From Patescibacteria group bacterium UBA6201 (GTDB taxonomy: Bacteria > Patescibacteriota > Minisyncoccia > Phycocordibacterales > UBA918), in assembly GCA_002422025.1 (NCBI GenBank), contig DISV01000005.1, positions 136,834 to 200,833 on the forward strand: 64,000 nucleotides of DNA. The letters are read 5' to 3'. The position numbers and the translations under genes are program-made. A model generated the notes under the pieces. It had not been told where the DNA came from, searched no databases, and saw only the letters and a program-made list of their open reading frames with translations. This document shows, piece by piece, positions 1 to 64,000 of the stretch. The number at the start of each line of letters is the position of its first letter. Positions within the stretch are counted from its first letter, which is position 1.

Positions 1-32
1 CTCAACAACTGAATTTGTAAGCCAGAACAATT

Positions 33-722
33 TTAGGTTATTTCTTTGATAGATGTGTTGCGGTGAATTATTTCATCGTTACGAATAGATAGGAAGAATT
101 CGTATTGATTGCGTGGGTTGCGGCCATACCAATCGAGAAACTCGCTTGAGACTGGCTTCTTTTTTAGCTCTTCGCCTCGTAACTCAAGAAAACGATCGTA
201 TTGCTCAAATGCGTGGTTTTCAAACATATAGTTGAGCTCGTAGGAATAGCGTGGATTGACGAGATATAGGACGTATGACCACCAGAAGTAGAAAAAGGCA
301 AAGAACATAGGAATGAGTGTGTGGCGGATGAGGCCTGCCCGCTCCTCCCCTTTTGCAAGTTGAGATATAACCACAACATGCATAGTTTCGTTGTCCTGAG
401 CAATCTGAGCATACTTGGAAACATTGGATAGGTGCATAGCTTTTTTTTCGTCAGAGTAGAAGAAAGTAAGAAGTGTGTAGGCAGATGACGACCACGAATG
501 ATAAGGTACGCGTGCAATGACCTCGACCGCGCGGAATTTGAGATAAGACGGTTCCTTACCGTATATAAGATTGCCACACCACACGAGCGATAGTCCTAAG
601 AAGCGTGGCACGAAGCTCACACGATATTTATCGAGGGGTTCTTTGTACTCCCTAAGCGCTATCGGGTCGTTCAAGGCCTTGTTTAAGGCCTCTAGCTCTT
701 CATTACCACGTTTTAATTCCAT
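33..722 (-). CDS. alternative oxidase (AOX)-like diiron carboxylate protein
   Basis: 229 aa. Four putative E/H iron-ligand motifs are spaced as in AOX: AVEVIARVPY (like LETVAGVPG), NETMHV (like NERMHL), FENHAFEQY (like LEEEAIHSY) and NDEIIHR (like RADEAHHRD). Confidence 0.5.
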   Translation of the reverse strand: MELKRGNEELEALNKALNDPIALREYKEPLDKYRVSFVPRFLGLSLVWCGNLIYGKEPSYLKFRAVEVIARVPYHSWSSSAYTLLTFFYSDEKKAMHLSNVSKYAQIAQDNETMHVVVISQLAKGEERAGLIRHTLIPMFFAFFYFWWSYVLYLVNPRYSYELNYMFENHAFEQYDRFLELRGEELKKKPVSSEFLDWYGRNPRNQYEFFLSIRNDEIIHRNTSIKEIT

Positions 723-759
723 ACCAAGAATTTATTGTATTAACTCTTATATATGAACA

Positions 760-2025
760 CTACGTATTCTCGTCATTATCGAAATCAGCGTAGAGCTCCT
801 CTTCGGTAAGGTGGCGTACTTCGCCAGTGGCACGGGTTACTACTTCAAACTTCCCTTCTTCCTTCGTCTTACGAGAGACCACTACTCGGTATGGAATACC
901 GAGTAGGTCGCTGTCGGCAAACTTTTCCCCAGCACGTGCATCACGGTCATCGTAAAGCACTTCAACACCACGCTCCTTCATAGCTAAATAAATGCCATCA
1001 GTATAATCGCGAACCTCATCGTCATCCCCGTTTAGTCCGACTAGATGAACCTTGAAAGGCGCAACTGCTTCCGGCCACACGATACCCTTCTCATCTGACA
1101 GAAGCTCCACTACAGTTCCCATGGCGCGGGCTGGTCCAATACCGTAAGAACCCATAATGACAGGCTTCTCCTCCCCGTTTTCGTCTTTATACATGAGTCC
1201 GAGAGCTTCGGAGAACTTGGTGCCAAGTGAGAAGATATTTCCAACTTCAATACTCTTTCTTTTTTCTAGCTCTTCTTTGGTGATACCGAGTTCTGACAAA
1301 TCAGCCTCAGCTAAAACTTCCTCATTCACTGCAATACCCTTAACTTCGTTTACGTAAACAATATCTTCACCTGCCTCGCAGAGGGTCTGAAATTCGTGAC
1401 TAAATTTGGTGAAGGCTCCACCTGAAGCAAAGGTTCTATAGGTCTTGTCACCGATACCGATACGGTCGAATATCCGCTTATAAGCTAAGGCTGCCGCTTC
1501 GTAAAATTTATTATGTTCTTCTTCCGTAGCCGAGAAGGAATAGAGGTCCTTCATCCAAAATTCACGGGTACGCATAATGCCACTCTTAGCACGCGTTTCG
1601 TTACGAAACTTGGTTTGAATTTGGTATGGGTAGAGGGGTAGGTCTTTATATGAAGAAATATACTGACGCATTAACTCAGTAATGACTTCTTCATGAGTCC
1701 AAGCAAAGCCAACTTCGCCACCGGCGCGGAGATTTGATTTAAACCAAACATCAACTTTATCATCATCCCAACGGTCTGATTTTTTCCATAGAGTTGGTTC
1801 TTGGAGCGACGGCATATGAACTTCTTGTCCGCCAATCGCGTTCATCTCTTCACGGATAATAGCATTTATTTTTTCAATTACTCGTAGACCAAGTGGCAAA
1901 AAGCTGTATGCCCCAGCCATATTTTTATATATATAACCGGCACGCAACAATAACTGAGCGTTCTTAGACACTTCGTCCGCTGGTGCTTCCTTCCTAGTCT
2001 TGGTGAAAAGTTGTGATTGTCGCAT
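760..2025 (-). CDS. proS: prolyl-tRNA synthetase (short form without insertion/editing domain)
   Basis: N-terminus MRQSQLFTKTRKEAPADEV...LLRAGYI is typical ProRS. Class II catalytic core with a C-terminal anticodon-binding region. 421 aa. Confidence 0.85.
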   Translation of the reverse strand: MRQSQLFTKTRKEAPADEVSKNAQLLLRAGYIYKNMAGAYSFLPLGLRVIEKINAIIREEMNAIGGQEVHMPSLQEPTLWKKSDRWDDDKVDVWFKSNLRAGGEVGFAWTHEEVITELMRQYISSYKDLPLYPYQIQTKFRNETRAKSGIMRTREFWMKDLYSFSATEEEHNKFYEAAALAYKRIFDRIGIGDKTYRTFASGGAFTKFSHEFQTLCEAGEDIVYVNEVKGIAVNEEVLAEADLSELGITKEELEKRKSIEVGNIFSLGTKFSEALGLMYKDENGEEKPVIMGSYGIGPARAMGTVVELLSDEKGIVWPEAVAPFKVHLVGLNGDDDEVRDYTDGIYLAMKERGVEVLYDDRDARAGEKFADSDLLGIPYRVVVSRKTKEEGKFEVVTRATGEVRHLTEEELYADFDNDENT

Positions 2026-2030
2026 ATGTG

Positions 2031-3116
2031 TTAAATAATTCTCACTATATCATTATAGGTAACAGCTACCATCAAGAGTATCAAGAACGCAAAGCCGATC
2101 AGGTTTACGCGGGCCATCCATTCTGGATTGATTGGTCGACGGATAACTGCCTCAGCGATAACGAAGAGTAGACGTCCACCGTCAAGTGCAGGAATTGGTA
2201 GAAGATTGATGACAGCGAGGTTGAGTGAGATAAAGGCCGTGAACACCATAAGGGTTACAAAGCCAAATTCGGCCGCATCCCCCACCATGCCAGCGATACC
2301 AATCGGTCCAGTCACCTCTTCGAGGTTAGCAGAAAATGTGAAGGATGACGCAATAAAGGAGGTAATCCCTACCGTGATGGCCCATAGAGAGTTTACAGTC
2401 CGCATACTCGCACTAACCAGCGCATCTACTGGACCTAATTTTTTATTTTCAACGAGCGCAGTCGCAACTCCAATTGCCTCTCTCTCTGGATCTGATTCAA
2501 TTACACCAGAGCGAGGCTCTATCGTTACACTACCTAAGTCGTCTTTGTGTGTGTAGTGAATGGTGACGGCCCCATCTGAATCAGTAACAAAATTAGTAAA
2601 GGCGGTCGGAGTCAGGGTATTCAATGATCCACTCTCGGACTGAACTGAAATTACCTTAGCGCCAGATGGGATTCCGGCTTCATCGGCTGGTGAACCAGAT
2701 ACTGTGCTTGTAATAGTTAAGAAAGCCTTATCTTTATCGTAATCTTCTTCACTAACGATGGTTGGAGTACCAATCATTGCAACAGCGAAGAATATGAGCC
2801 AGGCAATCAGAATGTTCATAGCGACACCGGCCAAGAGAACAATGGCTTGGTGTAATTTAGGACGCATACCGAAAGCGCGTGAACTGTCGCTGTCTGCAGA
2901 GTCACCATTCTCTCCAAATATTTTCACATACCCTCCAATCGGTAAAAGATTAATGGAATATTCTGTCTCCCCCTTCTTAATTGAGAATAGTCGTGGAGGA
3001 AAACCAATAGCAAACTCATCGACCCGCATCCGGGCCCACTTGGCAGTTACAAAGTGCCCTAGTTCATGAACTAAGATAAGGAAGAACAGGACCGCTATGA
3101 AGAGAATTATAGTCAC
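2031..3116 (-). CDS. rseP: site-2 protease, RIP metalloprotease RseP (M50 family) with PDZ domain
   Basis: HELGHF zinc motif (HExxH) in TM1 and an LLPIGGYV motif. Multi-TM protein with a central PDZ-like region. Confidence 0.8.
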   Translation of the reverse strand: MTIILFIAVLFFLILVHELGHFVTAKWARMRVDEFAIGFPPRLFSIKKGETEYSINLLPIGGYVKIFGENGDSADSDSSRAFGMRPKLHQAIVLLAGVAMNILIAWLIFFAVAMIGTPTIVSEEDYDKDKAFLTITSTVSGSPADEAGIPSGAKVISVQSESGSLNTLTPTAFTNFVTDSDGAVTIHYTHKDDLGSVTIEPRSGVIESDPEREAIGVATALVENKKLGPVDALVSASMRTVNSLWAITVGITSFIASSFTFSANLEEVTGPIGIAGMVGDAAEFGFVTLMVFTAFISLNLAVINLLPIPALDGGRLLFVIAEAVIRRPINPEWMARVNLIGFAFLILLMVAVTYNDIVRII

Positions 3117-3129
3117 AAAGTTTATTTAA

Positions 3130-3669
3130 TTATTGGCTGATTTCCTTTTCCTTTTCTACGTACAGGGACTCCAGTTTTTTGTTTGTTTCATCGATTTGCT
3201 TTTGAGCCTTATCCTTTTCGCGCCTTGCTTCGTCTTCACCCAACTCTTTAGCTTTCACCTTTGATTCGATACCTTTCATCTTATCGTCACGAGCGCTCCG
3301 AACACGTACTCGTGCCTCTTCAAATTTCTGGCCGGCTAACTTGAGCAACGTAGCGCGACGCTCTCCAGTGAGTTCTGGAAATGTAATACGTAGTCCAGAA
3401 GAATCAGTGACAACTCCCAATCCTAAGTCAGCGTCAATAATCGCGCGTTCAATAGCCGCAACACTGTCTGTGTCCCAAGGTGATATGCGTAGGGTTCGGG
3501 CGTCTTCGATACCGACTGAACCAACTTGGTTAAGTGGAACTTTGGTCCCGTAACTGTCAATTTTTATGCTATCCAAAATACTAGGGGTGGCTTGGCCAGT
3601 TCGGATGCCGGAAAATTCACCACGAAGCCAAGTGGTAGAGGCATCTAATTTTTGAGTGAAATCATCCAT
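3130..3669 (-). CDS. frr: ribosome recycling factor
   Basis: 179 aa. Frr-like signature GIRTGQATPSILDSIKIDSYG...LRISPWD. Confidence 0.9.
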   Translation of the reverse strand: MDDFTQKLDASTTWLRGEFSGIRTGQATPSILDSIKIDSYGTKVPLNQVGSVGIEDARTLRISPWDTDSVAAIERAIIDADLGLGVVTDSSGLRITFPELTGERRATLLKLAGQKFEEARVRVRSARDDKMKGIESKVKAKELGEDEARREKDKAQKQIDETNKKLESLYVEKEKEISQ

Positions 3670-3724
3670 ATCTAGTTAGTTTTAATTTTTAAATTTTTGG
3701 TCTCAGTGTTAATGAGAGGCTGTT

Positions 3725-4315
3725 TTAGGTCCCAAGGCTCAGTGCCAGCTCTTCCATCAACATCTTTCGGGAAGCTCCCCGATTATAAACATATTTTTCG
3801 CAGAGCAACAATGAACGCTTAGCATCGGGTGAAAGTTCACTGAGGTGTTGCTCCCCTATGTCACGCACTATCCTACCAAGGCTCTGGGGGTCATCTTTAG
3901 CTAATTTCGCTATTGTATCTATACGTTCTTTCAAGGACTGCTCAAGGAATGGAGCGGTTACTTCTGACTGAGGCACAGAGTTACCTGTAATTATCAAGCG
4001 TGAACGCAGAGTCGGAATTAGGATTGATTGGTGCGGAATCACCAGAAAAAAAACGGTGTTCTCTGGTGGTTCTTCGAATAATTTTAAGAGAGCGTTCTGG
4101 GCTTCAATTGTTAGTCCCTTAGTGACGATTATAAATTGATGAAGGCCGGTTCCAAGCGCCTTCTTGGCACTTTCTCTAACTAACCAACGCGCCTCATCAA
4201 TACCGAAATTATCGACAAGTAGATGTCTGGTGTCAGCGGTCTCGGACTTTAACTCTTCTGGCAGAGAAGCACTCTCTAACGAGTTGGCGATTATGAGTTG
4301 AGCGTGGGCAATCAT
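3725..4315 (-). CDS. holB: DNA polymerase III delta-prime-like subunit (no Walker A)
   Basis: ALLKLFEEPPENTVFFLV...TLRSRL matches the delta/delta-prime box VI-VII region. Confidence 0.55.
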   Translation of the reverse strand: MIAHAQLIIANSLESASLPEELKSETADTRHLLVDNFGIDEARWLVRESAKKALGTGLHQFIIVTKGLTIEAQNALLKLFEEPPENTVFFLVIPHQSILIPTLRSRLIITGNSVPQSEVTAPFLEQSLKERIDTIAKLAKDDPQSLGRIVRDIGEQHLSELSPDAKRSLLLCEKYVYNRGASRKMLMEELALSLGT

Positions 4316-4419
4316 TACTTCATTTTATCATGATTCCTTTTATACCAGCTCCAATTAATGCTTTCCTAAAGGAACACCGTAAGATTTTGGCTGCAAAACT
4401 TACGGTGTTACGGAAATGA

Positions 4420-6105
4420 TTAATTGGAGCTGGTATTAGCCTGTGCCCTTTGTCTTTCTAGTACTTGGCGAATCACACGTCTTAGATAATTTTCGAAAGT
4501 CTCACCCATTTCGTGCATTACTCCCTGTTCGTAGCGCCAGCCAGTCATATAGTCACTTAGGTGGCGCTTAATGTCTGGGGTTACTCCCTCGAAACGGCCA
4601 GATATGACCGAAGCCATCGGCATACTTGCCAATTTTTTATAAAGTGGGTGATCAATGCCAGAAGGACCCGTGCCAAGAAAACCACTCTTTTTAAACAGCA
4701 CCCATTCAGATAATAATTGTCGGAGGCCCGCCTCCACTTCTGGAGACTTTAGGTCCGTAATTGGCTTCTTGGCTTCTTCCTCTCGCTTGGCGGCTGCTGA
4801 TTTTATTGCCGCCATTTTTTCGGGCAAAGTAACAGACGCGCTTTGCAGTGGCTGAAGTTTGTCGGACTGTATTGGTGTTGGTGGAGTAGTTGTTGTAGAT
4901 GCTGTCTTAGGATTTACTTCAACCTTCCTTATGTTTGTATTTGGTATTTCTGATACGGCTGGCTTTACTTCTTTATCTTGTTTCTTAGGTAGTGGAGACT
5001 TGAAAAACTTACTAGCAAATGATGTTGGTTTAAAAGTCGCCTCAACTTCTGTTTCATCGGAAGGGTGATGATATAAACCTTCGGTTTGTTGTGGGGGTGT
5101 TGGTGGTGGGGTTTCTGTATCTTTGACTGGTGTTGGGGCTGGTACAGGGGTAGGAACTGGTGTTGTCGGTATTCTTGTAATCTTCAAGGTGGAAGTCGGT
5201 TTCTCGACTGGTGCGACTGCCTCTAGAGTAGGTGGGGTGACGGGTATTTCTGTTGTCTTCGTCTCCTCAACTTTAGGTTCAGGTGGTGTGGTTGTTGTTT
5301 GACTGAGACCTTTTTCTATAATCAAATCAAGCGTAGCTTTGTATGCGGCCTCGAGTCGTGGTAGTGACTCGGCACCTCCTCCAGCACTCGATCGCTTCAT
5401 GGCGTCTAGGAGAGCCGACATATATTCTCTGCCAATCGTTTCATCAGCATTAATGACATTAACAGGATTGCCAACTCGGCCGTTGATATCGTGCTTGATA
5501 GCGTCGATACGGGCACGGACATCTATTGTTGATACTGCCACAGGTGCAGCTGGTGCTGGAGTGGGTATTTCTACCGGCTCAATCTCTGCCGGTGCTGACG
5601 GTATTTGTGTTGGTGGTTTTGGTGTCTTTTCTGAAATAGGCGGTTCAGGTACGACTTTAGGCACTACTTCTTCAATAGTTGTTTCTATTTTTGGTGTATG
5701 CGCTGTGGTGGCAGATTCTTCTGGGGCGATTACTTTGGCTGGTAGCTCATTAGATATTGAAAAGTCTGGAGCCGGTCGAGTTTGGCCGAATGAATCATTA
5801 AAATTACTTTGTGGTCTTGCTTCAGTATTTGCTCTTCCCCCACTGTTGCTGATAATGAGTGAAGACAGCTGGGGGTTCTTTCCGATTTGTTCAACAATTT
5901 TATTTTTGATGGTGGACCTTTTTGCCTCATCGCTTTCTCCAGCGTATGCTAAAAAGAGATCTCGCAAAGAGTTTTTACTTTCAGGTGGAATCGCAGCTTG
6001 GCGCAGTGTTGATAGTGCTTTCACGATACCAGCCTCGCCACCAAAAATGTCGGTGTCGGAGTTTTTTGCGACGTTTAAATCACCCGAAGGAGCTACAACA
6101 TTCAT
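4420..6105 (-). CDS. hypothetical Pro/Thr-rich protein (low-complexity central region)
   Basis: 561 aa. Long PT-rich tracts (TPVPTPVPAPTPV and similar) between structured N- and C-terminal regions. No recognisable catalytic motif. Confidence 0.4.
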   Translation of the reverse strand: MNVVAPSGDLNVAKNSDTDIFGGEAGIVKALSTLRQAAIPPESKNSLRDLFLAYAGESDEAKRSTIKNKIVEQIGKNPQLSSLIISNSGGRANTEARPQSNFNDSFGQTRPAPDFSISNELPAKVIAPEESATTAHTPKIETTIEEVVPKVVPEPPISEKTPKPPTQIPSAPAEIEPVEIPTPAPAAPVAVSTIDVRARIDAIKHDINGRVGNPVNVINADETIGREYMSALLDAMKRSSAGGGAESLPRLEAAYKATLDLIIEKGLSQTTTTPPEPKVEETKTTEIPVTPPTLEAVAPVEKPTSTLKITRIPTTPVPTPVPAPTPVKDTETPPPTPPQQTEGLYHHPSDETEVEATFKPTSFASKFFKSPLPKKQDKEVKPAVSEIPNTNIRKVEVNPKTASTTTTPPTPIQSDKLQPLQSASVTLPEKMAAIKSAAAKREEEAKKPITDLKSPEVEAGLRQLLSEWVLFKKSGFLGTGPSGIDHPLYKKLASMPMASVISGRFEGVTPDIKRHLSDYMTGWRYEQGVMHEMGETFENYLRRVIRQVLERQRAQANTSSN

Positions 6106-6306
6106 ATCACTATGATTGTATCACTGAGCCACACACTATATAGGTTCACTTATGTGAATTAGTGCATAGTTGATATTAATAAAGTGACGACTTGTCTTAT
6201 CTCCTGGTCGTCACTCTTCTTGCTTGTGACACTGTAGTAAATTTTATTCTATCGTTGAGGATAGAATAACTAAAGTAACGAGACAGGTCTTTCCTGTTTA
6301 GTTTGC

Positions 6307-7320
6307 TTATCGTTTTGCCAGAATAGTCTGCTTGTAACTATCGAGGTGTTCAAGTGCGATGCCAGTACCTTTAGCCACACAGAAAAGGGCTTGGTCGGCA
6401 AGGCTCGCAGAGACTCCTGTACGTCTACGAATTAGTTCTGGAAAATTGCGCAATTGCGAAGTACCACCAGTCATAATGATTCCAGTGCCCATGATGTCGG
6501 AGGCTAGTTCTGGTGGAGTGTCTTGAAAGACATCCTTGATTGCCTTAATCATCTCTCGAAGTTCCTTCCCAATCGCCTGAACGACCTCATTAGTCTTTAT
6601 TTCAGTGACTCTCGGTAGACCAGTTAGGGTATCAATACCCTTTATTTCTATCATTAGCTCTTCTTGGACCGGTAAGGCTGAACCAATTTTAATTTTTACT
6701 TCTTCAGCCGTTTTTTCTCCAATGGCAAGGTTGCGAGTTTTTTTCACATGGTCAATGATGGCGGCGTCGATACGATTACCCGCACACTTCACAGAGTTCG
6801 AGGCGACAATTCCGCCCAGAGAGATGACCGCGACGTCGATAGTTCCGCCACCGCAGTCCACTATCATGTGTCCTTGAGGTTCATAGATAGGTACGCCGGC
6901 TCCGATAGCGGAAAGAATCGGTTCTTTGACCACATAGGCATTTTTAGCACCAGCCTTGATGGCAGCTTCAACCACTGCGCGCTTCTCGGTTGAGGTAACT
7001 CCGGCGGGTACTGATATTAATACTTCAGGTCGGAAAAAGTTCCAACGCCCAAGCGCCTCACGAATAAAGTGGTTCAACATAATCTCCGTGACACGGTAGT
7101 CAGCAATGACACCATCACGAAGTGGGCGGTAAGCATGGATTGTGTCAGGCGTGCGGCCAATCATTTCCTTGGCAGCTGTCCCTACCGCTAGGACTTGATT
7201 GTTATTAGAAACTGCGACTACAGAAGGTTCGTTTAAAACGACCCCCTGGCCTGGTATGAATACCAAGACACTAGTGGTGCCTAGGTCTATGCCGAGCCTG
7301 GGAGTAAATCGTGACAACAT
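6307..7320 (-). CDS. mreB: rod shape-determining protein MreB (actin-like ATPase)
   Basis: GIDLGTTSVLVF phosphate-1 motif and DxGGGTxD motifs. The track ORF begins at a TTG at 7359; the internal ATG (MLSRFTPRLGIDLG) at 7320 is the more plausible start. Confidence 0.85.
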   Translation of the reverse strand: MLSRFTPRLGIDLGTTSVLVFIPGQGVVLNEPSVVAVSNNNQVLAVGTAAKEMIGRTPDTIHAYRPLRDGVIADYRVTEIMLNHFIREALGRWNFFRPEVLISVPAGVTSTEKRAVVEAAIKAGAKNAYVVKEPILSAIGAGVPIYEPQGHMIVDCGGGTIDVAVISLGGIVASNSVKCAGNRIDAAIIDHVKKTRNLAIGEKTAEEVKIKIGSALPVQEELMIEIKGIDTLTGLPRVTEIKTNEVVQAIGKELREMIKAIKDVFQDTPPELASDIMGTGIIMTGGTSQLRNFPELIRRRTGVSASLADQALFCVAKGTGIALEHLDSYKQTILAKR

Positions 7321-7358
7321 TACGGTAGAGTATAACAAAAGTTTATCCACATTGTTCA

Positions 7359-7378
7359 ATATAGCCTATATGCTATAT
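7359..7378. promoter_or_regulatory. inverted repeat ATATAGC-n6-GCTATAT immediately upstream of the HTH-murA start codon (operator-like)
   Basis: Perfect 7-bp arms with a 6-bp spacer, 11 bp before the ATG at 7389, in the mreB/murA divergent region. Confidence 0.35.
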
Positions 7379-7388
7379 TTTCATAACC

Positions 7389-8915
7389 ATGAAAATAAAC
7401 GAGACTAATAACCTAGGAAAGCAAATCGCAGATCTGCGCGAAGCTGCCGGGATGACACAGACAGACTTGGCGCGGAAACTTAAAACCACTCAAAGTGCTA
7501 TTGCACGTATTGAGGCTGGTAAGCAAAATATCTCTACTGACACACTGAAGAAGCTTTCCCGGGCCCTTGGTCGCAATTTATTGTCTCTCTCAGTTGGGAG
7601 TCTAAGCCTGGAAATTGTGGGTGGCAAAAAACTCCACGGCACCATTGAAACTAATACCTCCAAAAATGGTGCAGTTGGACTCTTGTGTGCCTCGCTTTTA
7701 AATAAAGGAAAAACTACACTTCGTCGGATGCCTCGTCTCGAAGAGGTACATCGCCTCATTGAGGTACTGGAATCAATCGGTACAAGTGTGGTGTGGCAAG
7801 GCAGTGACATCGTTATCACTCCGCCTAAAAAGCAGCAACTTGAAAAAATCGACAAGGAAGCAGCGGTGAAAACACGCAGTATCATAATGTTTATTGGTGC
7901 TTTGATGCATCGCTTTGATTCGTTTTCACTACCGCAGTCCGGTGGTTGCAAGCTTGGCAGTCGCACTGTTCGCCCCCATTTCTATGCACTTGAACATTTT
8001 GGGGTTGATATCAACACGACCGATAATGCGTTTGAGGTCACAGTTTCGTCTAGTCAGACTAGACGAAAAGAGCGAGAGGTTATTCTTTATGAGTCTGGCG
8101 ACACAGTGACTGAGAATGCTCTATTTGCCGCTGCCCTTACCCCTTCGCGTACTGTGATTAAGTATGCAACATCAAATTATATGGTGCAGGAGGTCTGTGC
8201 CTTCCTGATGAAGGCTGGTGTTTCTATCGAAGGGATCGGCACAACCACTTTGATTGTGGATGGACTCGCTGACCTTGATACAAACATCGAATACACTCTT
8301 TCTGAGGATCCAACTGACACTATGTTCTTCCTTAGTGCCGCTATTCTCACTAATTCGTCCATCACTATCACCCGTTGCCCAATCGACTTCTTGGAGTTGG
8401 AACTTTTGGTGCTTGAGAAGATGGGCTTTAAGTATGAACAGAGCGCTCCTTACTTATCTGAAAATGGTCTAACTAAATTAGTGGACCTAAAGACCAAGCC
8501 TTCCAAACTTATTGCTCCACCTGAGAAGGTGCATTCTCGTCCGTATCCAGGCCTCAATGCCGACAACCTTCCTTTCTTCGCTGTTATTGCGACTCAGGCT
8601 GAAGGTCAGACGCTTATCCACGACTGGATGTACGAGAAGCGTGCGCTCTACTTCACTGAACTTGATAAACTCGGCGGTGATACTCTCTTGGCTGACCCAC
8701 ACCGCATTTATATTAACGGAAGGACACCGCTACGTGCTACTGAGCTTGTGTGTCCCCCAGCGCTTCGTCCGGCTACTATTCTTTTGATTGCGATGCTTGG
8801 GGCAGATGGTCGTTCAGTCTTACGCAATATCTACTCCATTAACCGTGGGTATGAAAAGCTAGTGGAAAGGCTCTCGTCACTAGGGGCGGAGATTAGGTAT
8901 ATGGAGGAGTTTTAG
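7389..8915 (+). CDS. murA: UDP-N-acetylglucosamine 1-carboxyvinyltransferase with N-terminal XRE-family HTH extension
   Basis: Residues 1-65 form an XRE helix-turn-helix (QTDLARKLKTTQSAIARIEAG). From about residue 73 the MurA/EPSP-synthase fold starts (LEIVGGKKLHGTIETNTSKNGAVGLL) and includes the catalytic Cys loop SGGCKLGSR. The frame is continuous with no stop between the two parts. Confidence 0.8.
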   Translation: MKINETNNLGKQIADLREAAGMTQTDLARKLKTTQSAIARIEAGKQNISTDTLKKLSRALGRNLLSLSVGSLSLEIVGGKKLHGTIETNTSKNGAVGLLCASLLNKGKTTLRRMPRLEEVHRLIEVLESIGTSVVWQGSDIVITPPKKQQLEKIDKEAAVKTRSIIMFIGALMHRFDSFSLPQSGGCKLGSRTVRPHFYALEHFGVDINTTDNAFEVTVSSSQTRRKEREVILYESGDTVTENALFAAALTPSRTVIKYATSNYMVQEVCAFLMKAGVSIEGIGTTTLIVDGLADLDTNIEYTLSEDPTDTMFFLSAAILTNSSITITRCPIDFLELELLVLEKMGFKYEQSAPYLSENGLTKLVDLKTKPSKLIAPPEKVHSRPYPGLNADNLPFFAVIATQAEGQTLIHDWMYEKRALYFTELDKLGGDTLLADPHRIYINGRTPLRATELVCPPALRPATILLIAMLGADGRSVLRNIYSINRGYEKLVERLSSLGAEIRYMEEF

Positions 8916-8919
8916 AATT

Positions 8920-8946
8920 AGTACACAGTACACAGTACGCAGTACG
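8920..8946. repeat. tandem heptamer repeat (AGTACAC)x2 AGTACGC AGTACG directly after the murA stop
   Basis: Seen directly in sequence. Same family as the repeat at 41721-41753, in the same orientation relative to the upstream gene. Confidence 0.7.
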
Positions 8947-8984
8947 ATTGAGACGTTGTCTTAGTTCAACTTGATTCAACAGAT

Positions 8985-9014
8985 TATCTCCTTATCATCG
9001 ATGATAAGGAGATA
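8985..9014. repeat. perfect 30-bp palindrome TATCTCCTTATCATC|GATGATAAGGAGATA
   Basis: 15-bp arms with no spacer, centred on ATCGAT, in the murA-priA intergenic region. Confidence 0.8.
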
Positions 9015-9087
9015 CAAAAATGCCTTTTAAACTGGATTTTTACGTATCCACTAGACTCAATCCCCTATTCCCTATACCCTAGTAACT

Positions 9088-10980
9088 ATGTACGTAATCC
9101 AAGTCTCCCCACTTTTAAAGGGTGCAAACCTAGAATCTTTAACTTATTTTTCCTCAGTACCGTATGAACTCGGGACTCTCCTTCGTATCCCGGTTAGAAA
9201 TACTGAGGCAACCGGGATGGTATTGTCCGTGAAGCCGGTGTCGGCGGCACGGACCGCGGTCCGTGCCGCTACTTTCTCACTACGTCGTTTACCTGAGCAA
9301 ACAGGTGGTGCTAATTTATCACCGCTTCTTATTAAAACAGCCACTGCGTTGATGGACGAAGTTCCTGCTAGTTTTGGTTCGATACTGTTCTCTCTCTTGC
9401 CACCAGAAGTACGTGATGGTAGTGAACAGTATCCTTTTGCGCCTCTCTGCACTACTGAAAAAAGCGATCAGGCTGTATCGGTCATAACTGGTGTTACAGA
9501 CGAAAGGTGGCGTACCTATAAAGGTCGTGTTCGTGAAGCTTTTGCGCACCGTGGGTCTGTACTCTTCGTTTCCCCAACCGCACGTGCGGCGGCAAGTGCC
9601 GCAGAGAGACTCCTACCTGGGATTAAGGATCGTGCCGTCATTTTCTCTCCGGCCTTGACTGCCAAGAGTTTAAGGAAAGCTTTTCAAAGTGTTACCGATC
9701 TGTCCGCTTCTAAGCTGATTATTACGACTCCGGGTTATGCCTTTATTGATCGTCATGATATTACCGACATCATTATTGATGAAAGTCGTAGTCAACATTA
9801 TCGTTCGCGTACTAGACCGTACCTTGACTATAAGCAGGCGTTAATAAAGATGGCAGAGATTGGTGGACGTAATGTTCTTCTTGGTGACCTACTTCATAAG
9901 GCTGAAGACGAATACAAGAGAAGGACTGAGGTATATATGACTGAAGGTGAGGAACAACTACGGGTAGCTTTTCCAAATGAGGTTAAGTTAATTGTCGCCA
10001 ATAATAAGCCAAGTGGCGATACGCCTTTTGAACTCATCTCTCCCGAATCAAAAACGGCACTTGCAAAAATCCTTAAAGAAAGGAAGAGTGCCTTTGTGTA
10101 TGCAGCCAGGAGAGGTCTGGCACCAGTGGTGGCTTGTAGTGATTGTGGACACATCTTTCGTTGTCCACATTCTGGTACGCCCTACTCACTCTTCCGCACC
10201 TTTAAGAATGGTGAAGAAAAACGCTGGTTTCTTTCCTCTGTGTCGGGACGTCGGGTGAAGGCTGCCGATAATTGTACGGAGTGTGGTTCGTGGCGACTTA
10301 AAGAACGCGGAATTGGTATTCAATATATTGAAGAAGAGTTAAAGAAAACTTTTCCACCGGAGAAGATATTTATCTTTGATCATAGTACCGCTTCGACGGC
10401 TAGAAAGGCCGCTGCTATCATTGGTGATTTCTATGAAGAGAAAGGAGCGATTTTAATTGGCACCGCTATGGCTATTCCCTATCTTGAGAAGCCTGTTTCG
10501 CTTGGCTTAGTCACGTCCCTTGATGCTGTACGGGCCGTCCCGACCTGGCGAGTGGATGAAGACTGCCTCGCACTCTTGCTGGCTCTTCGGGAGAATGTAG
10601 AAGAAGAATTGATTATCCAAAGTCGTAGTGAACCGGATGAACTGATAGATTATTTGCGTAAAGGACAGATTAGTAACTTTTTCACAGATGAACTTAAGTT
10701 ACGTGAGGCGGTTGGTTATCCCCCGTTCTCACATTTAGTTCACCTCACAGTAAAGGGAAAGGAAGAAGCGGTTAAGGGGATGGAGAATGATGTGTCCACC
10801 CTTCTTTCTGATTTCAATTTCTCCTTCTATAGTTCACCAGATTCAACATTAGAAAATACCACTCGCTATGCTCTTCTGCGCATTGCTAACAATATGTGGC
10901 CAAACCCAGCGTTAATGGATGTTTTGCGCAGTCTGCCACAATCAGTAAAGGTGGAAATAAACCCGGACCGGTTGGTCTAA
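9088..10980 (+). CDS. priA: primosomal protein N' (PriA)-like helicase, Walker A not evident
   Basis: The C-terminal Cys-rich zinc motif CSDCGHIFRCPH...CTECGS matches the PriA CxxC...CxxC...C..C pattern. IIIDESRS is a DExx-like box. No clear GxxxxGKT. Confidence 0.55.
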   Translation: MYVIQVSPLLKGANLESLTYFSSVPYELGTLLRIPVRNTEATGMVLSVKPVSAARTAVRAATFSLRRLPEQTGGANLSPLLIKTATALMDEVPASFGSILFSLLPPEVRDGSEQYPFAPLCTTEKSDQAVSVITGVTDERWRTYKGRVREAFAHRGSVLFVSPTARAAASAAERLLPGIKDRAVIFSPALTAKSLRKAFQSVTDLSASKLIITTPGYAFIDRHDITDIIIDESRSQHYRSRTRPYLDYKQALIKMAEIGGRNVLLGDLLHKAEDEYKRRTEVYMTEGEEQLRVAFPNEVKLIVANNKPSGDTPFELISPESKTALAKILKERKSAFVYAARRGLAPVVACSDCGHIFRCPHSGTPYSLFRTFKNGEEKRWFLSSVSGRRVKAADNCTECGSWRLKERGIGIQYIEEELKKTFPPEKIFIFDHSTASTARKAAAIIGDFYEEKGAILIGTAMAIPYLEKPVSLGLVTSLDAVRAVPTWRVDEDCLALLLALRENVEEELIIQSRSEPDELIDYLRKGQISNFFTDELKLREAVGYPPFSHLVHLTVKGKEEAVKGMENDVSTLLSDFNFSFYSSPDSTLENTTRYALLRIANNMWPNPALMDVLRSLPQSVKVEINPDRLV

Positions 10981-11123
10981 ACTGGAAATTGGAAATGTAA
11001 TGAGATTTCAGACAATTTCCAAGTTTTAGGTTATAGTACAATTCTTACAAAAGTAACGTATCTGCACCGGTTTCAGATTTTTGGCTCTGTCACCTTAGTT
11101 CAATCTAAGGCTCGGTCGTCAAA

Positions 11124-11714
11124 ATGCTTCCAACCGACGTACCTACGCCTATTTTTGAAAAAATTCTGTTACGTAAATATATGTCAAAACTTGTTGCGGA
11201 AAACCACCTGGCCCTGCACTCAATCTCTGAATCTGTGACCGAAGCAGAGTTTGGGGACGGCACGGTAAAGAAATTAATCAAGAAGATGCGGGACGCCCTC
11301 CATTCATACAATGTGGATGGTTATGTTGGTGTGGCTATTGCGGCACCTCAGATTGGAGTCGCTAAGCGTGTCTTTTTAGTGGAAGATCAAAGTAAGGATA
11401 GAGACGATGCCTTACCCTTTCTGGTGGCAATAAATCCAGAAATAATAAAATTCTCCAAAAAGACTAATGTCGTTGGTGAAGGGTGTCTCTCAGTGCCGGA
11501 GCGTTATGGTGCTGTGAAGCGTCATAGTAATGTGACACTCAGAGCGCAAGACGAAAACGGTGAGGTGTTTGAGCGTGGCGCTGGCGGTCTTCTGGCACAA
11601 ATATTTCAGCACGAATGCGACCATTTAGATGGCACTTTGTTTGTTGATAGAGCCGAGCAGATTTGGACCAAGAAGGAGGCTGATGAATTGCCACTGCGCG
11701 AAGCGAATTCTTAA
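11124..11714 (+). CDS. def: peptide deformylase
   Basis: All three PDF motifs are present: GVGIAAPQIG, EGCLSVP and QHECDHLDG. Confidence 0.85.
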   Translation: MLPTDVPTPIFEKILLRKYMSKLVAENHLALHSISESVTEAEFGDGTVKKLIKKMRDALHSYNVDGYVGVAIAAPQIGVAKRVFLVEDQSKDRDDALPFLVAINPEIIKFSKKTNVVGEGCLSVPERYGAVKRHSNVTLRAQDENGEVFERGAGGLLAQIFQHECDHLDGTLFVDRAEQIWTKKEADELPLREANS

Positions 11715-11716
11715 TT

Positions 11717-12535
11717 ATGAAATTTGTATTTTTTGGTACGCCTGATGTAGCCAAGGATACGTTGCAGTATTTGATTGAAAACGGTTTATCACCGCAGGTG
11801 GTAGTTACTAACCCAGATGCACCAAAAGGCCGTGGACATATCATGACGCCGTCACCAGTGAAAGAGTATGCTGTCTCCATAGGATTGCCTGTCCTCACTC
11901 CTGATTCTTTAGATAATGAGTTTATGAATGAAGTCGGCGCCTATGGAGCGGACTTCGCAATCGTGGTTGCTTACGGCAAAATTTTACCTGAGGCTTTGAT
12001 TAACTCCTTTCCTCAAGGCGTTCTCAATATTCACTATTCACTGCTGCCCCGTTGGCGTGGCGCAGCACCAGTAGAGTATGCGCTGTTAAATGATGATAAA
12101 GAAACCGGTGTCACTGTCCAAAAGATGGTAAAGGAACTTGATGCTGGGGATATTGTGGCTGTCAAAAAGTTGGTAATTGAAGAGGAAGACACTACTGCAA
12201 CCCTGAGGCCGCGACTAATAAAGCTCGGAGCAGAACTTTTAGTAGAAACTCTTCCCCGTTATCTTAATGATGAAATAGTACCAATAGTTCAGGAAGAAAG
12301 TTTTGTCACTTTAGCTCCTAAGCTTAAGAAAGAAGCAGGCGAAATAAACTTAGACGATGATTCACGTTTAAACTGGAATAAATATCGCGCTTTCGCTGTG
12401 TGGCCTGGTACTTATTTTTTCAAGAATGATAAAAGACACAAGATTACCCGTGCCTCGTTTAAGGATGGAGTGTTCCAAGTTGAAAAAGTAATTCCAGAAG
12501 GAGGTCGAGAGATTGATTGGAGTGTAGTTTCTTAG
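11717..12535 (+). CDS. fmt: methionyl-tRNA formyltransferase (short C-terminus)
   Basis: N-terminus MKFVFFGTPDVA with formyltransferase core motifs (HYSLLPRWRGAAP). It lies directly downstream of def, the canonical def-fmt pair. Confidence 0.85.
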   Translation: MKFVFFGTPDVAKDTLQYLIENGLSPQVVVTNPDAPKGRGHIMTPSPVKEYAVSIGLPVLTPDSLDNEFMNEVGAYGADFAIVVAYGKILPEALINSFPQGVLNIHYSLLPRWRGAAPVEYALLNDDKETGVTVQKMVKELDAGDIVAVKKLVIEEEDTTATLRPRLIKLGAELLVETLPRYLNDEIVPIVQEESFVTLAPKLKKEAGEINLDDDSRLNWNKYRAFAVWPGTYFFKNDKRHKITRASFKDGVFQVEKVIPEGGREIDWSVVS

Positions 12536-12569
12536 TGTTGATTTTCACTCAGAACGCACAAGGAAGAAC

Positions 12570-12935
12570 TTAGCGTCCGAAACGCATCATTTCTTTGACC
12601 CGACGTGCGCCACGCTTCATTAAAGTCTCCCTTTTCCCTAGTTGACTGTGTAGTTCATTATATAAATCGGTGCGGACCTCGTCGATGGCCTTCTCGAAAC
12701 TATCAGCCGTAGCTTCGGCTCGATATAGTTTGCCGTTAATTTCTAGATTAACTTCTGCTCGATGAATGTTTCCGCTCTGGTGGTGGTTGGTAATTTTCTC
12801 AAATTCTAGGTCACATACGGCCGGTGCCTCACCCACAAATTTTTCTAGAGTATTCAGTTTGTTCTCGGTAATGTCTCTGAGTTGGTCGCTGATTTCGGTG
12901 TTAGTAATCTTGAAGTTGATCATTGGAAATGACAT
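12570..12935 (-). CDS. hpf: ribosome hibernation promoting factor / ribosome-associated inhibitor A
   Basis: 121 aa. The MxI.I.G.N.E.S..L....E.KL..L.K pattern is typical of the HPF/YfiA family. Confidence 0.75.
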   Translation of the reverse strand: MSFPMINFKITNTEISDQLRDITENKLNTLEKFVGEAPAVCDLEFEKITNHHQSGNIHRAEVNLEINGKLYRAEATADSFEKAIDEVRTDLYNELHSQLGKRETLMKRGARRVKEMMRFGR

Positions 12936-12948
12936 GGCTTTTGTATGC

Positions 12949-13173
12949 TTATACTTTTAAAACATCAAACACTTTAGTCGGCGAGCGATGCCCGCTAACG
13001 ATTTTAACTTGACCAAGTTTTGTTCCGAATTCCGAAGCTAGTATTTGCCGGAGGCGAATATTAGCCAAGTTGCGCTCCTTTGGTTCTCTTACCTTGATAC
13101 GGTAAGTCGTCGGACTTTCTTTCTCGACGATTTCCTTTCTGGAATTGGGTGTGACGTAGACTTTAATGTACAT
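12949..13173 (-). CDS. DUF167 (YggU-like) family small protein
   Basis: 74 aa. IKVYVTPNSRKEIV...LGQVKIVSG resembles UPF0235/YggU. Confidence 0.45.
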   Translation of the reverse strand: MYIKVYVTPNSRKEIVEKESPTTYRIKVREPKERNLANIRLRQILASEFGTKLGQVKIVSGHRSPTKVFDVLKV

Positions 13174-13402
13174 AGTGCTTTTTTAGATAGGCAATTATGT
13201 CTTCTGATTCATACATCTCCACATTCTTTTTATCATCGACTAGATATGGTACTTGTCGTTTTCCTCCCCTCTCTATTAAGTCCTCCGCATGTTCTGGGAC
13301 GGTAACAATATCCCGTAAAGTAAAGGTGAGGGAGTTATCGTCAGCGAAACGCTGTACTAACTGACAATATGAGCAACTCGGTTTGTAATACAGTATAAGC
13401 AT
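13163..13402 (-). CDS. glutaredoxin-like protein (CxxC: CSYC)
   Basis: 79 aa thioredoxin fold. YYKPSCSYCQ active site and a VPYLVDD motif. Confidence 0.65.
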   Translation of the reverse strand: MLILYYKPSCSYCQLVQRFADDNSLTFTLRDIVTVPEHAEDLIERGGKRQVPYLVDDKKNVEMYESEDIIAYLKKHYVH

Positions 13403-13404
13403 GC

Positions 13405-13530
13405 TTACGGTGAGACACTCGTCTCAATCTCGAGGGTTGAGGACGGTGCGTGCGCTTTTTTTATGATTAAGTAGGCGCCGACGAATACTATGATGAAGGA
13501 GAGACCGAGCAATGCGTAAGCATTTCTCAT
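13405..13530 (-). CDS. small hydrophobic protein (41 aa) translationally coupled to the glutaredoxin gene
   Basis: Hand-translated as MRNAYALLGLSFIIVFVGAYLIIKKAHAPSSTLEIETSVSP. Its stop TAA lies 2 nt before the grx ATG. A TATAAT box sits about 8 nt upstream of its ATG, so it may be leaderless. Coordinates approximate. Confidence 0.25.
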   Translation of the reverse strand: MRNAYALLGLSFIIVFVGAYLIIKKAHAPSSTLEIETSVSP

Positions 13531-13551
13531 ACTCAGATATTATATCACAGA

Positions 13552-14418
13552 CTACTTTTGACAAGAGGGGCAAAAGTGAGTGCCTCGGCCAGCTACACGA
13601 GTCTTCACGATAATTGACTTACACCGAACACATTCCTGTCCCTGTCGGCCAAAAACCTTGAGCTTATCCTTAAATCCACCCTTAGTGCCGTCAGTATCAG
13701 CAAAATGTTGGAAAGTTGTTCCGCCTAACAAAATGGCCTCTTTCATCACTTTGCCTGCGTGTTTAGCTAGACTCATCGCTTCCTTCTTGTTCAGTGTTTT
13801 GGCCAAACGATGCGGAAGTATCTTGGCTCGAAATAAGGCTTCGTCTACGTAAATATTTCCGAGACCAGCTATGAAGGTCTGGTCGAGGAGTGCCGCTTTG
13901 ATTGATGTCCCGCGCTTCGCTAGACCGGTGAGAAAATATTTCACATCGAAGTCTACACTGATGGGTTCTGGTCCGAATCGTGATTTAGCCATTTCCATAC
14001 CCGCATAATCGGTGAGCTTTAAATAACCGAATAACCGCATGTCATTGAAGTAGAGAATGGTTCCATCTTCAAAAGAAATTGATACACGAGTGTGTCGGTC
14101 TGGTAGTTCCTTAGTTTCAGTCGATAGTGTGTGTCCTCCACCACCTACCAGCTTTCCAGTTTTGTCAGTGACGAAGAATTGCCCGGTCATCTTCAGGTGT
14201 CCGAGTAGGTAAAGGTCGGTAGTATTAACAAACTTAAAAATAAGTAGCTTCCCTATCCTGTCAATTTCTTGGAGTTTGCGTCCTTTCAATTTTCTTGCAA
14301 ACGCAGTTTCGCCCGCCACCGATTTGGGGTGGAATATTTTTGCTCCGCTTACTGTCTTCCCTTTAAGCTTACTCCATAACTGGATTCGCACAGTCTCTAC
14401 TTCTGGTAATTCAGGCAT
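13552..14418 (-). CDS. mutM: formamidopyrimidine-DNA glycosylase (Fpg/MutM)
   Basis: MPELPEVE N-terminus with the catalytic Pro2. C-terminal zinc finger CVRCKSIIVKTRVAGRGTHFCPSCQ. The track ORF starts 30 codons upstream at a GTG; the internal ATG at 14418 is preferred. Confidence 0.8.
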   Translation of the reverse strand: MPELPEVETVRIQLWSKLKGKTVSGAKIFHPKSVAGETAFARKLKGRKLQEIDRIGKLLIFKFVNTTDLYLLGHLKMTGQFFVTDKTGKLVGGGGHTLSTETKELPDRHTRVSISFEDGTILYFNDMRLFGYLKLTDYAGMEMAKSRFGPEPISVDFDVKYFLTGLAKRGTSIKAALLDQTFIAGLGNIYVDEALFRAKILPHRLAKTLNKKEAMSLAKHAGKVMKEAILLGGTTFQHFADTDGTKGGFKDKLKVFGRQGQECVRCKSIIVKTRVAGRGTHFCPSCQK

Positions 14419-14674
14419 AATGAGGACTCGGTTCAGTAATAACAACAATATTACATAGAATATATTGTTTTCGCCACCGTCGGTCGACAAAATTGAGCCA
14501 GAATACACAAGAGCTCACTCACCAGAGGGTTCTATGGTTCTTTCCCTTTTGTTCATTCCAGCTCAATTTTGTCGACCTTTGGATTGACGATATTATTGAA
14601 CCGAGTCCCTACTTCAAAATGAAATCAACTTCCTATGGAATGCCTTGTGGTGTGCCTATGCTATCATTTATTTT

Positions 14675-15946
14675 ATGAATGAGGATAGTGTAGCCAATTT
14701 TGATTTAGACGGAGTTACTCGAGCAGTAACCTATAATAAAAATGAGCGACTCAGCCTCTTACGCTCATTGTCTCTTCCAGAGAGAAGCGCAGTTTTTAAC
14801 CTCCTATCACCGAAAATAAGAGAAACTATTATTGATGCTCTGACCTTTAATGAAGTTTTAGATATATTAGACCACCTCGACCCACTTCGAGTTCATCAAA
14901 TTCTCTTTAAAATGAAGGATAAGAAACGCAAGATACGTTTCCTGTCTCGTTTAAAGAGCGACCGTTTTGAAAAGACTGAATATTTTTTACAATTCCATCC
15001 ACAGGCATCTTTGACCCTGTTTCACCTCAATTACCTCTACCTCTCTGAAGATACTACAGTTGGAGAGACGGCGAACGTCATTGAGAATCACTTAAGAACA
15101 ACTGGAAAGATTCCAGCTATTTTAGTTTCGAAAGGTGGTAAATTAACTGGTGAAGTGTCTTTGGGTACACTGGTACGTGAGCGCAACCAAAACAAGCTAA
15201 AGAATTACGTCAGTCACGTTGAGTCTGTTGTCTATAATTTGGATCGCGAAAAAGTCATAGAGCTATTTGTTTCTCGTCCCCACGAAAAAATAGTAGTCAC
15301 TGATACTGATGGCAGCGTCCTTGGGGTAATCTATTCGGACGACGTAATAGACCTGCTCGACTCACAACCGGCTGCCACCCTGTACAGTTTTGCTGGCGTT
15401 GAAGCCAGTGAACGACCTTTTGATTCAGTCCTCGACAAGGTTCAAGGCCGTTACCGGTGGCTTCTTATTAACCTAGCAACTTGTTTTTTAGCTGGTGGCG
15501 CGGTATCTCTTTTTGGTGAAACTATTAATCAATTTGTGGCGCTCGCAATTTTTATGCCGATGATTGCCGGCATGGGTGGTAATACTAGCAATCAAACGTT
15601 TGCAATAATGATTCGAGGTATAGCTACGGGAGAGATTTCCCTTAAGAATAGTTACCCAGCGATGAAACATGAAATGATTGCTGCTTTTATAAACGGTACT
15701 ATCACAGCACTTATGATGGTACCGATAGCGCTTCTTTTTGGCCTCAATTTGTCCATCGCTCTGATTGCTGGGGTGGCGATCGTTTTCAATATGGTAGTTG
15801 GAGGGTTTTTTGGTACTCTCGTTCCTTTGGTACTCAAGCAGTTTGGTAAGGATCCTGCTACCTCGGCCGGTATTTTTATCTCTACTGCTACTGACGTTCT
15901 TGGCCTACTATTCTTCCTTGGTCTCGCTACTATCATTTTACTTTAA
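14675..15946 (+). CDS. mgtE: magnesium transporter MgtE
   Basis: N-terminal MgtE_N domain, CBS pair, and a C-terminal TM domain containing PMIAGMGGNTSNQ. Confidence 0.8.
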   Translation: MNEDSVANFDLDGVTRAVTYNKNERLSLLRSLSLPERSAVFNLLSPKIRETIIDALTFNEVLDILDHLDPLRVHQILFKMKDKKRKIRFLSRLKSDRFEKTEYFLQFHPQASLTLFHLNYLYLSEDTTVGETANVIENHLRTTGKIPAILVSKGGKLTGEVSLGTLVRERNQNKLKNYVSHVESVVYNLDREKVIELFVSRPHEKIVVTDTDGSVLGVIYSDDVIDLLDSQPAATLYSFAGVEASERPFDSVLDKVQGRYRWLLINLATCFLAGGAVSLFGETINQFVALAIFMPMIAGMGGNTSNQTFAIMIRGIATGEISLKNSYPAMKHEMIAAFINGTITALMMVPIALLFGLNLSIALIAGVAIVFNMVVGGFFGTLVPLVLKQFGKDPATSAGIFISTATDVLGLLFFLGLATIILL

Positions 15947-15959
15947 CTAACTAATTATT

Positions 15960-16436
15960 ATGAATATTTCAAGACCAATCAAATTAATCATCGCTTTGGT
16001 TTTGCCACAACTGGCTGGATTTATCGGCTCACTTTTTACATTACCAGCCATCGATTCCTGGTATCGTTTTCTCGAAAAGCCAACCTTTGCCCCACCTGAC
16101 TATGTGTTTGGACCAGTCTGGACCGCCCTCTACATTATGATGGGTATTGCTGCCTATTTAGTTTGGAAGGATGGACTTTCAAGCGGCCGAATCAGAGTGT
16201 CGCTTTTAATTTTCTTGCTGCAACTGACGTTAAACGCTTCTTGGTCAATTGTTTTCTTTGGATTTCAGAGTCCTCAAGGCGGACTCTTTATCCTTGGCGC
16301 TCTTTTGTTCTCAATAGTATTAAATATTGTTGCATTCGCCCGAGTGTCTATGACTGCAGCTTGGTTACTCGTTCCTTATTTGCTTTGGGTGTTGTTTGCC
16401 ACTTATTTAAACTATTCAATCTGGACGCTTAATTAA
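15960..16436 (+). CDS. tspO: TspO/MBR tryptophan-rich sensory protein
   Basis: 158 aa with 5 TM helices. PPDYVFGPVWTALYIMMGIA and LNASWSIVFFG motifs. Confidence 0.8.
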   Translation: MNISRPIKLIIALVLPQLAGFIGSLFTLPAIDSWYRFLEKPTFAPPDYVFGPVWTALYIMMGIAAYLVWKDGLSSGRIRVSLLIFLLQLTLNASWSIVFFGFQSPQGGLFILGALLFSIVLNIVAFARVSMTAAWLLVPYLLWVLFATYLNYSIWTLN

Positions 16437-16439
16437 TTT

Positions 16440-16967
16440 ATGGCAATTAAGGCTAAAGAAGTTATCAGGGTAAATGACAAAATGCAGAAGGGTTATCAAT
16501 ACGAACTAACTGCATCGGTTGGTAAAAATTTTGATTCAGAATTCAACCCCGAACTCACACCATGCGAAATGCTAGAGCTCGGAGTATTTGGTGGTGTATA
16601 TATGCGCGACTGTGTAAAAGAATTCCCGACTTCTTGGTTCAAGGAGGCTAAGTTATCTCCTCGAGCTGATAATAAGCCTGTTAAGGAAATAAATTATTTT
16701 GGCGAGAATGCTAGTCAGCCACTAAAGGTCTGGAGGCAAAAAAGTTGGATATATAAAGATGATCCGCGTGGTTGGTTTCAGTGGTATTGTCGCTACTTCA
16801 TGGGTCGTCGCATTAAGGAGGAAGACGCTCGACAGATTAAACGGTGGAAGGCTATCAAGCGTCACATTGTGCAGGTAAAGAATAACTGTCGCTCTGGTGA
16901 CGAGTCCTGTCGTCCACGTCAGCGTCAGGCCATTCTCCATTGGGCGTACGATAGTAGGAACATATAA
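16440..16967 (+). CDS. hypothetical Trp/Cys-rich protein
   Basis: 175 aa and basic. GWFQWYCRYFMGRR motif. Its start is 4 nt after the tspO stop, so the two are probably co-transcribed. Confidence 0.4.
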   Translation: MAIKAKEVIRVNDKMQKGYQYELTASVGKNFDSEFNPELTPCEMLELGVFGGVYMRDCVKEFPTSWFKEAKLSPRADNKPVKEINYFGENASQPLKVWRQKSWIYKDDPRGWFQWYCRYFMGRRIKEEDARQIKRWKAIKRHIVQVKNNCRSGDESCRPRQRQAILHWAYDSRNI

Positions 16968-17019
16968 AAATGCCCGCTCCAGTTGATGGAACGGGCGGTA
17001 TTGGGTGTAGCCTTGTGGG

Positions 17020-17412
17020 CTACTCGGTGGCCACGTCGTGGCCGTTCGGCCTGCGGCCATTGGCATTCAGCATGCGGCTGGCGACGATGGCCGGGTCGAT
17101 GTCTGCTGCCTGGGTGTCGGTGGAGTCCGAGTTGAGCAAGGTCTGATACATTCTGAGTTGTTCCTGCGCGCCGGCGCGAGCAGTGGCGAGCTCGGAACAG
17201 ATCGGTGCAACATAGGTGTTGTTGCCGCTGTCGCTGACTTCCCAAAGTTTCTGGTCGATGGCGGAAATCACTTTGTTGATTTCGTCGGCCGGAATTTTCC
17301 CCCTGGTCGTGAACCATTTCACGTGCCTGGCGTTTTCCAGGTCCTCAGGGCCGGAGAACGAAATCGAGTTGATTGTCGACAAAAGCAATGTGTGTGCAAC
17401 TTCGGTCTTCAT
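17020..17412 (-). CDS. hypothetical protein encoded in a GC-rich islet
   Basis: 130 aa. A strong SD (AAAGGAGAG) sits 8 nt upstream of the ATG. Local GC is clearly higher than in flanking DNA. Overlapping alternative-frame ORFs in the track are rejected. Confidence 0.45.
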   Translation of the reverse strand: MKTEVAHTLLLSTINSISFSGPEDLENARHVKWFTTRGKIPADEINKVISAIDQKLWEVSDSGNNTYVAPICSELATARAGAQEQLRMYQTLLNSDSTDTQAADIDPAIVASRMLNANGRRPNGHDVATE

Positions 17413-17445
17413 AAGGAACTCTCCTTTGTTTGAGTCTTCTCGACT

Positions 17446-17462
17446 TTGGGGAATTTCCCCAA
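17446..17462. promoter_or_regulatory. palindrome TTGGGGAA-T-TTCCCCAA about 35 bp upstream of the 17412 start (operator-like)
   Basis: Perfect 8-bp arms. It overlaps a TATATA -10-like box on the minus strand. Confidence 0.35.
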
Positions 17463-17625
17463 GACTTATATATACTAACCCACCTTCTCAAATTTGTCAA
17501 CTACCCTGTCAATTGAATTATAAATACCACTAGATTATGGCTCAGTACGGCTTTGTGTAGCTACAAGGCGAAAGGCCAGCAAGAGCTGTCCTTTACTGTT
17601 CTTACTTATTTGTCGGTGTCTATTT

Positions 17626-18168
17626 TTAACTACGGCGCATATAGAGATACATCACGATTAGAAAGGCAAAGGTAATTGCTGAGAGAAGCGGAAATGTCAC
17701 GAAACCAAACTCATTTATTACTTTGACTGCACAATCAGCGTTGCTACCATCAATCAGACATGGTGCAAATCCAGCCTCACGTACTTCAGGTGGAATGAGC
17801 TGATAGATGTACTGATAAATGGCAACAACTAGACCAAATATAGATAGAGCTATTCCGTAAGTAGAAAAACGCACTGTGTCTCCTGCCCTGAACGCTAACA
17901 GCACCATTAGTGCTTGTGGATAGATGGCAATGCGTTGTAGCCAACACATTGAACAAGGTACAAACTTAAAATATTCGGAATAGAGGAGGGTTAAAGCAAC
18001 TGTACCAATCGTGGTAGCAATTACCACAGGCCACATCGCCTCTTTTACTCTGTCGGCAAAATATTTTCCCTTGTATATGAAATAGTCAATGTAGAGAACG
18101 ATGGTGAGAGCGGCGAGTGCTAATCCGCCCACGGCTAGTACAAAATTTAGAGTCGGAAGTATATACAT
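17626..18168 (-). CDS. disulfide bond formation protein B (DsbB/BdbC family)
   Basis: Four TM helices. CSMCWLQR matches the BdbC CxxCWxQR motif, and a second Cys pair (APCLIDGSNADC) lies in loop 2. Confidence 0.6.
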   Translation of the reverse strand: MYILPTLNFVLAVGGLALAALTIVLYIDYFIYKGKYFADRVKEAMWPVVIATTIGTVALTLLYSEYFKFVPCSMCWLQRIAIYPQALMVLLAFRAGDTVRFSTYGIALSIFGLVVAIYQYIYQLIPPEVREAGFAPCLIDGSNADCAVKVINEFGFVTFPLLSAITFAFLIVMYLYMRRS

Positions 18169-18204
18169 ATTTATAATATTAACTGCTTCGATGCAGTTTG
18201 CGCA

Positions 18205-18232
18205 AGAGTAATCCCTTAACAGGGATTACTCT
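18205..18232. terminator. 11-bp stem hairpin AGAGTAATCCC/GGGATTACTCT
   Basis: Perfect inverted repeat between the dsbB-like gene and the C39-like gene, followed by a T-rich tract on the plus strand. Confidence 0.4.
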
Positions 18233-18274
18233 TTCATATTAGATTAGACTAACCCAGTTTGATCAGTATAAAGT

Positions 18275-19057
18275 TTAGGATCGTATGGCAATATATCTTT
18301 TTTTCCAAGCACTCTGGAATTGTTCAATCGATATACTACCACCTCCAGATTTTTCAGCTGGGTCATTGTAATAAACCTCTCCATTGTCCACACCAGTCAC
18401 TATTACGAGGTGTGGAATTGGATTGGTGGGCTTAAATGTATAGTGAACCGATACCATTACTGGTCCCTCTTCTAGAGCTTCTTCAAGAGTTGAGAAGGCA
18501 CTACTCATTGACTGGTCGGTCATATAAACCGCTTCACCAGAGAGACCATAACTTTTTGCTAGTCCAATAAGACCAGCGTGCGACCAACCAGCGCTCGATA
18601 CATAGGCATTAGCGGCGATACCTTCTTCCAATAAACCGTCTACTGTTATTTCTCCCGGCTTATAGAAGTCGATTAGCATTGCTAGGCTGGCGATACCACA
18701 ACCGATCTTTTGCCATTCGGGCGCACTGATATCAGTGAACTGTGAATAGAAAGGTACAGTGTGAATAGTCGGGTCAACCGACTTTTTTGATGCTGAGCGT
18801 GTCGGCTCTGTCTTTGATGTTTCAGCCTCTCCATCACTTACCTCTAAAGCAGAGACTTCGCTATTGTTACTCGTTTCAGTCGATTCTGGGACTTGTCTGT
18901 CAGCAGTGGCTGTGTCGGATACTACTTCCTCTGCCTGTGTGTGGTCCGGAGTCACCTTCACGTAGGTCACACTATTTTGCGCACCATAAGCGATACCGTA
19001 AAGAGCGATACCAAACAATGAGGTTATGACGACTGCAAAAGTATGAATGTACTTCAA
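18275..19057 (-). CDS. secreted peptidase C39-like (BtrH-type) domain protein
   Basis: N-terminal signal anchor. FYSQ...GCGIASLAML papain-like Cys region with a downstream His. An acidic ST-rich linker is present. Confidence 0.45.
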   Translation of the reverse strand: MKYIHTFAVVITSLFGIALYGIAYGAQNSVTYVKVTPDHTQAEEVVSDTATADRQVPESTETSNNSEVSALEVSDGEAETSKTEPTRSASKKSVDPTIHTVPFYSQFTDISAPEWQKIGCGIASLAMLIDFYKPGEITVDGLLEEGIAANAYVSSAGWSHAGLIGLAKSYGLSGEAVYMTDQSMSSAFSTLEEALEEGPVMVSVHYTFKPTNPIPHLVIVTGVDNGEVYYNDPAEKSGGGSISIEQFQSAWKKRYIAIRS

Positions 19058-19118
19058 AGCCGTATCATTTTACTACAGACCAGCACTTGCCTGTAATTGA
19101 TTAGTGTGTCATAAACTT

Positions 19119-20066
19119 TTAATCTTTTACTATTACTTTCGTACCTATCTCCGCCCAATCATATAGTTTACGTGCCATATCGGATGGCAGGTTTACACAG
19201 CCGTGGGAGTAACGTGAGCCAAAGCTAGTGTGCCAGTACGCACCGTGTATCACTGCCCCACCGTGAGTGAAGTAAAGATTCCAAGGTACACCTGGTAAGT
19301 CGTAATATTGGTCAGAAGGCAGTCCTGGCAAGGGTCCTTGCATATAACGGCTGGGTGTTTTTCTAAAGATGGTGAATGTCCCTCGTGGAGTGGGAGTGAG
19401 TTCTAATCCAGTTGAAATATCTGTTTCCATAAATAACTCCCCGTCCTCATAAGCGTAGAGTTTTTGTTCACCTCGATTTACAGTAATCTCCTTTTTAGTG
19501 CTAGAGGCATGGTCGTTGTCCTCTATGGTTTTTATCCCTTCGTCCCATAAAACCTCCACGTAGTCCGCCGATATGTACCAGTCACTCTTCACTCTTTCTG
19601 GATAGCGAAGCCACTCATCAAATATAATTTTGAACCAAGTTTCACCATCTCTGGTTACTTTACCTCCTACCTTTAGTACGATGTCGTTTCTTAAATGGGA
19701 TACGACCGGATAGTCAGTACCTGGACCGGACCGGACATTTAAGCACTCACCTTCAAAGTGTGGACCACATCCGTTGATTACCTCCACATATTCAAATAGC
19801 ACTTTTTCAACTGGCAGTGTCTCCTCTATTTTGGTGGAAGTAGACGAACTAATAATAACTGCCTCCTCATCTTGAAGAAATGGTGAAGGAGGTGCTTCGT
19901 AATAACTTTCTGATCCAGACTGATTGTCATCACTTGATGGTTTGTTGTATTCAATTGTACCGGTCAGAAACATCCAAAGACCAAATAAAATAATTGTGCC
20001 GAACAGTAATAAAGCTCCGGTTAGTGACAGCGTTACTCTTCGATGATGTTTTCTGGTGACATGCAT
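19119..20066 (-). CDS. L,D-transpeptidase (YkuD domain) with N-terminal TM anchor
   Basis: The C-terminal motif HGAYWHTSFGSRYSHGCVNL is the catalytic YkuD H/C motif. Confidence 0.8.
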   Translation of the reverse strand: MHVTRKHHRRVTLSLTGALLLFGTIILFGLWMFLTGTIEYNKPSSDDNQSGSESYYEAPPSPFLQDEEAVIISSSTSTKIEETLPVEKVLFEYVEVINGCGPHFEGECLNVRSGPGTDYPVVSHLRNDIVLKVGGKVTRDGETWFKIIFDEWLRYPERVKSDWYISADYVEVLWDEGIKTIEDNDHASSTKKEITVNRGEQKLYAYEDGELFMETDISTGLELTPTPRGTFTIFRKTPSRYMQGPLPGLPSDQYYDLPGVPWNLYFTHGGAVIHGAYWHTSFGSRYSHGCVNLPSDMARKLYDWAEIGTKVIVKD

Positions 20067-20162
20067 ACCTTAATATAATAGAGTATATAAGCACGAAATA
20101 CGGTTATACAACAATTATGCACGACCGTTTGGGCGGTTGGATTAGCTGTACGCTATAATTTA

Positions 20163-20729
20163 ATGATGAAAAACTCACCTTTGGAGTTAAAGGAACAGGC
20201 TCTCAAGGAGCTACAAAAGCGTGTGGAGAAGTTGAATTCTAAATCCGCAACAAAGAAGAAAGCGGAAATCGGTGATGAATTCATAGATATAAAAGTCGAG
20301 AAGTCACAGACTGGGTTCAAAAGAATAAAAGTTCCTGGTGAGCGTGACATTGGTCATGGCGAGTTTTTTCTCCTTCTAAACATCACTGCTTTGAAGGAAG
20401 ATATATACATTCCCCTTTCCATCGCTTCAGGCAAGAAGGCAACTGGTTTTATATATCACATTGAAGGTACTGCTGAAGGCACCATATATACGACCAATCT
20501 GTCCGCTCGAGGTGACGGTATAACTAAGATAACTCTGGGTACACTCTTGTATGTAAAGATTCCAGCCGGAAAGGTGGCGGATTTCCGTATGCTTATAGAA
20601 ATCAGAGGTGGAACTAGCAAAGAATATAAAGTAGTCATCAACCGCATTAACTACAAATTGAATCCAAGTGACGCCAGGTACAAACGGCTGGATGTAGAAA
20701 TCAACTCGAAGGTTTTGAAGTTTTTGTGA
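20163..20729 (+). CDS. hypothetical protein
   Basis: 188 aa. Lys/Glu-rich N-terminus followed by a beta-rich domain. No motif recognised. Confidence 0.35.
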   Translation: MMKNSPLELKEQALKELQKRVEKLNSKSATKKKAEIGDEFIDIKVEKSQTGFKRIKVPGERDIGHGEFFLLLNITALKEDIYIPLSIASGKKATGFIYHIEGTAEGTIYTTNLSARGDGITKITLGTLLYVKIPAGKVADFRMLIEIRGGTSKEYKVVINRINYKLNPSDARYKRLDVEINSKVLKFL

Positions 20730-20937
20730 GTTTTAACCTGTCCTCTTGTTAGAGTTTTTCAATCTTTGAATCTATTTGACTATAGCTCGCCTGATTTACT
20801 CTATACACATTGACTCCTCTGTAATGGCGCCATTTTGTACCTGTGGTACGCAGCCAATCGCTCGAAATGAAAAGCTTAGCTTCTCATGTCACTGCCATGA
20901 TAAGATTGTTTTAATAAGTAATTTCTAATATTTTGAT

Positions 20938-21699
20938 ATGTTCGATTTAACAGGAAAGGTGGCACTAGTTACGGGGGCACGGAGAGGTATGGGTAAGGCA
21001 GAGGCTATCGCGCTGGCACGACAGGGAGCGTTTGTGGCTGTGACGGACATCAACCATGCAGAGTGCTTGGAGGTTGTGAGGGAAATTGAAGAGTTCGGTG
21101 GAACTGCCGAAGCTTACGAACTTGATGTATCTAGTGTGCAACAGATAGAGGAGGTATTTAACTCAGTGGTTGCCCGCTTCGGTGCGCTCGATATTTTGGT
21201 AAATAATGCGGGCATCTTTGCGCCGAAGCTCTCGGAGGATATGACTGAAGAGGATTGGAACCGCACACTGACAATTAATCTCAAGGGACAATTTTTCTGC
21301 GCCCAACGCGCTGCCAAGGAAATGTCGAAACGAAATTGGGGAAGAATTATTAACATCGCTTCTGTTGCTTCAGGTCAGACAGGGGTCGGAGTTGCCGGAG
21401 GCGTGCACTATACAGCTTCAAAGGGTGGTGTTGCTGGTATGACTGAAGCCCTTGCTATTGAGCTTGCTCCTAAAGGCATTATGGTCAATGCGGTCGGTCC
21501 AGGTGCGATTGATACGCCGATGGTATCGAACGCTGGTTTAACCGATGAGGCCCTCCGGGTAATGCTTGAGAAAATTCCCCTTAAACGCATGGGTAGACCT
21601 GAAGAGATTGCCGCTGCTGTCGTGTTCCTTGCGTCAGAGGAGGCGAGTTATGTGACAGGTACCATGCTTTACGTGGATGGTGGCTGGCTGGCAGCCTGA
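20938..21699 (+). CDS. SDR-family oxidoreductase, 3-oxoacyl-ACP reductase (FabG)-like
   Basis: Cofactor motif TGARRGMG, NNAG motif, catalytic YxxxK (YTASK), and a PGAIDTPM motif. Confidence 0.8.
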   Translation: MFDLTGKVALVTGARRGMGKAEAIALARQGAFVAVTDINHAECLEVVREIEEFGGTAEAYELDVSSVQQIEEVFNSVVARFGALDILVNNAGIFAPKLSEDMTEEDWNRTLTINLKGQFFCAQRAAKEMSKRNWGRIINIASVASGQTGVGVAGGVHYTASKGGVAGMTEALAIELAPKGIMVNAVGPGAIDTPMVSNAGLTDEALRVMLEKIPLKRMGRPEEIAAAVVFLASEEASYVTGTMLYVDGGWLAA

Positions 21700-21769
21700 T
21701 GAGGTATGGGGCAAGTCTTTGAATTTTGACATAACATTCCCCAAAATTGTTACTCCCCAGGAGCATATG

Positions 21770-21800
21770 AAAAAGACCCGCTAGAGAGGGTCTTTTTTTA
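21770..21800 (+). terminator. rho-independent terminator (AGACCC-n8-GGGTCT + T7)
   Basis: Hairpin followed by a T-run, directly after the SDR gene. Confidence 0.7.
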
Positions 21801-21815
21801 TATGCTTCACGCCTG

Positions 21816-21871
21816 GGTGGATGTGAAAACTTTTTATATAATTGAAAAGACCCCTTGATGTTATCGCTGGG
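21816..21871. repeat. intergenic repeat copy A (GGTGGATGTGAAAACTTTTTATATAATTGAAAAGACCCCTTGATGTTATCGCTGGG)
   Basis: About 85% identical to copy B at 22153-22210. Confidence 0.7.
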
Positions 21872-21897
21872 ATCTTTCTGGGTTAGCTCTATTAGAT

Positions 21898-22023
21898 CTA
21901 CTTCTTTCCTCCGCGCCCCGCCTTCTTTGCCAGCATTTCTTTTTTTGCTTCTAAACGTTTCTTTGATTTATATGGACGTTTAGAGGTGTTCTTTTTTGGA
22001 CTCAATGCAATTATTCGTGACAT
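21898..22023 (-). CDS. possible small basic protein (41 aa, Lys-rich) between repeat copies A and B
   Basis: Hand-translated as MSRIIALSPKKNTSKRPYKSKKRLEAKKEMLAKKAGRGGKK. No SD seen. Low confidence. Confidence 0.15.
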   Translation of the reverse strand: MSRIIALSPKKNTSKRPYKSKKRLEAKKEMLAKKAGRGGKK

Positions 22024-22152
22024 GACCACTAGTATATATTAATTTTGATTAGTAGTTAAGATGTTGTAGATAATAGATTGTTTCCCCGCTCGCAGTCTGG
22101 GCGACCAATTTTTAACGACCGGAGGGAAGTATAAAAATGGAAGTACTCTTGT

Positions 22153-22210
22153 GGTGAGGATGTGAGAACTTTTTATATAAAAGAAAAGACCCCTTGATGT
22201 TATCGTTGGG
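22153..22210. repeat. intergenic repeat copy B, with upstream TATAAAAATGGAAGTACTCTTGTGGTG motif from 22130
   Basis: Matches copy A. The upstream motif recurs at 49160-49190. Confidence 0.7.
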
Positions 22211-22241
22211 GCCTTGTGTAGGCTGTGTCGACAATGGTGTG

Positions 22242-22436
22242 CTACTGCACGACCTCGACCTTTTCATTGGGGTCAAGTTCTTCAACCGTCCCGTCGCCGA
22301 GCCAGCTCTTACCGTCTTCGCTGAGCTTTGTCTTAATGTGGAAGCGCTCGTTAAGCTTGATGTAGAGCTGTCCGTTGGGGCGTCGATAGACGGCCTTGTG
22401 CTTGCCAGTAGCTTCGAGTTCACCGATTGTTGCCAT
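22242..22436 (-). CDS. small hypothetical protein (64 aa) in a GC-rich patch
   Basis: GGAGGACTACT-ATG gives a strong SD. The protein starts MATIGELEATGKHKAVYRRPNGQLYIKLNERF and contains no cysteines (so not Cys-rich). It sits between repeat B and attL. Confidence 0.3.
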   Translation of the reverse strand: MATIGELEATGKHKAVYRRPNGQLYIKLNERFHIKTKLSEDGKSWLGDGTVEELDPNEKVEVVQ

Positions 22437-22515
22437 AGTAGTCCTCCGTTGACAAAAGTGTAGGGTCTGGTTCAGGAAGAACAATAGCACACATAGTGTG
22501 CTATGTCAAATATGT

Positions 22516-22528
22516 TCCGCGGGCAGGA
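22516..22528. repeat. attL: 13-bp direct repeat of the tRNA-Asn 3' end (TCCGCGGGCAGGA)
   Basis: Identical to 36429-36441, which is the T-stem/acceptor 3' strand of tRNA-Asn. Marks the left boundary of the AT-rich element. Confidence 0.65.
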
Positions 22529-22823
22529 ATTTCTCTCTTACAGAGCAGTACACCTTTTGGATTTTCTTTTCACAAGCTCAAGAAAATCTCAAAAGGTCTT
22601 CGAATCCTGACACAACAGTCCCCCGGACTGTTGTTCCCGCGGAGCATTAAAAGTAAAGACCACACTTGCGTGTGGCCTAAACTTTTATATGCTCCGCTGG
22701 TTGGATACATTTAGAACTCTTAACTGGAGTCAAATAAGGCAAGATTTTATATTTTCAGGAGTGTCTAATGTATTTCCTGATCTGGTACTTGAAAACTAAT
22801 TTCTATCTTTTAGTAAGCAATTC

Positions 22824-24308
22824 TTAATCTTCAGTCCGCTTTCTTATTTTCTCGTGTTCGATAATAGACCAGTAAGGTTCTGTAAACTTATCTCCCTCTA
22901 CGTCTTGTAAAGCTTCCATCTGTTCGTCAGGAAGTTCTTTTACAATATCCTCAAGATATTTTATGAAATCCTCCTTTTCACTTAAAGAAAATATTTTAGT
23001 ATCAAATTCACTCAACCTTAAATATTTAGGGGTGTTTTTAGGAAGTTCTCTCAGAAGTCTAGCAGATTGTTTGTCTACAAACATTGCATCACAGTATGGC
23101 AAGTAGCTGGATATAAATTGAACGTCAACAGTAGATTTTGGGACTTTCTTTTCTCCGAGTGATGCGGTGCGAGCAAGACCTGCAAACATTACGGAACTTA
23201 TTTTTAAATAAGGAACTTCTAAAAGTGCCTCTGCATCTCTTAAATACCTACCAATAACTTCTGGTAGATCTTCATCTGACAATCCATTTACTCGAGCAAC
23301 TCTCATCAAGGCTTCCATAAGCTCACTTGCAGGGGGTGGGATTATGTCGTCAATATCTAACTTATATGAAGGGTCTGTTGCCATACGTTGCATTGCGACA
23401 ACTCTTCGCTTTACAAAATCTTGCATAACTTGCATCGTACCCTTACCAAGACCAAGAACTTCTTCTTTCGCTCTTGCTTCAAAATCAACGGTTTCTTCTT
23501 GCCACCTTTTCCATATTTCATTTAATTGTTGTTCTGTTGAAGCATTAACTTTCTTCAAGTTTTCCAATTCGTCAGGTCGTGGAGGACCACCAACTGATAC
23601 TCTGAGACCGATTTCCCACTCATTTAAATCTTGTCCAAACGCAATCTCTTGGGGGTTAAATGTAAAAGTTGATTTCCTTTCATTTAACCAATCCTCAAAG
23701 TGGTGCTGGATCTGAAAGCGTTCCACTACAGAGCTTGGATATAACGTCTTTCCGTGTGAAAAATGCTCATAAAGTCGTCTGGCTAAATAAAAATCAATAC
23801 CGCCAGTACTTGATTCATCCTTATGATAAAAACTGTCAGGACACACAAGGGCTTGTGATTTTGATGCTTTTTCTAACGCTATAAACAAGTCTTTCCAAAA
23901 TTGACCAAAGGGTCCGTTCTTCACTCTTTCGTGACTTGGGTGTGAAGTATCCAGTAATTTTATTAAATTACTAATAACAAACTGATCCAAGTAAACTACT
24001 TTTTTCTTCTTAAGCTTGGGTAATTTTATATGTTCTTCGTGGTGGCATTCCGTACATTCACGAGTATATGAATTACTACCAGAGATTGGCGAAAAAACAC
24101 CAAATGCTTTTGGTCGCTTGCAAGAAGGACAGTTCTTATATGGACCAGAGATTAGATCGTTTCTTGTGAATGAAACTACAGTTTTCTTACCACTTCTGAC
24201 CAGATCCCAACAACACTTCTTAAATTTTATCGATTTACCCGTCTCGTCAGTTTTTCCACAAGGACAGGGCTCATTTCTTCCTACTTTAACTTTTTTCATA
24301 CTTATCAA
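22824..24308 (-). CDS. SEC-C motif zinc-binding domain protein, function unknown
   Basis: The N-terminus CPCGK...KKCCW is the SecA C-terminal-like SEC-C metal-binding motif. A second zinc-ribbon-like region follows (CPSCKRP...CTECHHEE). 494 aa. Confidence 0.5.
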   Translation of the reverse strand: MISMKKVKVGRNEPCPCGKTDETGKSIKFKKCCWDLVRSGKKTVVSFTRNDLISGPYKNCPSCKRPKAFGVFSPISGSNSYTRECTECHHEEHIKLPKLKKKKVVYLDQFVISNLIKLLDTSHPSHERVKNGPFGQFWKDLFIALEKASKSQALVCPDSFYHKDESSTGGIDFYLARRLYEHFSHGKTLYPSSVVERFQIQHHFEDWLNERKSTFTFNPQEIAFGQDLNEWEIGLRVSVGGPPRPDELENLKKVNASTEQQLNEIWKRWQEETVDFEARAKEEVLGLGKGTMQVMQDFVKRRVVAMQRMATDPSYKLDIDDIIPPPASELMEALMRVARVNGLSDEDLPEVIGRYLRDAEALLEVPYLKISSVMFAGLARTASLGEKKVPKSTVDVQFISSYLPYCDAMFVDKQSARLLRELPKNTPKYLRLSEFDTKIFSLSEKEDFIKYLEDIVKELPDEQMEALQDVEGDKFTEPYWSIIEHEKIRKRTED

Positions 24309-24346
24309 TAGCGTACATATGATGTAAACTAAAGTAAAGAATAATT

Positions 24347-25846
24347 ATGGTAAATGTCATAAAAAAGAAAAGGCTTCCTTGGATCGATGACCCTAGAAAA
24401 GGTGTCTATATCGATGATGGTGCACTTTTTGTTTTACACTTAATCGCCAATGGTCTCCTTGCTCGCATTGGTTCTGATAATTTTGCGTTGACTATGAGAA
24501 CTCCGATCGAATGGAGTCACGAAGAAATGCTCAAATTTCTGATCAAGGTTTCAGAAGAATATGGTTTTGAGCTTTCTGACTTCTCTACAATGACCTATGC
24601 CTTCACTGAGGATTACGAGAAAGATCTTTTTGATCCCAAGACTAGAACAATACTCCCTGAATACGAGGATGTGTTTCAAAAGTATTTAAAAGAAGTAGAT
24701 GAATTTGAAAAATACAAAAAAGATAATGGTCTTGAGGATCACGGTCCTTTACCGCCTACAAAGGGTAAGAAATTTTATTTACCGCCACAGCTTCCTAAGG
24801 TTTACGAAGGTGGTTATAAGTGGGCACTTGATCAGATTGAAGCTGATACCGAAAAAGGAAAGCTTTTTAAGCGAATTTTTGATGATCAGTTTGGATTAGA
24901 GGATCTGGAACAGATTTTTAAAATGAATCACGTTATTTTAGCGTGGAATGAACCAGAAGACTCTGACAATTATTATCAAAAACAAATAACCGATTCCATT
25001 ATTCACTGGACCTCCTTCAGCGTTGATCCTCCAGAGAGGATAAGGAAGCAGATGCTTAAAGATGTTAATGCTTACTTGAAACTATTTATGACTGATAAGC
25101 TTGGTCCAAATAGAGGCAACAGGAGGGCTCGAGGTGCGTCTGTTATGGAAAGTAGAAACATATACACCTTCAAGAAGCACAAGGATATGTTTCTTGAATA
25201 TTTGGTTGATATGAAAAATCAATTTGGGAATGATCTGACATTTACCGATCCTTTTGATGAGTATCCACTTGAGTCAGATACCGATGCAGAAGAAGTAAAA
25301 GAACGATATAAAAATAGAAAGTTTCTCTTTCTTCATACTCTTTTTGCCTTTGAATATATGGGATGTATAAGAATCCGAGGTCTTGGCAGTAACTGGGATT
25401 GGCGTCGTGATGATCCTACGCAATACGAAGTTGGCTTAACTGTGATCAATCTACAAAAAGCAGTTGATCCTATAGGTGGCAATCAATCAGTAAAATCTAT
25501 CGATCCAATTGTGGTTATAGAAAAAGGTAAGGGTTATATAAAGCTCCACAAGAACGGTCAAAAAATACCGATTGGCACAATTACCAGTAGAAAGTTTCGA
25601 TTAGTAAATATTCTCATTGATCCGTTAGGAACTGCTCGAACTGTAGATAGTATTTTTGATGCTATCAGATTGGAAAAAGACGACGCTGATTCTAGACTTA
25701 AAGATCCATATTTAGCAAAACAAAGGAAAGTTGACATCATTAACTTTGCTTTAAAGGAACTACAGAAGACCAAAGGCTTGAAAGGAAAAGTATCAATCAA
25801 ATACCTCAAAGATAATCAAAGTGCCTATCTTGAACTAACCGTCTAA
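24347..25846 (+). CDS. hypothetical protein (orphan)
   Basis: 499 aa with no recognisable motif. Divergently arranged with the SEC-C gene from a shared 38-bp spacer. Confidence 0.4.
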   Translation: MVNVIKKKRLPWIDDPRKGVYIDDGALFVLHLIANGLLARIGSDNFALTMRTPIEWSHEEMLKFLIKVSEEYGFELSDFSTMTYAFTEDYEKDLFDPKTRTILPEYEDVFQKYLKEVDEFEKYKKDNGLEDHGPLPPTKGKKFYLPPQLPKVYEGGYKWALDQIEADTEKGKLFKRIFDDQFGLEDLEQIFKMNHVILAWNEPEDSDNYYQKQITDSIIHWTSFSVDPPERIRKQMLKDVNAYLKLFMTDKLGPNRGNRRARGASVMESRNIYTFKKHKDMFLEYLVDMKNQFGNDLTFTDPFDEYPLESDTDAEEVKERYKNRKFLFLHTLFAFEYMGCIRIRGLGSNWDWRRDDPTQYEVGLTVINLQKAVDPIGGNQSVKSIDPIVVIEKGKGYIKLHKNGQKIPIGTITSRKFRLVNILIDPLGTARTVDSIFDAIRLEKDDADSRLKDPYLAKQRKVDIINFALKELQKTKGLKGKVSIKYLKDNQSAYLELTV

Positions 25847-26112
25847 GAGGGTTCAAAAACTTATTCAAAAAATAGTTTGAAGGTCGTAATCAAAACGGCC
25901 TTATTTTTATTTACTTTTCTTGTCTATCAGGCAGGAAAAACCCTCTCAAACCCTCTACTAACCTTGAAGTTAGAGGGTTTATTACATTTGGAATGTGCAA
26001 ACGAATCAAGAAAAAGAAATTACTGAGGTGAACCAGAGCAATGATAACCTCATTGGTTTCTTTTCGATTTTGATGCAGGTCGATAAAAGAATTAATCCTC
26101 ATAACTATACCG

Positions 26113-27267
26113 ATGAATCGGAAGAAGAAGATGATTGATACCATAATCCTAACAATTCCGAGAGAACAGATCAGAATGCTTAGTCCAGACGGACGGTATA
26201 TTCCAGCGTGGGATCTACATAGCAAAACAAGCAACTACACAAAGTATGTTAAGAACCCGACTCCGTATGATCGCAAAAATGAAATATATAGACCTCGACT
26301 GACAGGAGTGAAAAGAAGAGTTCGTGGAAACTTTTACAGCTCATTTCTTAAAATTGAGTTTTCAGTACCTAAACTAATATTCGGCAATAACTTAAACGAG
26401 CTTAGCGAATCAGACTTCTCGAAAGTACTCAACACTCTTAAGGAGCGACTAATTGAAGTAGGAGTCTTAGTCTCTGATAAAGACTTACGACAAGCCACTG
26501 TCTCCACTGTTCACTTTGGGAAAAACATTGAGCTTCGTGACGGATATACAGCTTCCTTTGTCACAAAAGAATTATCTAAGATCAATATCAACAAAAAATT
26601 TGATCTAAGTAAAACTAGTTTTAGAAATGACGGTCAGTCCTTGCAAGGGTATACGATGGCACATTCAGTTGTCTTTTATGACAAGGTGTCTGATTTAGGA
26701 AAGAGTAAAAAAAGAGCTATCGACAAAGACCAAGTTCCAAATCAGTTGAGTCTCTTCTCTGGCATTAAAGCAAATACACCAAGTCTTGAGATTCTAAGAT
26801 TTGAGGTCCGCTTGTGTCAGAAGCAAAAGCTTAATGGTGTCTTACGAAAAATTGGTTTCGAAAAAGATCCAACTTTTGAAGATATTTTTACAGCTGAACT
26901 ATGGAAGAAGGCACTCCATTTTTATTGGGATCAAATGATCAAGAACGAAAACTTGTTTCTTTTCAGCAACAAAACTGAGCCTAAGGAACTATTGCAGGAC
27001 CTACTTAAAAAGCACCCGAACTCAAAGGCAAAAGAATATATATTTCTCGTTGGGCTTGATGCTTTATGCAAAAGCAAAGGCGGAATTAGAGATCTGAGAT
27101 CAATTTTAGAAACAAAAGTCAGTCAACGAAGTTGGTACAGGATCAATGATGGAATCAAAAGGCTTAATAAGGCCACTAGTAAAAGGAAGGTCTCTGACTG
27201 GGTTAAGCAAATTGAGGATAGTTTGAATGAGTTCAAGCCGTATCGCATAAAACCAAAACCACCTTAA
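26113..27267 (+). CDS. Rep_trans-like rolling-circle replication initiation protein
   Basis: 384 aa. VVFYDKVSDLGKSKKRAIDKDQ resembles the conserved riYDK...E segment of Rep_trans initiators (PF02486). It lies on an element that also encodes an excisionase and an integrase. Confidence 0.4.
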   Translation: MNRKKKMIDTIILTIPREQIRMLSPDGRYIPAWDLHSKTSNYTKYVKNPTPYDRKNEIYRPRLTGVKRRVRGNFYSSFLKIEFSVPKLIFGNNLNELSESDFSKVLNTLKERLIEVGVLVSDKDLRQATVSTVHFGKNIELRDGYTASFVTKELSKININKKFDLSKTSFRNDGQSLQGYTMAHSVVFYDKVSDLGKSKKRAIDKDQVPNQLSLFSGIKANTPSLEILRFEVRLCQKQKLNGVLRKIGFEKDPTFEDIFTAELWKKALHFYWDQMIKNENLFLFSNKTEPKELLQDLLKKHPNSKAKEYIFLVGLDALCKSKGGIRDLRSILETKVSQRSWYRINDGIKRLNKATSKRKVSDWVKQIEDSLNEFKPYRIKPKPP

Positions 27268-27307
27268 AGTCAGATCTCATTCTTATTAAAAATTAATCAC
27301 CTGAAAT

Positions 27308-27622
27308 ATGGCATTACTTAAAAACTATTTTGAAAAGTGTAAGCAAGACTCACCGATTGTCTATGTAATAACAGCAGAGATGGTCCAAAATCTTGCAGAA
27401 GCAAACCTCGATAGAAAACTGACAGAAAAAGAAATTGAAAGACTTCATTACTCAATGCTTGAAGCTGACAAGCCTAGCTGGCATTTGATGGAGTTTATGA
27501 TCGCTTCCGCAGAGGATGCGATGGATGAAGAAAATAACGATTGGTCAGGTATAGATGAGCTGTACGAGAATCGTAAACATTCGTACTGGCTTGGAGATTA
27601 TTCAATAGGTAACGAAAAATAA
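27308..27622 (+). CDS. hypothetical protein
   Basis: 104 aa and acidic. No motif. Confidence 0.35.
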   Translation: MALLKNYFEKCKQDSPIVYVITAEMVQNLAEANLDRKLTEKEIERLHYSMLEADKPSWHLMEFMIASAEDAMDEENNDWSGIDELYENRKHSYWLGDYSIGNEK

Positions 27623-27626
27623 AACT

Positions 27627-28040
27627 ATGAAAAAGAACAATAAAAATAAAGGTGCTGTAGTACGAAATATATCAAGCAGAATAAAAGATATTTTTAGAGA
27701 TTATGAAAGACAAAAACTTTCTGAATCGATCAAGCAAGGTCTAAGGATGAAAAGGATTCGTGAGTTTGAGTTTCAGTTTGGTCTTGCAAAACACGATGAA
27801 TTACCGCAAGAGTTTGTGGATCGAGTTAAGAAATATAAGGCTATACTTAAAGATGTTGAAAAATCTACGGTCGAAGAAGCCCTTGATAACTTTAAGCGAG
27901 ATATGTATCCGCATACAGAACTAATTGTTTGGGAATGTATAGCAAAACATTATCAAAAAATTACAAAGGCCAATCCAGACTTAACACCGAAAGAGAAGAA
28001 GGATCTCTTCACAGAAGCCTTAATTCACACACTGGGATAG
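27627..28040 (+). CDS. hypothetical protein
   Basis: 137 aa with a basic N-terminus. Its start is 5 nt after the previous stop. Confidence 0.35.
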   Translation: MKKNNKNKGAVVRNISSRIKDIFRDYERQKLSESIKQGLRMKRIREFEFQFGLAKHDELPQEFVDRVKKYKAILKDVEKSTVEEALDNFKRDMYPHTELIVWECIAKHYQKITKANPDLTPKEKKDLFTEALIHTLG

Positions 28041-28086
28041 TGAATTTGTCTTGTAAAGCATTGTCAAGTATAATAACATTAAGCCT

Positions 28087-28269
28087 ATGAAAAACGAGGA
28101 AGAATTTTACACCGCTGAGGAGTTGGCTCAAAAACTCAAGGTCAATATTATGACTATCTACCGCTATATTAAAGCTGGCAAGATAAAGGCGTATAAGTTT
28201 GGGAAAGAGTACAGGGTCGAGTTGAAGGATTTCGAAGCATTTCTCAAAAAACACAAATCAAACAAGTAA
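28087..28269 (+). CDS. xis: excisionase-family (MerR-like HTH_17) DNA-binding protein
   Basis: 60 aa. YTAEELAQKLKVNIMTIYRYIKAGKIKAYKFGKEYRV matches the excisionase HTH consensus. It sits immediately upstream of the PLD-helicase gene. Confidence 0.6.
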   Translation: MKNEEEFYTAEELAQKLKVNIMTIYRYIKAGKIKAYKFGKEYRVELKDFEAFLKKHKSNK

Positions 28270-28270
28270 T

Positions 28271-31200
28271 ATGAAATTATCAAAAATAATCGATAACAAT
28301 AGAAAAACTTTACTCGACACTTTTGTCGATGTAAGTGAAAAGCATAAAGAACTATCAATAGCTACTGGCTACTGGGACCTTGAAGGAATGAGAATGCTTC
28401 TTCCGCAATTGAGAAACTATGAAAAAATACGACTCCTAATTGGTCGAGAACCTCTAATTCCTCGACACCAACTTGAGCAACCCGAACCAGATTATCCTGA
28501 TCAAGACTTTAAATTTGATTTAACTCATATCAAACCAGAGTCTGAACTTAAAGACCTTGTAACAGAGATCAAACAATGGATTGAATCTGGCAAACTAGAG
28601 GTCCGTGTTTACCGCAAAAACTTCTTGCACGCCAAGTGTTTTATCTTCGGATCATATGATTCTGATGAAGCTATTGGGATTATTGGATCTTCAAACTTCA
28701 CAAAGAATGGCCTGACTCATAATACCGAACTCAATGCTCTGGAATCAGATCATCGTGTAGTTGTTTTTGAACCTAAGAATAAAGAACAAGAAGTTGGCCA
28801 CTTGTACTGGTTTGATAGTTTTTGGAATGATGAAGGAACTGAAAAATGGAATGAGCAATTTGGATCAATTCTTGAATCGTCACCTGTTGGAGATAAACTT
28901 TTCAGTCCATATGAGACGTACATAAAAACACTTTACGAGCTGTACAAAGAAGAAATTATCGACGATGAGTTAGTGGTCAATGAGAGCGAAAATGGACGTA
29001 CTCTTTTCGATTTCCAACACAAAAATACCCAAGCTCTACTGCGAAGACTCAGGAAGTATAAAGTTGCAATGCTTTCTGACTCTGTTGGTCTTGGTAAAAC
29101 TCTGACTGCTATCAATGTGATTAAGCAGTATTTAGAAGACGAAGAAGGTAAAAAACGAGTTGAAATTATATGTCCTAAATCTTTGGTCCAGCAATGGGAA
29201 AAGGAAATGGCTACTGAGGGTATTTATAATCACACTCCTATCACTCTTCAGAACCCTAATGAAATTGAGAAAAAGCGAGAACTTGATGCAATTGCAAGTG
29301 TTACTTTGTTTGTGATCGATGAATCTCACAACCTCCGACAAACTAATGGAAAACGTTTTAAGCAAGTGCTTGATTGGGTACGAGAAAATCCAAAAGCTCA
29401 CGTTCTTTTGCTTACCGCTACCCCGATCAATAATCAATTGAGTGATCTTACCAACCAGATTCTACTTGGAACTGGTGGTGATGCTGACGGTCTAAGACTG
29501 ACTGTAGCTGATGAGAATAATCAGACTGAACAAAGAAACTTCTATCAGATTGTTGAGAACCTCAGAAAGAAGATCAATCAGGACCTCAAGCGAGATGGAA
29601 AAATAGACTATAACCACATTAAACAAGTGATGACTCCAATCATTAGAACGTTTGTGGTTCGACGTACCCGACAAGGAATTGAACAAGAATATGGGTATTT
29701 GATGATCAATGGCGAAAAGAAAGTCTTTCCAGTAGTAGTACCTGAAGTTCTTGAATACGTACTTGATAACAAGCTCGTAAAAGAACTTAAATCAGTCACT
29801 TCTGAATCGATTCCGCTTGATGAAATATACGAGCTTGATCCTGAGCAAGTAGTTGAAAAATGTAAGGATCTTAAGCACCCAATAGATCAAATTTCTAATG
29901 TATCTAAGAAACTTGATAAAGAAAAACTGGATGGCGAAAATCCGATGTATTTTGTATTCCAACTTATATTAATGCTCGGATTCATTCCTTATCGATGGAT
30001 GATGTATAGGGCTGATTATTATGGAAAGACACGAGATGAAATTAAGGAACTGAAGATCAGTTCAGATAAAAGTAAAAAGCTACTACTTCAGCTTGGTATT
30101 TTCGGCATTCTTCGGACCGTATTCCTAAAACGAATGGAGTCTTCAGTGAGTGCCCTAGCTTCTTCGTTGGAAACCTATTCATACAAGCTTGATCTATTCG
30201 AGAAAGGCGTCAATGAAGGAAAAATTGTATCAATGGATGATCTTGATGCTCTTGAATCAAGCCTTGGAGACGAGGATGTTGAGGTGGATGAGAAAGCTCT
30301 TGAAGAGCATACTCTCGATGAGGTTGATGATAAAAACTACGAGCTTGAATCACTTAAGAAAGATATTCAGCGAGAAAAGCAATTAGTATCTCTAATTACT
30401 GCTCAACTTAAGATTCTTAATAAGGATGATTCTAAAATCAAGTGTTTTGCAGATCAGCTCAACACTTTACGAAAGCGAGATCCAAATCAAAAAGTACTCG
30501 TGTTCTCTTACTTTGCAGACACCATTAAATATCTCGAAGAGAATATTGGTAAGTATTGTGATTTTCTTAACGAAGAAAACACTGGCTTTGTATCTTCTAA
30601 AAACAAAGGTGATTCTGAAAATATGGCTTCTCGTTTTTCTCCAAAATCTAAAAAGTATCAGCTTAAAGATGGCGAAACTGAACTTCAGTATCTATTCTCA
30701 ACAGATGTATTGTCTGAGGGTCAAAACCTTCAGGATTCAGGCATCTTAGTGAACTATGATCTTCACTGGAATCCAGTGCGTATGATTCAAAGGAATGGTC
30801 GTGTAAACCGTCTAGGATCTGAATTTGAAGAGGTGTATATCTACAATATGAAGCCAGAGCAAAAGCTTGATACTTATCTCGAATTGGTAAAAAGACTTGA
30901 AGGAAAGATCAATTTGATCAGAAATACCGTAGGTACTGATACTCCAGTTCTTGATGAACCAGAAAACCCTATTGAGTATACAGACTCAGTTACCGATATT
31001 TACAGTTCTGATGTTGAAACGAGATTGAAGGCTCTACAAGACGCTGAAAAAGCTTCGGACTTCTTGCTTTCAGAAGATGAGTTTGTGGTTGATCTGAAAA
31101 AGTTTAACTCAAACGAAAGCTATCCAAAGGAATATAAAGAGAAGGTCTATCAGATGTCAGATGGCAAGTGGGCTGTATGTCCAAAACAAGAAGCTCGAGG

Positions 31201-31756
31201 TCAAGAACGGCCTGAGGTGTTTGGTCTCGCACGACTCTATTCAGAAGCAGAGTCAGATCCTATTGGTTATCAGTTCGCAAAAATAGATCGCACTGGTTCG
31301 CAAATTCAAGCTGTATCTCAATTACAAGCTCTTGAATGGCTACGAACGACACAAGAAGACAACGATCGAGTGATGGATAAGATTACTGCTGATAAGGTGG
31401 CCGTTAAAGATCAACTGGGATCAAAGGTTATCCAATACTTTGGGCAAGAAGAAACTGGATCACTTATTGGGCAAGAAAATAATATCCTCCGATTCCTTTA
31501 TGAAAATGGATATGCACAAGAAGAGATTGATCTGGTCCGAGACGTCTTTAAAACGACAAACATATTCTACAAACGTGAAGTAGATAAGTTGAAGCGGAAT
31601 GTAATGCGACAGAAAAATAAAGGTGAAATGTATCAGGATGATCTACGAGAGCTAGTAAAACTAGCTAAGGAAATTGATAAGAATACGAATGATGAAGAAT
31701 CATTAACACCCAAGAAAGTTGAAAGTGTGTTGTTTTATGTAAATCGAAATGAGTAA
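28271..31756 (+). CDS. PLD (HKD) nuclease fused to SNF2-family helicase (DISARM DrmC+DrmD-like fusion)
   Basis: The N-terminal PLD domain carries HAKCFIFGS...GSSNFT (HxK...GSxN). Helicase motif I is LSDSVGLGKT, motif II is VIDESHN, and the C-terminal helicase domain includes LSEGQNLQ...QRNGRVNRLGS. 1161 aa. Confidence 0.8.
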   Translation: MKLSKIIDNNRKTLLDTFVDVSEKHKELSIATGYWDLEGMRMLLPQLRNYEKIRLLIGREPLIPRHQLEQPEPDYPDQDFKFDLTHIKPESELKDLVTEIKQWIESGKLEVRVYRKNFLHAKCFIFGSYDSDEAIGIIGSSNFTKNGLTHNTELNALESDHRVVVFEPKNKEQEVGHLYWFDSFWNDEGTEKWNEQFGSILESSPVGDKLFSPYETYIKTLYELYKEEIIDDELVVNESENGRTLFDFQHKNTQALLRRLRKYKVAMLSDSVGLGKTLTAINVIKQYLEDEEGKKRVEIICPKSLVQQWEKEMATEGIYNHTPITLQNPNEIEKKRELDAIASVTLFVIDESHNLRQTNGKRFKQVLDWVRENPKAHVLLLTATPINNQLSDLTNQILLGTGGDADGLRLTVADENNQTEQRNFYQIVENLRKKINQDLKRDGKIDYNHIKQVMTPIIRTFVVRRTRQGIEQEYGYLMINGEKKVFPVVVPEVLEYVLDNKLVKELKSVTSESIPLDEIYELDPEQVVEKCKDLKHPIDQISNVSKKLDKEKLDGENPMYFVFQLILMLGFIPYRWMMYRADYYGKTRDEIKELKISSDKSKKLLLQLGIFGILRTVFLKRMESSVSALASSLETYSYKLDLFEKGVNEGKIVSMDDLDALESSLGDEDVEVDEKALEEHTLDEVDDKNYELESLKKDIQREKQLVSLITAQLKILNKDDSKIKCFADQLNTLRKRDPNQKVLVFSYFADTIKYLEENIGKYCDFLNEENTGFVSSKNKGDSENMASRFSPKSKKYQLKDGETELQYLFSTDVLSEGQNLQDSGILVNYDLHWNPVRMIQRNGRVNRLGSEFEEVYIYNMKPEQKLDTYLELVKRLEGKINLIRNTVGTDTPVLDEPENPIEYTDSVTDIYSSDVETRLKALQDAEKASDFLLSEDEFVVDLKKFNSNESYPKEYKEKVYQMSDGKWAVCPKQEARGQERPEVFGLARLYSEAESDPIGYQFAKIDRTGSQIQAVSQLQALEWLRTTQEDNDRVMDKITADKVAVKDQLGSKVIQYFGQEETGSLIGQENNILRFLYENGYAQEEIDLVRDVFKTTNIFYKREVDKLKRNVMRQKNKGEMYQDDLRELVKLAKEIDKNTNDEESLTPKKVESVLFYVNRNE

Positions 31757-34700
31757 TCAAGTATTAGACAAAATTAAAGATATTCAAAAAGAACTCAATG
31801 AGCTTGAGGTTAAAAAAGACCTGCCTCAATCACAAAGAGTAATTGCTTCAATTGTCAGACTTCTTGATGATTCTGTTTCCGTTGATGATCAATCTCTCTT
31901 TCAGCTTTTTACTGATAGTGACGGAAAGATCAGAGCTAATGCTTCTTGGTTCTATGAAGACTCAGTAATGACTGACAGAAAAGCGACGTATAAAGTACAC
32001 CCTCAAAACAACCTGAATCTTGATATTAAGCTCTACGGTATTGCTAAGCCTTCAAAGCGAACGATTGCTTGGGCTCAGTCACTAACGCCAAACTTTGAAG
32101 ACGAACCTTTCAACAAGAACTTCAATGTTGGAATTGATTTTATTGTTCCAAAGAGTGCTGATCGGATCATTGTGGTCCTAAGTAATAACTGGGTTATCCG
32201 AACGCTTGAACTTAAAGGAAAGCTTACCGTTACATTCCAAGAGATCCTCGCACGTTGGGCTGAAATAAAAAACTTTGATAATAAAACTGAGCTTCACAAT
32301 ATCCTTTGGGAAAGTTTCGACATTCAGCCTCTCAACAAGAAGTTTTACTCTGGAATTAGTGAACGCTTTACGCTTCTTCGTCAGTATCTTGTTAAGGAAA
32401 AGGTGTTTGATGAAAAGCACGCTTCTTTATTTGCAAACCGACTCCTTGGTCGAGTTATCTTTTGTTGGTTCTTGGACAAAAAAGGGATCATTAATCCTGA
32501 TCAGAAGTATTTTGACTCTGAATCTTTTGAGAACGACAATGAATACTACAAAACTAAACTGGAAAGACTTTTCTTTAGTGTTCTAAACACTCCAATTTCT
32601 GATCGAGAAAGAAAACTCGAAGGCGAAGAGACTCTGTTTGGAAAGGAAGGAAAAACAACATTATTTTCAGTTGATGATGTAACACCATTCCTAAACGGTG
32701 GTCTTTTTGAAGCACGAGAGAATGATCTCTACAACGATTCAAAACTCTCATTCCCGAAGAATTACTTTGACGATCTGTTTGGGTTTCTTTCAGGCTACAA
32801 CTTCACGACTGATGAAAGTACAAGCCAATTCCAACAAGTAGCGATTGATCCAGAGATGCTTGGTCGTATCTTTGAAAACCTTCTTGCTGAAATGACAGAA
32901 GAGACTGGCGAACAAGCCCGAAAAGCCAAAGGTGCTTTCTATACGCCCCGAGAGATCGTGGATTATATGTGCAAGGAATCTCTCAAGGAATATCTAAAGA
33001 CTAAGATTGAGCACGATGAGCAGTTGGATCAACGCCTGTATCAGCTTATAGACGCTCCCGATAAAGACTTTCAGGACCAAGACCATAATTGGCGAAGGGA
33101 CTGGAAACCTTACAAAGCGGACATTCTGAAGGCTCTCGATGAACTGAAGGTCCTTGATCCAGCCTGTGGGTCTGGAGCTTTTCCAATAGGTATGCTCCAG
33201 CTTCTAGTGCGTGTATATGAGCGTTTAGAGGCTCGTTTTGACTCGTATAAGACGAAATTGGGCATTATTGAGAAGAATATCTATGGTGTAGATATAGAGC
33301 CAATGGCAGTTGAAATTGCACGGCTTCGAACGTGGCTTTCGATTATCGTTGACGAAGAATCTGACTCTAAAAAGATCAAACCTCTTCCAAACCTAGAGTT
33401 CAAATTCATTTGTGCTAACTCGCTTATAGATCTCGATAAAAACGGAAGTAATACATTTGGTGATGATCCAGAACTGCAAGAAAAGCTTGCGTCTATTCGT
33501 GATGGTTATTTCAATACCGAGAGTTTGAATAAGAAGAAGAAACTACGAGGTGATTATGTAAAATTGGTAACTCAAGGCGAAGGTTTGTTTGGAGAATCCA
33601 AGAAATCAAAACAATTGAAGACTTATAGACCGTTTGATAATGAAGCTCAAGCTGATTTCTTTAATCCTAGGTTTATGTTTGGAACTGATTCTTTTGACAT
33701 TATTATTGCAAATCCGCCTTACGTAAGACAAGAGAAGTTCACTCATTTAAAAGAGTCTCTTAAAAAAGAGTACGGAGATTTCTTTAATGGCAGATCCGAT
33801 TTGTATACATTTTTTATCAAGCTAGGATTTCATCATCTAAAAGTAGGCGGTGTATTTTGCTACATTACGTCTAACAAGTTTTTAGTTAGAGGGTATGGAA
33901 AAAATACAAGAAAATTACTTACGGAAGATTCAGTATTAAAGAAACTTGTAAACTTTGGTGAGCTACCTGTTTTTCAGGCATCTGTAGATTCAATAATTAT
34001 ACTGGCTCAAAAAGAAAAGCCAGAAAAAGAAGATGAAGTATGTTTTGTTCAGGTAAAACAGGCAAACGAAATTGAGAATCTTTATAACTTTTTCGAACAA
34101 GCTAAGGAGTGTTTGAATTTAAGTTCTTTAGATAGTGGAGAATGGTCTCTTCAAGATAAGGAAAAAATAAAGATATTAAACAAAATAAAAGGTAATGAAT
34201 TAACACTTGAGAACTATTTTGAGCAAAAAAGTTTTGCTGGAATTAAGACGGGTTATGATGATGCGTTTGTGATTGATGCCAACACAAAAGAAAAACTCGT
34301 TGCTGAAGATCCTCAGAATTTAGATCTAATTAAACCTTGGTTAAGAGGAAAAGATGTTAAAAAATGGAAAGTTGACTATAAGAATTTATATCTTATATAT
34401 ATCCCACTCAATAAAATTGATATTGAAGAATACCCATCGATCAAAAATCATCTTTTAAAATTTAAGGAAAAATTATCTAAGAGAGCAACAAAACAAAAGT
34501 GGTATGAAATTCAACAGCCACAAGAAAAGTTCACAGAGCTTTTTGAAGCTCCAAAGATAATTTACCCAGATTGTGCAAAAGAAATGCGAGCATCATTCGA
34601 CTTAACAAAGTCATATGGCACGATGGCTATGTATTTCTTGCCTTATGATCCATTGATACTTGGGTTGTTAAACAGTAGGCTTTTCGACTGGTATTCTCGA

Positions 34701-34964
34701 ATGACTTTCGCAACATTTGGAGATCCGTGGAAAGGAGGTCGAATCATTTTTAAGACAATTTATATGTCTAAGTTTCCTCTTCCTGATTTGCACGGTCCTG
34801 AGATAGAAAGGATAAAGAGCAATGTAGAAATCATTATTAAAAACATCGATCAAGGTGATAAAAACCAAAATGCTAATCTCGAGAATCAGATAAATGAAGA
34901 CGTAATGACTCTGTACAGACTAGATGAAAATGAGAAAAACATTTTACGTACTTATAAATTATGA
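31749..34964 (+). CDS. N6-adenine DNA methyltransferase, PglX/MmeI (Eco57I)-like gamma class with C-terminal target-recognition region
   Basis: Motif X is GAFYTPREIVDYM, motif I is VLDPACGSGAFP, and motif IV is IIIANPPY. The N-terminal region has PFLNGGLFE and the C-terminal region has AGIKTGYDDAFVI. Its start overlaps the preceding gene by 8 nt. Confidence 0.85.
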   Translation: MSNQVLDKIKDIQKELNELEVKKDLPQSQRVIASIVRLLDDSVSVDDQSLFQLFTDSDGKIRANASWFYEDSVMTDRKATYKVHPQNNLNLDIKLYGIAKPSKRTIAWAQSLTPNFEDEPFNKNFNVGIDFIVPKSADRIIVVLSNNWVIRTLELKGKLTVTFQEILARWAEIKNFDNKTELHNILWESFDIQPLNKKFYSGISERFTLLRQYLVKEKVFDEKHASLFANRLLGRVIFCWFLDKKGIINPDQKYFDSESFENDNEYYKTKLERLFFSVLNTPISDRERKLEGEETLFGKEGKTTLFSVDDVTPFLNGGLFEARENDLYNDSKLSFPKNYFDDLFGFLSGYNFTTDESTSQFQQVAIDPEMLGRIFENLLAEMTEETGEQARKAKGAFYTPREIVDYMCKESLKEYLKTKIEHDEQLDQRLYQLIDAPDKDFQDQDHNWRRDWKPYKADILKALDELKVLDPACGSGAFPIGMLQLLVRVYERLEARFDSYKTKLGIIEKNIYGVDIEPMAVEIARLRTWLSIIVDEESDSKKIKPLPNLEFKFICANSLIDLDKNGSNTFGDDPELQEKLASIRDGYFNTESLNKKKKLRGDYVKLVTQGEGLFGESKKSKQLKTYRPFDNEAQADFFNPRFMFGTDSFDIIIANPPYVRQEKFTHLKESLKKEYGDFFNGRSDLYTFFIKLGFHHLKVGGVFCYITSNKFLVRGYGKNTRKLLTEDSVLKKLVNFGELPVFQASVDSIIILAQKEKPEKEDEVCFVQVKQANEIENLYNFFEQAKECLNLSSLDSGEWSLQDKEKIKILNKIKGNELTLENYFEQKSFAGIKTGYDDAFVIDANTKEKLVAEDPQNLDLIKPWLRGKDVKKWKVDYKNLYLIYIPLNKIDIEEYPSIKNHLLKFKEKLSKRATKQKWYEIQQPQEKFTELFEAPKIIYPDCAKEMRASFDLTKSYGTMAMYFLPYDPLILGLLNSRLFDWYSRMTFATFGDPWKGGRIIFKTIYMSKFPLPDLHGPEIERIKSNVEIIIKNIDQGDKNQNANLENQINEDVMTLYRLDENEKNILRTYKL

Positions 34965-36466
34965 AATCAATAATCTTTGCCAGAGTATCAGATAAAAAAC
35001 AGGACTCAAACGAGGCTCAGGTGTCTCGTATTTCTGAATACATAAGAGCCAAAGATCTTCAGGTTTGGAAAACATATGAGCTTGAAGAATCCTCTACTCG
35101 TGGCGATCGAGAAAAATTTCAGGAAGTTATTCAAGAGATCGAGAAGAGCAAAGAACCAATTGCTCTGGTAGTTGATACTGTAGACCGACTTCAGCGAAGC
35201 TTTAAGGAGTCAGTGGTCCTTGATGAGTTTAGGAAGTCTGGAAAGCTTGAGATCCATTTTTATCGTGAAAATCTGGTCCTGCACCAAAACTCAAACAGTG
35301 CCGATCTTATTCGTTGGGATATAGCTGTTATGTTTGCTCGAAGCTATGTTCTTCAACTTAGTGACAACGTAAAGCGAAAACAAGAGCAAATGAGGCGTAG
35401 TGGTGAATGGCCAAGTAAGCCACCAATTGGATACAAAAGTATCTATGATGAAAATGGCACAAGGACCGATATTATTCCTGATCCAGAGACAGCTCACTTT
35501 GTCGTAAAAATGTTTGAGCTTTACGCTACAGGCAATTATTCCATCAAAACACTTCGTGATCATATGATCAAAGTTGGAATGCGAGGCACTTCTGGCAAGA
35601 AGATTGCTCCAAGTATGATCGATAACATTTTGAACAATACGTTTTACTACGGTGTTGCGTATTCAAGGACCAAAAAGATTTCATACGATCACAAGTACAA
35701 ACCGCTAGTTTTTAAAGAGCTTTTTGATAAGTGTCAGGAAGTAAAGAAGGGTTGGAATAAGAAACCATTTAAATATGCTTCAAAACCTTTTGTCTTGAGA
35801 GGGTTAGTTCGTTGTGCCAAATGTGGCTGTGCAATGAGTCCAGAGATTAAGAAAGGAAAATATGTCTATTACAGCTGTACCAATGCCAGAAAAGATCTCT
35901 GTACAGATAAGGTCTACATACCCGAAAAAGACCTCCTGAAGCCAATACACGAGGTTCTAGAGGCTTTTAACAGCATTCCTCAGAAGACTATTGATGAAGT
36001 AGTTCTTGGGCTCAAGAAGTCAAACGAGTCAAAGAGTCTGTACCACCTGAACGCCATAGATGGTCTTCGGTCCGAATACGACAAAACTCAAGACAAGATC
36101 GATCGAATGATGGACCTACTCATTGAGGGTAGTATTACTAAAGATGACTATGACAGAAAGTTGAAAGAGCTTAAGTCAAAACAGCACGATCTCAATATAC
36201 AAATTGAGGACCACACTAAGGCAGACGAAAACTACTATATTACTGCTTCTACAGTGTTAAATTTGGCTAAAAGTGCATTGACGCTATTTGAAAGTTCCGA
36301 AGTGCAAGAAAAAAGAGCTATGCTCAATTATCTACTTCAGAACTGCGTCGTAAATGGAAAAAAGCTAGAGTTTTCAATACGATCTCCGTTTAACCATATA
36401 CTAGAATTGCACAATCAACCTACTGGGCTCCGCGGGCAGGATTCGAACCTGCGACCAATCGATTAA
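34961..36466 (+). CDS. large serine recombinase (integrase)
   Basis: The resolvase catalytic domain has FARVSDKKQ (Ser nucleophile) and VDTVDRLQRS. A recombinase domain and a zinc ribbon (CAKCGCAM...YYSCTNARKDLC) follow. An ATGA overlap couples it to the MTase stop. Its last about 40 nt run into the tRNA-Asn gene. Confidence 0.8.
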   Translation: MKSIIFARVSDKKQDSNEAQVSRISEYIRAKDLQVWKTYELEESSTRGDREKFQEVIQEIEKSKEPIALVVDTVDRLQRSFKESVVLDEFRKSGKLEIHFYRENLVLHQNSNSADLIRWDIAVMFARSYVLQLSDNVKRKQEQMRRSGEWPSKPPIGYKSIYDENGTRTDIIPDPETAHFVVKMFELYATGNYSIKTLRDHMIKVGMRGTSGKKIAPSMIDNILNNTFYYGVAYSRTKKISYDHKYKPLVFKELFDKCQEVKKGWNKKPFKYASKPFVLRGLVRCAKCGCAMSPEIKKGKYVYYSCTNARKDLCTDKVYIPEKDLLKPIHEVLEAFNSIPQKTIDEVVLGLKKSNESKSLYHLNAIDGLRSEYDKTQDKIDRMMDLLIEGSITKDDYDRKLKELKSKQHDLNIQIEDHTKADENYYITASTVLNLAKSALTLFESSEVQEKRAMLNYLLQNCVVNGKKLEFSIRSPFNHILELHNQPTGLRGQDSNLRPID

Positions 36467-36499
36467 CAGTCGACCGCTCTACCGCTGAGCTACCGCGGA
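36425..36499 (-). tRNA. tRNA-Asn (anticodon GTT)
   Basis: Cloverleaf folded by hand. The acceptor stem is TCCGCGG/CCGCGGA, the anticodon loop is CTGTTAA, the T-arm is GCAGG-TTCGAAT-CCTGC, and the discriminator is G. Confidence 0.8.
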
Positions 36500-36592
36500 A
36501 TATCCTTGATCTGCGATATTAGATCAAGTAGGCACATTCTACAGAAAAACTGAATTGTTTCAACTTTAACGATGGTGTATATTACGCATTCT

Positions 36593-36665
36593 GGGCCCAT
36601 AGTATAGTGGTAGAACGAATCCATGGCATGGATTAGGTCCGAGTTCGATTCTCGGTGGGTCCACC
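36593..36665 (+). tRNA. tRNA-Ala (anticodon GGC)
   Basis: The acceptor stem GGGCCCA/TGGGTCC contains a G3:U70 pair (the Ala identity element). The anticodon loop is ATGGCAT, the T-arm is CCGAG-TTCGATT-CTCGG, and the discriminator is A. Confidence 0.6.
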
Positions 36666-36708
36666 TCGCGAAAGGGGCTGGCGCAAGCCAGCCCCTTTCG
36701 CGAGGTGG
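36661..36708. repeat. 22-bp perfect inverted repeat (CCACCTCGCGAAAGGGGCTGGC-gcaa-GCCAGCCCCTTTCGCGAGGTGG) overlapping the tRNA-Ala 3' end
   Basis: Read directly. An unusually long perfect stem, with no T-run after it. Confidence 0.75.
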
Positions 36709-36863
36709 AAGGCGGAACGATGTATTTTTCTCAACTCCTAGAAAAAAAGACGAGTGAGCTGGGGGCGAGAACACTTAGTAGATTTGGAGGCAAAGCCGAA
36801 CAAATATACTTAGTGATTTGTGTCCACTAAATAATGAAGAATCGGTCATGTTAAAATCCGGTT

Positions 36864-37526
36864 ATGGAAGTCAGAATTGAACCAAGTTGGAAGAAGATCT
36901 TGAAGGAAGAATTTGAGAAAGAATATTTTAAGAATCTGTCAGAAAAGGTCCGTCAGGCATACTTAACTGACTCCGTCTTCCCTTCTCCCCAGTTTGTTTT
37001 CAATGCATTTAATCTTTGTCCGTTTGATAAAGTAAAAGTGGTAATTATTGGGCAGGACCCATATCACGGGCGTGGGCAGGCACACGGACTGTGCTTTTCA
37101 GTACAAGATGGTGTCCCTGTCCCGCCATCATTAAAAAATATCTATAAAGAGATAAAGAGTGATCTTGGTATCGAATTGCCAACTTCTGGCAATCTCGAAC
37201 GCTGGGCCAAGCAGGGTGTTTTGTTACTTAATGCTACTTTAACAGTGAAGGAGGCGGCAGCTGGCGCACATCAAGGTTGGGGCTGGGAGGAATTTACTGA
37301 TGCTGCTATTAAAAAGGTTTCAGAGGAAAAAGAAGGAGTGGTCTTTATGCTTTGGGGTCGCTATGCGCAGAATAAATCGGCGCTTATCGACGAGTCCAAA
37401 CATTTGATATTGAAAGCACCACACCCTTCCCCACTCTCGGCTCATAATGGCTGGTTTGGCTCCAGGCACTTCAGTCAGGCTAATACTTATCTAAAATCAC
37501 AAGGAAAGGACCCGATTGACTGGTAA
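36864..37526 (+). CDS. ung: uracil-DNA glycosylase (family 1)
   Basis: GQDPYHG water-activating motif, LLLNATLTV, and the HPSPLS leucine-loop region. Confidence 0.85.
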   Translation: MEVRIEPSWKKILKEEFEKEYFKNLSEKVRQAYLTDSVFPSPQFVFNAFNLCPFDKVKVVIIGQDPYHGRGQAHGLCFSVQDGVPVPPSLKNIYKEIKSDLGIELPTSGNLERWAKQGVLLLNATLTVKEAAAGAHQGWGWEEFTDAAIKKVSEEKEGVVFMLWGRYAQNKSALIDESKHLILKAPHPSPLSAHNGWFGSRHFSQANTYLKSQGKDPIDW

Positions 37527-37602
37527 ATTTGACATTTAGTAATTTAATTGTTAAGTTTTGGGTTGAATTTAGTTTTGCAAAATAGATAAATGAAAGGAGA
37601 GC

Positions 37603-38022
37603 ATGGTGTTCATGCCATCGTTCAGTCTACCCCTAGGTTTCTTTAGTCGGAGAAATCCACAGGAGAGATCTCGTCCTGCAGATCGCTTGAAGATGTTATT
37701 GGAGGAATGCGGTTATCATATATTTGACATGGATGTGGATAGACAACTACCCATCCATTTTGACAATATGGTCGCTGTCCATTCCGACGATACATCTTCA
37801 GTGATCTGGATATATCGAAAATATGACGATGTGTTCATCGTTCGTCCATTCGTCGATAGTGCTGCTCTAAGTCAGCTCTCAGAACGTTTGCTCGGCAAGA
37901 ATCTGAATGGAATCGTTCTGAGATATGTCAGGAATTTGATTCTTTGTGAAGACGATGATGATTGGTTGTCATGGCTTCCCGAAGACTCAAAGGAAGACGC
38001 AAGAATGGTCGGACATCTCTGA
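37603..38022 (+). CDS. hypothetical protein
   Basis: 139 aa. Acidic C-terminus. No motif. Confidence 0.35.
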   Translation: MVFMPSFSLPLGFFSRRNPQERSRPADRLKMLLEECGYHIFDMDVDRQLPIHFDNMVAVHSDDTSSVIWIYRKYDDVFIVRPFVDSAALSQLSERLLGKNLNGIVLRYVRNLILCEDDDDWLSWLPEDSKEDARMVGHL

Positions 38023-38029
38023 TCTACAA

Positions 38030-38072
38030 AAGGCACGGGGCAGTTTGCTGCCCCGTGCCAATTTTTATTTCA
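38030..38072. terminator. bidirectional rho-independent terminator (GGCACGGGGCAG-tttg-CTGCCCCGTGCC + T-run)
   Basis: Perfect 12-bp stem between convergent genes. Confidence 0.8.
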
Positions 38073-38082
38073 CCTTAAATAA

Positions 38083-39258
38083 TTAATCAAACAACTTCCA
38101 AATCTTTTGGTCCTCTTCCCCGTCTACCTTAAAAATAGCAATACCTTTCAGATTGTACTGCTCAGCCAATTTGACTTTGTCAGCAATGGCGTCAGCATCA
38201 GAGTACCAGACGATTTCTACTGGCACTTCCATCTTGGTTAAGTTAGCGAAGAGTAGGGCTTTGGCAGCAGCTTCAAATCCGGGGCGAGTGCCATCAGGTA
38301 CTGGTAGCACGTCGAGAATCTTAAACGGCAAGTTGGGATTGAAAAAAGTATAACTTTTTTCTCCAGCTGTGTTTTCACTGATGGTTACGTCGTTTTCTTT
38401 AGCCCATTCCTTTGCATCGGGTATGTTTATGGCACCATTGCCCTTATATTCTTTATACCAATCAGGGGCTACTGTTAGGGTCCATTTACGGCCATAGGTA
38501 GGCACTCCAAGCATAATTTTTTCTGCTGAGATGTCCTTTAGGGCTAATACCAAAACCTTCTCCACCCAGTCATTGTCAGCCACTGGAATGTACGGCTCAC
38601 CTTTCTTGGCATCGTTCATCAATAGGTCGGCTCTCTGTTGATCGTAGGCCATTATTTCAACGGTGTCACAATACTCACCAATCGCTTCATAGTCGTTTGC
38701 GTACTCTATGACTGCAGGTACGGTGCGGTAACGACTCTCAGGCGGCATACGGGCCTCTACGGTACATGTCAGCTTCTTATTGTCTAGTTCGTCCTTAAGC
38801 TCACGCAAGAATAAGGAGAAGTAGTCTTTGGTTTCAGCCAGTTTTGACTCGTAATCAATATCTACACCATCAAAGTCGCCATCATCAACCATCTCCACTA
38901 TCGCTTCTATATGGTCGGCGCGAAGTGACTCATTACTGAGTATATTGTGAATGTGTGAACCATCGTTCCATAGAATCGATGGGATAATCTCAACCTTGTT
39001 ACGGTCAGCTAAGCGAAAGAGATTTCGCCACTTTCTGTCACTAAGATCCCCTTTGTCCACCAATGAACCATCAAGGTTAACTTCATAAACAAAGGGATGA
39101 ATAGTGTCTAATTTGTTGATGTGCTTAGTGGCACTTTTTATCCCCATAGTGTCTTGCCACCATGGTACCCAACCGGCTACTTCTAAATTGGAAGCTGCAG
39201 ACACACCAATCGGAGCCATAATGGCCATAAGAGTCACCAATGCAAATATTTTCTTCAT
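38083..39258 (-). CDS. secreted glycoside hydrolase family 18-like protein
   Basis: Signal peptide. FDGVDIDYE matches the GH18 DGxDxDWE catalytic motif, with Y in place of W. Confidence 0.6.
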   Translation of the reverse strand: MKKIFALVTLMAIMAPIGVSAASNLEVAGWVPWWQDTMGIKSATKHINKLDTIHPFVYEVNLDGSLVDKGDLSDRKWRNLFRLADRNKVEIIPSILWNDGSHIHNILSNESLRADHIEAIVEMVDDGDFDGVDIDYESKLAETKDYFSLFLRELKDELDNKKLTCTVEARMPPESRYRTVPAVIEYANDYEAIGEYCDTVEIMAYDQQRADLLMNDAKKGEPYIPVADNDWVEKVLVLALKDISAEKIMLGVPTYGRKWTLTVAPDWYKEYKGNGAINIPDAKEWAKENDVTISENTAGEKSYTFFNPNLPFKILDVLPVPDGTRPGFEAAAKALLFANLTKMEVPVEIVWYSDADAIADKVKLAEQYNLKGIAIFKVDGEEDQKIWKLFD

Positions 39259-39422
39259 ATACCTTCAAGACGAGTCAACAGCCGATTTCTTTCACTAGAC
39301 TTCTTGCAAAAGGAGCGTAACCCCACCCATTCTTGGAAGAAGCTTGTAGATTGAAAGAAATTTCCGTCTCGTGCGTCTTAAGGTTGGGTGGAAAAAATCC
39401 ACAACATGAACGGAGTAGAACA

Positions 39423-39797
39423 TTGTACAAAATAAAGCTAAGGCTATGCGTTTTGCTGGGGACTGCCATTATATCGATGGCTGCCGCCACTACCACACAT
39501 GCAAAGGAAGTGAACTGTAATGCTTCTTGGTATGGGCCGGGTTTCCACGGGCGCACTATGGCGAACGGCAAGCGGTTCGACCAATTCAACCCCAACCACA
39601 TGGCTCACAAGTCACTACCTTTCGGTACGAAACTGTTGGTCACCAACTTGCAAAACGGCAAAGCGATTGTTGCTACCGTGACCGATCGAGGTCCTTATAT
39701 TAAGGGCCGTTGTGTCGATATGTCACGGGCCGGAGCTGAACGCTTAGGGTTCATTTCTCGGGGTCATGCCCCAGTGCGAATTCAGGTTGTTCAATAG
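39423..39797 (+). CDS. RlpA-like double-psi beta-barrel (DPBB) lipoprotein/lytic transglycosylase-like protein
   Basis: ASWYGPGFHGRTMANGKRFD...ATVTDRGPY is the RlpA DPBB signature. The likely start is a TTG at about 39423 with GGAG 8 nt upstream, which gives the signal peptide MYKIKLRLCVLLGTAIISMAAATTTHA. The track ORF starts at 39333. Confidence 0.65.
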   Translation: MYKIKLRLCVLLGTAIISMAAATTTHAKEVNCNASWYGPGFHGRTMANGKRFDQFNPNHMAHKSLPFGTKLLVTNLQNGKAIVATVTDRGPYIKGRCVDMSRAGAERLGFISRGHAPVRIQVVQ

Positions 39798-39944
39798 CTC
39801 ATCATTTGGGCGTGGCGGAGTAATATCCGCCACGCCCTTTATTTTTTCCTGTATAATCTTTCAATATGCTCCGTACTATTCTTCCATGGATTTTAGGTTT
39901 CATTCTCCTTTTGATAATTAACGCATATATTTCGAGTTAGTCTT

Positions 39945-40757
39945 ATGCCTAAATACATTGTTATCGAAAAGCATGTTGGGCAAACACCCCTTCAAGCTGT
40001 TACTGCTTATAAAGAAGTGAATCCAGAATTTCAAAAGTTACCGATGGCGTACGCAGGTAGATTAGATCCAATGGCTAGTGGAAAGTTATTGGTCTTGGTT
40101 GGTGAGGAGTGCAAAAAGCAGGAAGAGTATCATGCTCTAGATAAAGAATATGAATTTGAAGTTCTTCTTGGCAGTTCTTCTGACACTGGAGATGTACTAG
40201 GACTAATTGATTGGAAGGAGGCAACAGATATTAGTGATGTGCGTATCAAAGAAGTGGCAGCAAGCTTAAATGGTCCGCTTTCACTTCCCTATCCAAATTT
40301 TTCATCGCGCACAGTGAAGGGTAAGCCACTTCACACTTGGACACTAGAGGATCGTCTTGATGAAATTGAGATTCCCAGTGCAGATACTGTTATCTATAAA
40401 CTTAATTTGGTGGATGTTCGCCATGAGTCTGTTGAACATGTCTATCAAGACGCTATCGCGAGGATTGAGTCTATACCCACAGTAACCGAGTACAGTAAGG
40501 CGTTGGGGCGTGATTTTAGGCGGAGCGAAGTGAAGGTGGCGTGGGCTGTTTGGCTAGAGCACCATAAGAACCAGAAGGTGCAGATTGTGCGCTTCCGGTG
40601 TGTAGCTACTAGTGGTACCTATATGCGTTCCCTAGCGGGAGAAATTGGGCGAAGGTTGGATACCACAGGGCTGGCCTACTCCATCCACAGAAGCAAAATT
40701 GGGGTGTATAAGTCCCTGCCATTTGGCCTAGGCTATTGGCAGAAACTTTTCACTTAG
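39945..40757 (+). CDS. truB: tRNA pseudouridine synthase, TruB-family (short)
   Basis: GRLDPMASGKLLVLVG matches the TruB catalytic Asp motif (GxLDPxAxG). 270 aa. Confidence 0.65.
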   Translation: MPKYIVIEKHVGQTPLQAVTAYKEVNPEFQKLPMAYAGRLDPMASGKLLVLVGEECKKQEEYHALDKEYEFEVLLGSSSDTGDVLGLIDWKEATDISDVRIKEVAASLNGPLSLPYPNFSSRTVKGKPLHTWTLEDRLDEIEIPSADTVIYKLNLVDVRHESVEHVYQDAIARIESIPTVTEYSKALGRDFRRSEVKVAWAVWLEHHKNQKVQIVRFRCVATSGTYMRSLAGEIGRRLDTTGLAYSIHRSKIGVYKSLPFGLGYWQKLFT

Positions 40758-40771
40758 GTGGGATTAGAGGA

Positions 40772-40915
40772 GGTTGACTCCCACACCAGTTTTAGCGTGA
40801 TTTTGCGTTTATAGACTGAGAGGAAGACACTAATTACAATATATGAACCGGGCGACCCTGAGCGCTTAAGAATGGCAAAATTATAGCGACGCCAAAACTG
40901 GTGTGGGAGTTGACC
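40772..40915. repeat. 22-bp inverted repeat (GGTTGACTCCCACACCAGTTTT / AAAACTGGTGTGGGAGTTGACC) enclosing about 100 bp, upstream of rpmG
   Basis: About 20 of 22 arm positions are complementary. Variants of the motif CCAAAACTGG recur at 40985 and 41133. Confidence 0.6.
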
Positions 40916-40948
40916 CGAAGAGTGTTTTCTGGTATCTTTCTAGCCACT

Positions 40949-41128
40949 ATGTCACAAGACAGACTAATAAAACTAGTATCGAAAGGCGACGCCAAGACTG
41001 GTGTTTCTGCTGATGTTTATTACACTCGCTACAATAATAAGACTAAGAAGGACCCAAGCAAGAAGTTGGCTTTGAAGAAGTATAATAAGAAGTTGCGTAA
41101 GCACGTAGTCTACACCCAGAAGAAATAG
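40949..41128 (+). CDS. rpmG: 50S ribosomal protein L33
   Basis: RLIKLVSKGDAKTGVSADVYYTRYNNKTKKDPSKKLALKKYNKKLRKHVVYTQ aligns with E. coli bL33 ([44 protein letters not shown]). Confidence 0.8.
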   Translation: MSQDRLIKLVSKGDAKTGVSADVYYTRYNNKTKKDPSKKLALKKYNKKLRKHVVYTQKK

Positions 41129-41257
41129 CAAAACTTCCAAAACTGGCGTATTTTGCCCCCATTTCTCTCAATGACCCGCTCGCTGGACTGCCTGTCCCGC
41201 TCACGGGTCATTTTCAGTCCAGGGGACGCAACTGCATCTAGTTTATGAAAGTCTTAG

Positions 41258-41284
41258 AAAGACCCGCCGATTTAGCGGGTCTTT
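41258..41284 (+). terminator. hairpin AAAGACCCGC-cgattta-GCGGGTCTTT downstream of rpmG
   Basis: Perfect 10-bp stem. Confidence 0.55.
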
Positions 41285-41426
41285 GATTAAGTACGAATTT
41301 AGAAAGTTTGCCAAAACGAGGGATTATTTTTTGTTATCTCGACCCTCTAGAAATTCATATACAATTGTGTATTATAGAAACCGTACCCGAATATTTCGTT
41401 TGGGAAGTCAAGGAGGGAGTTTCGAC

Positions 41427-41531
41427 ATGAAAACGACGAATTTCCGCGCTGTCAGCTCGGCCTTCACCGAGCATATTGTTATGGGTCTCATCACTGTCGC
41501 AATCGACCCGGCCCTCGCCGCCGCCGGCTGA
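41427..41531 (+). CDS. small protein (34 aa) in a GC-rich intergenic islet
   Basis: AAGGAGGG sits 9 nt upstream of the ATG. The product is MKTTNFRAVSSAFTEHIVMGLITVAIDPALAAAG. It is followed by mutually exclusive hairpins and a terminator. Confidence 0.3.
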   Translation: MKTTNFRAVSSAFTEHIVMGLITVAIDPALAAAG

Positions 41532-41624
41532 CGTTCTTTTCTTCCACTCCAACCGTGGGTCCAGGGGTTGGAGGCCCTGGACCCCGTCCACCTCGTGTGT
41601 TTTACATCACGGGGTTTTATTTTA

Positions 41625-41667
41625 TCTTTGAAAAGCAAAAGGCGGGCCATTTTGGCCCACCTTTTGC
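41625..41667 (-). terminator. rho-independent terminator for the aldolase gene (GCAAAAGGTGGGCC-loop-GGCCCGCCTTTTGC + T-run on minus strand)
   Basis: 14-bp stem. Confidence 0.7.
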
Positions 41668-41720
41668 TGTGTAATGCGTTCTAAGTACCGTGTGCTAATC
41701 CGTTGCATCCCGTGTCCTGC

Positions 41721-41753
41721 GTACTGTGTACTGTGTGCTGTGTGCTGTGTACT
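41721..41753. repeat. tandem heptamer repeat (GTACTGT)x2 (GTGCTGT)x2 GTACT immediately 3' of the aldolase stop
   Basis: Reverse complement of the 8920-8946 repeat, so it is in the same orientation relative to its upstream gene. Confidence 0.7.
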
Positions 41754-41762
41754 AACACCGTC

Positions 41763-42770
41763 CTAAAGCTGACCGCGGTCAGCGCGACAATTTCTTTCTA
41801 ATACTTCAATTAACACTTTCTGCGCAGTGGCTGTGTTTTCAGCATTTCCTTTCCATGCTTCCTGTACTGGTTTTTCAATTCCGCGTGAGAATGAGAAGGC
41901 TAATTGCCACGGTAGTCCACCACTTTCCTTCTCTAGTTTTCCAATAGCATTAAAGTTAGCCGTCACCTGCTCTGGTGTTTGTCCACCAGAAAGAAACACT
42001 ACTCCAGGTACTTCATTCGGTACAGCGCCTTCTAAGACACGAAGTGTAGCAGAGGCTACTTCGTCAGGACTACTCGGTTTTTCGTTCTTGTTGCCAGACA
42101 ACACCATGCTGGTCTTTAAAATAACCGCCTTTAAATCAATCCGATACTGTACTAAGATAGCAAATAAAGTTCTGAGTACGAGCGATGTGACTTCTTCGGC
42201 TTTTTCTATATCGTGGTTACCTTCGTAAATAACCTCAGGCTCAACTATCGGTACTATTCCAGTTTCTTGACAGAGACGGGCGTAACGAGCTAGGAGCAAG
42301 CAATTGAACTTAATACTCTCAATTGTTGGAGTATTATCGCCGATACTAATAACCGCTCGCCACTTAGCGGCACGAGCACCCATTTTATAATATTCTTCTA
42401 GTCTCCCTTTAAGCCCATCTAATCCTTCAGTGATTACTTCACCCTCGAAACCTTCAAAAGGTTTGGTACTTTTATCGACTTTTATTATTGGAATAATTCC
42501 CTTGGCTATTAGATAGTCCACAAATGCTGTCCCGTCATCGGTTTGATTACGAATCGTAGCGTCATAAAGAATGATACCGGTGACGAATTTCTCAATCCCC
42601 GGGGCGGTGAAAAGTAATTGGCGATATTTGCGGCGGGTATCAGCGTCAGGAGTGGCGCCGATGCTAGCTAGTTGTTTGTCCATGGTCGTAACACTCTGGT
42701 CGGCAGCTAAGATACCTTTACCGGGTGTCATAAGAAGCGCCGCGGTTTTATAGAGTTCTTCTGATTGCAT
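41763..42770 (-). CDS. fructose-bisphosphate aldolase, class I (eukaryotic-type Glycolytic family)
   Basis: KGILAADQSVTTMDKQL aligns with the class I signature (ILAADES.GT..KR), and the Schiff-base Lys region is present. 335 aa. Confidence 0.75.
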   Translation of the reverse strand: MQSEELYKTAALLMTPGKGILAADQSVTTMDKQLASIGATPDADTRRKYRQLLFTAPGIEKFVTGIILYDATIRNQTDDGTAFVDYLIAKGIIPIIKVDKSTKPFEGFEGEVITEGLDGLKGRLEEYYKMGARAAKWRAVISIGDNTPTIESIKFNCLLLARYARLCQETGIVPIVEPEVIYEGNHDIEKAEEVTSLVLRTLFAILVQYRIDLKAVILKTSMVLSGNKNEKPSSPDEVASATLRVLEGAVPNEVPGVVFLSGGQTPEQVTANFNAIGKLEKESGGLPWQLAFSFSRGIEKPVQEAWKGNAENTATAQKVLIEVLERNCRADRGQL

Positions 42771-42781
42771 CAGCTTATTAT

Positions 42782-42820
42782 ATCAACACGTGGGCCGGCG
42801 AAGCCGGCCCACGTGTTGAT
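42782..42820. terminator. 18-bp perfect hairpin ATCAACACGTGGGCCGGC-gaa-GCCGGCCCACGTGTTGAT
   Basis: Lies between the ABC permease stop and the aldolase start. No clear T-run. Confidence 0.5.
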
Positions 42821-42842
42821 ACTAATCTCTATAACCTCAAAT

Positions 42843-43607
42843 CTAACTTCTAATCTTCCAACCGATTCTAAATAAGTGTGTTACAAAGAGTCCAAGTATG
42901 ATTACTAAACCGAATATAACTATGGCTCCAATAGTCGAATTAGCTTCACTGTAGCCAATCATGCTACTTCTGATTCCGTCGGCAAAATAGAAGAAAGGAT
43001 TGACGCGAGTGAGGGTGGCAGCGAGAGGTGGGAGAAAAGTGATTGAGTAGAATATGCCGCCAAGATAAGTAAGTGGTGTAATGACAAAAGTGTTCAGGAC
43101 CTGAAGTTGTTCAAAACTTTCAGCCCAAAGAGCGATGATAATACCAAGCATTGCGAAAATGGCGGATACTGCAGCCACATAGACCACGAACATTAGTGGA
43201 TTGACTAAACTCACAGCGTTGAAAAGTACACCGACTCCAAGAATTAAAAATGCCACAATCATCGCTCTTGAGACAGCACTACCGACGAAACCAAGGAGCA
43301 TTTCAAGATATGAAAACGGTGCAATCAGTACTTCCTCGATACCACGGGTGAAGCGCATAAAATAGAGGGCCGATGACGCTGAAGAAAAGGAGGCATTGAT
43401 AATTGATAACATCAAAACACCAGGAAAAACGAAGGATATATAAGGAACACCTGAAAAATCATCAATCCTGGTGCCAATGACGCTGCCAAAAATGAAGATA
43501 TACAGCGTGGCTGAAATAACTGGTGCCACTAAGGTCTGAATGACTACGCGAAAAGTCCGTTGAATCTCGCGTCGTAACATCGTATATAAACCGATTCGAT
43601 TAAACAT
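42843..43607 (-). CDS. ABC-2 type transporter permease
   Basis: 254 aa with 6 TM helices. It overlaps the ATPase gene. Confidence 0.7.
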   Translation of the reverse strand: MFNRIGLYTMLRREIQRTFRVVIQTLVAPVISATLYIFIFGSVIGTRIDDFSGVPYISFVFPGVLMLSIINASFSSASSALYFMRFTRGIEEVLIAPFSYLEMLLGFVGSAVSRAMIVAFLILGVGVLFNAVSLVNPLMFVVYVAAVSAIFAMLGIIIALWAESFEQLQVLNTFVITPLTYLGGIFYSITFLPPLAATLTRVNPFFYFADGIRSSMIGYSEANSTIGAIVIFGLVIILGLFVTHLFRIGWKIRS

Positions 43608-43609
43608 GA

Positions 43610-44365
43610 TTAATTTTGAGCCTTAATTACTTCAAGATAGGTTTGTTCAACTGACTTCCCTTCTCTCATGAATTCTTCCTTCGTGCCTTCGGCGATTATC
43701 TTGCCATGGTTAATGATGGCAATGTCGTTACAAAGGTGCTGTATTTCTTCCAAATAATGAGAGGTCAGGATGATGGTCTTGCCACTTTCGTTCAATTCTT
43801 TAAGGTATGCCCAAAGATCATGGCGCTGTTCGACGTCGACGCCAGCAGTCGGTTCGTCGAGTATTAAGAGTTCAGGAGTGTGGATGAGGGCGCGACCAAG
43901 CATGGCTCGGCGCTTGAGACCACCTGAGAGCTTCTGAAATTTAATATGACGATGAGCTTCCAAATCGAATCTTTTAATCAAGTCATTAATTCTTTGCCAA
44001 CGAATTTCTCTTGGAATACCATAATAACCACCCATGTAGTCCATTAACTGTTCTGGGGTAGCAAAAATATCGACATTGAATTCTTGCGGAGACAGTCCTA
44101 CTTTGGTCCGCGCCAATTTATAGTCAGTGACGACGTCGGTGCCATCTACCAATATTTGTCCTCCGGTAGGTTGTGCAATACCAGTGATGCAGTGAATGGT
44201 GGTCGATTTACCTGCGCCGTTGGGACCAAGTAGGCCAAAAAAACTCCCTTTTGGGATGGTGAGTGAGATGTTATCAACCGCCAGCTTTTCTCCGTATCTC
44301 TTCGTGAGGTTCTTAATCTCCAGTGCTGGTGTCACGTTTGTCATTGTTTCTATAATAACATGCAC
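43610..44365 (-). CDS. ABC transporter ATP-binding protein
   Basis: Walker A GPNGAGKST, signature LSGGLKRR, Walker B ILDEPT. Confidence 0.85.
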   Translation of the reverse strand: MHVIIETMTNVTPALEIKNLTKRYGEKLAVDNISLTIPKGSFFGLLGPNGAGKSTTIHCITGIAQPTGGQILVDGTDVVTDYKLARTKVGLSPQEFNVDIFATPEQLMDYMGGYYGIPREIRWQRINDLIKRFDLEAHRHIKFQKLSGGLKRRAMLGRALIHTPELLILDEPTAGVDVEQRHDLWAYLKELNESGKTIILTSHYLEEIQHLCNDIAIINHGKIIAEGTKEEFMREGKSVEQTYLEVIKAQN

Positions 44366-44374
44366 GCTAATTGC

Positions 44375-44419
44375 CGTCTAAAATATATAAATAATCCCGC
44401 GGCGCACAGCGCGCCGCGG
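44375..44419 (-). terminator. rho-independent terminator (CCCGCGGCGC-acag-GCGCCGCGGG + AT/T-run on minus strand)
   Basis: 10-bp GC stem after the 44429 stop. Confidence 0.7.
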
Positions 44420-44428
44420 GAGTTGAGG

Positions 44429-44824
44429 TTAGAGGTTCTCCCTAATCCACTTCTTAAACTCCGCATTCACGGTCTTGGTGTCGTCTTCAGAGCTGTAGCC
44501 AAAAACGAGCCAGCCGGCATTCACCATCGCCTCAATGATCAGCTCGACCTTCTTCCAGTCCGACATTTTTTTGGACTCCACCTCATCGAGCGCGCCCGTG
44601 GCAACCAGATAGTTGCCCTTTTGCTCATCTGTTTGCCACTTTGACTTCCTCCAGTCTATTGTGGCTTTTATTGTTTGTGAGCCCTGCAGGTGTAGCGTAG
44701 CAATGCCACCCGCATTTGTGTCGTCATATTTGGTTTCAAACTTCACAAATGCCCTGAAAGGAACATCTGGTATCAGTTCTCCTCCGACCTTACGAGGACC
44801 AAGATTCAGGAATATGGTCGTCAT
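44429..44824 (-). CDS. hypothetical protein
   Basis: 131 aa. No motif recognised. Confidence 0.4.
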   Translation of the reverse strand: MTTIFLNLGPRKVGGELIPDVPFRAFVKFETKYDDTNAGGIATLHLQGSQTIKATIDWRKSKWQTDEQKGNYLVATGALDEVESKKMSDWKKVELIIEAMVNAGWLVFGYSSEDDTKTVNAEFKKWIRENL

Positions 44825-44872
44825 ACATCTTCTCCTTGACAGTTGAAACGCAACTTATATAATGTCATATAA

Positions 44873-45697
44873 ATGTCTATCAGTCAAGAAGAAGCGTGGT
44901 TGTTGAAAGAAAAATATGGCGGTGAAAAAACTGCGCTAGTTTTTAAGGAGTCTTTAGACGAGATTAAAAACAAGTACTCATGGGGTGAAGATTTTTTTAC
45001 TGATTTAGAACGGTTGAAAGCCGGAGAACCACTTGCTTACATAATCGGTCATACCCCTTTCCTAAATTGTCAGATTAATCTTAATTCTCACCCTTTAATT
45101 CCACGAGTAGAGACAGAATATTGGGTAGAGAAGGCCATAGAATCTATTCGGAGGGAGAATATTTCTAATGTGCGGGTGTTAGACCTTTGTGCTGGCTCAG
45201 GTTGTGTAGGGGTAGCGGTTGCTAAGGCAGTCAGAGACGCTCGCGTAACTTTCGCGGAAATTGATTCTGCACACCTCCCCACCATAAAGCAAAACCTTGC
45301 ACATAATCTTCCAGACTATTCCAATCGAATAGAATACTTGCAGGTGACTCTGAGTAACTTATTTGACAATGTGTCAGGAACATTTGACTTCATTCTCACT
45401 AATCCCCCATATATCGACCCAGCACTAGACCGCACCGAAAGCTCTGTTAAAAGTCATGAACCTCACTTGGCTCTCTTTGGTGGCCAAAATGGTCTTGCTA
45501 TCATCAATAATATCGTTACGCAAGCTCCGCAGTATTTGAGGGATGGTGGTCAACTTTGGATTGAACACGAGCCGGAGCAGGTGGAAGCCATTCATTTACT
45601 TGCTGCTCATAATGGCTTTTCAGTCGTTACTAATAAAGATCAGTACGATGTAGAGCGGTTTTCAATTCTCTTATTACAAAACCAAGCTGTGAAATAA
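44873..45697 (+). CDS. prmC: release factor glutamine N5-methyltransferase PrmC/HemK
   Basis: VLDLCAGSGCVGVAVA (motif I) and LTNPPYI (NPPY). Confidence 0.8.
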   Translation: MSISQEEAWLLKEKYGGEKTALVFKESLDEIKNKYSWGEDFFTDLERLKAGEPLAYIIGHTPFLNCQINLNSHPLIPRVETEYWVEKAIESIRRENISNVRVLDLCAGSGCVGVAVAKAVRDARVTFAEIDSAHLPTIKQNLAHNLPDYSNRIEYLQVTLSNLFDNVSGTFDFILTNPPYIDPALDRTESSVKSHEPHLALFGGQNGLAIINNIVTQAPQYLRDGGQLWIEHEPEQVEAIHLLAAHNGFSVVTNKDQYDVERFSILLLQNQAVK

Positions 45698-45712
45698 CGA
45701 AAATATAACCTA

Positions 45713-45745
45713 AGACACCCGCCAATTGTGGCGGGTGTCTTTCAC
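45713..45745. terminator. bidirectional terminator (AGACACCCGCC-aattgt-GGCGGGTGTCT + T-run)
   Basis: 11-bp perfect stem between convergent genes. Confidence 0.75.
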
Positions 45746-45754
45746 TTCTGTAAA

Positions 45755-45985
45755 TTAGGCCTGAGCCTCGATCTGGGCTTCCAATCTGGAGATTATTATA
45801 TAAAGCAATAATCTCGTGTACTGTTCGATAGCTTGTCGTGCGGAATCTTCCGCTACAATCTCTTGGTTACTTATTACTTGGTTGGTGACAGTGCTAGCGG
45901 ATGCTTGTTCAGCACTCCAGGGACTCATTATCATTGTCATAACTACCACCGCCAACAAAAACGTAATTTTTACATTTTTTAGCAT
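45755..45985 (-). CDS. small secreted hypothetical protein
   Basis: 76 aa with an N-terminal signal peptide (KITFLLAVVVMTMIMSPWSA). Confidence 0.35.
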   Translation of the reverse strand: MLKNVKITFLLAVVVMTMIMSPWSAEQASASTVTNQVISNQEIVAEDSARQAIEQYTRLLLYIIISRLEAQIEAQA

Positions 45986-46153
45986 AGTTTATGTTATTAG
46001 CTGATAATTGACCTACATAATTTATGACGATTACCTTTTGCTTTTCTTACTAGTAATGTTAGAGGAATCTCCAACGGCTATGTCGCAAAGATGGATGCGA
46101 CTTATAAAAATTGTGTCACCGGAGCGACTCTTTAGCTAGCAAAAACGCTAAGG

Positions 46154-46199
46154 ATAGCTCGTCCTATCCTGTTGCCTGCAGCAGGATAGGACGAGCTAT
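46154..46199. repeat. long near-perfect hairpin (ATAGCTCGTCCTATCCTG ... CAGGATAGGACGAGCTAT) in divergent intergenic region upstream of hisS
   Basis: 18-bp arms. The arms also contain an internal AGGATAG/CTATCCT inverted repeat. Confidence 0.7.
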
Positions 46200-46289
46200 G
46201 TCTTCACTAGAGCGTTTATCTATACCTTCAGGTTAGGATATTCTTACCAATTGTCTTTTCGTCTCTTTTCCCATACAATCTAGTGAATT

Positions 46290-47543
46290 ATGGCTGAAAA
46301 ACTATCTACTGAACCATATAAGGGTGTACGTGATTTTTATCCGGAGGACATGGCGATTCAGCGTCATATTTTTGATACTTGGAGTCGGACGGCTGAGTCA
46401 TTTGGTTTTGAGCGCTACGATGCTTCAGTCCTAGAGCCTTCTGAATTATATAAGAGTAAAGGTGCAGAGAATGAAGAGTTGGTAAATGATCAGACATACA
46501 CTTTTACTGACCGTGGTAACCGTGAGGTGACTCTGCGTCCTGAGATGACACCAACAGTCGCTAGAATGATTGCTAGTCGCCATAAGGAACTCCCTTTTCC
46601 AGTCCGATGGTATTCCATTCCGAATCTATTTCGTTATGAACGCTCCCAACGTGGACGGGTCCGTGAACACTGGCAATTGAACTGCGATATCTTTGGCGCT
46701 GAAGATCAGTTATCCGCTGACGTAGAAATGATAGCACTTGCCTATCAGTCGCTGATTAATTTTGGCGCATATGATGAAATGTTTTCGATTCGTGTTAATG
46801 ATCGTGTTGAAATGAAAGAGTTTTATCACTCACTCGGAGTGATTGATGAAGAAAGTATTACGAAGGTGACGCGTCTTAATGACCGTTTCCACAAAATTGA
46901 GCGCTCGGAATATATGGAGGAGCTGCGTCAAATCGTACCAGGAGCGGCCGAGGCCATCTTGGAATTCGTAGAAAAAAGTGAGCAGACTGAAAACGCAGTG
47001 ACCAAGGCATTAAATGCTTTGGGTATTAATAATGTAAAAATCGATCGCTCCCTAGCGAGAGGTTTTGACTATTATACCGGTACTATCTTCGAGATTTTTG
47101 ACAATGACCCTAAGAACAACCGTTCGATGCTCGGCGGCGGTCGCTATGATGACCTCACTTCTCTTTTTGGTGAGGAGCGTATCGGTGGGGTCGGCTTTGG
47201 GATGGGAGATGTCACGATGCGAGACTTCTTAGAGACACATGACTTGATTCCTAACTTAAGGCGTAGTGCGAACTTAATAGTCATACCAACCGATACAAAG
47301 TTCAATTTAGAGGGAGAGAAAGCTGCGACGACCTTTAGGCGGTCTGGAGTATCTACACTTGTCGATATTTCTGCTCGTAAGTTAGGAAAAAAAGTCTCTA
47401 ATGCTGCTCACTGCGGCGCTGGTTATTTATTGGTCGTTGGTGAAGACGAAATTGCCCGTAGTGAATTTATTCTTAAAAATCTTGCGGACGGTACAGAAGC
47501 TTCTGGTTCACTAGACGATTTAGCGAAGCAGGTTGCATCATAA
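46290..47543 (+). CDS. hisS: histidyl-tRNA synthetase
   Basis: GVRDFYPED, class II motifs (TLRPEMT, FRYERSQRGR), HisRS-specific GGRYD, and a C-terminal anticodon-binding domain. Confidence 0.9.
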   Translation: MAEKLSTEPYKGVRDFYPEDMAIQRHIFDTWSRTAESFGFERYDASVLEPSELYKSKGAENEELVNDQTYTFTDRGNREVTLRPEMTPTVARMIASRHKELPFPVRWYSIPNLFRYERSQRGRVREHWQLNCDIFGAEDQLSADVEMIALAYQSLINFGAYDEMFSIRVNDRVEMKEFYHSLGVIDEESITKVTRLNDRFHKIERSEYMEELRQIVPGAAEAILEFVEKSEQTENAVTKALNALGINNVKIDRSLARGFDYYTGTIFEIFDNDPKNNRSMLGGGRYDDLTSLFGEERIGGVGFGMGDVTMRDFLETHDLIPNLRRSANLIVIPTDTKFNLEGEKAATTFRRSGVSTLVDISARKLGKKVSNAAHCGAGYLLVVGEDEIARSEFILKNLADGTEASGSLDDLAKQVAS

Positions 47544-47545
47544 AC

Positions 47546-48169
47546 TTGGTACTTAGATATCCTGTTTCTTCAATTTTAACTTTAAACTTGGTTGTGCGTT
47601 ACATAGTATTTGACCTTGAAACCCAAAATATCTTTTCAGATGTCGGTGGAAGTGACCCCGCTAATCTAGATATTTCTGTTGCTGGTTTTTATGACAGTGG
47701 TACTGAGGAATACTCAGCCTTCTCGATTGATGAGCTATCTCAGGCTTGGTCGATTATTGAACGTGCAGATGCGTTAGTTGGTTATAACAGTAATCATTTT
47801 GATATCCCTCTTTTAAATAAATATTATCCAGGTGACCTCACTTCAATCAAGAGTATTGATATCCTAGAGTCGATTAGAGAGTCACTCGGTCGTCGTCTGC
47901 GTCTCGACAGTGTGGCTGAGGCCACTGTAGGAGCCAAGAAATCAGCTGACGGCCTTCAGGCGGTCCGCTGGTGGCGAGAAGGTAAAGTTGAAGAGGTCAA
48001 AAAGTATTGTCTTCAGGACGTAAAAGTGACAAAGAAGGTTTTTGATTATGCCTTAGAACATGGTCATGTGAAGTTTAAGGATGGTCGACAGAAGCGCGAT
48101 ATACCCCTTGATACTTCAAGTTGGTTGACTAAGGAAGATGCTTCCATGACTCATACTCTCCCTTTTTAG
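47546..48169 (+). CDS. DnaQ-like/RNase H-like 3'-5' exonuclease domain protein
   Basis: YIVFDLET (Exo I) and VGYNSNHFDIPLL (Exo II-like). 207 aa. Confidence 0.45.
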   Translation: MVLRYPVSSILTLNLVVRYIVFDLETQNIFSDVGGSDPANLDISVAGFYDSGTEEYSAFSIDELSQAWSIIERADALVGYNSNHFDIPLLNKYYPGDLTSIKSIDILESIRESLGRRLRLDSVAEATVGAKKSADGLQAVRWWREGKVEEVKKYCLQDVKVTKKVFDYALEHGHVKFKDGRQKRDIPLDTSSWLTKEDASMTHTLPF

Positions 48170-48203
48170 GGTTCGTGAAGGTCACAGACTCTTGTGGTAA
48201 TGG

Positions 48204-49010
48204 TTAACTGAAGTAAAAAACCGCTACCACGACTGTAGCTAAAGCAAGGCGGTACCAAATGAAAGGCCAAAGAGTATGACGACGGACGAAAGAGAGCATA
48301 AAATGAATGGCGAAAAGACCTGCTAAAAAGGCGACAATTGCTGCGATGACTAGTTCACTCCACTCAACACTATTACCTGACATCATTAATTCGAGCAGTT
48401 TCTTGAGTCCACTACCTAGAATGACTGGTATTGCCAGAAGGAACGAAAAGCGTGCTGCTTCACTGCGGGATAGTCCTAGTAACATACCGCCAGCAATGGA
48501 GGCTCCACTTCGCGACATGCCTGGAATAAGTGCAAGACATTGAAAGAAGCCGATTAACAGACCCTTTCGAATGGTCATTTTGTCATCTCTGTTTCGGGCA
48601 AAATACTTCCACTCGGCGACCATAAATAGAAAAGAACCAGTGACCAGTACCCCAGCTACCAAAAGTGGGTTACGAAAGATGGTCTCCATGTATGACTCCA
48701 GTAGTAGGCCGAAGATGATGGCAGGTATGGTACCAATCATTAGCGCGTAGGCTAGGGTAATCTCTTTTTCATTTACAGGGAGTCTTGAGAGTTGTCGTAA
48801 TACGGCATTGGCCATATCGAAGATGTCTCGGCGAAAATAGATAATAACCGCTAGTACGGTAGCTAATTGGAGTACGGCGTCAAAGGCCAGGTCATTTTTC
48901 CCTGTCCCAAAGAGTGAGTGTAGCAGGACCAAGTGTCCTGAAGAAGAGACGGGCAAAAACTCAGTTAGTCCCTGAATCAGTCCAAGCCAAATGTTGTTTA
49001 GTGCGTCCAT
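48204..49010 (-). CDS. uppP: undecaprenyl-diphosphatase
   Basis: GLTEFLPVSSSGHL and SRSGASI motifs. 8 TM helices. Confidence 0.85.
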   Translation of the reverse strand: MDALNNIWLGLIQGLTEFLPVSSSGHLVLLHSLFGTGKNDLAFDAVLQLATVLAVIIYFRRDIFDMANAVLRQLSRLPVNEKEITLAYALMIGTIPAIIFGLLLESYMETIFRNPLLVAGVLVTGSFLFMVAEWKYFARNRDDKMTIRKGLLIGFFQCLALIPGMSRSGASIAGGMLLGLSRSEAARFSFLLAIPVILGSGLKKLLELMMSGNSVEWSELVIAAIVAFLAGLFAIHFMLSFVRRHTLWPFIWYRLALATVVVAVFYFS

Positions 49011-49159
49011 ACTACAATTCTAACATGTTATAATACACTTCTTCCAAAAGTAGCACATATGCACTGGCTTCAGTATTTTTGCTTAGTCACCTTAGTTTCT
49101 CTAAGGATTAATCACAAAAATTCTAGCGCTAGTAAACAAATTTAAAGAGCGATAGCGAC

Positions 49160-49190
49160 TATAAAAATGGAAATGCCCTTGTGGTGCACG
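49160..49190. repeat. third copy of TATAAAAATGGAA(A/G)T(G/A)CCCTTGTGGTG motif
   Basis: Matches 22130-22160 and partially 21800-21830. Confidence 0.55.
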
Positions 49191-49284
49191 TCATATATAC
49201 TTTTGAAGGAAATCTAATGTTCTGAACCTACTCGCTAGCTCACCAGGTTCTTTCCCTAATAGAATAAGCGATTATATTTTCATT

Positions 49285-50025
49285 ATGAACGAAACAAACC
49301 CAAGTAATAGCACTTCGACCATTAGGCCAAGTAGCAATGTAATGGCAATACCAGCTGCGATTATTATCGGTTTTGCGTTGATTGCTCTGTCTATTTATCT
49401 CTCTGGTGGTAAAGAGGTGACTGACACAAACGTCGGGGAGAATCAGCCAGCCGAAAATGAGGGAGACATCTCTAACATCACTCCCGTGAATGAGTCTGAT
49501 CATATTCGTGGTAATCCGAACGCTCCACTCGTGATTGTTGAGTACTCCGACTTCGATTGTCCTTTCTGTAAGACATTTCATAATACAATGCAACAGATAA
49601 TGGATGAGTATGGTCCAACCGGAGAAGTGGCTTGGGTTTATCGTCAATTACCACTACCTTCTCTTCACCCTAGCGCCGCACATATTGCTGAGGCTTCTGA
49701 ATGTGTGGCTGAATTAGGTGGCGATGAGGCTTTTTGGAAGTTTGCTGATATGGTTTTTGGTGAGCGTGCAGTAAATGAATTAACGAATGTCGCTCTCCTG
49801 CCTGAGATGGCGGTGAGTGCTGGAGTGGTAGAATCTGACTATCAGTCTTGTATAGACAGCGGAAGAAATCGCTCTCTAGTAGAAGAGGATGTACAAAACG
49901 CCATTTCAATCGGTGCCAGAGGTACTCCGTATTCAGTTGTAATAGCTGGAGACCAAATGATGACCATTAATGGTGCCCAGCCTTACGACCAAGTGAAGCT
50001 TTTGGTGGATGGACTACTCCGTTAA
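49285..50025 (+). CDS. DsbA-like thiol:disulfide oxidoreductase (CPFC active site) with N-terminal TM anchor
   Basis: YSDFDCPFCKTFH thioredoxin-fold active site. Confidence 0.7.
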   Translation: MNETNPSNSTSTIRPSSNVMAIPAAIIIGFALIALSIYLSGGKEVTDTNVGENQPAENEGDISNITPVNESDHIRGNPNAPLVIVEYSDFDCPFCKTFHNTMQQIMDEYGPTGEVAWVYRQLPLPSLHPSAAHIAEASECVAELGGDEAFWKFADMVFGERAVNELTNVALLPEMAVSAGVVESDYQSCIDSGRNRSLVEEDVQNAISIGARGTPYSVVIAGDQMMTINGAQPYDQVKLLVDGLLR

Positions 50026-50054
50026 CCTATCCTCAAGATTTCTTAAACTTAAAT

Positions 50055-50097
50055 CAGAAAGATGCCCGCGACCATTAGGTTGCGGGCATCTTTCGTA
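50055..50097. terminator. bidirectional terminator (GATGCCCGCGACC-atta-GGTTGCGGGCATC + TTTCGT)
   Basis: 13-bp stem with one G-U pair, between convergent genes. Confidence 0.7.
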
Positions 50098-50106
50098 TCC
50101 ATCAAT

Positions 50107-53064
50107 CTAGTTAGTTATAAATTTTTCTCCCGATACTATTTCCTTAGCTACTCTAACTACCTCCAGTTTAAGATCCTCAATTTCCTCTTTTTTTACCTTG
50201 AAACCGTATTCCACTATTTCCCCGGTTCGATCTTTAGGTTCAACAAAAGAAAGTACAAATTCCACTTCGTCACTCATTTCTGCCCCGTAAAGTTCTAGGA
50301 GTAGCGCATAAAATACCAATTGGCGTTTGTAGTTTCCGTTTGAACTCTTAGTGTTACCCTCAACCTCATTTCGGCTTTTAGGTTTCCCAGTCTTGTAATC
50401 GTACACCCGCGCTACTCGTCCTTCAGAATCGTGGTCAACTCGGTCAATCTTTCCTGTCAGTGGAATCTCCGATAGGTCTGCGTCACTAGTTTTGAGCACT
50501 GCACGCACTGCAAACTCAGAACGTGAATTATTGCCTAATCCACTTCTAAGGTGTGGCAGGTAGGCGCTTAATGCCACTAGACATTGTTCGTGAATAGTTG
50601 GTAGCTCATGGACACCAAAAGGTAATTTCTCCAAGGCTGATTTAATGAGTACGTTAAGTTCGGTGGCGTTTGGCCAAGTCTGTTTTTTGGTGAAACTCAC
50701 GACAACACGGTCTAATACTTCGTGCACAGCGTTACCTTTCATTAAGGACAGGCTCTGAGGCTGAGGGCGTCTTAGAAGATTTTCATAGAAATATTTTAAT
50801 GGGTCCTCCAAATAGTTATTAAGGTGTGTGACTGATAGTCCACGCTCCAAAAATAACTGTCTTATGATGTTTGGTTCAAGTTTGAATGGGCGGTATCCAG
50901 CTTTGAGTAGTGACTCTGGGCTAAATTTCTCTTCATCTTCAGTTGTTTCAAAAGAATTTACTATCTCTGTCGGCAATTGATAGACGAAGCGTGAAGGCTC
51001 ACATACTTTGCCAGACGCTGTATTAACTGAGGAAGAAATAAATAAATTCTCCTTTGCCCTCGTCATAGCAACATAGAAAAGTCTTCTTTCATCATCTTCG
51101 CTGTCTGCGTCACTTAGACTTTCCGCATAGAGTGGTAGTTTGAAATAATCTCTTTGGTCACTACCGCCAAACGCGTTATCTGTTGCTCGCGGCATAAAGA
51201 CAGTATGAAACTCTAAACCTTTGGCCTTATGCGCGGTCATAACTTGCACTGCTGTCTGATCAGCATCTATGAAAGGTGCAGTTAACGGTAAGTTATGAGC
51301 GCGACGATAACGGAGTTGTCTGGCCACTTCGCTTAAGCTAGTCGCTTGTTTTTCTACTACCATCGCTTCGACATCGTCATAAAAACGTCTGATTACTCGA
51401 GCCGCCTCGGTCGGGTCTTGTTTTAAGGCGTCCTCGAGAAGCCCACTTTCTTCTAAGAGGACCTGCAATATTAGGTGTGGCGCGGTAGTGGCTTGAAGTG
51501 ATCTAGCCTTATTAAGTATCTTACTAACCTGAAGTATTGTCTCTCTATTAGCAATAGAAAGTCCCTGCAAGATTTCTTCACTTTCAATTATCTTATAAAG
51601 TGGTCGTGAGTATGACCTTGCTGCCAGTATCTGCGCTAGATCGCCACTTTTAATCCCCCACCAACTGCCAAGTAGGGTTGCAAACAGCGGGGCTTCATTT
51701 TCTGGCGATAGTACCGCCAACATCATGTTCTCGAGCGCTAAAGTTAAAGGATGGTCCAGAATGTCACTATCTGCAGAAGCGTTTGCATCGATACCAAATC
51801 GTCTGAGGAGGCCGGCAAAGTGCTCTACGTCACGGTTGTATCGCAAGATGATGGCTATCTCTTCGAGCGGTACCCCCGCTTCTATTGTCGCTTTCACCTC
51901 ACTCACTAACCACTCGCTCTCCACTGCCTCGTGAGAAAATTGGCGATACTCTTGTCGTCCAGGATGTTTGAATGTTTTTCCAGCTTTGAGTGGAATGCGT
52001 AGTTTTGCAAGGTCTGGATCATCACTCTTCACTAATTCGTGTGATGCGTCGAGAATGTTCTGGGTAGATCGATAGTTTTCTGTTAGTGATATGACTTTGG
52101 TTCCAGGAAAACGGTCTTCAAAATATAAAAAGTTGTATAGGGATGCTCCTTGGAAACGGTAGATAGCTTGCTTTTCATCTCCTACTACAAAGATGTTTGG
52201 ATTGCTATGAAAGTCAGCTAAGAGTTCCAAAGTTTTATTTTGGGCTTCATTAACATCTTGATGCTCATCGGCCAAAATATATTGGTAGATCTCTTGAAGA
52301 TCACGCAACATATCTTCATTATTTTGGAGCGCACCTACCGTCTCGACAATCATGTCGTCAAAGTCGTATAGTCGGCGCTCTCGAAGTATCTTTTGGTATA
52401 GACGATACACAAGGAGTAACTCCTTGTGCTTATTGATACGCTTCTCTTCCTTGGCGTAGTCACCCTTTACCTTACCTTTGTGTGCTCCCTTCTCGTGGAA
52501 TTTTGGAGAATTATTTAAGGCAGTCTCTTCTTTAGCTATGAGTAGCGCAAAACTATCAGGAGTGATGTACTCCTTCTTGAGGTCGGTAATGGCGCCTGGA
52601 ATCTTCTTAACATAGTACAGAGGGTCACCGTTTGGGCGTAATTCTTTGAATCCTCCATCGTTGATGATGTCTTCGATAATGGATAGCTTTTCTATATCAG
52701 TAGCTGGTCGCCCCCCAATGATGTTGGGATAGGCATCTGGATATTTACGAATCAGTTCTCCAGCAAAGCTGTGGAAAGTGTGCACCGCGACCTTGTACGC
52801 TGTATCTCCAATGTAGCGACGTAGGCGCTCTCTCATGGCGTGTGCGCCCGCATCAGTGAAGGTAAGGGCCAGAATGTTCTCTGGCTTCGTATCGGTTTGA
52901 AGCAAGATATTGGCAATGCGGAGCGCTAGTATCTGCGTCTTACCGGTGCCGGGCCCCGCTATGACCATCACTGGACCATCAATAGTATCAACGGCGTTTT
53001 TCTGGGCTAAGTTTAGGGATGTATAGGCCTCCTTATATGCCGCACTATTTAGAGAGGCTTTCAT
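50107..53064 (-). CDS. UvrD/PcrA-type helicase with C-terminal RecB-family (PD-(D/E)xK) nuclease domain (AddA-like)
   Basis: VIAGPGTGKT Walker A and DEHQD motif II. The C-terminus GKIDRVDHD...YDYKTG is a RecB nuclease motif. 985 aa. Confidence 0.75.
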   Translation of the reverse strand: MKASLNSAAYKEAYTSLNLAQKNAVDTIDGPVMVIAGPGTGKTQILALRIANILLQTDTKPENILALTFTDAGAHAMRERLRRYIGDTAYKVAVHTFHSFAGELIRKYPDAYPNIIGGRPATDIEKLSIIEDIINDGGFKELRPNGDPLYYVKKIPGAITDLKKEYITPDSFALLIAKEETALNNSPKFHEKGAHKGKVKGDYAKEEKRINKHKELLLVYRLYQKILRERRLYDFDDMIVETVGALQNNEDMLRDLQEIYQYILADEHQDVNEAQNKTLELLADFHSNPNIFVVGDEKQAIYRFQGASLYNFLYFEDRFPGTKVISLTENYRSTQNILDASHELVKSDDPDLAKLRIPLKAGKTFKHPGRQEYRQFSHEAVESEWLVSEVKATIEAGVPLEEIAIILRYNRDVEHFAGLLRRFGIDANASADSDILDHPLTLALENMMLAVLSPENEAPLFATLLGSWWGIKSGDLAQILAARSYSRPLYKIIESEEILQGLSIANRETILQVSKILNKARSLQATTAPHLILQVLLEESGLLEDALKQDPTEAARVIRRFYDDVEAMVVEKQATSLSEVARQLRYRRAHNLPLTAPFIDADQTAVQVMTAHKAKGLEFHTVFMPRATDNAFGGSDQRDYFKLPLYAESLSDADSEDDERRLFYVAMTRAKENLFISSSVNTASGKVCEPSRFVYQLPTEIVNSFETTEDEEKFSPESLLKAGYRPFKLEPNIIRQLFLERGLSVTHLNNYLEDPLKYFYENLLRRPQPQSLSLMKGNAVHEVLDRVVVSFTKKQTWPNATELNVLIKSALEKLPFGVHELPTIHEQCLVALSAYLPHLRSGLGNNSRSEFAVRAVLKTSDADLSEIPLTGKIDRVDHDSEGRVARVYDYKTGKPKSRNEVEGNTKSSNGNYKRQLVFYALLLELYGAEMSDEVEFVLSFVEPKDRTGEIVEYGFKVKKEEIEDLKLEVVRVAKEIVSGEKFITN

Positions 53065-53108
53065 AATAAATGTATTATAACAAAAGCCCCATCATTCTCC
53101 ATGTGCTT

Positions 53109-54383
53109 CTAAAACAGCAAGTATTGTATGTACCAGACCCCAATACCAGCAGCATACCCAAGTGCTGCTGGTATGGTGGCAATTTTAAGGAAGTTGGTAA
53201 AGGTCAGTTCTTTGACCATACCCATCGCGACGACTCCTGCTGCTGAGCCAATAACTAACATAGATCCCCCAGTACCCACACAGATAGCCAATAGTACCCA
53301 AAGTCGTGGGTCAGTAGTCTGCAAGATATCAATCGCGGCTGCTGTAAGAGGAATATTATCTAGAATCGCAGAAAACGCACCAAGTAGCACGCTACCAGCG
53401 ATGAGGCGTGATATAGCCGGATCCTCTCCAAAGAGACTGCTAGATATGAAATCAAGAACACCCAAGAAGCTGAGCGCTCCCACTGCAAAGAGGATACCGA
53501 TGAAAAACAGTAAACTCGTTATATCAAGTTTGCCAAGAAGCTTCTCTATCTCCATGGAAAGGTGTGATTCACGATGCTTGGCCGTGTTACTAAACCAGCC
53601 GATAGTTAGTCCTACTAGTCCCACACCGAGCATAAGTCCCATAAAAGGTGGTAGGCCAGCGATATGAGCTAGAGGTGGTAATACAAATGATACAAATGAC
53701 ATTCCTATAACCACTTTGTCCGAAGCCGAAAGAGTTACATTCTCATTCGTGACAAGTGCTTCGTCTCCACTATCACGTTTGAGCTGTTTTGCAAAAAGAA
53801 ACATACTGACCGCTAAAATTGTCAGTGCGGGCAGGAATGCCCAAAGAATAATCTCCAATGCGGTGAACTTTCCTGCAAGCCATAACATAATGGTGGTCAC
53901 GTCTCCTACAGGGGAAAATGCTCCACCGGCATTAGCTGCAACAACTATCATACCAGCCATCACAAGAAGGTTGTGTCCTTTGAAAAAGCGACGAGCAATC
54001 TGCACCATCACAATCGTAGTGGTAAGGTTGTCAATGATGGCAGATAGGAAGAAAGTTAGTACTGCAATTAGTATTAACTGAGCACTATCTTTAAGTCCCA
54101 ATGCAAAAAGTTTGGCGCGTAGAAGATCGAAGAAACGATAATGTACTAGGATCTCAACCAGTGTCATTGCTGCTAGTAGAAATACAACCAACGAGAAAGT
54201 CTCGGCAGAAATAGTATGCAAAGCCTCTTCAATGGCGTGGTTGGCTGGACTGGTTAATGCTATTAGTCCCCATAGTACTGCTGCTAGTGCAGTAGCGGTT
54301 ATGGATTTATTAATCTTCCAATAGTGTTCTAGGGTAATTAGAATGTATCCAATCACAAAAATAATGCTTGCAATAAGGGCCAT
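53109..54383 (-). CDS. ArsB/NhaD-superfamily permease (anion/Na+ transporter-like)
   Basis: 424 aa with about 12 TM helices and internal repeat symmetry. Confidence 0.45.
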   Translation of the reverse strand: MALIASIIFVIGYILITLEHYWKINKSITATALAAVLWGLIALTSPANHAIEEALHTISAETFSLVVFLLAAMTLVEILVHYRFFDLLRAKLFALGLKDSAQLILIAVLTFFLSAIIDNLTTTIVMVQIARRFFKGHNLLVMAGMIVVAANAGGAFSPVGDVTTIMLWLAGKFTALEIILWAFLPALTILAVSMFLFAKQLKRDSGDEALVTNENVTLSASDKVVIGMSFVSFVLPPLAHIAGLPPFMGLMLGVGLVGLTIGWFSNTAKHRESHLSMEIEKLLGKLDITSLLFFIGILFAVGALSFLGVLDFISSSLFGEDPAISRLIAGSVLLGAFSAILDNIPLTAAAIDILQTTDPRLWVLLAICVGTGGSMLVIGSAAGVVAMGMVKELTFTNFLKIATIPAALGYAAGIGVWYIQYLLF

Positions 54384-54491
54384 AAGGGGACAGCAAATGA
54401 AATGCGTTAATAATATGCCGCAAACTATTAGCTCTTAGGAGCAGACAAATAAAAACACCTGCGAATCAATTCGAAAAATAATCAAATTGGC

Positions 54492-54938
54492 TTACAGGAG
54501 TTCTTGGTGTTCTAGGTAGGCAATGCCGGTTTGTGAACGTGCCTTTAAAGTTGGCATCAGTCGACGAGCGCTGTTGGCTCTGAGCAATAGCATTGCCTCT
54601 TCTGGTGCCACAAAACGCACCTCTAATAGTTGTGGCGGAAGTTTAATTCTGCTCACCATTTCGTCTGTAAAAACACCACCATCAAATATAAACATCACAT
54701 ATTCTTCGGCTAATCCGCGATAATCAATGCTTAGTAAACGTGGTGGTGTGGTCAAATCTATACCTAGTTCAGCACGCATTTCTCGTAGAAATGCACCACT
54801 TGGCGATTCACCGATTTCGACGTATCCGCCTGGAAAAATCCAACCTTCTTTATGTGAAGGTTTGACTATCAAGACACGCTCGTTTTCGTCGGTTATGAGA
54901 CCGGCGACCACTACTTCTTTTGATGCCTGCTGCCTCAT
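54492..54938 (-). CDS. NUDIX hydrolase
   Basis: Nudix box GGYVEIGESPSGAFLREMRAELGI. Confidence 0.75.
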   Translation of the reverse strand: MRQQASKEVVVAGLITDENERVLIVKPSHKEGWIFPGGYVEIGESPSGAFLREMRAELGIDLTTPPRLLSIDYRGLAEEYVMFIFDGGVFTDEMVSRIKLPPQLLEVRFVAPEEAMLLLRANSARRLMPTLKARSQTGIAYLEHQELL

Positions 54939-55130
54939 GTCTGCGAGTATAACATCAACTCATTCCCTTGGGAATACGGCCCTAAGTTGGTAACTTCACT
55001 CAATAATTTTGTAATTAACAAGCGCACATTATTGTTATAGTTATCATTTGTTATTTACATAATAGTTTATAATCATGTTGTGTATAAGAGGTTTTGACAG
55101 CTATAAAAGTAGGAGTATACTCGTATCTCG

Positions 55131-55874
55131 TTGGTGCCAGAGTGGTATCAACAAATCACGACAAACCTAATGGAGGTCACATTGTCGCGGAATGATTGTT
55201 CTTTTTTTGCCATTTCTGGCATGAGAGGCTCTGGCCGAACTAGACTCTTCAAGGAACTCAAATCTGTGCTCCCACAAACTTTCGGGGATCACAAGTTTGC
55301 CTTTTTTGACGATCCTCTCGGTGGCCTCCCTCACCCTCTCTTGTGGGCCAGTGACGAACGGGGACTTCACCCTACTACTCGTGTGTTCAAATGCTGGGCT
55401 CCGCTGAATGAGTTCAATATCATGAAGCTGAAGCCGGCGATGTCTGAACACGACTTCATATTCGTGGATGGTTATGGACTCAATGCGGTTTTGTATGCTA
55501 CTGCATATGTCGGAGACAATCTTGAGGACGACGAGGCCTCAGCCGCCATGCACCACTTGATTGTTGGTGCTCGCGTCATCGCTCAGGGGATTAAGCCACC
55601 ACCGTATTTTGTCACATTAGGTAATCGGTCCTTATTGGTGGATTATCTGACGAAAATGGTTCCGGGGATATCTGCTCTACAGTGTGAGGCGTTCATCGAA
55701 AAAGAGGTGCGTATTATTCAGTCATATTTCGGTCCGGAGACTGGACAGACTGGTCATCTCTTCGATCCTGATATGTCACTCGACATGATGTGCGAGTTTA
55801 TCATAATCAAGATACAGGAACGTATCGAGGAGATTCGGCGGTGTTCGAGTAACAGCACAGCTATGGTGGCCTGA
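55131..55874 (+). CDS. hypothetical P-loop-like protein (possible (d)NMP kinase fold)
   Basis: ISGMRGSGRTRL is a P-loop-like motif (GxxGxGRT). Weak overall resemblance to thymidylate/deoxynucleoside kinases. Confidence 0.3.
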   Translation: MVPEWYQQITTNLMEVTLSRNDCSFFAISGMRGSGRTRLFKELKSVLPQTFGDHKFAFFDDPLGGLPHPLLWASDERGLHPTTRVFKCWAPLNEFNIMKLKPAMSEHDFIFVDGYGLNAVLYATAYVGDNLEDDEASAAMHHLIVGARVIAQGIKPPPYFVTLGNRSLLVDYLTKMVPGISALQCEAFIEKEVRIIQSYFGPETGQTGHLFDPDMSLDMMCEFIIIKIQERIEEIRRCSSNSTAMVA

Positions 55875-55883
55875 CTACCTTTC

Positions 55884-55921
55884 AATCCTCCGGCTGGCGA
55901 CTTATCGTTGGTCGGAGGATT
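55884..55921 (+). terminator. hairpin AATCCTCCG-n20-CGGAGGATT after the 55874 stop
   Basis: 9-bp stem followed by a T-rich tract. Confidence 0.45.
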
Positions 55922-55944
55922 TATCATATTAAATTATTAGATTT

Positions 55945-57642
55945 TTGTTTATGAAAAAATATTTTAGCTTTGACGCTGTGTTTCTTAAAGGTTTAATAGT
56001 ACAAAATTGGCGGTCCGGTATCACTGTTGCCCTCATATCTATACCGCTCTCAATTGCGCTTTCGATTGCCTCTGGTGCAGGTCCAATCCCTGGCTTAATT
56101 ACAGGTATTTGGGCCACTTTAATTGCTAGTTTTTTGGGTGGCAACAACTACAACATTATCGGCGCGGCTGGAGCTCTAACTACAGTATTGTTTGCCGCTA
56201 CTTTGGCGGCCCCATTGGGACTCGGAGCAGCAGTCTTGCCGTTATTGGCTCTCTCGACTGGTTTTCTAATACTACTTATTTGGCTTATTGGCCTTGATAA
56301 ATATTTATATCTCATTCCTTCATCGGTTATGTATGGTTTTGCGGCTGGTGTGGCCTTTCTGATTGCTGCCTCACAGCTGTTTGACGCAACCGGTCTTTCT
56401 GCTTTAAAGCGCACCGGACACTTTCTTGGTGATATTGAGTTATATGTTGCACACGCGAGTGAGACTCATATCAATTCCCTCTTAGTGTTTGCAATTTTCT
56501 TAGCGGGGATTCTGCTTTGGAAAAGATATATTAAGGCGATGCCTGCGGTAATTCCGGTCTCGATAGTGGGTATTATTTTTGGCTATATAGAATCTGAGTA
56601 TTTAGGTCTTGGACTCATTTCTTTGGGAGACAAGTTCGGGGACATTACCGGCGCCTTAGTGTTGCCTGTAGCTTGGGGCGCTTTAGAACAAATCTTGGCC
56701 AATAAGGAGATGATTGTTTGGATTCTAAAGATATCCGGCACGATTGCGCTTATTGCCGTACTTGAGACTCTCATTACTGCTAAGATTGCTGACAAGATTA
56801 CTAAGACTCAGTCATCAAGTCGTAAGGAGTTGCTTGGCTTGGCTCTTGCAAATCTCGGGTCTGGAGCTATGGGTGGTTTACCAGCGACTGGAGTCTTCAT
56901 TAGAACTGGTGCCAACATTAAGGCTGGTGCTACTCATAAAATGTCCGCCACTATTGCTGCCCTTGCAACTGCTGTAATTGCGCTTGTTGTTCTTCCGTTT
57001 TTCATTTACATTCCAATGGTTGTTATTGCCGCTATATTAGTGAACACGGCACTTGGTCTCATTGAAATACATAGATTCAAAGAGTTTTATGTGCTTGAAA
57101 AATCAAGTTTCATAATCGCTATCACGGTTGTATTGATTACGGTCTTTGAGGACGCAGGAATGGCGGTTGCCATAGGAGCAATTATGTCACTCTTTTGGTT
57201 TACCGATCAGATTAGCCGTGGGCGCTTCGATGCTATCTTCAATTTCAAAGACGGAACAAAAACAACCGTGCGGGGCGCTAAAAAACTCATCATTCCTTCA
57301 GAACACTCTATATCAGTTCTCACGTACAGTATTTCCGGCCTTTTAGGCTACATAGATAGTGGTCGCCACGCTGAAAACTTCCGACGTATTGCGAGTGCTG
57401 GTAATATCGAGAACGTGATTATTCGTCTACGTGGACTATTGGCTACTGACTTTGAAGGTCAAGAAATGCTTGGTGAGGCAGTGGAAGAGCTTGAAGCTAG
57501 AGGGAAAAAAGTCTATATATCCTCCGCGAGTACGCAGGTTGCTCGAGAATTAAAGGAGTTGCCTCAGTTGGCAAACATTATGACAGCAAATCGTTTCACT
57601 GAACGGACTGAGGATGCCTTAAAATCAATAGGTTTGCATTAA
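55945..57642 (+). CDS. SulP-family anion transporter with C-terminal STAS domain
   Basis: The N-terminal SulP motif is GITVALISIPLSIALSIASGAGPIPGL, and a STAS domain follows (IIRLRGLLATDFEG). Confidence 0.85.
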   Translation: MFMKKYFSFDAVFLKGLIVQNWRSGITVALISIPLSIALSIASGAGPIPGLITGIWATLIASFLGGNNYNIIGAAGALTTVLFAATLAAPLGLGAAVLPLLALSTGFLILLIWLIGLDKYLYLIPSSVMYGFAAGVAFLIAASQLFDATGLSALKRTGHFLGDIELYVAHASETHINSLLVFAIFLAGILLWKRYIKAMPAVIPVSIVGIIFGYIESEYLGLGLISLGDKFGDITGALVLPVAWGALEQILANKEMIVWILKISGTIALIAVLETLITAKIADKITKTQSSSRKELLGLALANLGSGAMGGLPATGVFIRTGANIKAGATHKMSATIAALATAVIALVVLPFFIYIPMVVIAAILVNTALGLIEIHRFKEFYVLEKSSFIIAITVVLITVFEDAGMAVAIGAIMSLFWFTDQISRGRFDAIFNFKDGTKTTVRGAKKLIIPSEHSISVLTYSISGLLGYIDSGRHAENFRRIASAGNIENVIIRLRGLLATDFEGQEMLGEAVEELEARGKKVYISSASTQVARELKELPQLANIMTANRFTERTEDALKSIGLH

Positions 57643-57703
57643 AACCAACTTCGTTATATAACAGTGCCTGGTTATTGTTGGTCCTAAGGAGAGGAGTAAT
57701 AAA

Positions 57704-57820
57704 ATGACAACTTCGCAGCTGGTAGGATTACTGACTGCAGTGGTGCTTATTTTGTGGAGCGTTGAATCTCGGGAGCAGTTTCCGCGATTCGAGCGTTCTG
57801 CGCATTATATGTTTCAATAA
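57704..57820 (+). CDS. small hydrophobic protein (38 aa)
   Basis: AAGGAGAGGAG sits 7 nt upstream of the ATG. The product is MTTSQLVGLLTAVVLILWSVESREQFPRFERSAHYMFQ. A terminator follows. Confidence 0.3.
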   Translation: MTTSQLVGLLTAVVLILWSVESREQFPRFERSAHYMFQ

Positions 57821-57840
57821 CGTCAGCTAAACAGCTGACA

Positions 57841-57869
57841 AAAAGGCCAGACTGTATGTCCGGCCTTTT
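57841..57869. terminator. bidirectional terminator (A-run, GGCCAGAC-tgtatg-TCCGGCC, T-run)
   Basis: Between the small ORF and the rpoD stop. Confidence 0.7.
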
Positions 57870-57873
57870 AGTA

Positions 57874-59193
57874 TTAATATGATTTAAGTCTCCTAGCCTT
57901 TTCGTGTTGTCTGATTTTCTCCAAAGCCTTGGCCTCAATCTGACGAATACGTTCGCGAGTCACTCCAAACTCAGCACCCACTTCCTCGAGGGTGTGATAG
58001 GTACCGTCAATCAATCCATGACGCATTTCCAAAATTTTCCTTTCTTTATCGGAAAGTGTGTCCAATATTTCTAAGATTTGATCAGTCAAAATACTGTGTG
58101 CTACTTCTTGGTCAGGAGAAGTGATTTTGTCGTCGGCGATAAAGTCAGAAAGTCTCGAACGATCATCATCGTCACCAACTGGAAGCTCCAAGGAAATTGT
58201 GTCCTGACTAATCTTTTCAATTTGGTAGATTTTCTCTACCTCCACACCCATCTCAGTAGCAATTTCCTCTGGCATTGGGTCGCGGCCAAAGTCCTGCGCA
58301 AGCCTGCGTGATACTTGTTTATATTTTGCCATTGTCTCAACCATATGGACAGGAATACGAATGGTGCGAGACTGGTCAGCTAATGCACGAGTGATAGCTT
58401 GACGAATCCACCAAGTTGCATAAGTAGAAAACTTGAAGCCCTTAGTGAAGTCAAATTTATCAACGGCCTTAAATAGTCCCAAGTTTCCTTCTTGAATTAG
58501 GTCAAGAAGAGTGAGGTCAGGTGAACGACCAACGTACTTCTTAGCAATTGATACTACCAAACGCAGGTTGGCTCTAGCTAGTAGGTTTCTGGCCTCTTCG
58601 TCGCCATCTAAAATACGCTTAGCTAACGTACGTTCTTCCATTGCGGTCAAGAGTGGGTATTGTCCGATTTCACGAAGATACATCTGAATAGAGTCATAGC
58701 CACTTTCGTGCCGACGATAGGCATTTTTCTGGGCTAACATTTCCTCACTGGTGTCACCAGAAAGAAGCCCACCGCTTTGGAGGACATCAATATTAGCGAT
58801 TTGAAAACGATCGTAGAGATCCTCTAGGAAGCTCACGTCCTTCTCTATCGTTGGAAACAGTTTTAAAATATCGTCGTAGGTAATGTATCCACGATCTCGC
58901 CCGAGTTTCAATAGGTCTCCAGCCTTAGACTCTTTCTCGCGCGTCAACTTATTAGGTTTGGCAAGTTCTTTGGCTTTTACACGGTCCTCTTTCTTTTTAG
59001 GAGCGGTCGTTACTTTGGTCTTTTTTACAACTTTAATTGTTGTTTTTTTGGCAGGTTTTTTGTTAGATGCCTCGGCTCGCCTTTTGGGAGCTTTTTTGGC
59101 CACTTTTTTAACTGCCCGTTTGGCGACTTTTTTGGTCGCTTTTTTGACCTTCTTTGTTGCTGATTTTTTCTTCGCAACCATACGGTGGGACAA
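57874..59193 (-). CDS. rpoD: RNA polymerase sigma-70 factor with Lys-rich N-terminal extension
   Basis: Regions 2-4 are conserved ([32 protein letters not shown], and a region 4 HTH). The N-terminal 80 aa are AKKK/VKK repeats. Confidence 0.9.
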
Positions 59194-59228
59194 CTATAAC
59201 TTATCTACGTTGCCTGTCAATCTTTTTG

Positions 59229-60965
59229 TTATGTTGGTAGTCTCGCTTTTAGAATATCTATTTCCTTGAGCTTAGCACTAGCATCTTCCTCCCTCCCTTC
59301 TTGTTCAGCCAATAACATTGCTTCTTTCAATAAGAGAATTTTTTCTTTTGTGAAAAGCTCGTTCAACTGCTGAAGTTTATGCTCCCAATCTTCTCTGACT
59401 GTGCGTTGTCGCGATTCACTTATATAAGTTTCAAGAGTAAAGAAAAGTTGGCTTTTTACGTTGCTGGATAGTGTCTCGCGCACTTCCTCAGGAGTTTGCC
59501 CGACGATTTCAATGAATCGTTCGGATAGCATTTGTCCTTCGCTTGGTTCTAGAAGTTCCTCAATCACTGATAAGAAGGCGAGAACATTTTCCTTCCTACT
59601 TGAGGTTGGCATGACTTTTTCAACAAATTGTTCTGCCTCTCGCACTCTATCTTTAGCGCGTTCATTTTCTTTGTTAGCTTCTAAGCGTGCGACATCAAGA
59701 CGGACTGATTCAACATTAATACCCAACCTTTCGGCAATAAGATTGGCAAAATGATCTCTGTCGATATAACTTTCAATTAAGAGAAGATAAGGCAATATTT
59801 CGTCACTAGCTCTCATCTTAAATTTGCGCTCGTCAGCACACTCTTCCTTCAGTAGATTTAGAAGAAACTCAATCACGTGTGTCGCTTCCTTAATATCCTT
59901 CTTTAAAAGATTAGGGTCTTCAGCCACGAGGTCGGCCGGATCTTTTCCGCCATGCAGTCTCGCAACTTTGAGGTCAATTCCTCGAGCCAACATTAGCTCG
60001 GCGGCCCGCTTGACCGCCGCTACGCCGGCTCGGTCGGCATCGAGTGCCAACACTACCCGGTTAGAGAGTCTTTGTAAAAGCGAGACATGTTCAGGGGTTA
60101 AAGCTGTGCCAGATACAGCCACAGCATTCTTATACCCAGCCTGGTGCGACAGTACCACATCAAATTGCCCTTCCACAATTAGCGAAAAGTCGAGTTTATG
60201 AATACCGTGTTTAGCCTTGTCGTATCCAAATAATGCCTCAGACTTATTAAAAAGCATTGTCTCAGGTGAGTTAACGTACTTTGGTGCTTCGCTCTCCTTA
60301 CTTAAAACACGTCCGGAAAAGCCAATCACCCGTCCACTTGAATCCATTATTGGGAACATCACTCGATTACGGAATACGTCGTACGGTTGTTTGCCTTGGT
60401 CAGCCTGCTTCACGAGTCCGGCTTGAAGCATTAGGCTGTCGTCGTACCCTTTTGCTGTCAAGTGTTCTCGTAACTGACGCCAATCGTTAGGGGCGTAACC
60501 GATTCGCCATTTGGAGATGGTTTCATCATGCACTTCACGCTTTTTTAAATACTCGAGTGCGTCGTCAGCTTTACTCAAGGTCATTTCAAAAAACTTTGTA
60601 GCGTCTTCGAGTATTAGGTAGAGCGTATCACGAAGGTCTCGTTTCTTTGGGTCCTCTGGTATCAGCTCAATACCGGCTTTGTCTGCCAAAATTTTTAATG
60701 CTCCCTTGAAGTCCACTCCCTCCATTTTCTCTACAAAGGTAAACATATCTCCGCCTTGTGTGGAGGAGAAACAATAGTACATACCGCGGTCAGGAGAGAC
60801 ATAAAATGATGGGGTCTTTTCACTAGTAAAAGGCGATCTGCCTTTAAAATTTTTACCAGCCTTATGTAGCTCTACGTATGGAGAAATCACATCGATAATC
60901 GATAGTTTTTCCTTAATTCTCTGCACCGAATCTGTGGCCATAATTGCTTCTATTTTAACCCGCAA
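59229..60965 (-). CDS. dnaG: DNA primase (zinc-finger ligands substituted)
   Basis: TOPRIM domain (EGQFDVVLSHQAG, LALDADRAG). In the N-terminal zinc-finger region, SPFTSEKTPSF...YYCFSSTQGGD replaces the canonical CPFHxEKTPSF...HCFGCGxxGD. dnaG-rpoD operon order. Confidence 0.85.
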   Translation of the reverse strand: MRVKIEAIMATDSVQRIKEKLSIIDVISPYVELHKAGKNFKGRSPFTSEKTPSFYVSPDRGMYYCFSSTQGGDMFTFVEKMEGVDFKGALKILADKAGIELIPEDPKKRDLRDTLYLILEDATKFFEMTLSKADDALEYLKKREVHDETISKWRIGYAPNDWRQLREHLTAKGYDDSLMLQAGLVKQADQGKQPYDVFRNRVMFPIMDSSGRVIGFSGRVLSKESEAPKYVNSPETMLFNKSEALFGYDKAKHGIHKLDFSLIVEGQFDVVLSHQAGYKNAVAVSGTALTPEHVSLLQRLSNRVVLALDADRAGVAAVKRAAELMLARGIDLKVARLHGGKDPADLVAEDPNLLKKDIKEATHVIEFLLNLLKEECADERKFKMRASDEILPYLLLIESYIDRDHFANLIAERLGINVESVRLDVARLEANKENERAKDRVREAEQFVEKVMPTSSRKENVLAFLSVIEELLEPSEGQMLSERFIEIVGQTPEEVRETLSSNVKSQLFFTLETYISESRQRTVREDWEHKLQQLNELFTKEKILLLKEAMLLAEQEGREEDASAKLKEIDILKARLPT

Positions 60966-61142
60966 AACTATACTTGACTAATATCTCCAAATGTTCTGTT
61001 ATAGAATTTATTATTAATTCCTGTTCAAACTCAAAGAGTAGAAAGCAGTATATTGAAACATTTGCAGTTGTTAGGGTTTATGACATAAGAATTTTATGTC
61101 ATAGTTGTGTTAGTAACTAGAAGTGACTAAAGGGAGGTTAAC

Positions 61143-61262
61143 ATGTACAAAAAAATGTTTTTGAGGGGTTTACCTCGCATACTACTGATTTGGCTTATCT
61201 TTGCTCTGTACTCATTAATCCCACTGCTCTTTGTACCAAGTTCGCCTTTTAGAATTTTCTAA
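61143..61262 (+). CDS. small hydrophobic protein (39 aa)
   Basis: AAAGGGAGG sits 6 nt upstream of the ATG. The product is MYKKMFLRGLPRILLIWLIFALYSLIPLLFVPSSPFRIF. Confidence 0.3.
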   Translation: MYKKMFLRGLPRILLIWLIFALYSLIPLLFVPSSPFRIF

Positions 61263-61287
61263 TGAGTTATTGGTGGGTTTGGTAAAC

Positions 61288-61322
61288 AAAAAACCGGCAC
61301 AGAGTTGTGTCGGTTTTTTTGT
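61288..61322. terminator. bidirectional rho-independent terminator (A6-CCGGCACAG-agt-TGTGTCGG-T7)
   Basis: Lies downstream of the rpoC stop on the minus strand and of the small ORF on the plus strand. Confidence 0.75.
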
Positions 61323-61356
61323 GTTTATTGTTTATTTCTACATCGTTCTACTATCC

Positions 61357-64000
61357 CTACTGTTCATCTGATACAGCTTTAATCATATCGTACTTCTTGG
61401 AGTTCTTGAAACCAGAACCTGCTGGGATGAGACGTCCAATGATGACGTTCTCCATTAGTCCTGCTAGGTTGTCCTGGCTTCCCTTTACTGCGGCGTTAAT
61501 CAAAACACGTGTAGTGTTTTGGAAGGATGCAGCGGATAGGAAGCTCTTTCTTGAAAGTGATGTCTCAGTGATTCCGAGAATAAGCCTTTCAGATTTTGCT
61601 GGTTCCTTTCCATCGGCCTTCATTGTCTTGTTGGCTTCTGCAAAGATCCATTCCTCCACAACGTCACCAATAGTAAAGTGTGTATCTCCAGCGTCGATTA
61701 TCTTTACACGGCTCATCATCTGCTTAACGATAAGCTCAATGTGCTTACGTGCGATTGTTACACCCTGGAGTTCATAAATCTTGTTAACTTCAGAAATGAT
61801 ATAGTCCTGAGTCAGTTCGCGGTTGCCGTACTTGAATAGCTCAGGTAGGTGCGCAGAACCATCAGTCATTAATTGACCACCGGTTACATTGTCTCCAACT
61901 GATACGGTAACCATTCGACGATAACTTACTTCATACTCAAGGTTGTCTGATGTCTTTTTAGCGTACTTAGCTCCCTTCACTGGGGTAACTACGATGACCT
62001 TTTCTTTACCTTCACGACGGATTTCGGTAACAATACCGTCGGTCTTGGATACAATAGCTGGAATTTTCGGCTGGCGTTTTTCAAACACTTCTTCTACACG
62101 TGGAAGACCTTGAGTCACGTCTCCACCGACTGACGCAGCACCTCCGGCATGCTTAGTGTTCATCGTTAGCTGAGTACCAGGCTCACCAATCGCTTGTGCG
62201 GCGATAGTACCAACAGCTTCACCAATGTCTACGACATGGTTAGTGGTTAGGTCATGGCCGTAACACTGCTGACAGACTCCACGCAAAGTGGCACAGGTCA
62301 TTGGAGAACGTACCACTACTGACTCACAAGTTGAACCCTCGAGTGCGATAGCATCACGACGAGACAGTAGGTGACCCTTCTTAAATATCACAACACCCTT
62401 ACTGTCAGTTGCGTCCTCAGCTAGTACGCGACCCTTAATTGCTTTAGAAAATGCAATCTCAATACCAGATGCTGAGATGCGACCAATCTTAGTTCCCTGC
62501 TTAGTCTTACAATCAATTTCAGTCACGATAGCGTCCTGGGCAACTACGAAGAGACGACGAGTTAAGTAACCAGCCTTCGCAGTTTGAAGTGCGGTGTCGG
62601 CTAGACCTTTACGTGAACCGTGAGTAGTAATGAAGTACTCGATTGGTGTCATACCCTCCTTCATCGAAGAAAGTACTGGGAATTCCAAAGTTTCACCACG
62701 AGTGTTGACGATAAGTCCCTTCATACCAGCCATCTGTGCAATCTGTCCTAGAGAACCGCGAGCACCAGACTTCCACATCTCGAAAGCAGAACCGTTTTCG
62801 TCCAAAGTTTCCGGCAAGATACCCTCAAGTTCACTCTTGGCATGGTGCCACACACCCACGATCATGCGACGGCGCTCGTCTCTTGAAATAAGACCCTCAT
62901 CAAAATGAGCAAAAATCTCTCGTTCTGATGCGCGAGCCTTTTCAATAATGGTAGCCTTCCCTTTTGGAATAACCACTTCATCAATACCCCAAGTTGTACC
63001 AGACTGTGTCGCGTACTTGAAGCCAAACTTCTTGAGTCGGTCAACAATTGGTGGAACTGCATCGGAACCACGGTCATCAATAATATCAATAATGATATTG
63101 AAGAGTGTCTTTTGTACTACTACGTCGTTGATGAAATCGTAGTCACTAGGTAACACGCTGTTGAAAAGAAGACGTCCGACGGAAGTTTCAAACAACTTAC
63201 CTTCGTACTGCTTGTACTTAGGAGTATCGGTCGCTAGTACCTTAATCTTGGCTCGGAAGTCAACAACCCCGTAATCATAGGCGTTGATAGCATCGTTTGG
63301 TGAGGCAAAGAATTTATCCTCGCCCTTAGAACCAGCGATGATTTTGGTCATCCAGTAGGCACCGAGGGCCATATCAAGTAGTTTTTCTGAAACTACCGGC
63401 TCGGCAGAACCAGGCTTAAGGATGTTCTTGTTAGCAGAAATTATTTCCTTAGCCTCGAGCTGCGCCTCGTCTGAGAGAGGTACGTGTACCGCCATCTGGT
63501 CACCGTCGAAGTCAGCGTTGAAAGCGCGACAGACGAGTGGGTGTACCTGGATTGCGTTACCTTCGATAAGTACCGGACGGAAAGCCTGGATACCTTGACG
63601 GTGCAGGGTTGGAGCACGGTTTAGGAGAACGTGCTTGTTCTTAATGATGTTTTCTAGGATTGCCCAAACTTCTGGCACTCCGTCTTCAATCAGACGACCA
63701 GCGCCACGGATGTTATAAGCAAGTTCTTGTTTCAATAGTTGTGAAATCACGAATGGTCGGAACAGTTCCAGCGCCATATGCTTTGGAAGACCACACTGGT
63801 CGAGGTCTAGGTCTGGACCAATGACGATTACAGAACGTCCAGAGTAGTCAACACGCTTTCCGAGTAAGTTCTGTCGGAAGTATCCCTGTTTACTCTTGAG
63901 GTAGTCAGATAGAGACTTTAGTGGACGACGTTGTGCTTGACTCATCATTGAGTAAGCGCTGTTACCGTGACGGATTGAGTTATCGATTAGGGCGTCAACC
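61357..64000 (-). CDS. rpoC: DNA-directed RNA polymerase subunit beta' (C-terminal about 880 codons; 5' end outside window)
   Basis: [16 protein letters not shown] catalytic Mg motif, trigger-loop and bridge-helix regions. The frame stays open to the window edge. Confidence 0.9.

What the first reader, a model, noticed from the sequence alone, without database searches (positions are those of the whole stretch)
22516..36499. About 14-kb AT-rich integrative element inserted at the 3' end of tRNA-Asn, bounded by a 13-bp direct repeat
The last 13 nt of the tRNA-Asn T-stem/acceptor (TCCGCGGGCAGGA, 36429-36441) are repeated in the same orientation at 22516-22528.

The interval between them is visibly AT-richer than the flanks. 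It encodes a large serine recombinase next to the tRNA, an excisionase-type HTH, a Rep_trans-like initiator and orphan proteins.

This is a classic tRNA-targeting integrative element (IME/ICE-like, or a cargo-carrying island). It has no phage structural genes and it carries the defence module.
Basis: seen in the sequence. Interest (0 to 1): 0.7.

Follow-up and report, generated by a model that had tools for sequence, protein, structure and literature searches.

The report
Serine-recombinase defence island in tRNA-Asn
A 13.7-kb mobile island carrying a restriction-like defence system sits at the very 3' end of a tRNA-Asn gene, placed there by a large serine recombinase, an enzyme type that surveys up to 2020 had barely linked to tRNA genes; it belongs to a widespread, apparently undescribed family.

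Summary

**What holds.** The 13-mer, the tRNA-Asn, the low GC (37.0% against 44%), the large serine recombinase (LSR), the excisionase-type HTH, a Rep_trans-like protein and the defence genes are all present.

**What does not hold.** The 13-bp repeat was not made by the island.
- It is the 5' end of a ~145-nt structured, tRNA-Asn-like unit (22512-22655).
- That unit also lies beside tRNA-Asn in relatives that lack the island.

**Where the island sits.**
- A related metagenome contig (L077) has the empty site. Window sequence up to 22690 runs straight into GCTCC and the tRNA.
- The island is therefore about 22696-36431 (13,736 bp), inserted at GCTCC, which is tRNA positions 70-74.
- The left end carries a conserved arm found in nine or more related elements. 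Its GAAC motif lies 5 bp further out than in the tRNA arm, which I recall as the attP/attB signature of LSRs.
- The LSR reading frame ends inside the tRNA gene, with its stop in the anticodon loop.

**The family.**
- In 40 of 53 related genome loci an antisense tRNA gene (Asn, Ser, Arg, Gln, Leu, Pro) lies at or over the LSR gene's 3' end.
- In about 20 loci the order is Rep-like gene, HTH, cargo, LSR. The cargo slot nearly always holds a restriction-modification system.

Excision was not observed.

The parts
22512..22655 (+). Structured tRNA-Asn-like unit. It is not part of the island.
   Evidence: Covariance model R1 scores 144.6 bits here and finds 18 copies in relatives. Of the paired cells, 91.4% form standard pairs, and 26 of 42 pairs show changes on both sides, against 12.7 +/- 2 in shuffles. 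G-U pairs outnumber A-C 28 to 9, which favours the + strand. The unit is present next to tRNA-Asn in island-free loci.
22657..22690 (.). Terminator-like hairpin plus AT-rich trailer. This is the B arm of attL, i.e. host sequence that abuts the tRNA 3' end at empty sites.
   Evidence: L077 bases 1-55 are homologous to this sequence and continue directly into GCTCC and tRNA-Asn. The same trailer, '...TTTTATAT|GCTCC', occurs in L080, L082, L083, L090 and L092.
22691..22695 (+). attL core, GCTCC. The crossover lies within CTCC.
   Evidence: Nine attL junctions share (G/A)CTCC, and the sequences to their left are unrelated.
22696..22727 (+). P' arm of the element (GCTGGTTGGATACATTTAGAACTCTTAACTGG).
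   Evidence: It is conserved at the left end of L010, L011, L012, L013, L015, L017, L049 and L068. It is 37/38 identical to the marine copy even though the neighbouring DNA is unrelated. GAAC lies at +19 here, against +14 in the tRNA arm.
22824..24308 (-). 494-aa protein with an N-terminal SEC-C-type Cys motif. Variable left-end cargo, function unknown.
   Evidence: No family hits. The marine copy carries a different 301-aa allele with PF02810 SEC-C.
24347..25846 (+). 499-aa protein of unknown function with winged-helix-like parts.
26113..27267 (+). Rep_trans-like rolling-circle initiator or relaxase candidate. A backbone gene of the family.
27308..28040 (+). Two small ORFs (104 aa and 137 aa) of unknown function.
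   Evidence: No family above threshold. The 104-aa ORF is conserved in L010, L014, L032 and L049.
28087..28269 (+). Excisionase-family HTH (HTH_17). A backbone gene at the head of the cargo operon.
   Evidence: PF12728 scores 53.6 bits and TIGR01764 scores 49.2 against a 28.8 cut-off. Homologues occur in 21 related loci, always upstream of the cargo.
28271..31756 (+). Fusion of a PLD (HKD) nuclease and an SNF2 helicase. Presumed restriction subunit.
   Evidence: PLDc_2, RE_NgoFVII, SNF2-rel_dom and Helicase_C. PADLOC 'HKD+Snf2' at 4.5e-45. It scores below the curated cut-offs of DrmD and other named systems.
31749..34964 (+). Eco57I/MmeI-type N6-adenine DNA methyltransferase with a TaqI_C specificity domain.
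   Evidence: Eco57I at 2.5e-37, plus N6_Mtase and TaqI_C. PADLOC REase_MTase_IIG at 5e-167. It scores below the PglX cut-offs. The C-terminal ~430 aa are not conserved in the copies that are otherwise 92% identical.
34961..36466 (+). Large serine recombinase, 501 aa. Its last 40 nt lie inside the tRNA gene, and its TAA stop is the complement of U35-U36-A37.
   Evidence: [quoted passage not shown] The C-terminal domain matches A118 integrase 4kis at E = 1.3e-5. The same overlap occurs in 22 of 24 tRNA-Asn loci.
36395..36460 (+). attR. The P arm (...CAATCAACCTACTGG) is followed by the core GCTCC (36427-36431) and then the B' arm, which is the tRNA acceptor and T-arm (GCGGGCAGGATTCGAAC).
   Evidence: All 24 tRNA-Asn junctions show P|GCTCC|B'. 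In 23 of them GAAC lies at +14; the exception, L028, reads TTTGAAC at that position.
36424..36500 (-). tRNA-Asn(GUU), the integration target. It is intact.
   Evidence: ARAGORN.

Best explanation
A 13.7-kb integrative element (about 22696-36431) has been inserted by its own large serine recombinase (LSR) into the extreme 3' end of the tRNA-Asn gene.

**Recombination sites.**
- Recombination occurred between an attP and an attB.
- attP is the 3' end of the LSR gene, then the core GCTCC, then the P' arm GCTGGTTGGATACATTTAGAAC.
- attB is the tRNA trailer, then GCTCC (tRNA positions 70-74), then the acceptor and T-arm GCGGGCAGGATTCGAAC.
- The crossover lies within CTCC, so positions 1-73 of the mature tRNA are unchanged. 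Only the 3' trailer is replaced.

**Inferred recognition.**
- The recombinase domain reads the acceptor and T-stem bases.
- The zinc-ribbon domain reads the near-universal T-loop sequence TTCGAAC.
- This would explain why relatives use other tRNAs.

**Gene organisation.**
- The backbone is a Rep_trans-like protein, an excisionase-family HTH and the LSR. Cargo sits in one operon between HTH and LSR.
- Here the cargo is a PLD-SNF2 protein plus an Eco57I-type methyltransferase.
- Relatives carry type I, IIS, IIG or III restriction-modification systems in the same slot. The module most likely acts as an ATP-dependent restriction-modification system.

**Shown.** The insertion site, the att architecture, the family and the cargo pattern.

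**Inferred.**
- Excision to a circle, with the HTH as a candidate directionality factor or regulator.
- Rolling-circle replication or mobilisation by the Rep-like protein.
- The route of transfer between cells.
For: **Empty site.**
- L077 reads window 22637-22690, then GCTCC, then window 36432 onward. tRNA-Ala and ung follow in the same order as in the window.
- Eight or more further island-free relatives show the same trailer|GCTCC|tRNA junction.

**Mobility.**
- Marine copies (L068 and others) are about 92% identical to window 24256-36501, plus the 38-bp P' block. They sit at a tRNA-Asn with a different acceptor stem and have unrelated left flanks.
- L057 holds a decayed copy in a host whose flanking proteins are 40-75% identical.
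- Near-identical LSRs have C-termini that diverge exactly after ...QPTGL, which is GGGCTC.

**att architecture.**
- Nine attL and 24 attR junctions share GCTCC.
- GAAC lies at +19 in P' and at +14 in B'.
- Junctions of attP type occur in L018, L021, L015 and L075.

**Enzyme.**
- All three LSR domains score above cut-off.
- The C-terminal domain matches the A118 integrase.

**Family.**
- In 40 of 53 loci an antisense tRNA gene lies at or over the LSR gene's 3' end.
- The backbone genes are conserved.
- The cargo slot holds restriction-modification systems.

**Composition.** GC is 37.0% against 44%.

Against: - No excised circle or restored attB was seen for this particular element. The scanned JGI contig collection did not return the window's own attL or attR either, so this absence says little.
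- The empty site comes from a related species (70-94% nucleotide identity), not from a strain of the same species. All contigs found through exact flank proteins carried the island, or were truncated or chimeric.
- The B arm shows no recognisable half-site, and the exact crossover dinucleotide is unresolved. Dyad symmetry points to GC, whereas L015's attL points to CT, TC or CC.
- The 5-bp rule for the zinc-ribbon motif is recalled from work on A118-type integrases and was not tested here.
- The window's Rep-like protein does not reach Pfam thresholds.
- The restriction activity of the PLD-SNF2 protein is inferred only.
Confidence: 0.85

Rival explanations
1. A ~14-kb tRNA island spans 22516-36441, and its integration duplicated the last 13 nt of tRNA-Asn. 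The element would carry a copy of the tRNA 3' end, as tyrosine-integrase islands do.
For: The 13-mer is exact and unlikely by chance. It brackets the low-GC stretch to within 175 bp. L049 and L057 also have 13-bp, host-specific repeats at a similar position.
Against: - The same repeat, spaced about 175-184 bp apart, flanks a conserved structured unit next to tRNA-Asn in relatives without any island.
- In L077, window 22637-22690 abuts the tRNA directly.
- The 92%-identical marine element has no such repeat. Its homology to the window begins at 22690.
- No tyrosine integrase is present.
Confidence: 0.04
2. A fixed, no longer mobile defence island. The region was acquired through the LSR mechanism but is now a stable part of this lineage's chromosome, with recombinase and att sites as relics.
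For: Every contig recovered through exact flank proteins carries the island. L057 shows that decay happens: its LSR has a ~1-kb internal deletion and the backbone is lost. No circular junction was found.
Against: In the window the LSR, the Rep-like gene and the HTH are full-length open reading frames. The P' arm is 37/38 identical to the marine copy, and both cores are intact. About 92% nucleotide identity across hosts whose flanks are far more diverged, or unrelated, argues for recent transfer.
Confidence: 0.1
3. The recombinase is not an integrase but an invertase or resolvase that switches the adjacent restriction-modification genes (phase variation). On this view the low-GC block arrived by other means.
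For: The LSR gene is translationally coupled to the methyltransferase gene through a 4-nt overlap and lies in one operon with the defence genes. The methyltransferase specificity region differs between otherwise near-identical copies.
Against: - No significant inverted repeats lie in or around the defence genes.
- The protein has the Recombinase and zinc-ribbon domains typical of integrases.
- The same gene sits at the island/tRNA junction in dozens of loci with unrelated cargo.
Confidence: 0.01

Closest known systems
SCC elements (SCCmec and relatives) moved by Ccr large serine recombinases
   Same: - An LSR inserts a cargo island at the 3' end of a conserved housekeeping gene without inactivating it.
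- att cores are short.
- Elements can lie in tandem or composite arrays. The attP-type junctions in L015 and L075 suggest the same here.
- From my own knowledge, some SCC elements carry replication genes and restriction-modification systems.
- CcrB is the best NCBIfam match of the LSR, but far below its cut-off (67.6 against 900).
   Different: - The target here is a tRNA gene, not rlmH.
- There is one recombinase, not a CcrA/B pair.
- The replication module is Rep_trans-like, not a helicase/primase.
- The hosts are Patescibacteria and other uncultured lineages.
- The LSR reading frame ends inside the target gene.
Tyrosine-integrase genomic islands in tRNA genes (Islander-type islands, P4-like elements, PICIs, tycheposons)
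   Same: The target is the 3' part of a tRNA gene, the gene stays functional, the integrase gene sits at the tRNA-proximal end, and cargo includes defence genes.
   Different: - The recombinase family differs.
- No tRNA-fragment duplication is made, only a 5-7 bp shared core.
- The crossover lies at positions 70-73 rather than in the anticodon loop or T-loop.
[quoted passage not shown]
Integrative mobilizable elements of streptococci that combine a serine integrase with a Rep_trans-family (MOBT-type) protein (reviewed in PMC5704250)
   Same: A small element (under 20 kb) with an LSR, a Rep_trans-fold protein and cargo, and no conjugation machinery of its own.
   Different: As I recall, the streptococcal elements insert in protein-coding genes or inside other elements. 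No oriT or helper conjugative element is known here. The Rep-like protein matches Rep_trans by fold, not by Pfam threshold.
NgoAVII/CglI-type PLD + ATPase restriction enzymes, DISARM (DrmD, DrmMI, DrmC) and type IIG/BREX PglX methyltransferases (compared with the cargo module)
   Same: The domains are shared: PLD nuclease, SNF2/SF2 ATPase and an Eco57I-type adenine methyltransferase with its own specificity domain.
   Different: - PLD and SNF2 are fused in one 1161-aa protein.
- No DrmA/DrmB and no BrxC/PglZ are present.
- All scores fall below the curated cut-offs of the named systems.

Membership tests
Large serine recombinase (serine integrase) | An N-terminal resolvase catalytic domain with the nucleophilic serine, followed by Recombinase and zinc-ribbon domains | tested here: met
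   PF00239 scores 52.8, PF07508 scores 49.7 and PF13408 scores 48.0, all above cut-off. Ser10 lies in FARVSDKKQ, and the Cys cluster CAKCGC...C...C is visible in the sequence. Residues 218-470 match A118 integrase 4kis.
Large serine recombinase (serine integrase) | Short attP and attB sites that share only a small core, with the outer (zinc-ribbon) motif about 5 bp further from the centre in attP than in attB | tested here: met
   The core is GCTCC. GAAC lies at +19 in nine P' arms and at +14 in 23 of 24 B' arms; L028 reads TTTGAAC at that position. The 5-bp rule itself is recalled from the literature.
Large serine recombinase (serine integrase) | Recombination through a 2-bp staggered cut at a central dinucleotide, with excision dependent on a directionality factor | not testable with these tools
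   The crossover is narrowed to CTCC only. The HTH_17 gene is a candidate factor, with no evidence.
Rep_trans rolling-circle initiators / MOBT relaxases | The Rep_trans fold | tested here: met
Rep_trans rolling-circle initiators / MOBT relaxases | A sequence match to PF02486 or PF05144 above threshold | tested here: not met
   The window protein has no hit. Among 32 homologues, 7 match Phage_CRI (best 1.4e-5) and 2 match Rep_trans (8e-4). The profile finds no PDB sequence, and Foldseek is negative.
Rep_trans rolling-circle initiators / MOBT relaxases | A catalytic tyrosine and a nick site (dso or oriT) | tested here: inconclusive
   Tyr189-Asp190-Lys191 is invariant in the family and resembles the Y-N/D-K motif I recall from RepC/RepD. 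No origin was identified.
Integrative and conjugative element (ICE) | Its own type IV secretion or coupling-protein genes | tested here: not met
   None of the nine ORFs matches such families.
Prophage or phage satellite | Capsid, terminase or other packaging genes | tested here: not met
   PHROG hits are limited to integrase, excisionase, helicase and methyltransferase.
Classical tRNA-gene island (Islander definition) | A tyrosine integrase, with the island flanked by the tRNA gene and a displaced tRNA fragment that the island generated | tested here: not met
   No tyrosine integrase is present. The tRNA-like 13-mer belongs to a unit found without the island.
DISARM / BREX | The full gene set (DrmA and DrmB, or BrxC and PglZ) and scores above cut-off | tested here: not met
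   DrmD scores 148.6 against a 610 cut-off and PglX scores 99 against 500. The partner genes are absent.
Restriction-modification system | A methyltransferase with a specificity domain plus a nuclease partner | tested here: inconclusive
   The methyltransferase, the TaqI_C specificity domain and the PLD nuclease-helicase partner are all present. The same slot holds typical type I, IIS, IIG and III systems in relatives. Activity was not tested.

The most novel reading that the evidence does not exclude
This is a large, undescribed clade of serine integrases specialised on tRNA genes. The zinc-ribbon domain would dock on the near-universal T-loop sequence (TTCGAAC). The recombinase domain would read the acceptor and T-stem bases that differ between tRNAs. 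Target choice could then be switched between tRNA species by few changes.

Because the integrase reading frame crosses the crossover point, the enzyme's C-terminal tail changes with its state. It is 501 aa when integrated, with the tail encoded by the antisense tRNA. It is predicted to be 524 aa in the attP form. This could act as a built-in sensor of integration state or of directionality.

The family would then be the main vehicle that moves restriction-modification systems among Patescibacteria.
Probability: 0.25. Interest if true: 0.8.

Novelty: new variant of a known kind. Interest (0 to 1): 0.62.

Why it matters
- **Gap in the record.** Surveys of integrative elements treated tRNA genes as the territory of tyrosine integrases (PMC4383910). 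TIGER (2020) found only 14 of 297 serine-integrase elements in tRNA or tmRNA genes and asked for experimental proof (PMC7192596). A large screen of serine integrases does not mention tRNA at all. Here 40 loci from several phyla show one consistent, mechanistically readable architecture.
- **Testable sites.** The analysis gives concrete ~50-bp attP and attB sequences to test. These enzymes are the preferred tools for inserting large DNA, and a tRNA 3' end is a conserved landing pad present in almost every genome, including Patescibacteria, which are hard to engineer.
- **Defence gene flow.** The result shows how small-genome bacteria acquire and exchange restriction-modification systems.
- **Caution for island mapping.** A significant direct repeat next to a tRNA gene is not proof of an island boundary.

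Tried and rejected
- **Exact-protein look-ups of flank genes.** FabG-like and Ung queries returned only island-bearing, truncated or chimeric contigs and no empty site. L008 looked like an empty site, but it is a chimeric join at the tRNA T-arm, with GC-rich DNA on its left.
- **First metagenome scan.** In hindsight the left anchor lay outside the tRNA-like unit.
- **Search for long direct repeats in 40 related loci.** Only the window, L049 and L057 have them. This led away from the repeat as an att site.
- **'Remnant of an older element' idea for 22529-22690.** I dropped this once covariation and island-free copies showed a conserved structured unit.
- **Rfam on 22300-22900.** Only spurious microRNA hairpin matches appeared.
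- **Phase-variation idea.** No inverted repeats were found.


Full report
**1. The observation**

ARAGORN finds tRNA-Asn(GUU) at 36424-36500 on the minus strand and tRNA-Ala at 36593-36665. The 13-mer TCCGCGGGCAGGA occurs exactly twice, at 22516 and 36429, where 0.01 matches are expected by chance.

GC falls to 0.32-0.40 between about 23 and 36 kb. With the refined limits the island has 37.0% GC, against 44.4% and 44.0% in the flanks. All 92 other 13.7-kb windows lie between 43.5% and 45.0%.

The interval holds nine ORFs:

| Coordinates | Strand | Product |
|---|---|---|
| 22824-24308 | - | 494-aa protein with a SEC-C-type Cys motif |
| 24347-25846 | + | 499-aa orphan |
| 26113-27267 | + | 384-aa protein |
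| 27308-27622, 27627-28040 | + | two small ORFs (104 and 137 aa) |
| 28087-28269 | + | 60-aa HTH_17 protein |
| 28271-31756 | + | 1161-aa PLD-SNF2 fusion |
| 31749-34964 | + | 1071-aa Eco57I-type methyltransferase |
| 34961-36466 | + | 501-aa large serine recombinase (LSR) |

The last four genes abut or overlap. The LSR frame runs 40 nt into the tRNA gene, and its TAA stop (36464-36466) is the complement of U35-U36-A37.

**2. The recombinase family is tied to tRNA genes**

- The LSR has more than 1,600 homologues, mostly in uncultured Patescibacteria.
- A scan of species-representative genomes gave 53 loci from several groups: Patescibacteria, Rickettsiales, Bacteroidota, Bdellovibrionota-like bins and bins labelled Gammaproteobacteria.
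- In 40 of the 53 loci an antisense tRNA gene lies at or over the 3' end of the LSR gene. The target is tRNA-Asn in 23, and otherwise Ser, Arg, Gln, Leu or Pro.
- The junction analysis below uses 24 tRNA-Asn sites: these 23, less the very distant L061, plus the window and the marine copy L068.
- In 22 of those 24 sites the overlap is 40-43 nt, with the stop at the same tRNA position.

**3. The conserved backbone and the cargo slot**

tblastn with the window's proteins shows that the 384-aa protein has homologues in 22 loci and the HTH in 21. The order is always 384-aa gene, HTH, variable genes, LSR.

The variable genes are co-oriented and tightly packed. They are nearly always restriction-modification systems:

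| Cargo | Loci |
|---|---|
| Type III | L010, L011, L015, L017 |
| Type I | L013 |
| Type IIG | L024 |
| AlwI-type IIS with two Dam-like methylases | L009, L016 |
| C5-methylase system | L034 |
| PLD-SNF2 + methyltransferase pair | window, L014, L032, L057, marine copies |

By position and domain content, the PLD-SNF2/methyltransferase pair is most simply read as an ATP-dependent restriction-modification system. It does not reach the curated cut-offs of DISARM, BREX or other named systems.

**4. The 384-aa protein**

Pfam, NCBIfam and PHROGs find nothing for the window protein. Among 32 homologues, 7 weakly match Phage_CRI and 2 match Rep_trans.

Tyr189-Asp190-Lys191 is invariant. It resembles the catalytic-tyrosine motif I recall for this family, but I did not test that.

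**5. Where the element really ends**

*Near-identical recombinases.* LSRs in one 90% cluster have different C-termini that diverge exactly after ...QPTGL, which is GGGCTC. The forms seen are:
- RGQDSNLRPID in the window
- PRQDSNLRPID in the marine copies
- WGWDSNPQPLD
- a read-through form in P0253; this fits the group I introns found in the tRNA-Asn genes of some relatives, though P0253's own context was not examined
- two long tails

So host DNA begins just after GCTC.

*The marine copy.* The marine element (L068, GCA_001757125.1) is about 92% identical to window 24256-36501. It also shares a 38-bp block, window 22690-22727, that stands alone between unrelated DNA. L068 has no long repeat at all.

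*The left-end block.* That block, (G/A)CTCC followed by NNNNN-TTGGATACRTTTAGAACTC, sits at the left end of nine elements. The sequences to its left are unrelated.

*attP-type junctions.* In L018, L021, L015 and L075 the same kind of arm follows the LSR gene directly. These may be unintegrated forms or tandem arrays.

*Motif spacing.* All 24 tRNA-Asn junctions read P arm | GCTCC | tRNA. GAAC, part of the T-loop sequence TTCGAAC, lies at +14 in 23 of them. All nine left junctions have GAAC at +19. A 5-bp outward shift of the outer motif in attP relative to attB is what I recall from the A118-type integrase work. The C-terminal half of this protein matches that integrase (4kis).

**6. The empty site**

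A second scan used a degenerate pattern able to match attB, attP, attL or attR. It returned 20 loci.

L077 is the key case:
- Its first 55 bases are homologous to window 22637-22690.
- GCTCC follows, then the tRNA-Asn gene (94% identical to window 36427-36548).
- tRNA-Ala, ung and the following genes come next, in the window's order.

The trailer is the hairpin plus ...TTTTATAT. The same trailer | GCTCC | tRNA junction is seen in L080, L082, L083, L090, L092 and others.

The island is therefore an insertion of 13,736 bp between the two GCTCC copies (22691 and 36427). GCTCC corresponds to tRNA positions 70-74. L015's attL reads ACTCC, which places the crossover within CTCC. Positions 1-73 of the tRNA are unchanged by integration.

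**7. What the 13-bp repeat is**

In island-free relatives the 13-mer recurs at 175-184 bp intervals next to tRNA-Asn, once or twice in tandem. The units align with the window's 22512-22695 and show compensatory changes in several hairpins.

A covariance model built from seven copies finds 18 copies, including L016, which was not in the training set. The structure counts are:

| Measure | Observed | Control |
|---|---|---|
| Cells forming standard pairs | 91.4% | 74% in shuffles; 39-49% when partners are slid |
| Pairs with changes on both sides | 26 of 42 | 12.7 +/- 2 in shuffles; 8-11 when slid |

G-U pairs outnumber A-C 28 to 9, which favours the window's + strand, convergent with the tRNA.

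The unit mimics tRNA-Asn:
- its ends form the same acceptor-type helix
- it ends ...CCCGCGGAGCA
- it holds UUCGAAUCC

Rfam has no match.

The repeat is thus part of a separate conserved element, probably a tRNA-like small RNA gene, and was not made by the island. In L057 a deletion has fused the start of such a unit to the HTH gene region. This explains the 13-bp repeat I found there.

**8. Mobility and state**

The hosts differ:
- L057's flanking proteins are 40-75% identical to window proteins, and its synteny is rearranged.
- The marine host's flanks show no nucleotide similarity to the window, and its tRNA-Asn has a different acceptor stem.
- The islands themselves are about 92% identical. 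This argues for horizontal transfer.

L057 is a decayed copy, with a ~1-kb internal deletion in the LSR and the backbone lost. The window's copy has intact genes and sites.

I found no junction that proves excision of this copy. The scanned collection did not return the window's own attL or attR, so the absence is uninformative. The attP-form reading frame would give a 524-aa LSR instead of 501 aa.

No inverted repeats support a phase-variation role. orf499 shows only winged-helix-like similarity.

**9. Comparison with what is known**

[quoted passage not shown] TIGER (2020) found 14 of 297 serine-integrase elements in tRNA or tmRNA genes. Its authors called this previously unreported and in need of experimental proof (PMC7192596).

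A large LSR screen does not mention tRNA. A 2025 study of Patescibacteria islands noted a type I restriction-modification island without mentioning recombinases or tRNA (PMC12455944). My searches of the open-access library found no description of this family. Subscription literature was not covered.

The closest analogues are:
- SCC elements, where an LSR inserts at the 3' end of a housekeeping gene
- tyrosine-integrase tRNA islands
- streptococcal mobilizable elements that combine an LSR with a Rep_trans-type protein

**10. Verdict**

The finding is a real mobile defence island. The mechanism is not the classical one. This is a new variant of a known kind, and it comes with a clear, testable att-site model.

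Noticed in passing
window 22512-22655 (+), terminator-like hairpin 22657-22676; also L081 1267-1412 and 1446-1590, L083 124-343 and 1610-1755, L080 838-988, L092 3478-3625, L085 3821-3966, L049 1930-2068, L016 9356-9500: A ~145-nt structured unit that mimics tRNA-Asn, with the same acceptor-type helix, UUCGAAUCC and an ending ...CCCGCGGAGCA. It lies convergent with tRNA-Asn, in one or two tandem copies. Covariation is strong (26 of 42 pairs) and Rfam has no match. It is probably an undescribed tRNA-like small RNA of Patescibacteria. Its function is unknown.
   Followed up: partly
L081 923-1189 and L085 3498-3738: The tRNA-Asn genes of island-free relatives are split in the anticodon loop by a group I intron (Rfam RF00028, 73 and 87 bits). 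This agrees with a 2026 report on Patescibacteria tRNA introns (PMC13011429). One LSR variant (P0253, 508 aa) has a tail that fails to stop in the anticodon loop, which could be read-through into such an intron. Its contig was not examined.
   Followed up: partly
window 33700-34960 (C-terminal ~430 aa of the methyltransferase): Nucleotide homology to the otherwise ~92%-identical copies (L057, L068) breaks off here. Those copies encode 989-992 aa instead of 1071 aa. The specificity (TaqI_C) part appears to have been exchanged, so the copies probably recognise different sequences.
   Followed up: no
L057 3198-10512: A decayed copy of the island in another Patescibacteria genome. The LSR has an internal deletion of about 1 kb, everything left of the HTH gene is lost, and the start of a tRNA-like unit is fused to the HTH upstream region.
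   Followed up: partly
L075 9215-9330; L015 9431-9500; L018 10900-10958; L021 11430-11491: The LSR 3' end is joined to a P'-type arm (GAAC or GAAG at +19) instead of a tRNA. These are either unintegrated forms or tandem arrays. In L075 the next genes are T5orf172, a type I restriction-modification system and a PIN protein.
   Followed up: partly
L008 1-300: An ENA contig with an identical Ung protein is a chimera. GC-rich foreign DNA is joined at the conserved T-arm of tRNA-Asn, leaving a mismatched acceptor stem. It could easily be mistaken for an empty site.
   Followed up: yes
window 6300-13400 versus L057 10727-17517 and L068 20209 onward: In two related hosts the genes to the right of tRNA-Asn (PF1765-like, S30AE, fmt, def and others) match window 6.3-13.4 kb in inverted order. 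The tRNA-Asn neighbourhood has been rearranged between these lineages.
   Followed up: no
window 22242-22436 (-): A 64-aa ORF with a strong ribosome-binding site and a consensus-like promoter (TTGACA, 17 nt, TATTGT) starts just left of the 13-mer. No family matches it, and it is absent from relative L081.
   Followed up: no

What the first reader, a model, noticed from the sequence alone, without database searches (positions are those of the whole stretch)
28271..34964. PLD-nuclease::SNF2-helicase fusion plus PglX-like N6-adenine methyltransferase: candidate undescribed DISARM-like / split Type-ISP-like defence module
Two long, translationally coupled genes, with the second start overlapping the first by 8 nt.

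Gene 1 fuses an N-terminal PLD/HKD nuclease domain (HAKCFIFGS...GSSNFT) to a complete SNF2-type helicase (GLGKT, DESH, QRNGRVNRLGS).

Gene 2 is a gamma-class N6-adenine MTase of the PglX/MmeI/Eco57I lineage. It has GAFYTPREIV, DPACGSGAF, NPPY and PFLNGGLFE. Its C-terminal AGIKTGYDDAFVI region is the kind of target-recognition half seen in Type IIG enzymes and BREX PglX.

Known systems that use these parts are arranged differently. DISARM class 1 has DrmC (PLD) and DrmD (SNF2) as separate genes and also needs DrmA and DrmB. Type ISP and Type III enzymes use Mrr or PD-(D/E)xK nucleases rather than PLD.

A PLD-SNF2 single polypeptide plus a stand-alone PglX-like MTase, with no DrmA/DrmB/PglZ/BrxC partners, is a minimal methylation-guided translocase-nuclease architecture. 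I do not recognise it as a described system. It rides on a mobile element directly in front of the integrase.
Basis: partly seen in the sequence, partly recalled or inferred. Interest (0 to 1): 0.85.

Follow-up and report, generated by a model that had tools for sequence, protein, structure and literature searches.

The report
PLD-helicase plus methylase restriction cassette
This is a real two-gene restriction-modification-like module, a PLD-nuclease/SNF2-motor protein paired with a Type IIG-family adenine methylase, carried on a small integrase-bearing cassette in a Patescibacteria genome; the gene pair had already been noticed in Lactococcus plasmids and in an inversion survey, and I found no experimental test of it.

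Summary
Gene 1 (28271-31756) is a PLD/HKD-SNF2 fusion whose catalytic motifs are invariant in 118 homologues. Gene 2 (31749-34964) is a Type IIG-family gamma N6-adenine methylase with a TaqI_C target-recognition domain (TRD). The two genes overlap by 8 nt.

The pair is a self-contained unit. It is adjacent in all 15 loci with full-length homologues of both proteins, from Patescibacteria to an actinobacterial-type locus and Lactococcus plasmids (35% identity across both proteins). No DrmA/DrmB, PglZ, BrxC or DUF499 partner is present. It is therefore not DISARM, BREX or MANTIS.

It is not undescribed. Van Mastrigt et al. 2018 (plasmid pLd8, orf33/orf34) and Milman et al. 2023 reported the same architecture and gave the same interpretation. 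I found no experimental test.

- Gene 2 is not a bare PglX-like methylase. It has a family-specific N-terminal domain with weak restriction-endonuclease-fold similarity. Its D-E-K triad is intact here but kept in only 24% of the family.
- The operon has four genes: an excisionase-like HTH, gene 1, gene 2 and a large serine integrase whose 3' end overlaps tRNA-Asn.

The most likely mechanism is an ATP-dependent, methylation-guided restriction system with a hypervariable TRD. Novelty is modest.

The parts
28046..28074 (+). Promoter-like site (TTGTCT-17-TATAAT) at the left edge of the cassette. It overlaps the tandem octamers TTGTAAAG / TTGTCAAG, a possible operator.
   Evidence: The consensus scan gives 10 of 12 matches. 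The block TTGTAAA..ATTGT.AAGTATAAT is invariant across six cassettes that are otherwise about 70% identical (alignment A1). Promoter function is inferred.
28087..28269 (+). 60-aa HTH_17 (excisionase / MerR-like) DNA-binding protein. The gene ends 1 nt before the gene 1 ATG.
   Evidence: Pfam HTH_17 2.7e-14. PHROGs 'excisionase and transcriptional regulator' 1.7e-11. It is present in the Patescibacteria cassettes (A1; L009 and L010). It is absent upstream of the pair in L015, L016 and L017.
28271..31756 (+). Gene 1: PLD/HKD nuclease - SNF2 ATPase fusion, 1161 aa. It has a single HKD motif (H120, K122, GSSN 139-142), Walker A K276, DESH 350-353, motif VI 840-847, and an uncharacterised C-terminal region of about 260 aa.
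   Evidence: Pfam. PADLOC best hit is 'HKD+Snf2' at 4.5e-45 over aa 5-901. Motifs are invariant in 118 homologues. More than 2400 homologues are found. No Pfam domain is found for aa 892-1161 or for the inter-lobe insert.
28346..28756 (+). PLD (HKD) nuclease domain of gene 1, aa 26-162.
   Evidence: PLDc_2 5.2e-9. RE_NgoFVII N-terminal PLD domain 4.2e-5, 23.3 bits against a 23.8-bit cutoff.
31749..34964 (+). Gene 2: Type IIG-family protein, 1071 aa. Order of domains: N-terminal family-specific domain, helical spacer, gamma-class N6-adenine methyltransferase (D470PACGSGAF, N655PPY), TaqI_C-type target-recognition domain.
   Evidence: Pfam. PADLOC REase_MTase_IIG 5.4e-167. All NCBIfam PglX models score far below cutoff. 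The closest solved methyltransferases are CamA and BseCI at about 1e-26 and PglX at 2e-8.
31878..32282 (+). N-terminal alpha/beta domain of gene 2, aa 44-178. N115, E117, D118, D130, R151 and T162 are at least 95% conserved. The window copy has P134..D138...E154-L-K156.
34089..34961 (+). Hypervariable target-recognition region of gene 2, aa 781-1071.
   Evidence: Identity is 20-29% in twelve of thirteen compared loci (60% in L006), including L001 where aa 1-230 are 100% identical. Clusters at 90% identity hold 21 members for gene 1 but only 2 for gene 2.
34961..36466 (+). Large serine recombinase (integrase), 501 aa. The ATGA start overlaps the gene 2 stop.
   Evidence: Resolvase, Recombinase and Zn_ribbon_recom domains. 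PHROGs integrase 6.6e-65. The catalytic ARVS motif is present. It lies downstream of the pair in L003, L006, L008, L009, L010 and L013 and is internally deleted in L001.
36424..36500 (-). tRNA-Asn(GTT). Its 3' 43 nt overlap the end of the recombinase ORF, marking the right end of the cassette.
   Evidence: ARAGORN and Rfam at 74 bits. The same overlap with tRNA-Asn occurs in L001, L006 and L009, and with tRNA-His in L008 and L013.

Best explanation
Window 28044-36500 is a compact integrative cassette in a Patescibacteria/Saccharibacteria-type genome. It holds an excisionase-like HTH gene, gene 1, gene 2 and a large serine integrase, and it abuts tRNA-Asn. Its cargo is one two-gene, ATP-dependent restriction-modification system of the pLd8 orf33/orf34 type.

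Proposed mechanism (inferred):
1. Gene 2 is the specificity and modification subunit. Its swappable C-terminal TRD reads a short, probably asymmetric site. Its gamma-class NPPY methyltransferase makes m6A there and so marks self DNA.
2. Gene 1 is the restriction subunit. Each chain has one HKD motif, so two chains must pair to form a single PLD active site, as in Nuc, BfiI, SauUSI and MtsD.
3. The SNF2 motor hydrolyses ATP to translocate or remodel DNA.
4. The motor-nuclease is licensed by gene 2 bound at unmethylated sites, so cleavage is directed to foreign DNA.
5. The N-terminal domain of gene 2 is most likely a restriction-endonuclease-fold relic. Its conserved job is probably coupling to gene 1 or to DNA rather than catalysis. 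The window copy still has a D-E-K triad, so a second nuclease activity cannot be excluded.

Shown: anatomy, domain identities, motif integrity, obligate gene linkage, TRD hypervariability and horizontal transfer of the cassette.
Inferred: methylation, the protein-protein coupling, ATP-driven cleavage and anti-phage function.
For: Domains and intact motifs.

Linkage from the gene 1 side. A gene 2 homologue lies immediately downstream in 10 of 10 Patescibacteria-type loci that have enough downstream DNA. The same holds in L015 and L016, on Lactococcus pJM1F and under four further lactic-acid-bacteria plasmid hits. Start-stop overlaps of 8-14 nt are preserved.

Linkage from the gene 2 side. Two homologues carrying the N-terminal domain were picked without regard to context. 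Both lie downstream of a PLD-SNF2 gene; it is directly upstream in L018 and frameshifted with short ORFs between in L019.

Co-divergence. Both proteins are 35% identical over their full length to the Lactococcus pair.

No other partners. L016 holds the pair alone between housekeeping genes. The ten window neighbours have no relevant hits.

Conservation pattern. PLD and SNF2 motifs are invariant, whereas the D-E-K triad of gene 2 is kept in only 22 of 93 sequences.

TRD hypervariability.

Specificity switching in relatives. Inverted TaqI_C genes occur in L017 and L019, and small serine recombinases in L017, L018 and L019. Programmed inversions are reported for this architecture in PMC9881135.

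Mobility. The cassette is 92% identical in DNA between the window and L001, against 66-70% for flanking genes. Low GC is confined to the cassette in L001. The genomic contexts differ.

Mechanistic precedent. In the four-gene MANTIS system the PLD-SF2 dimer MtsD is a methylation-guided effector whose PLD His and Walker A are needed for restriction (bioRxiv 10.64898/2026.09.23.753747).
Against: No experiment on this family was found in nine literature searches.

Related characterised systems with a PLD or SNF2 component need extra ATPases: DrmA/DrmB in DISARM, and MtsA/MtsB in MANTIS. Two genes may therefore not suffice, or the mechanism may differ.

The window's gene 2 keeps D138/E154/K156 on a hairpin with the canonical PD-(D/E)xK geometry. 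It could cut DNA itself.

The invariant N115/E117/D118/D130/R151 cluster is unexplained.

Interaction between the two proteins is inferred only from gene linkage.

No methylome data were available.
Confidence: 0.6

Rival explanations
1. Gene 2 is a complete, autonomous Type IIG restriction-modification enzyme with its own PD-(D/E)xK nuclease, methylase and TRD. Gene 1 is a separate or auxiliary effector, for example a back-up nuclease-translocase that degrades DNA after a first cut, or an independent SauUSI-like enzyme.
Confidence: 0.2
2. It is a reduced or variant class 1 DISARM system, or a BREX-related / MANTIS system, whose other components are encoded elsewhere or among the unannotated upstream ORFs.
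For: Gene 1 hits DrmD, BrxH, HmaA, DpdE and PbeA models. Gene 2 hits DrmMI and PglX models. Five upstream low-GC ORFs (22824-28040) have no assigned family. Two of them (26113-27267 and 27308-27622) recur upstream in several loci.
Against: All NCBIfam scores are far below cutoff: DrmD 149 against 610 bits, and PglX 99 against 500. No DUF1998/DrmB, YprA/DrmA, PglZ or DUF499 appears in any of the loci examined. The upstream ORFs are absent in L001, L002, L004, L005, L008, L010, L015 and L016. PADLOC requires all five Drm proteins for DISARM I (PMC9252829). BR systems are defined as DUF499-centred (PMC12839542).
Confidence: 0.05
3. The pair serves the mobile element rather than host immunity. It would act as an addiction or exclusion module that stabilises the integrase cassette or bars competing elements, or as an epigenetic phase-variable regulator.
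For: In Patescibacteria the pair is embedded between the excisionase-like gene and the integrase in one operon. There is clear horizontal transfer. Recombinases recur near the family.
Against: This reading is not exclusive of restriction, because the biochemistry would be the same. The pair also occurs without any recombinase, between housekeeping genes (L016).
Confidence: 0.15

Closest known systems
Lactococcus plasmid pLd8 orf33/orf34 (putative Type II(G) R-M; van Mastrigt et al. 2018, PMC6098607) and the homologous pair on L. cremoris pJM1F
   Same: The architecture is the same: PLD+SNF2+Helicase_C protein followed by an overlapping Eco57I/N6_Mtase/TaqI_C protein. Both window proteins align over their full length with the pJM1F pair at 35% identity, including the N-terminal domain of gene 2 and the C-terminal region of gene 1. 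The functional proposal is also the same.
   Different: The lactococcal loci add an inverted spare TRD gene and a small Mpi-type serine invertase for specificity switching. The window has a single TRD, a large serine integrase, an HTH_17 gene and a tRNA junction. The lactococcal gene 2 lacks D138 and K156 (N and H instead). I compared the window with pJM1F, not with pLd8 itself. The paper says strains JM3, SK110 and N41 carry a similar operon.
[quoted passage not shown] 2023 (PMC9881135)
   Same: The two-gene arrangement is the same, and it is listed as a recurrent genomic context.
   Different: Those loci were reported because they undergo programmed inversion. No inverted TRD copy or long inverted repeat exists in the window. 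I did not compare their sequences with the window.
MANTIS / Gao_RL / BREX-related Type-2 system (MtsABCD)
   Same: An N-terminal HKD nuclease is fused to an SF2 ATPase effector and works with an N6-adenine methylase that marks short asymmetric sites. The effector dimer forms one PLD site.
   Different: MANTIS needs a DUF499 AAA+ ATPase (MtsA) and a small co-regulator (MtsB, written DUF3780 in PMC12839542 and DUF3870 in the MANTIS preprint) for methylation and restriction. Neither is present here. The methylase here is a Type IIG-family protein with its own TRD and N-terminal domain.
Class 1 DISARM (DrmA, DrmB, DrmC, DrmD, DrmMI)
   Same: The domain content overlaps: PLD (DrmC), SNF2 (DrmD) and a Type IIG-like adenine methylase (DrmMI). 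Gene 1's second-best PADLOC hits are DrmD models.
   Different: There is no DrmA or DrmB. PLD and SNF2 are fused. All scores are far below the family cutoffs.
Type ISP enzymes (LlaGI, LlaBIII) and Type IIG/IIL enzymes (MmeI, DrdV, BpuSI)
   Different: Type ISP enzymes are single polypeptides with an Mrr-type nuclease and a different SF2 motor. Type IIG/IIL enzymes need no ATPase. Here the motor and a PLD nuclease sit on a separate chain.
CglI / NgoAVII ATP-dependent Type II systems and SauUSI (from my own knowledge, plus for SauUSI)
   Same: A PLD-family nuclease is coupled to an SF2 ATPase for ATP-dependent cleavage. Gene 1 weakly matches the NgoFVII PLD domain.
   Different: CglI/NgoAVII use a separate cytosine methylase and a B3-like DNA-binding domain on the R protein. 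SauUSI is modification-dependent (Type IV) and has no methylase.

Membership tests
pLd8 orf33/orf34-type PLD-SNF2 + Type IIG-like methylase pair | Gene A carries PLDc_2, SNF2 and Helicase_C domains in one polypeptide. | tested here: met
   Pfam. Full-length 35% identity to the pJM1F homologue.
pLd8 orf33/orf34-type PLD-SNF2 + Type IIG-like methylase pair | An adjacent, co-oriented gene B is an Eco57I/N6_Mtase protein with a TaqI_C TRD and no recognised Pfam nuclease domain. | tested here: met
   Pfam. 35% identity over aa 66-1027 to the pJM1F homologue. 8-nt overlap.
Class 1 DISARM | All five core proteins are present: DrmA, DrmB (DUF1998), DrmC, DrmD, DrmMI (PMC9252829). | tested here: not met
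   No DrmA or DrmB among the neighbours or in L015/L016. DrmD NCBIfam score is 149 bits against a 610 cutoff. DrmC score is 20.5 against 133.
BREX (types 1-6) | PglZ phosphatase and BrxC ATPase accompany a PglX methylase. | tested here: not met
   No PglZ or BrxC hits. PglX NCBIfam models score 44-99 bits against cutoffs of 400-900.
BREX-related Type-2 / MANTIS (Gao_RL) | A DUF499 AAA+ ATPase (MtsA) and a small co-regulator MtsB (written DUF3780 in PMC12839542 and DUF3870 in the MANTIS preprint) accompany the methylase and the HKD-helicase. | tested here: not met
   Neither domain is found in the window neighbours or in any related locus.
Type IIG restriction-modification enzyme | Methylase and TRD sit in one polypeptide of the Eco57I/MmeI lineage. 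| tested here: met
   Pfam Eco57I, MmeI_Mtase, MmeI_hel (weak) and TaqI_C. PADLOC REase_MTase_IIG 5.4e-167.
Type IIG restriction-modification enzyme | A catalytically competent endonuclease domain is in the same polypeptide. | tested here: inconclusive
   The N-terminal domain gives only weak PD-(D/E)xK-fold matches (Z no higher than 5.3 for the domain model). No sequence match to solved nucleases. The D138/E154/K156 triad is present in the window copy but in only 22 of 93 sequences compared.
Type ISP restriction-modification enzyme | One polypeptide carries an Mrr-type nuclease, an SF2 motor, a methylase and a TRD. | tested here: not met
   There are two polypeptides. The nuclease is PLD, not Mrr.
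Integrative element with a large serine integrase | An intact Resolvase-Recombinase-Zn-ribbon integrase lies at an element end, next to a defined attachment site. | tested here: inconclusive
   The integrase is intact. The element is transferred horizontally. Its 3' end overlaps a tRNA in 6 of 6 loci. However, attL/attR and an empty site were not identified, and no second copy of the tRNA segment is present.

The most novel reading that the evidence does not exclude
The pair is a distinct, not yet classified kind of ATP-dependent restriction-modification enzyme. A dimeric PLD-SNF2 motor-nuclease would be licensed in trans by a Type IIG-derived methylase/TRD subunit whose former nuclease domain has become a coupling module. 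No accessory AAA+ or DrmAB-type ATPase would be needed. In Patescibacteria it would be packaged as a self-integrating xis-R-M-int cassette that uses a large serine integrase to target the 3' ends of tRNA genes.
Probability: 0.4. Interest if true: 0.55.

Novelty: new member of a known kind. Interest (0 to 1): 0.38.

Why it matters
If two genes suffice, this would be the simplest known methylation-guided system that uses a PLD nuclease with an SNF2 motor.

It would then be a tractable comparison point for DISARM and MANTIS. In those systems, how DNA recognition by the methylase is passed to the motor-nuclease is still unresolved. MANTIS cleavage, for example, has not yet been reconstituted in vitro.

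The family is reasonably widespread. The gene 2 type forms about 200 clusters at 50% identity, and gene 1 has more than 2400 homologues. Current tools would most probably report it as a Type IIG enzyme next to an unassigned helicase; I could not run them.

The Patescibacteria version is also a clear example of a small self-transferring defence cassette in a lineage with few characterised mobile elements.

None of this overturns current understanding. The architecture and its probable role are already in print.

Tried and rejected
1. DISARM, BREX and MANTIS membership. Rejected on missing core genes and sub-threshold scores.

2. Programmed inversion of the TRD in the window. No inverted TRD copy or meaningful inverted repeat lies in 20000-38000. 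The recombinase here is a large integrase-type enzyme, not a small invertase.

3. Direct repeats of the tRNA-Asn 3' part as att sites. None found with up to 3 mismatches, nor with the repeat finder. The left attachment site stays undefined.

4. Sequence-level identification of gene 2's N-terminal domain. Pfam at E up to 10 and a profile search of the PDB both found nothing.

6. Domain assignment for gene 1's C-terminal 270 aa and its inter-lobe insert. No Pfam hit.

7. The five upstream low-GC ORFs. Nothing in Pfam, NCBIfam, PADLOC or PHROGs.

8. Phage-borne homologues. Only partial SNF2-level hits.

9. Literature. Nine searches looked for an experimental characterisation or a system name for the pair. 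Only the two descriptive mentions were found. REBASE, DefenseFinder and the PADLOC system-level classifier could not be run.

10. The idea that the cassette carries, rather than targets, the tRNA gene. Considered because the flanks beyond the tRNA differ between genomes. Two different tRNAs (Asn and His) overlap the integrase end in the same way, so targeting is the simpler reading. The question is not settled.

Full report
**1. The observation**

The window has a low-GC block (about 36-37% against about 44%) from roughly 22.8 to 36.5 kb.

- Gene 1 is 28271-31756 (1161 aa) and gene 2 is 31749-34964 (1071 aa).
- The junction reads aATGAGTAAt, an 8-nt overlap.
- Pfam finds PLDc_2 (aa 26-162), SNF2-rel_dom and Helicase_C in gene 1.
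- Pfam finds Eco57I, N6_Mtase, MmeI_Mtase, weak MmeI_hel and TaqI_C in gene 2.
- Gene 1 has one HKD motif only: H120, K122, GSSN 139-142.
- An alignment of 118 full-length homologues keeps FLHAK, IGSSN.T, DSVGLGKT, IDESHNL, TATPINN, TD.LSEGQNLQD and QRNGR.NR at 98% or more. Both the nuclease and the motor are therefore under purifying selection.

**2.

The operon has four genes.

- A 60-aa HTH_17 protein (28087-28269) ends 1 nt before gene 1. It scores 2.7e-14 in Pfam and resembles excisionases in PHROGs.
- A large serine recombinase (34961-36466) starts with an ATGA overlap on the stop codon of gene 2. It has Resolvase, Recombinase and Zn_ribbon_recom domains and an ARVS active-site motif.
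- A promoter-like TTGTCT-17-TATAAT lies at 28046-28074. It sits in a block that is invariant across six otherwise diverged cassettes.
- The last 43 nt of the recombinase ORF are the antisense of the 3' part of tRNA-Asn(GTT), 36424-36500.

**3. Related loci**

Gene 1 has more than 2400 homologues, many of them full length at 56-95% identity. A scan of one genome per species returned 14 loci. Most are labelled Patescibacteria, Saccharibacteria or Paceibacterota MAGs; four carry other labels (two unclassified 'bacterium' MAGs, one Delongbacteria and one Bacteroidales bin). The best, L001, is 98% identical in protein.

Linkage of the two genes:

- In all ten loci with enough downstream DNA, a gene 2 homologue follows directly. 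The same 8-nt overlap is present in L001, L009 and L010.
- L015 has an actinobacterial-type context with CrgA and sortase, and a tyrosine integrase next door. L016 has the pair alone between ilv genes and serA. In both, the proteins are 58-59% and 46-47% identical to the window's, and nothing resembling DrmA/DrmB, PglZ or DUF499 is nearby.
- In the plasmid collection the five best hits are lactic-acid-bacteria plasmids. Their annotation under the match reads 'SNF2-related / DEAD box helicase' plus 'Eco57I / N-6 DNA methylase'.
- On L. cremoris pJM1F both proteins align with the window's over their full length at 35% identity.
- Starting from the methylase side, two homologues carrying the N-terminal domain were chosen only for contig length. 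Both lie downstream of a PLD-SNF2 gene; it is directly upstream in L018, and frameshifted with several short ORFs between in L019.
- A third, more distant relative (L020) lacks the N-terminal domain. It has a separate PLD gene related to gene 1's PLD domain (40% identity) and a separate SNF2 gene that gave no match to gene 1.

The two genes therefore form an old, co-inherited, self-contained unit.

**4. Gene 2 in detail**

It is not PglX. The NCBIfam BREX models score 44-99 bits against cutoffs of 400-900. A REBASE-derived Type IIG model scores 5.4e-167.

*The C-terminal TRD.* It is hypervariable. Residues 781-1071 are 20-29% identical in twelve of the thirteen loci compared (60% in L006), even in L001, where residues 1-230 are 100% identical. 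At 90% identity the gene 1 cluster has 21 members and the gene 2 cluster has 2. This pattern is what one expects of a specificity subunit under diversifying exchange.

*The N-terminal 225 residues.* No Pfam family matches them. They form a sharply bounded family of only about 200 clusters at 50% identity among 1.84 billion representatives. The domain is always at the N-terminus of proteins of about 970-1150 aa.

*Structure prediction.* AlphaFold2 models are confident (pLDDT 88.9 for aa 1-330 and 79.8 for aa 44-178). They show a helix followed by a three-stranded meander.

*Fold searches.*
- Foldseek against the PDB gives nothing significant.
- DrdV tops the search with the longer model.

*The candidate active site.* In the window protein, P134..D138 begins one strand and E154-L-K156 ends the next. 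That is the canonical geometry. Across 93 sequences (92 full-length cluster representatives plus the window protein), however, D138 is kept in 45, K156 in 24 and the whole triad in 22. N115, E117, D118, D130, R151 and T162 are kept in 95% or more.

*My reading.* This is a restriction-endonuclease-fold domain whose classical active site is dispensable in most of the family. Its strictly conserved surface does something else, most simply contacting gene 1 or DNA. Whether the window copy still cuts DNA cannot be decided here.

**5. Mechanism**

The best-supported model is an ATP-dependent restriction-modification system split over two chains.

- Gene 2 reads and methylates a short site.
- Two copies of gene 1 form one PLD site, because there is a single HKD motif per chain.
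- Gene 1 uses its SNF2 motor to reach or process DNA when gene 2 reports an unmethylated site.

The nearest experimental precedent is MANTIS. There, a dimeric PLD-SF2 protein (MtsD) restricts unmethylated DNA only together with the methylase, and the PLD histidine and Walker A lysine are required.

That system, like DISARM, needs further ATPases that are absent here. This is the main reason for caution. All steps beyond anatomy, conservation and linkage are inference.

**6. Comparison with known systems**

| System | Test | Result |
|---|---|---|
| Class 1 DISARM | Needs DrmA, DrmB, DrmC, DrmD and DrmMI (PMC9252829) | Not met |
| BREX | Needs PglZ and BrxC | Not met |
| BREX-related / MANTIS | DUF499-centred (PMC12839542) | Not met |
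| Type ISP | Single-chain enzyme with an Mrr-type nuclease | Not met |

The correct home is the pair first described on Lactococcus plasmid pLd8. There orf33 carries PLD, SNF2 and helicase domains. Orf34 is a REBASE Type IIG methylase in which no restriction domain was found. The authors proposed that the PLD supplies the nuclease and remarked on the likeness to class 1 DISARM (PMC6098607).

[quoted passage not shown] Accordingly, pJM1F has an inverted spare TaqI_C gene and an Mpi-type invertase. L019 also has an inverted TaqI_C gene and a small resolvase. L018 has a co-oriented TaqI_C gene and a small resolvase.

PADLOC already holds an 'HKD+Snf2' model, and it is the best hit for gene 1.

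Nine literature searches found no experimental work on the pair and no system name. I could not consult REBASE or run DefenseFinder.

**7. The cassette**

- Between the window and L001 the DNA from 28044 to about 33720 is 90-92% identical. Flanking housekeeping genes are 66-70% identical in DNA and 34-70% in protein.
- The right flank of L001 is syntenic with window 6.8-13.4 kb, not with the window's cassette site.
- In L001 the low GC is confined to the cassette.
- The left edge of homology is the same, at window 28043-28051, in L001, L003, L006, L007 and L010.
- In all six loci that have a recombinase and a detected tRNA (window, L001, L006, L008, L009, L013), the 3' end of the recombinase overlaps a tRNA on the opposite strand. 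It is tRNA-Asn in four loci and tRNA-His in two.
- The HTH_17 gene travels with this Patescibacteria cassette and is absent from L015, L016 and L017. It is therefore more likely an excision or regulatory factor of the element than a core part of the restriction system.
- In L001 the integrase has lost residues 50-391.

The attachment sites were not identified.

**8. Verdict**

The feature is real, well conserved and very probably a defence or exclusion module. The claim of an undescribed architecture is not: it is a new, divergent member of a two-gene family already noted twice in the literature.

What remains open is its experimental validation, the role of gene 2's N-terminal domain, and the tRNA-associated serine-integrase cassette seen in Patescibacteria. 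Interest is moderate.

Noticed in passing
window 36424-36500 with 34961-36466; also L001 16883-16956, L006 12766-12842, L009 17983-18055, L008 8486-8559, L013 17980-18056: The 3' end of the large serine recombinase ORF overlaps the 3' part of a tRNA gene on the opposite strand in every cassette checked. The tRNA is Asn in four loci and His in two. The last residues of the protein (..GLRGQDSNLRPID) are antisense tRNA sequence. This suggests tRNA-targeted integration by a serine integrase. No att sites or empty site were found.
   Followed up: partly
window 28046-28074: The conserved promoter-like block contains two tandem octamers, TTGTAAAG and TTGTCAAG. They are invariant across six cassettes that are about 70% identical elsewhere. 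This may be an operator for the adjacent HTH_17 protein.
   Followed up: no
window 22824-28040: A second low-GC block holds five ORFs (494, 499, 384, 104 and 137 aa) with no match in Pfam, NCBIfam, PADLOC or PHROGs. Homologues of the 384-aa ORF lie just upstream of the cassette in L003, L006, L007, L009 and L013. The 104-aa ORF accompanies it in L003, L006 and L007. Both are absent in L001, L002, L004, L005, L008, L010, L015 and L016.
   Followed up: partly
L001 16445-16917: In the closest relative the recombinase gene carries an internal deletion: residues 1-49 are joined to 392-500. The methylase TRD has also been replaced. That copy of the cassette appears to be immobilised.
   Followed up: partly
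L017 8763-10230; L018 8406-11801; L019 9102-10683; L020 967-6001: Relatives of the pair show several variants. L017 and L019 have an inverted spare TaqI_C specificity gene plus a small serine recombinase. L018 has the TRD split off as a separate co-oriented gene plus a small resolvase. L018 and L020 have a Fic-domain gene next to the methylase gene. L020 encodes SNF2 and PLD as separate genes.
   Followed up: partly
window 32609-32673 (gene 2 aa 287-308): A short insertion (RKLEGEETLFGKEGKTTLFS) is absent from most homologues. It is the only segment of the N-terminal model with pLDDT below 50. It also interrupts the DNA similarity with every related cassette.
   Followed up: no
window 21819-21876 and 22158-22215: A 58-nt direct repeat (90% identical) lies in the non-coding stretch just left of the low-GC island.
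   Followed up: no
window 36660-36709: A perfect 23-nt inverted repeat with a 4-nt loop, G+C-rich, whose left arm starts within the last bases of tRNA-Ala (36593-36665). It looks like a terminator-type hairpin.
   Followed up: no
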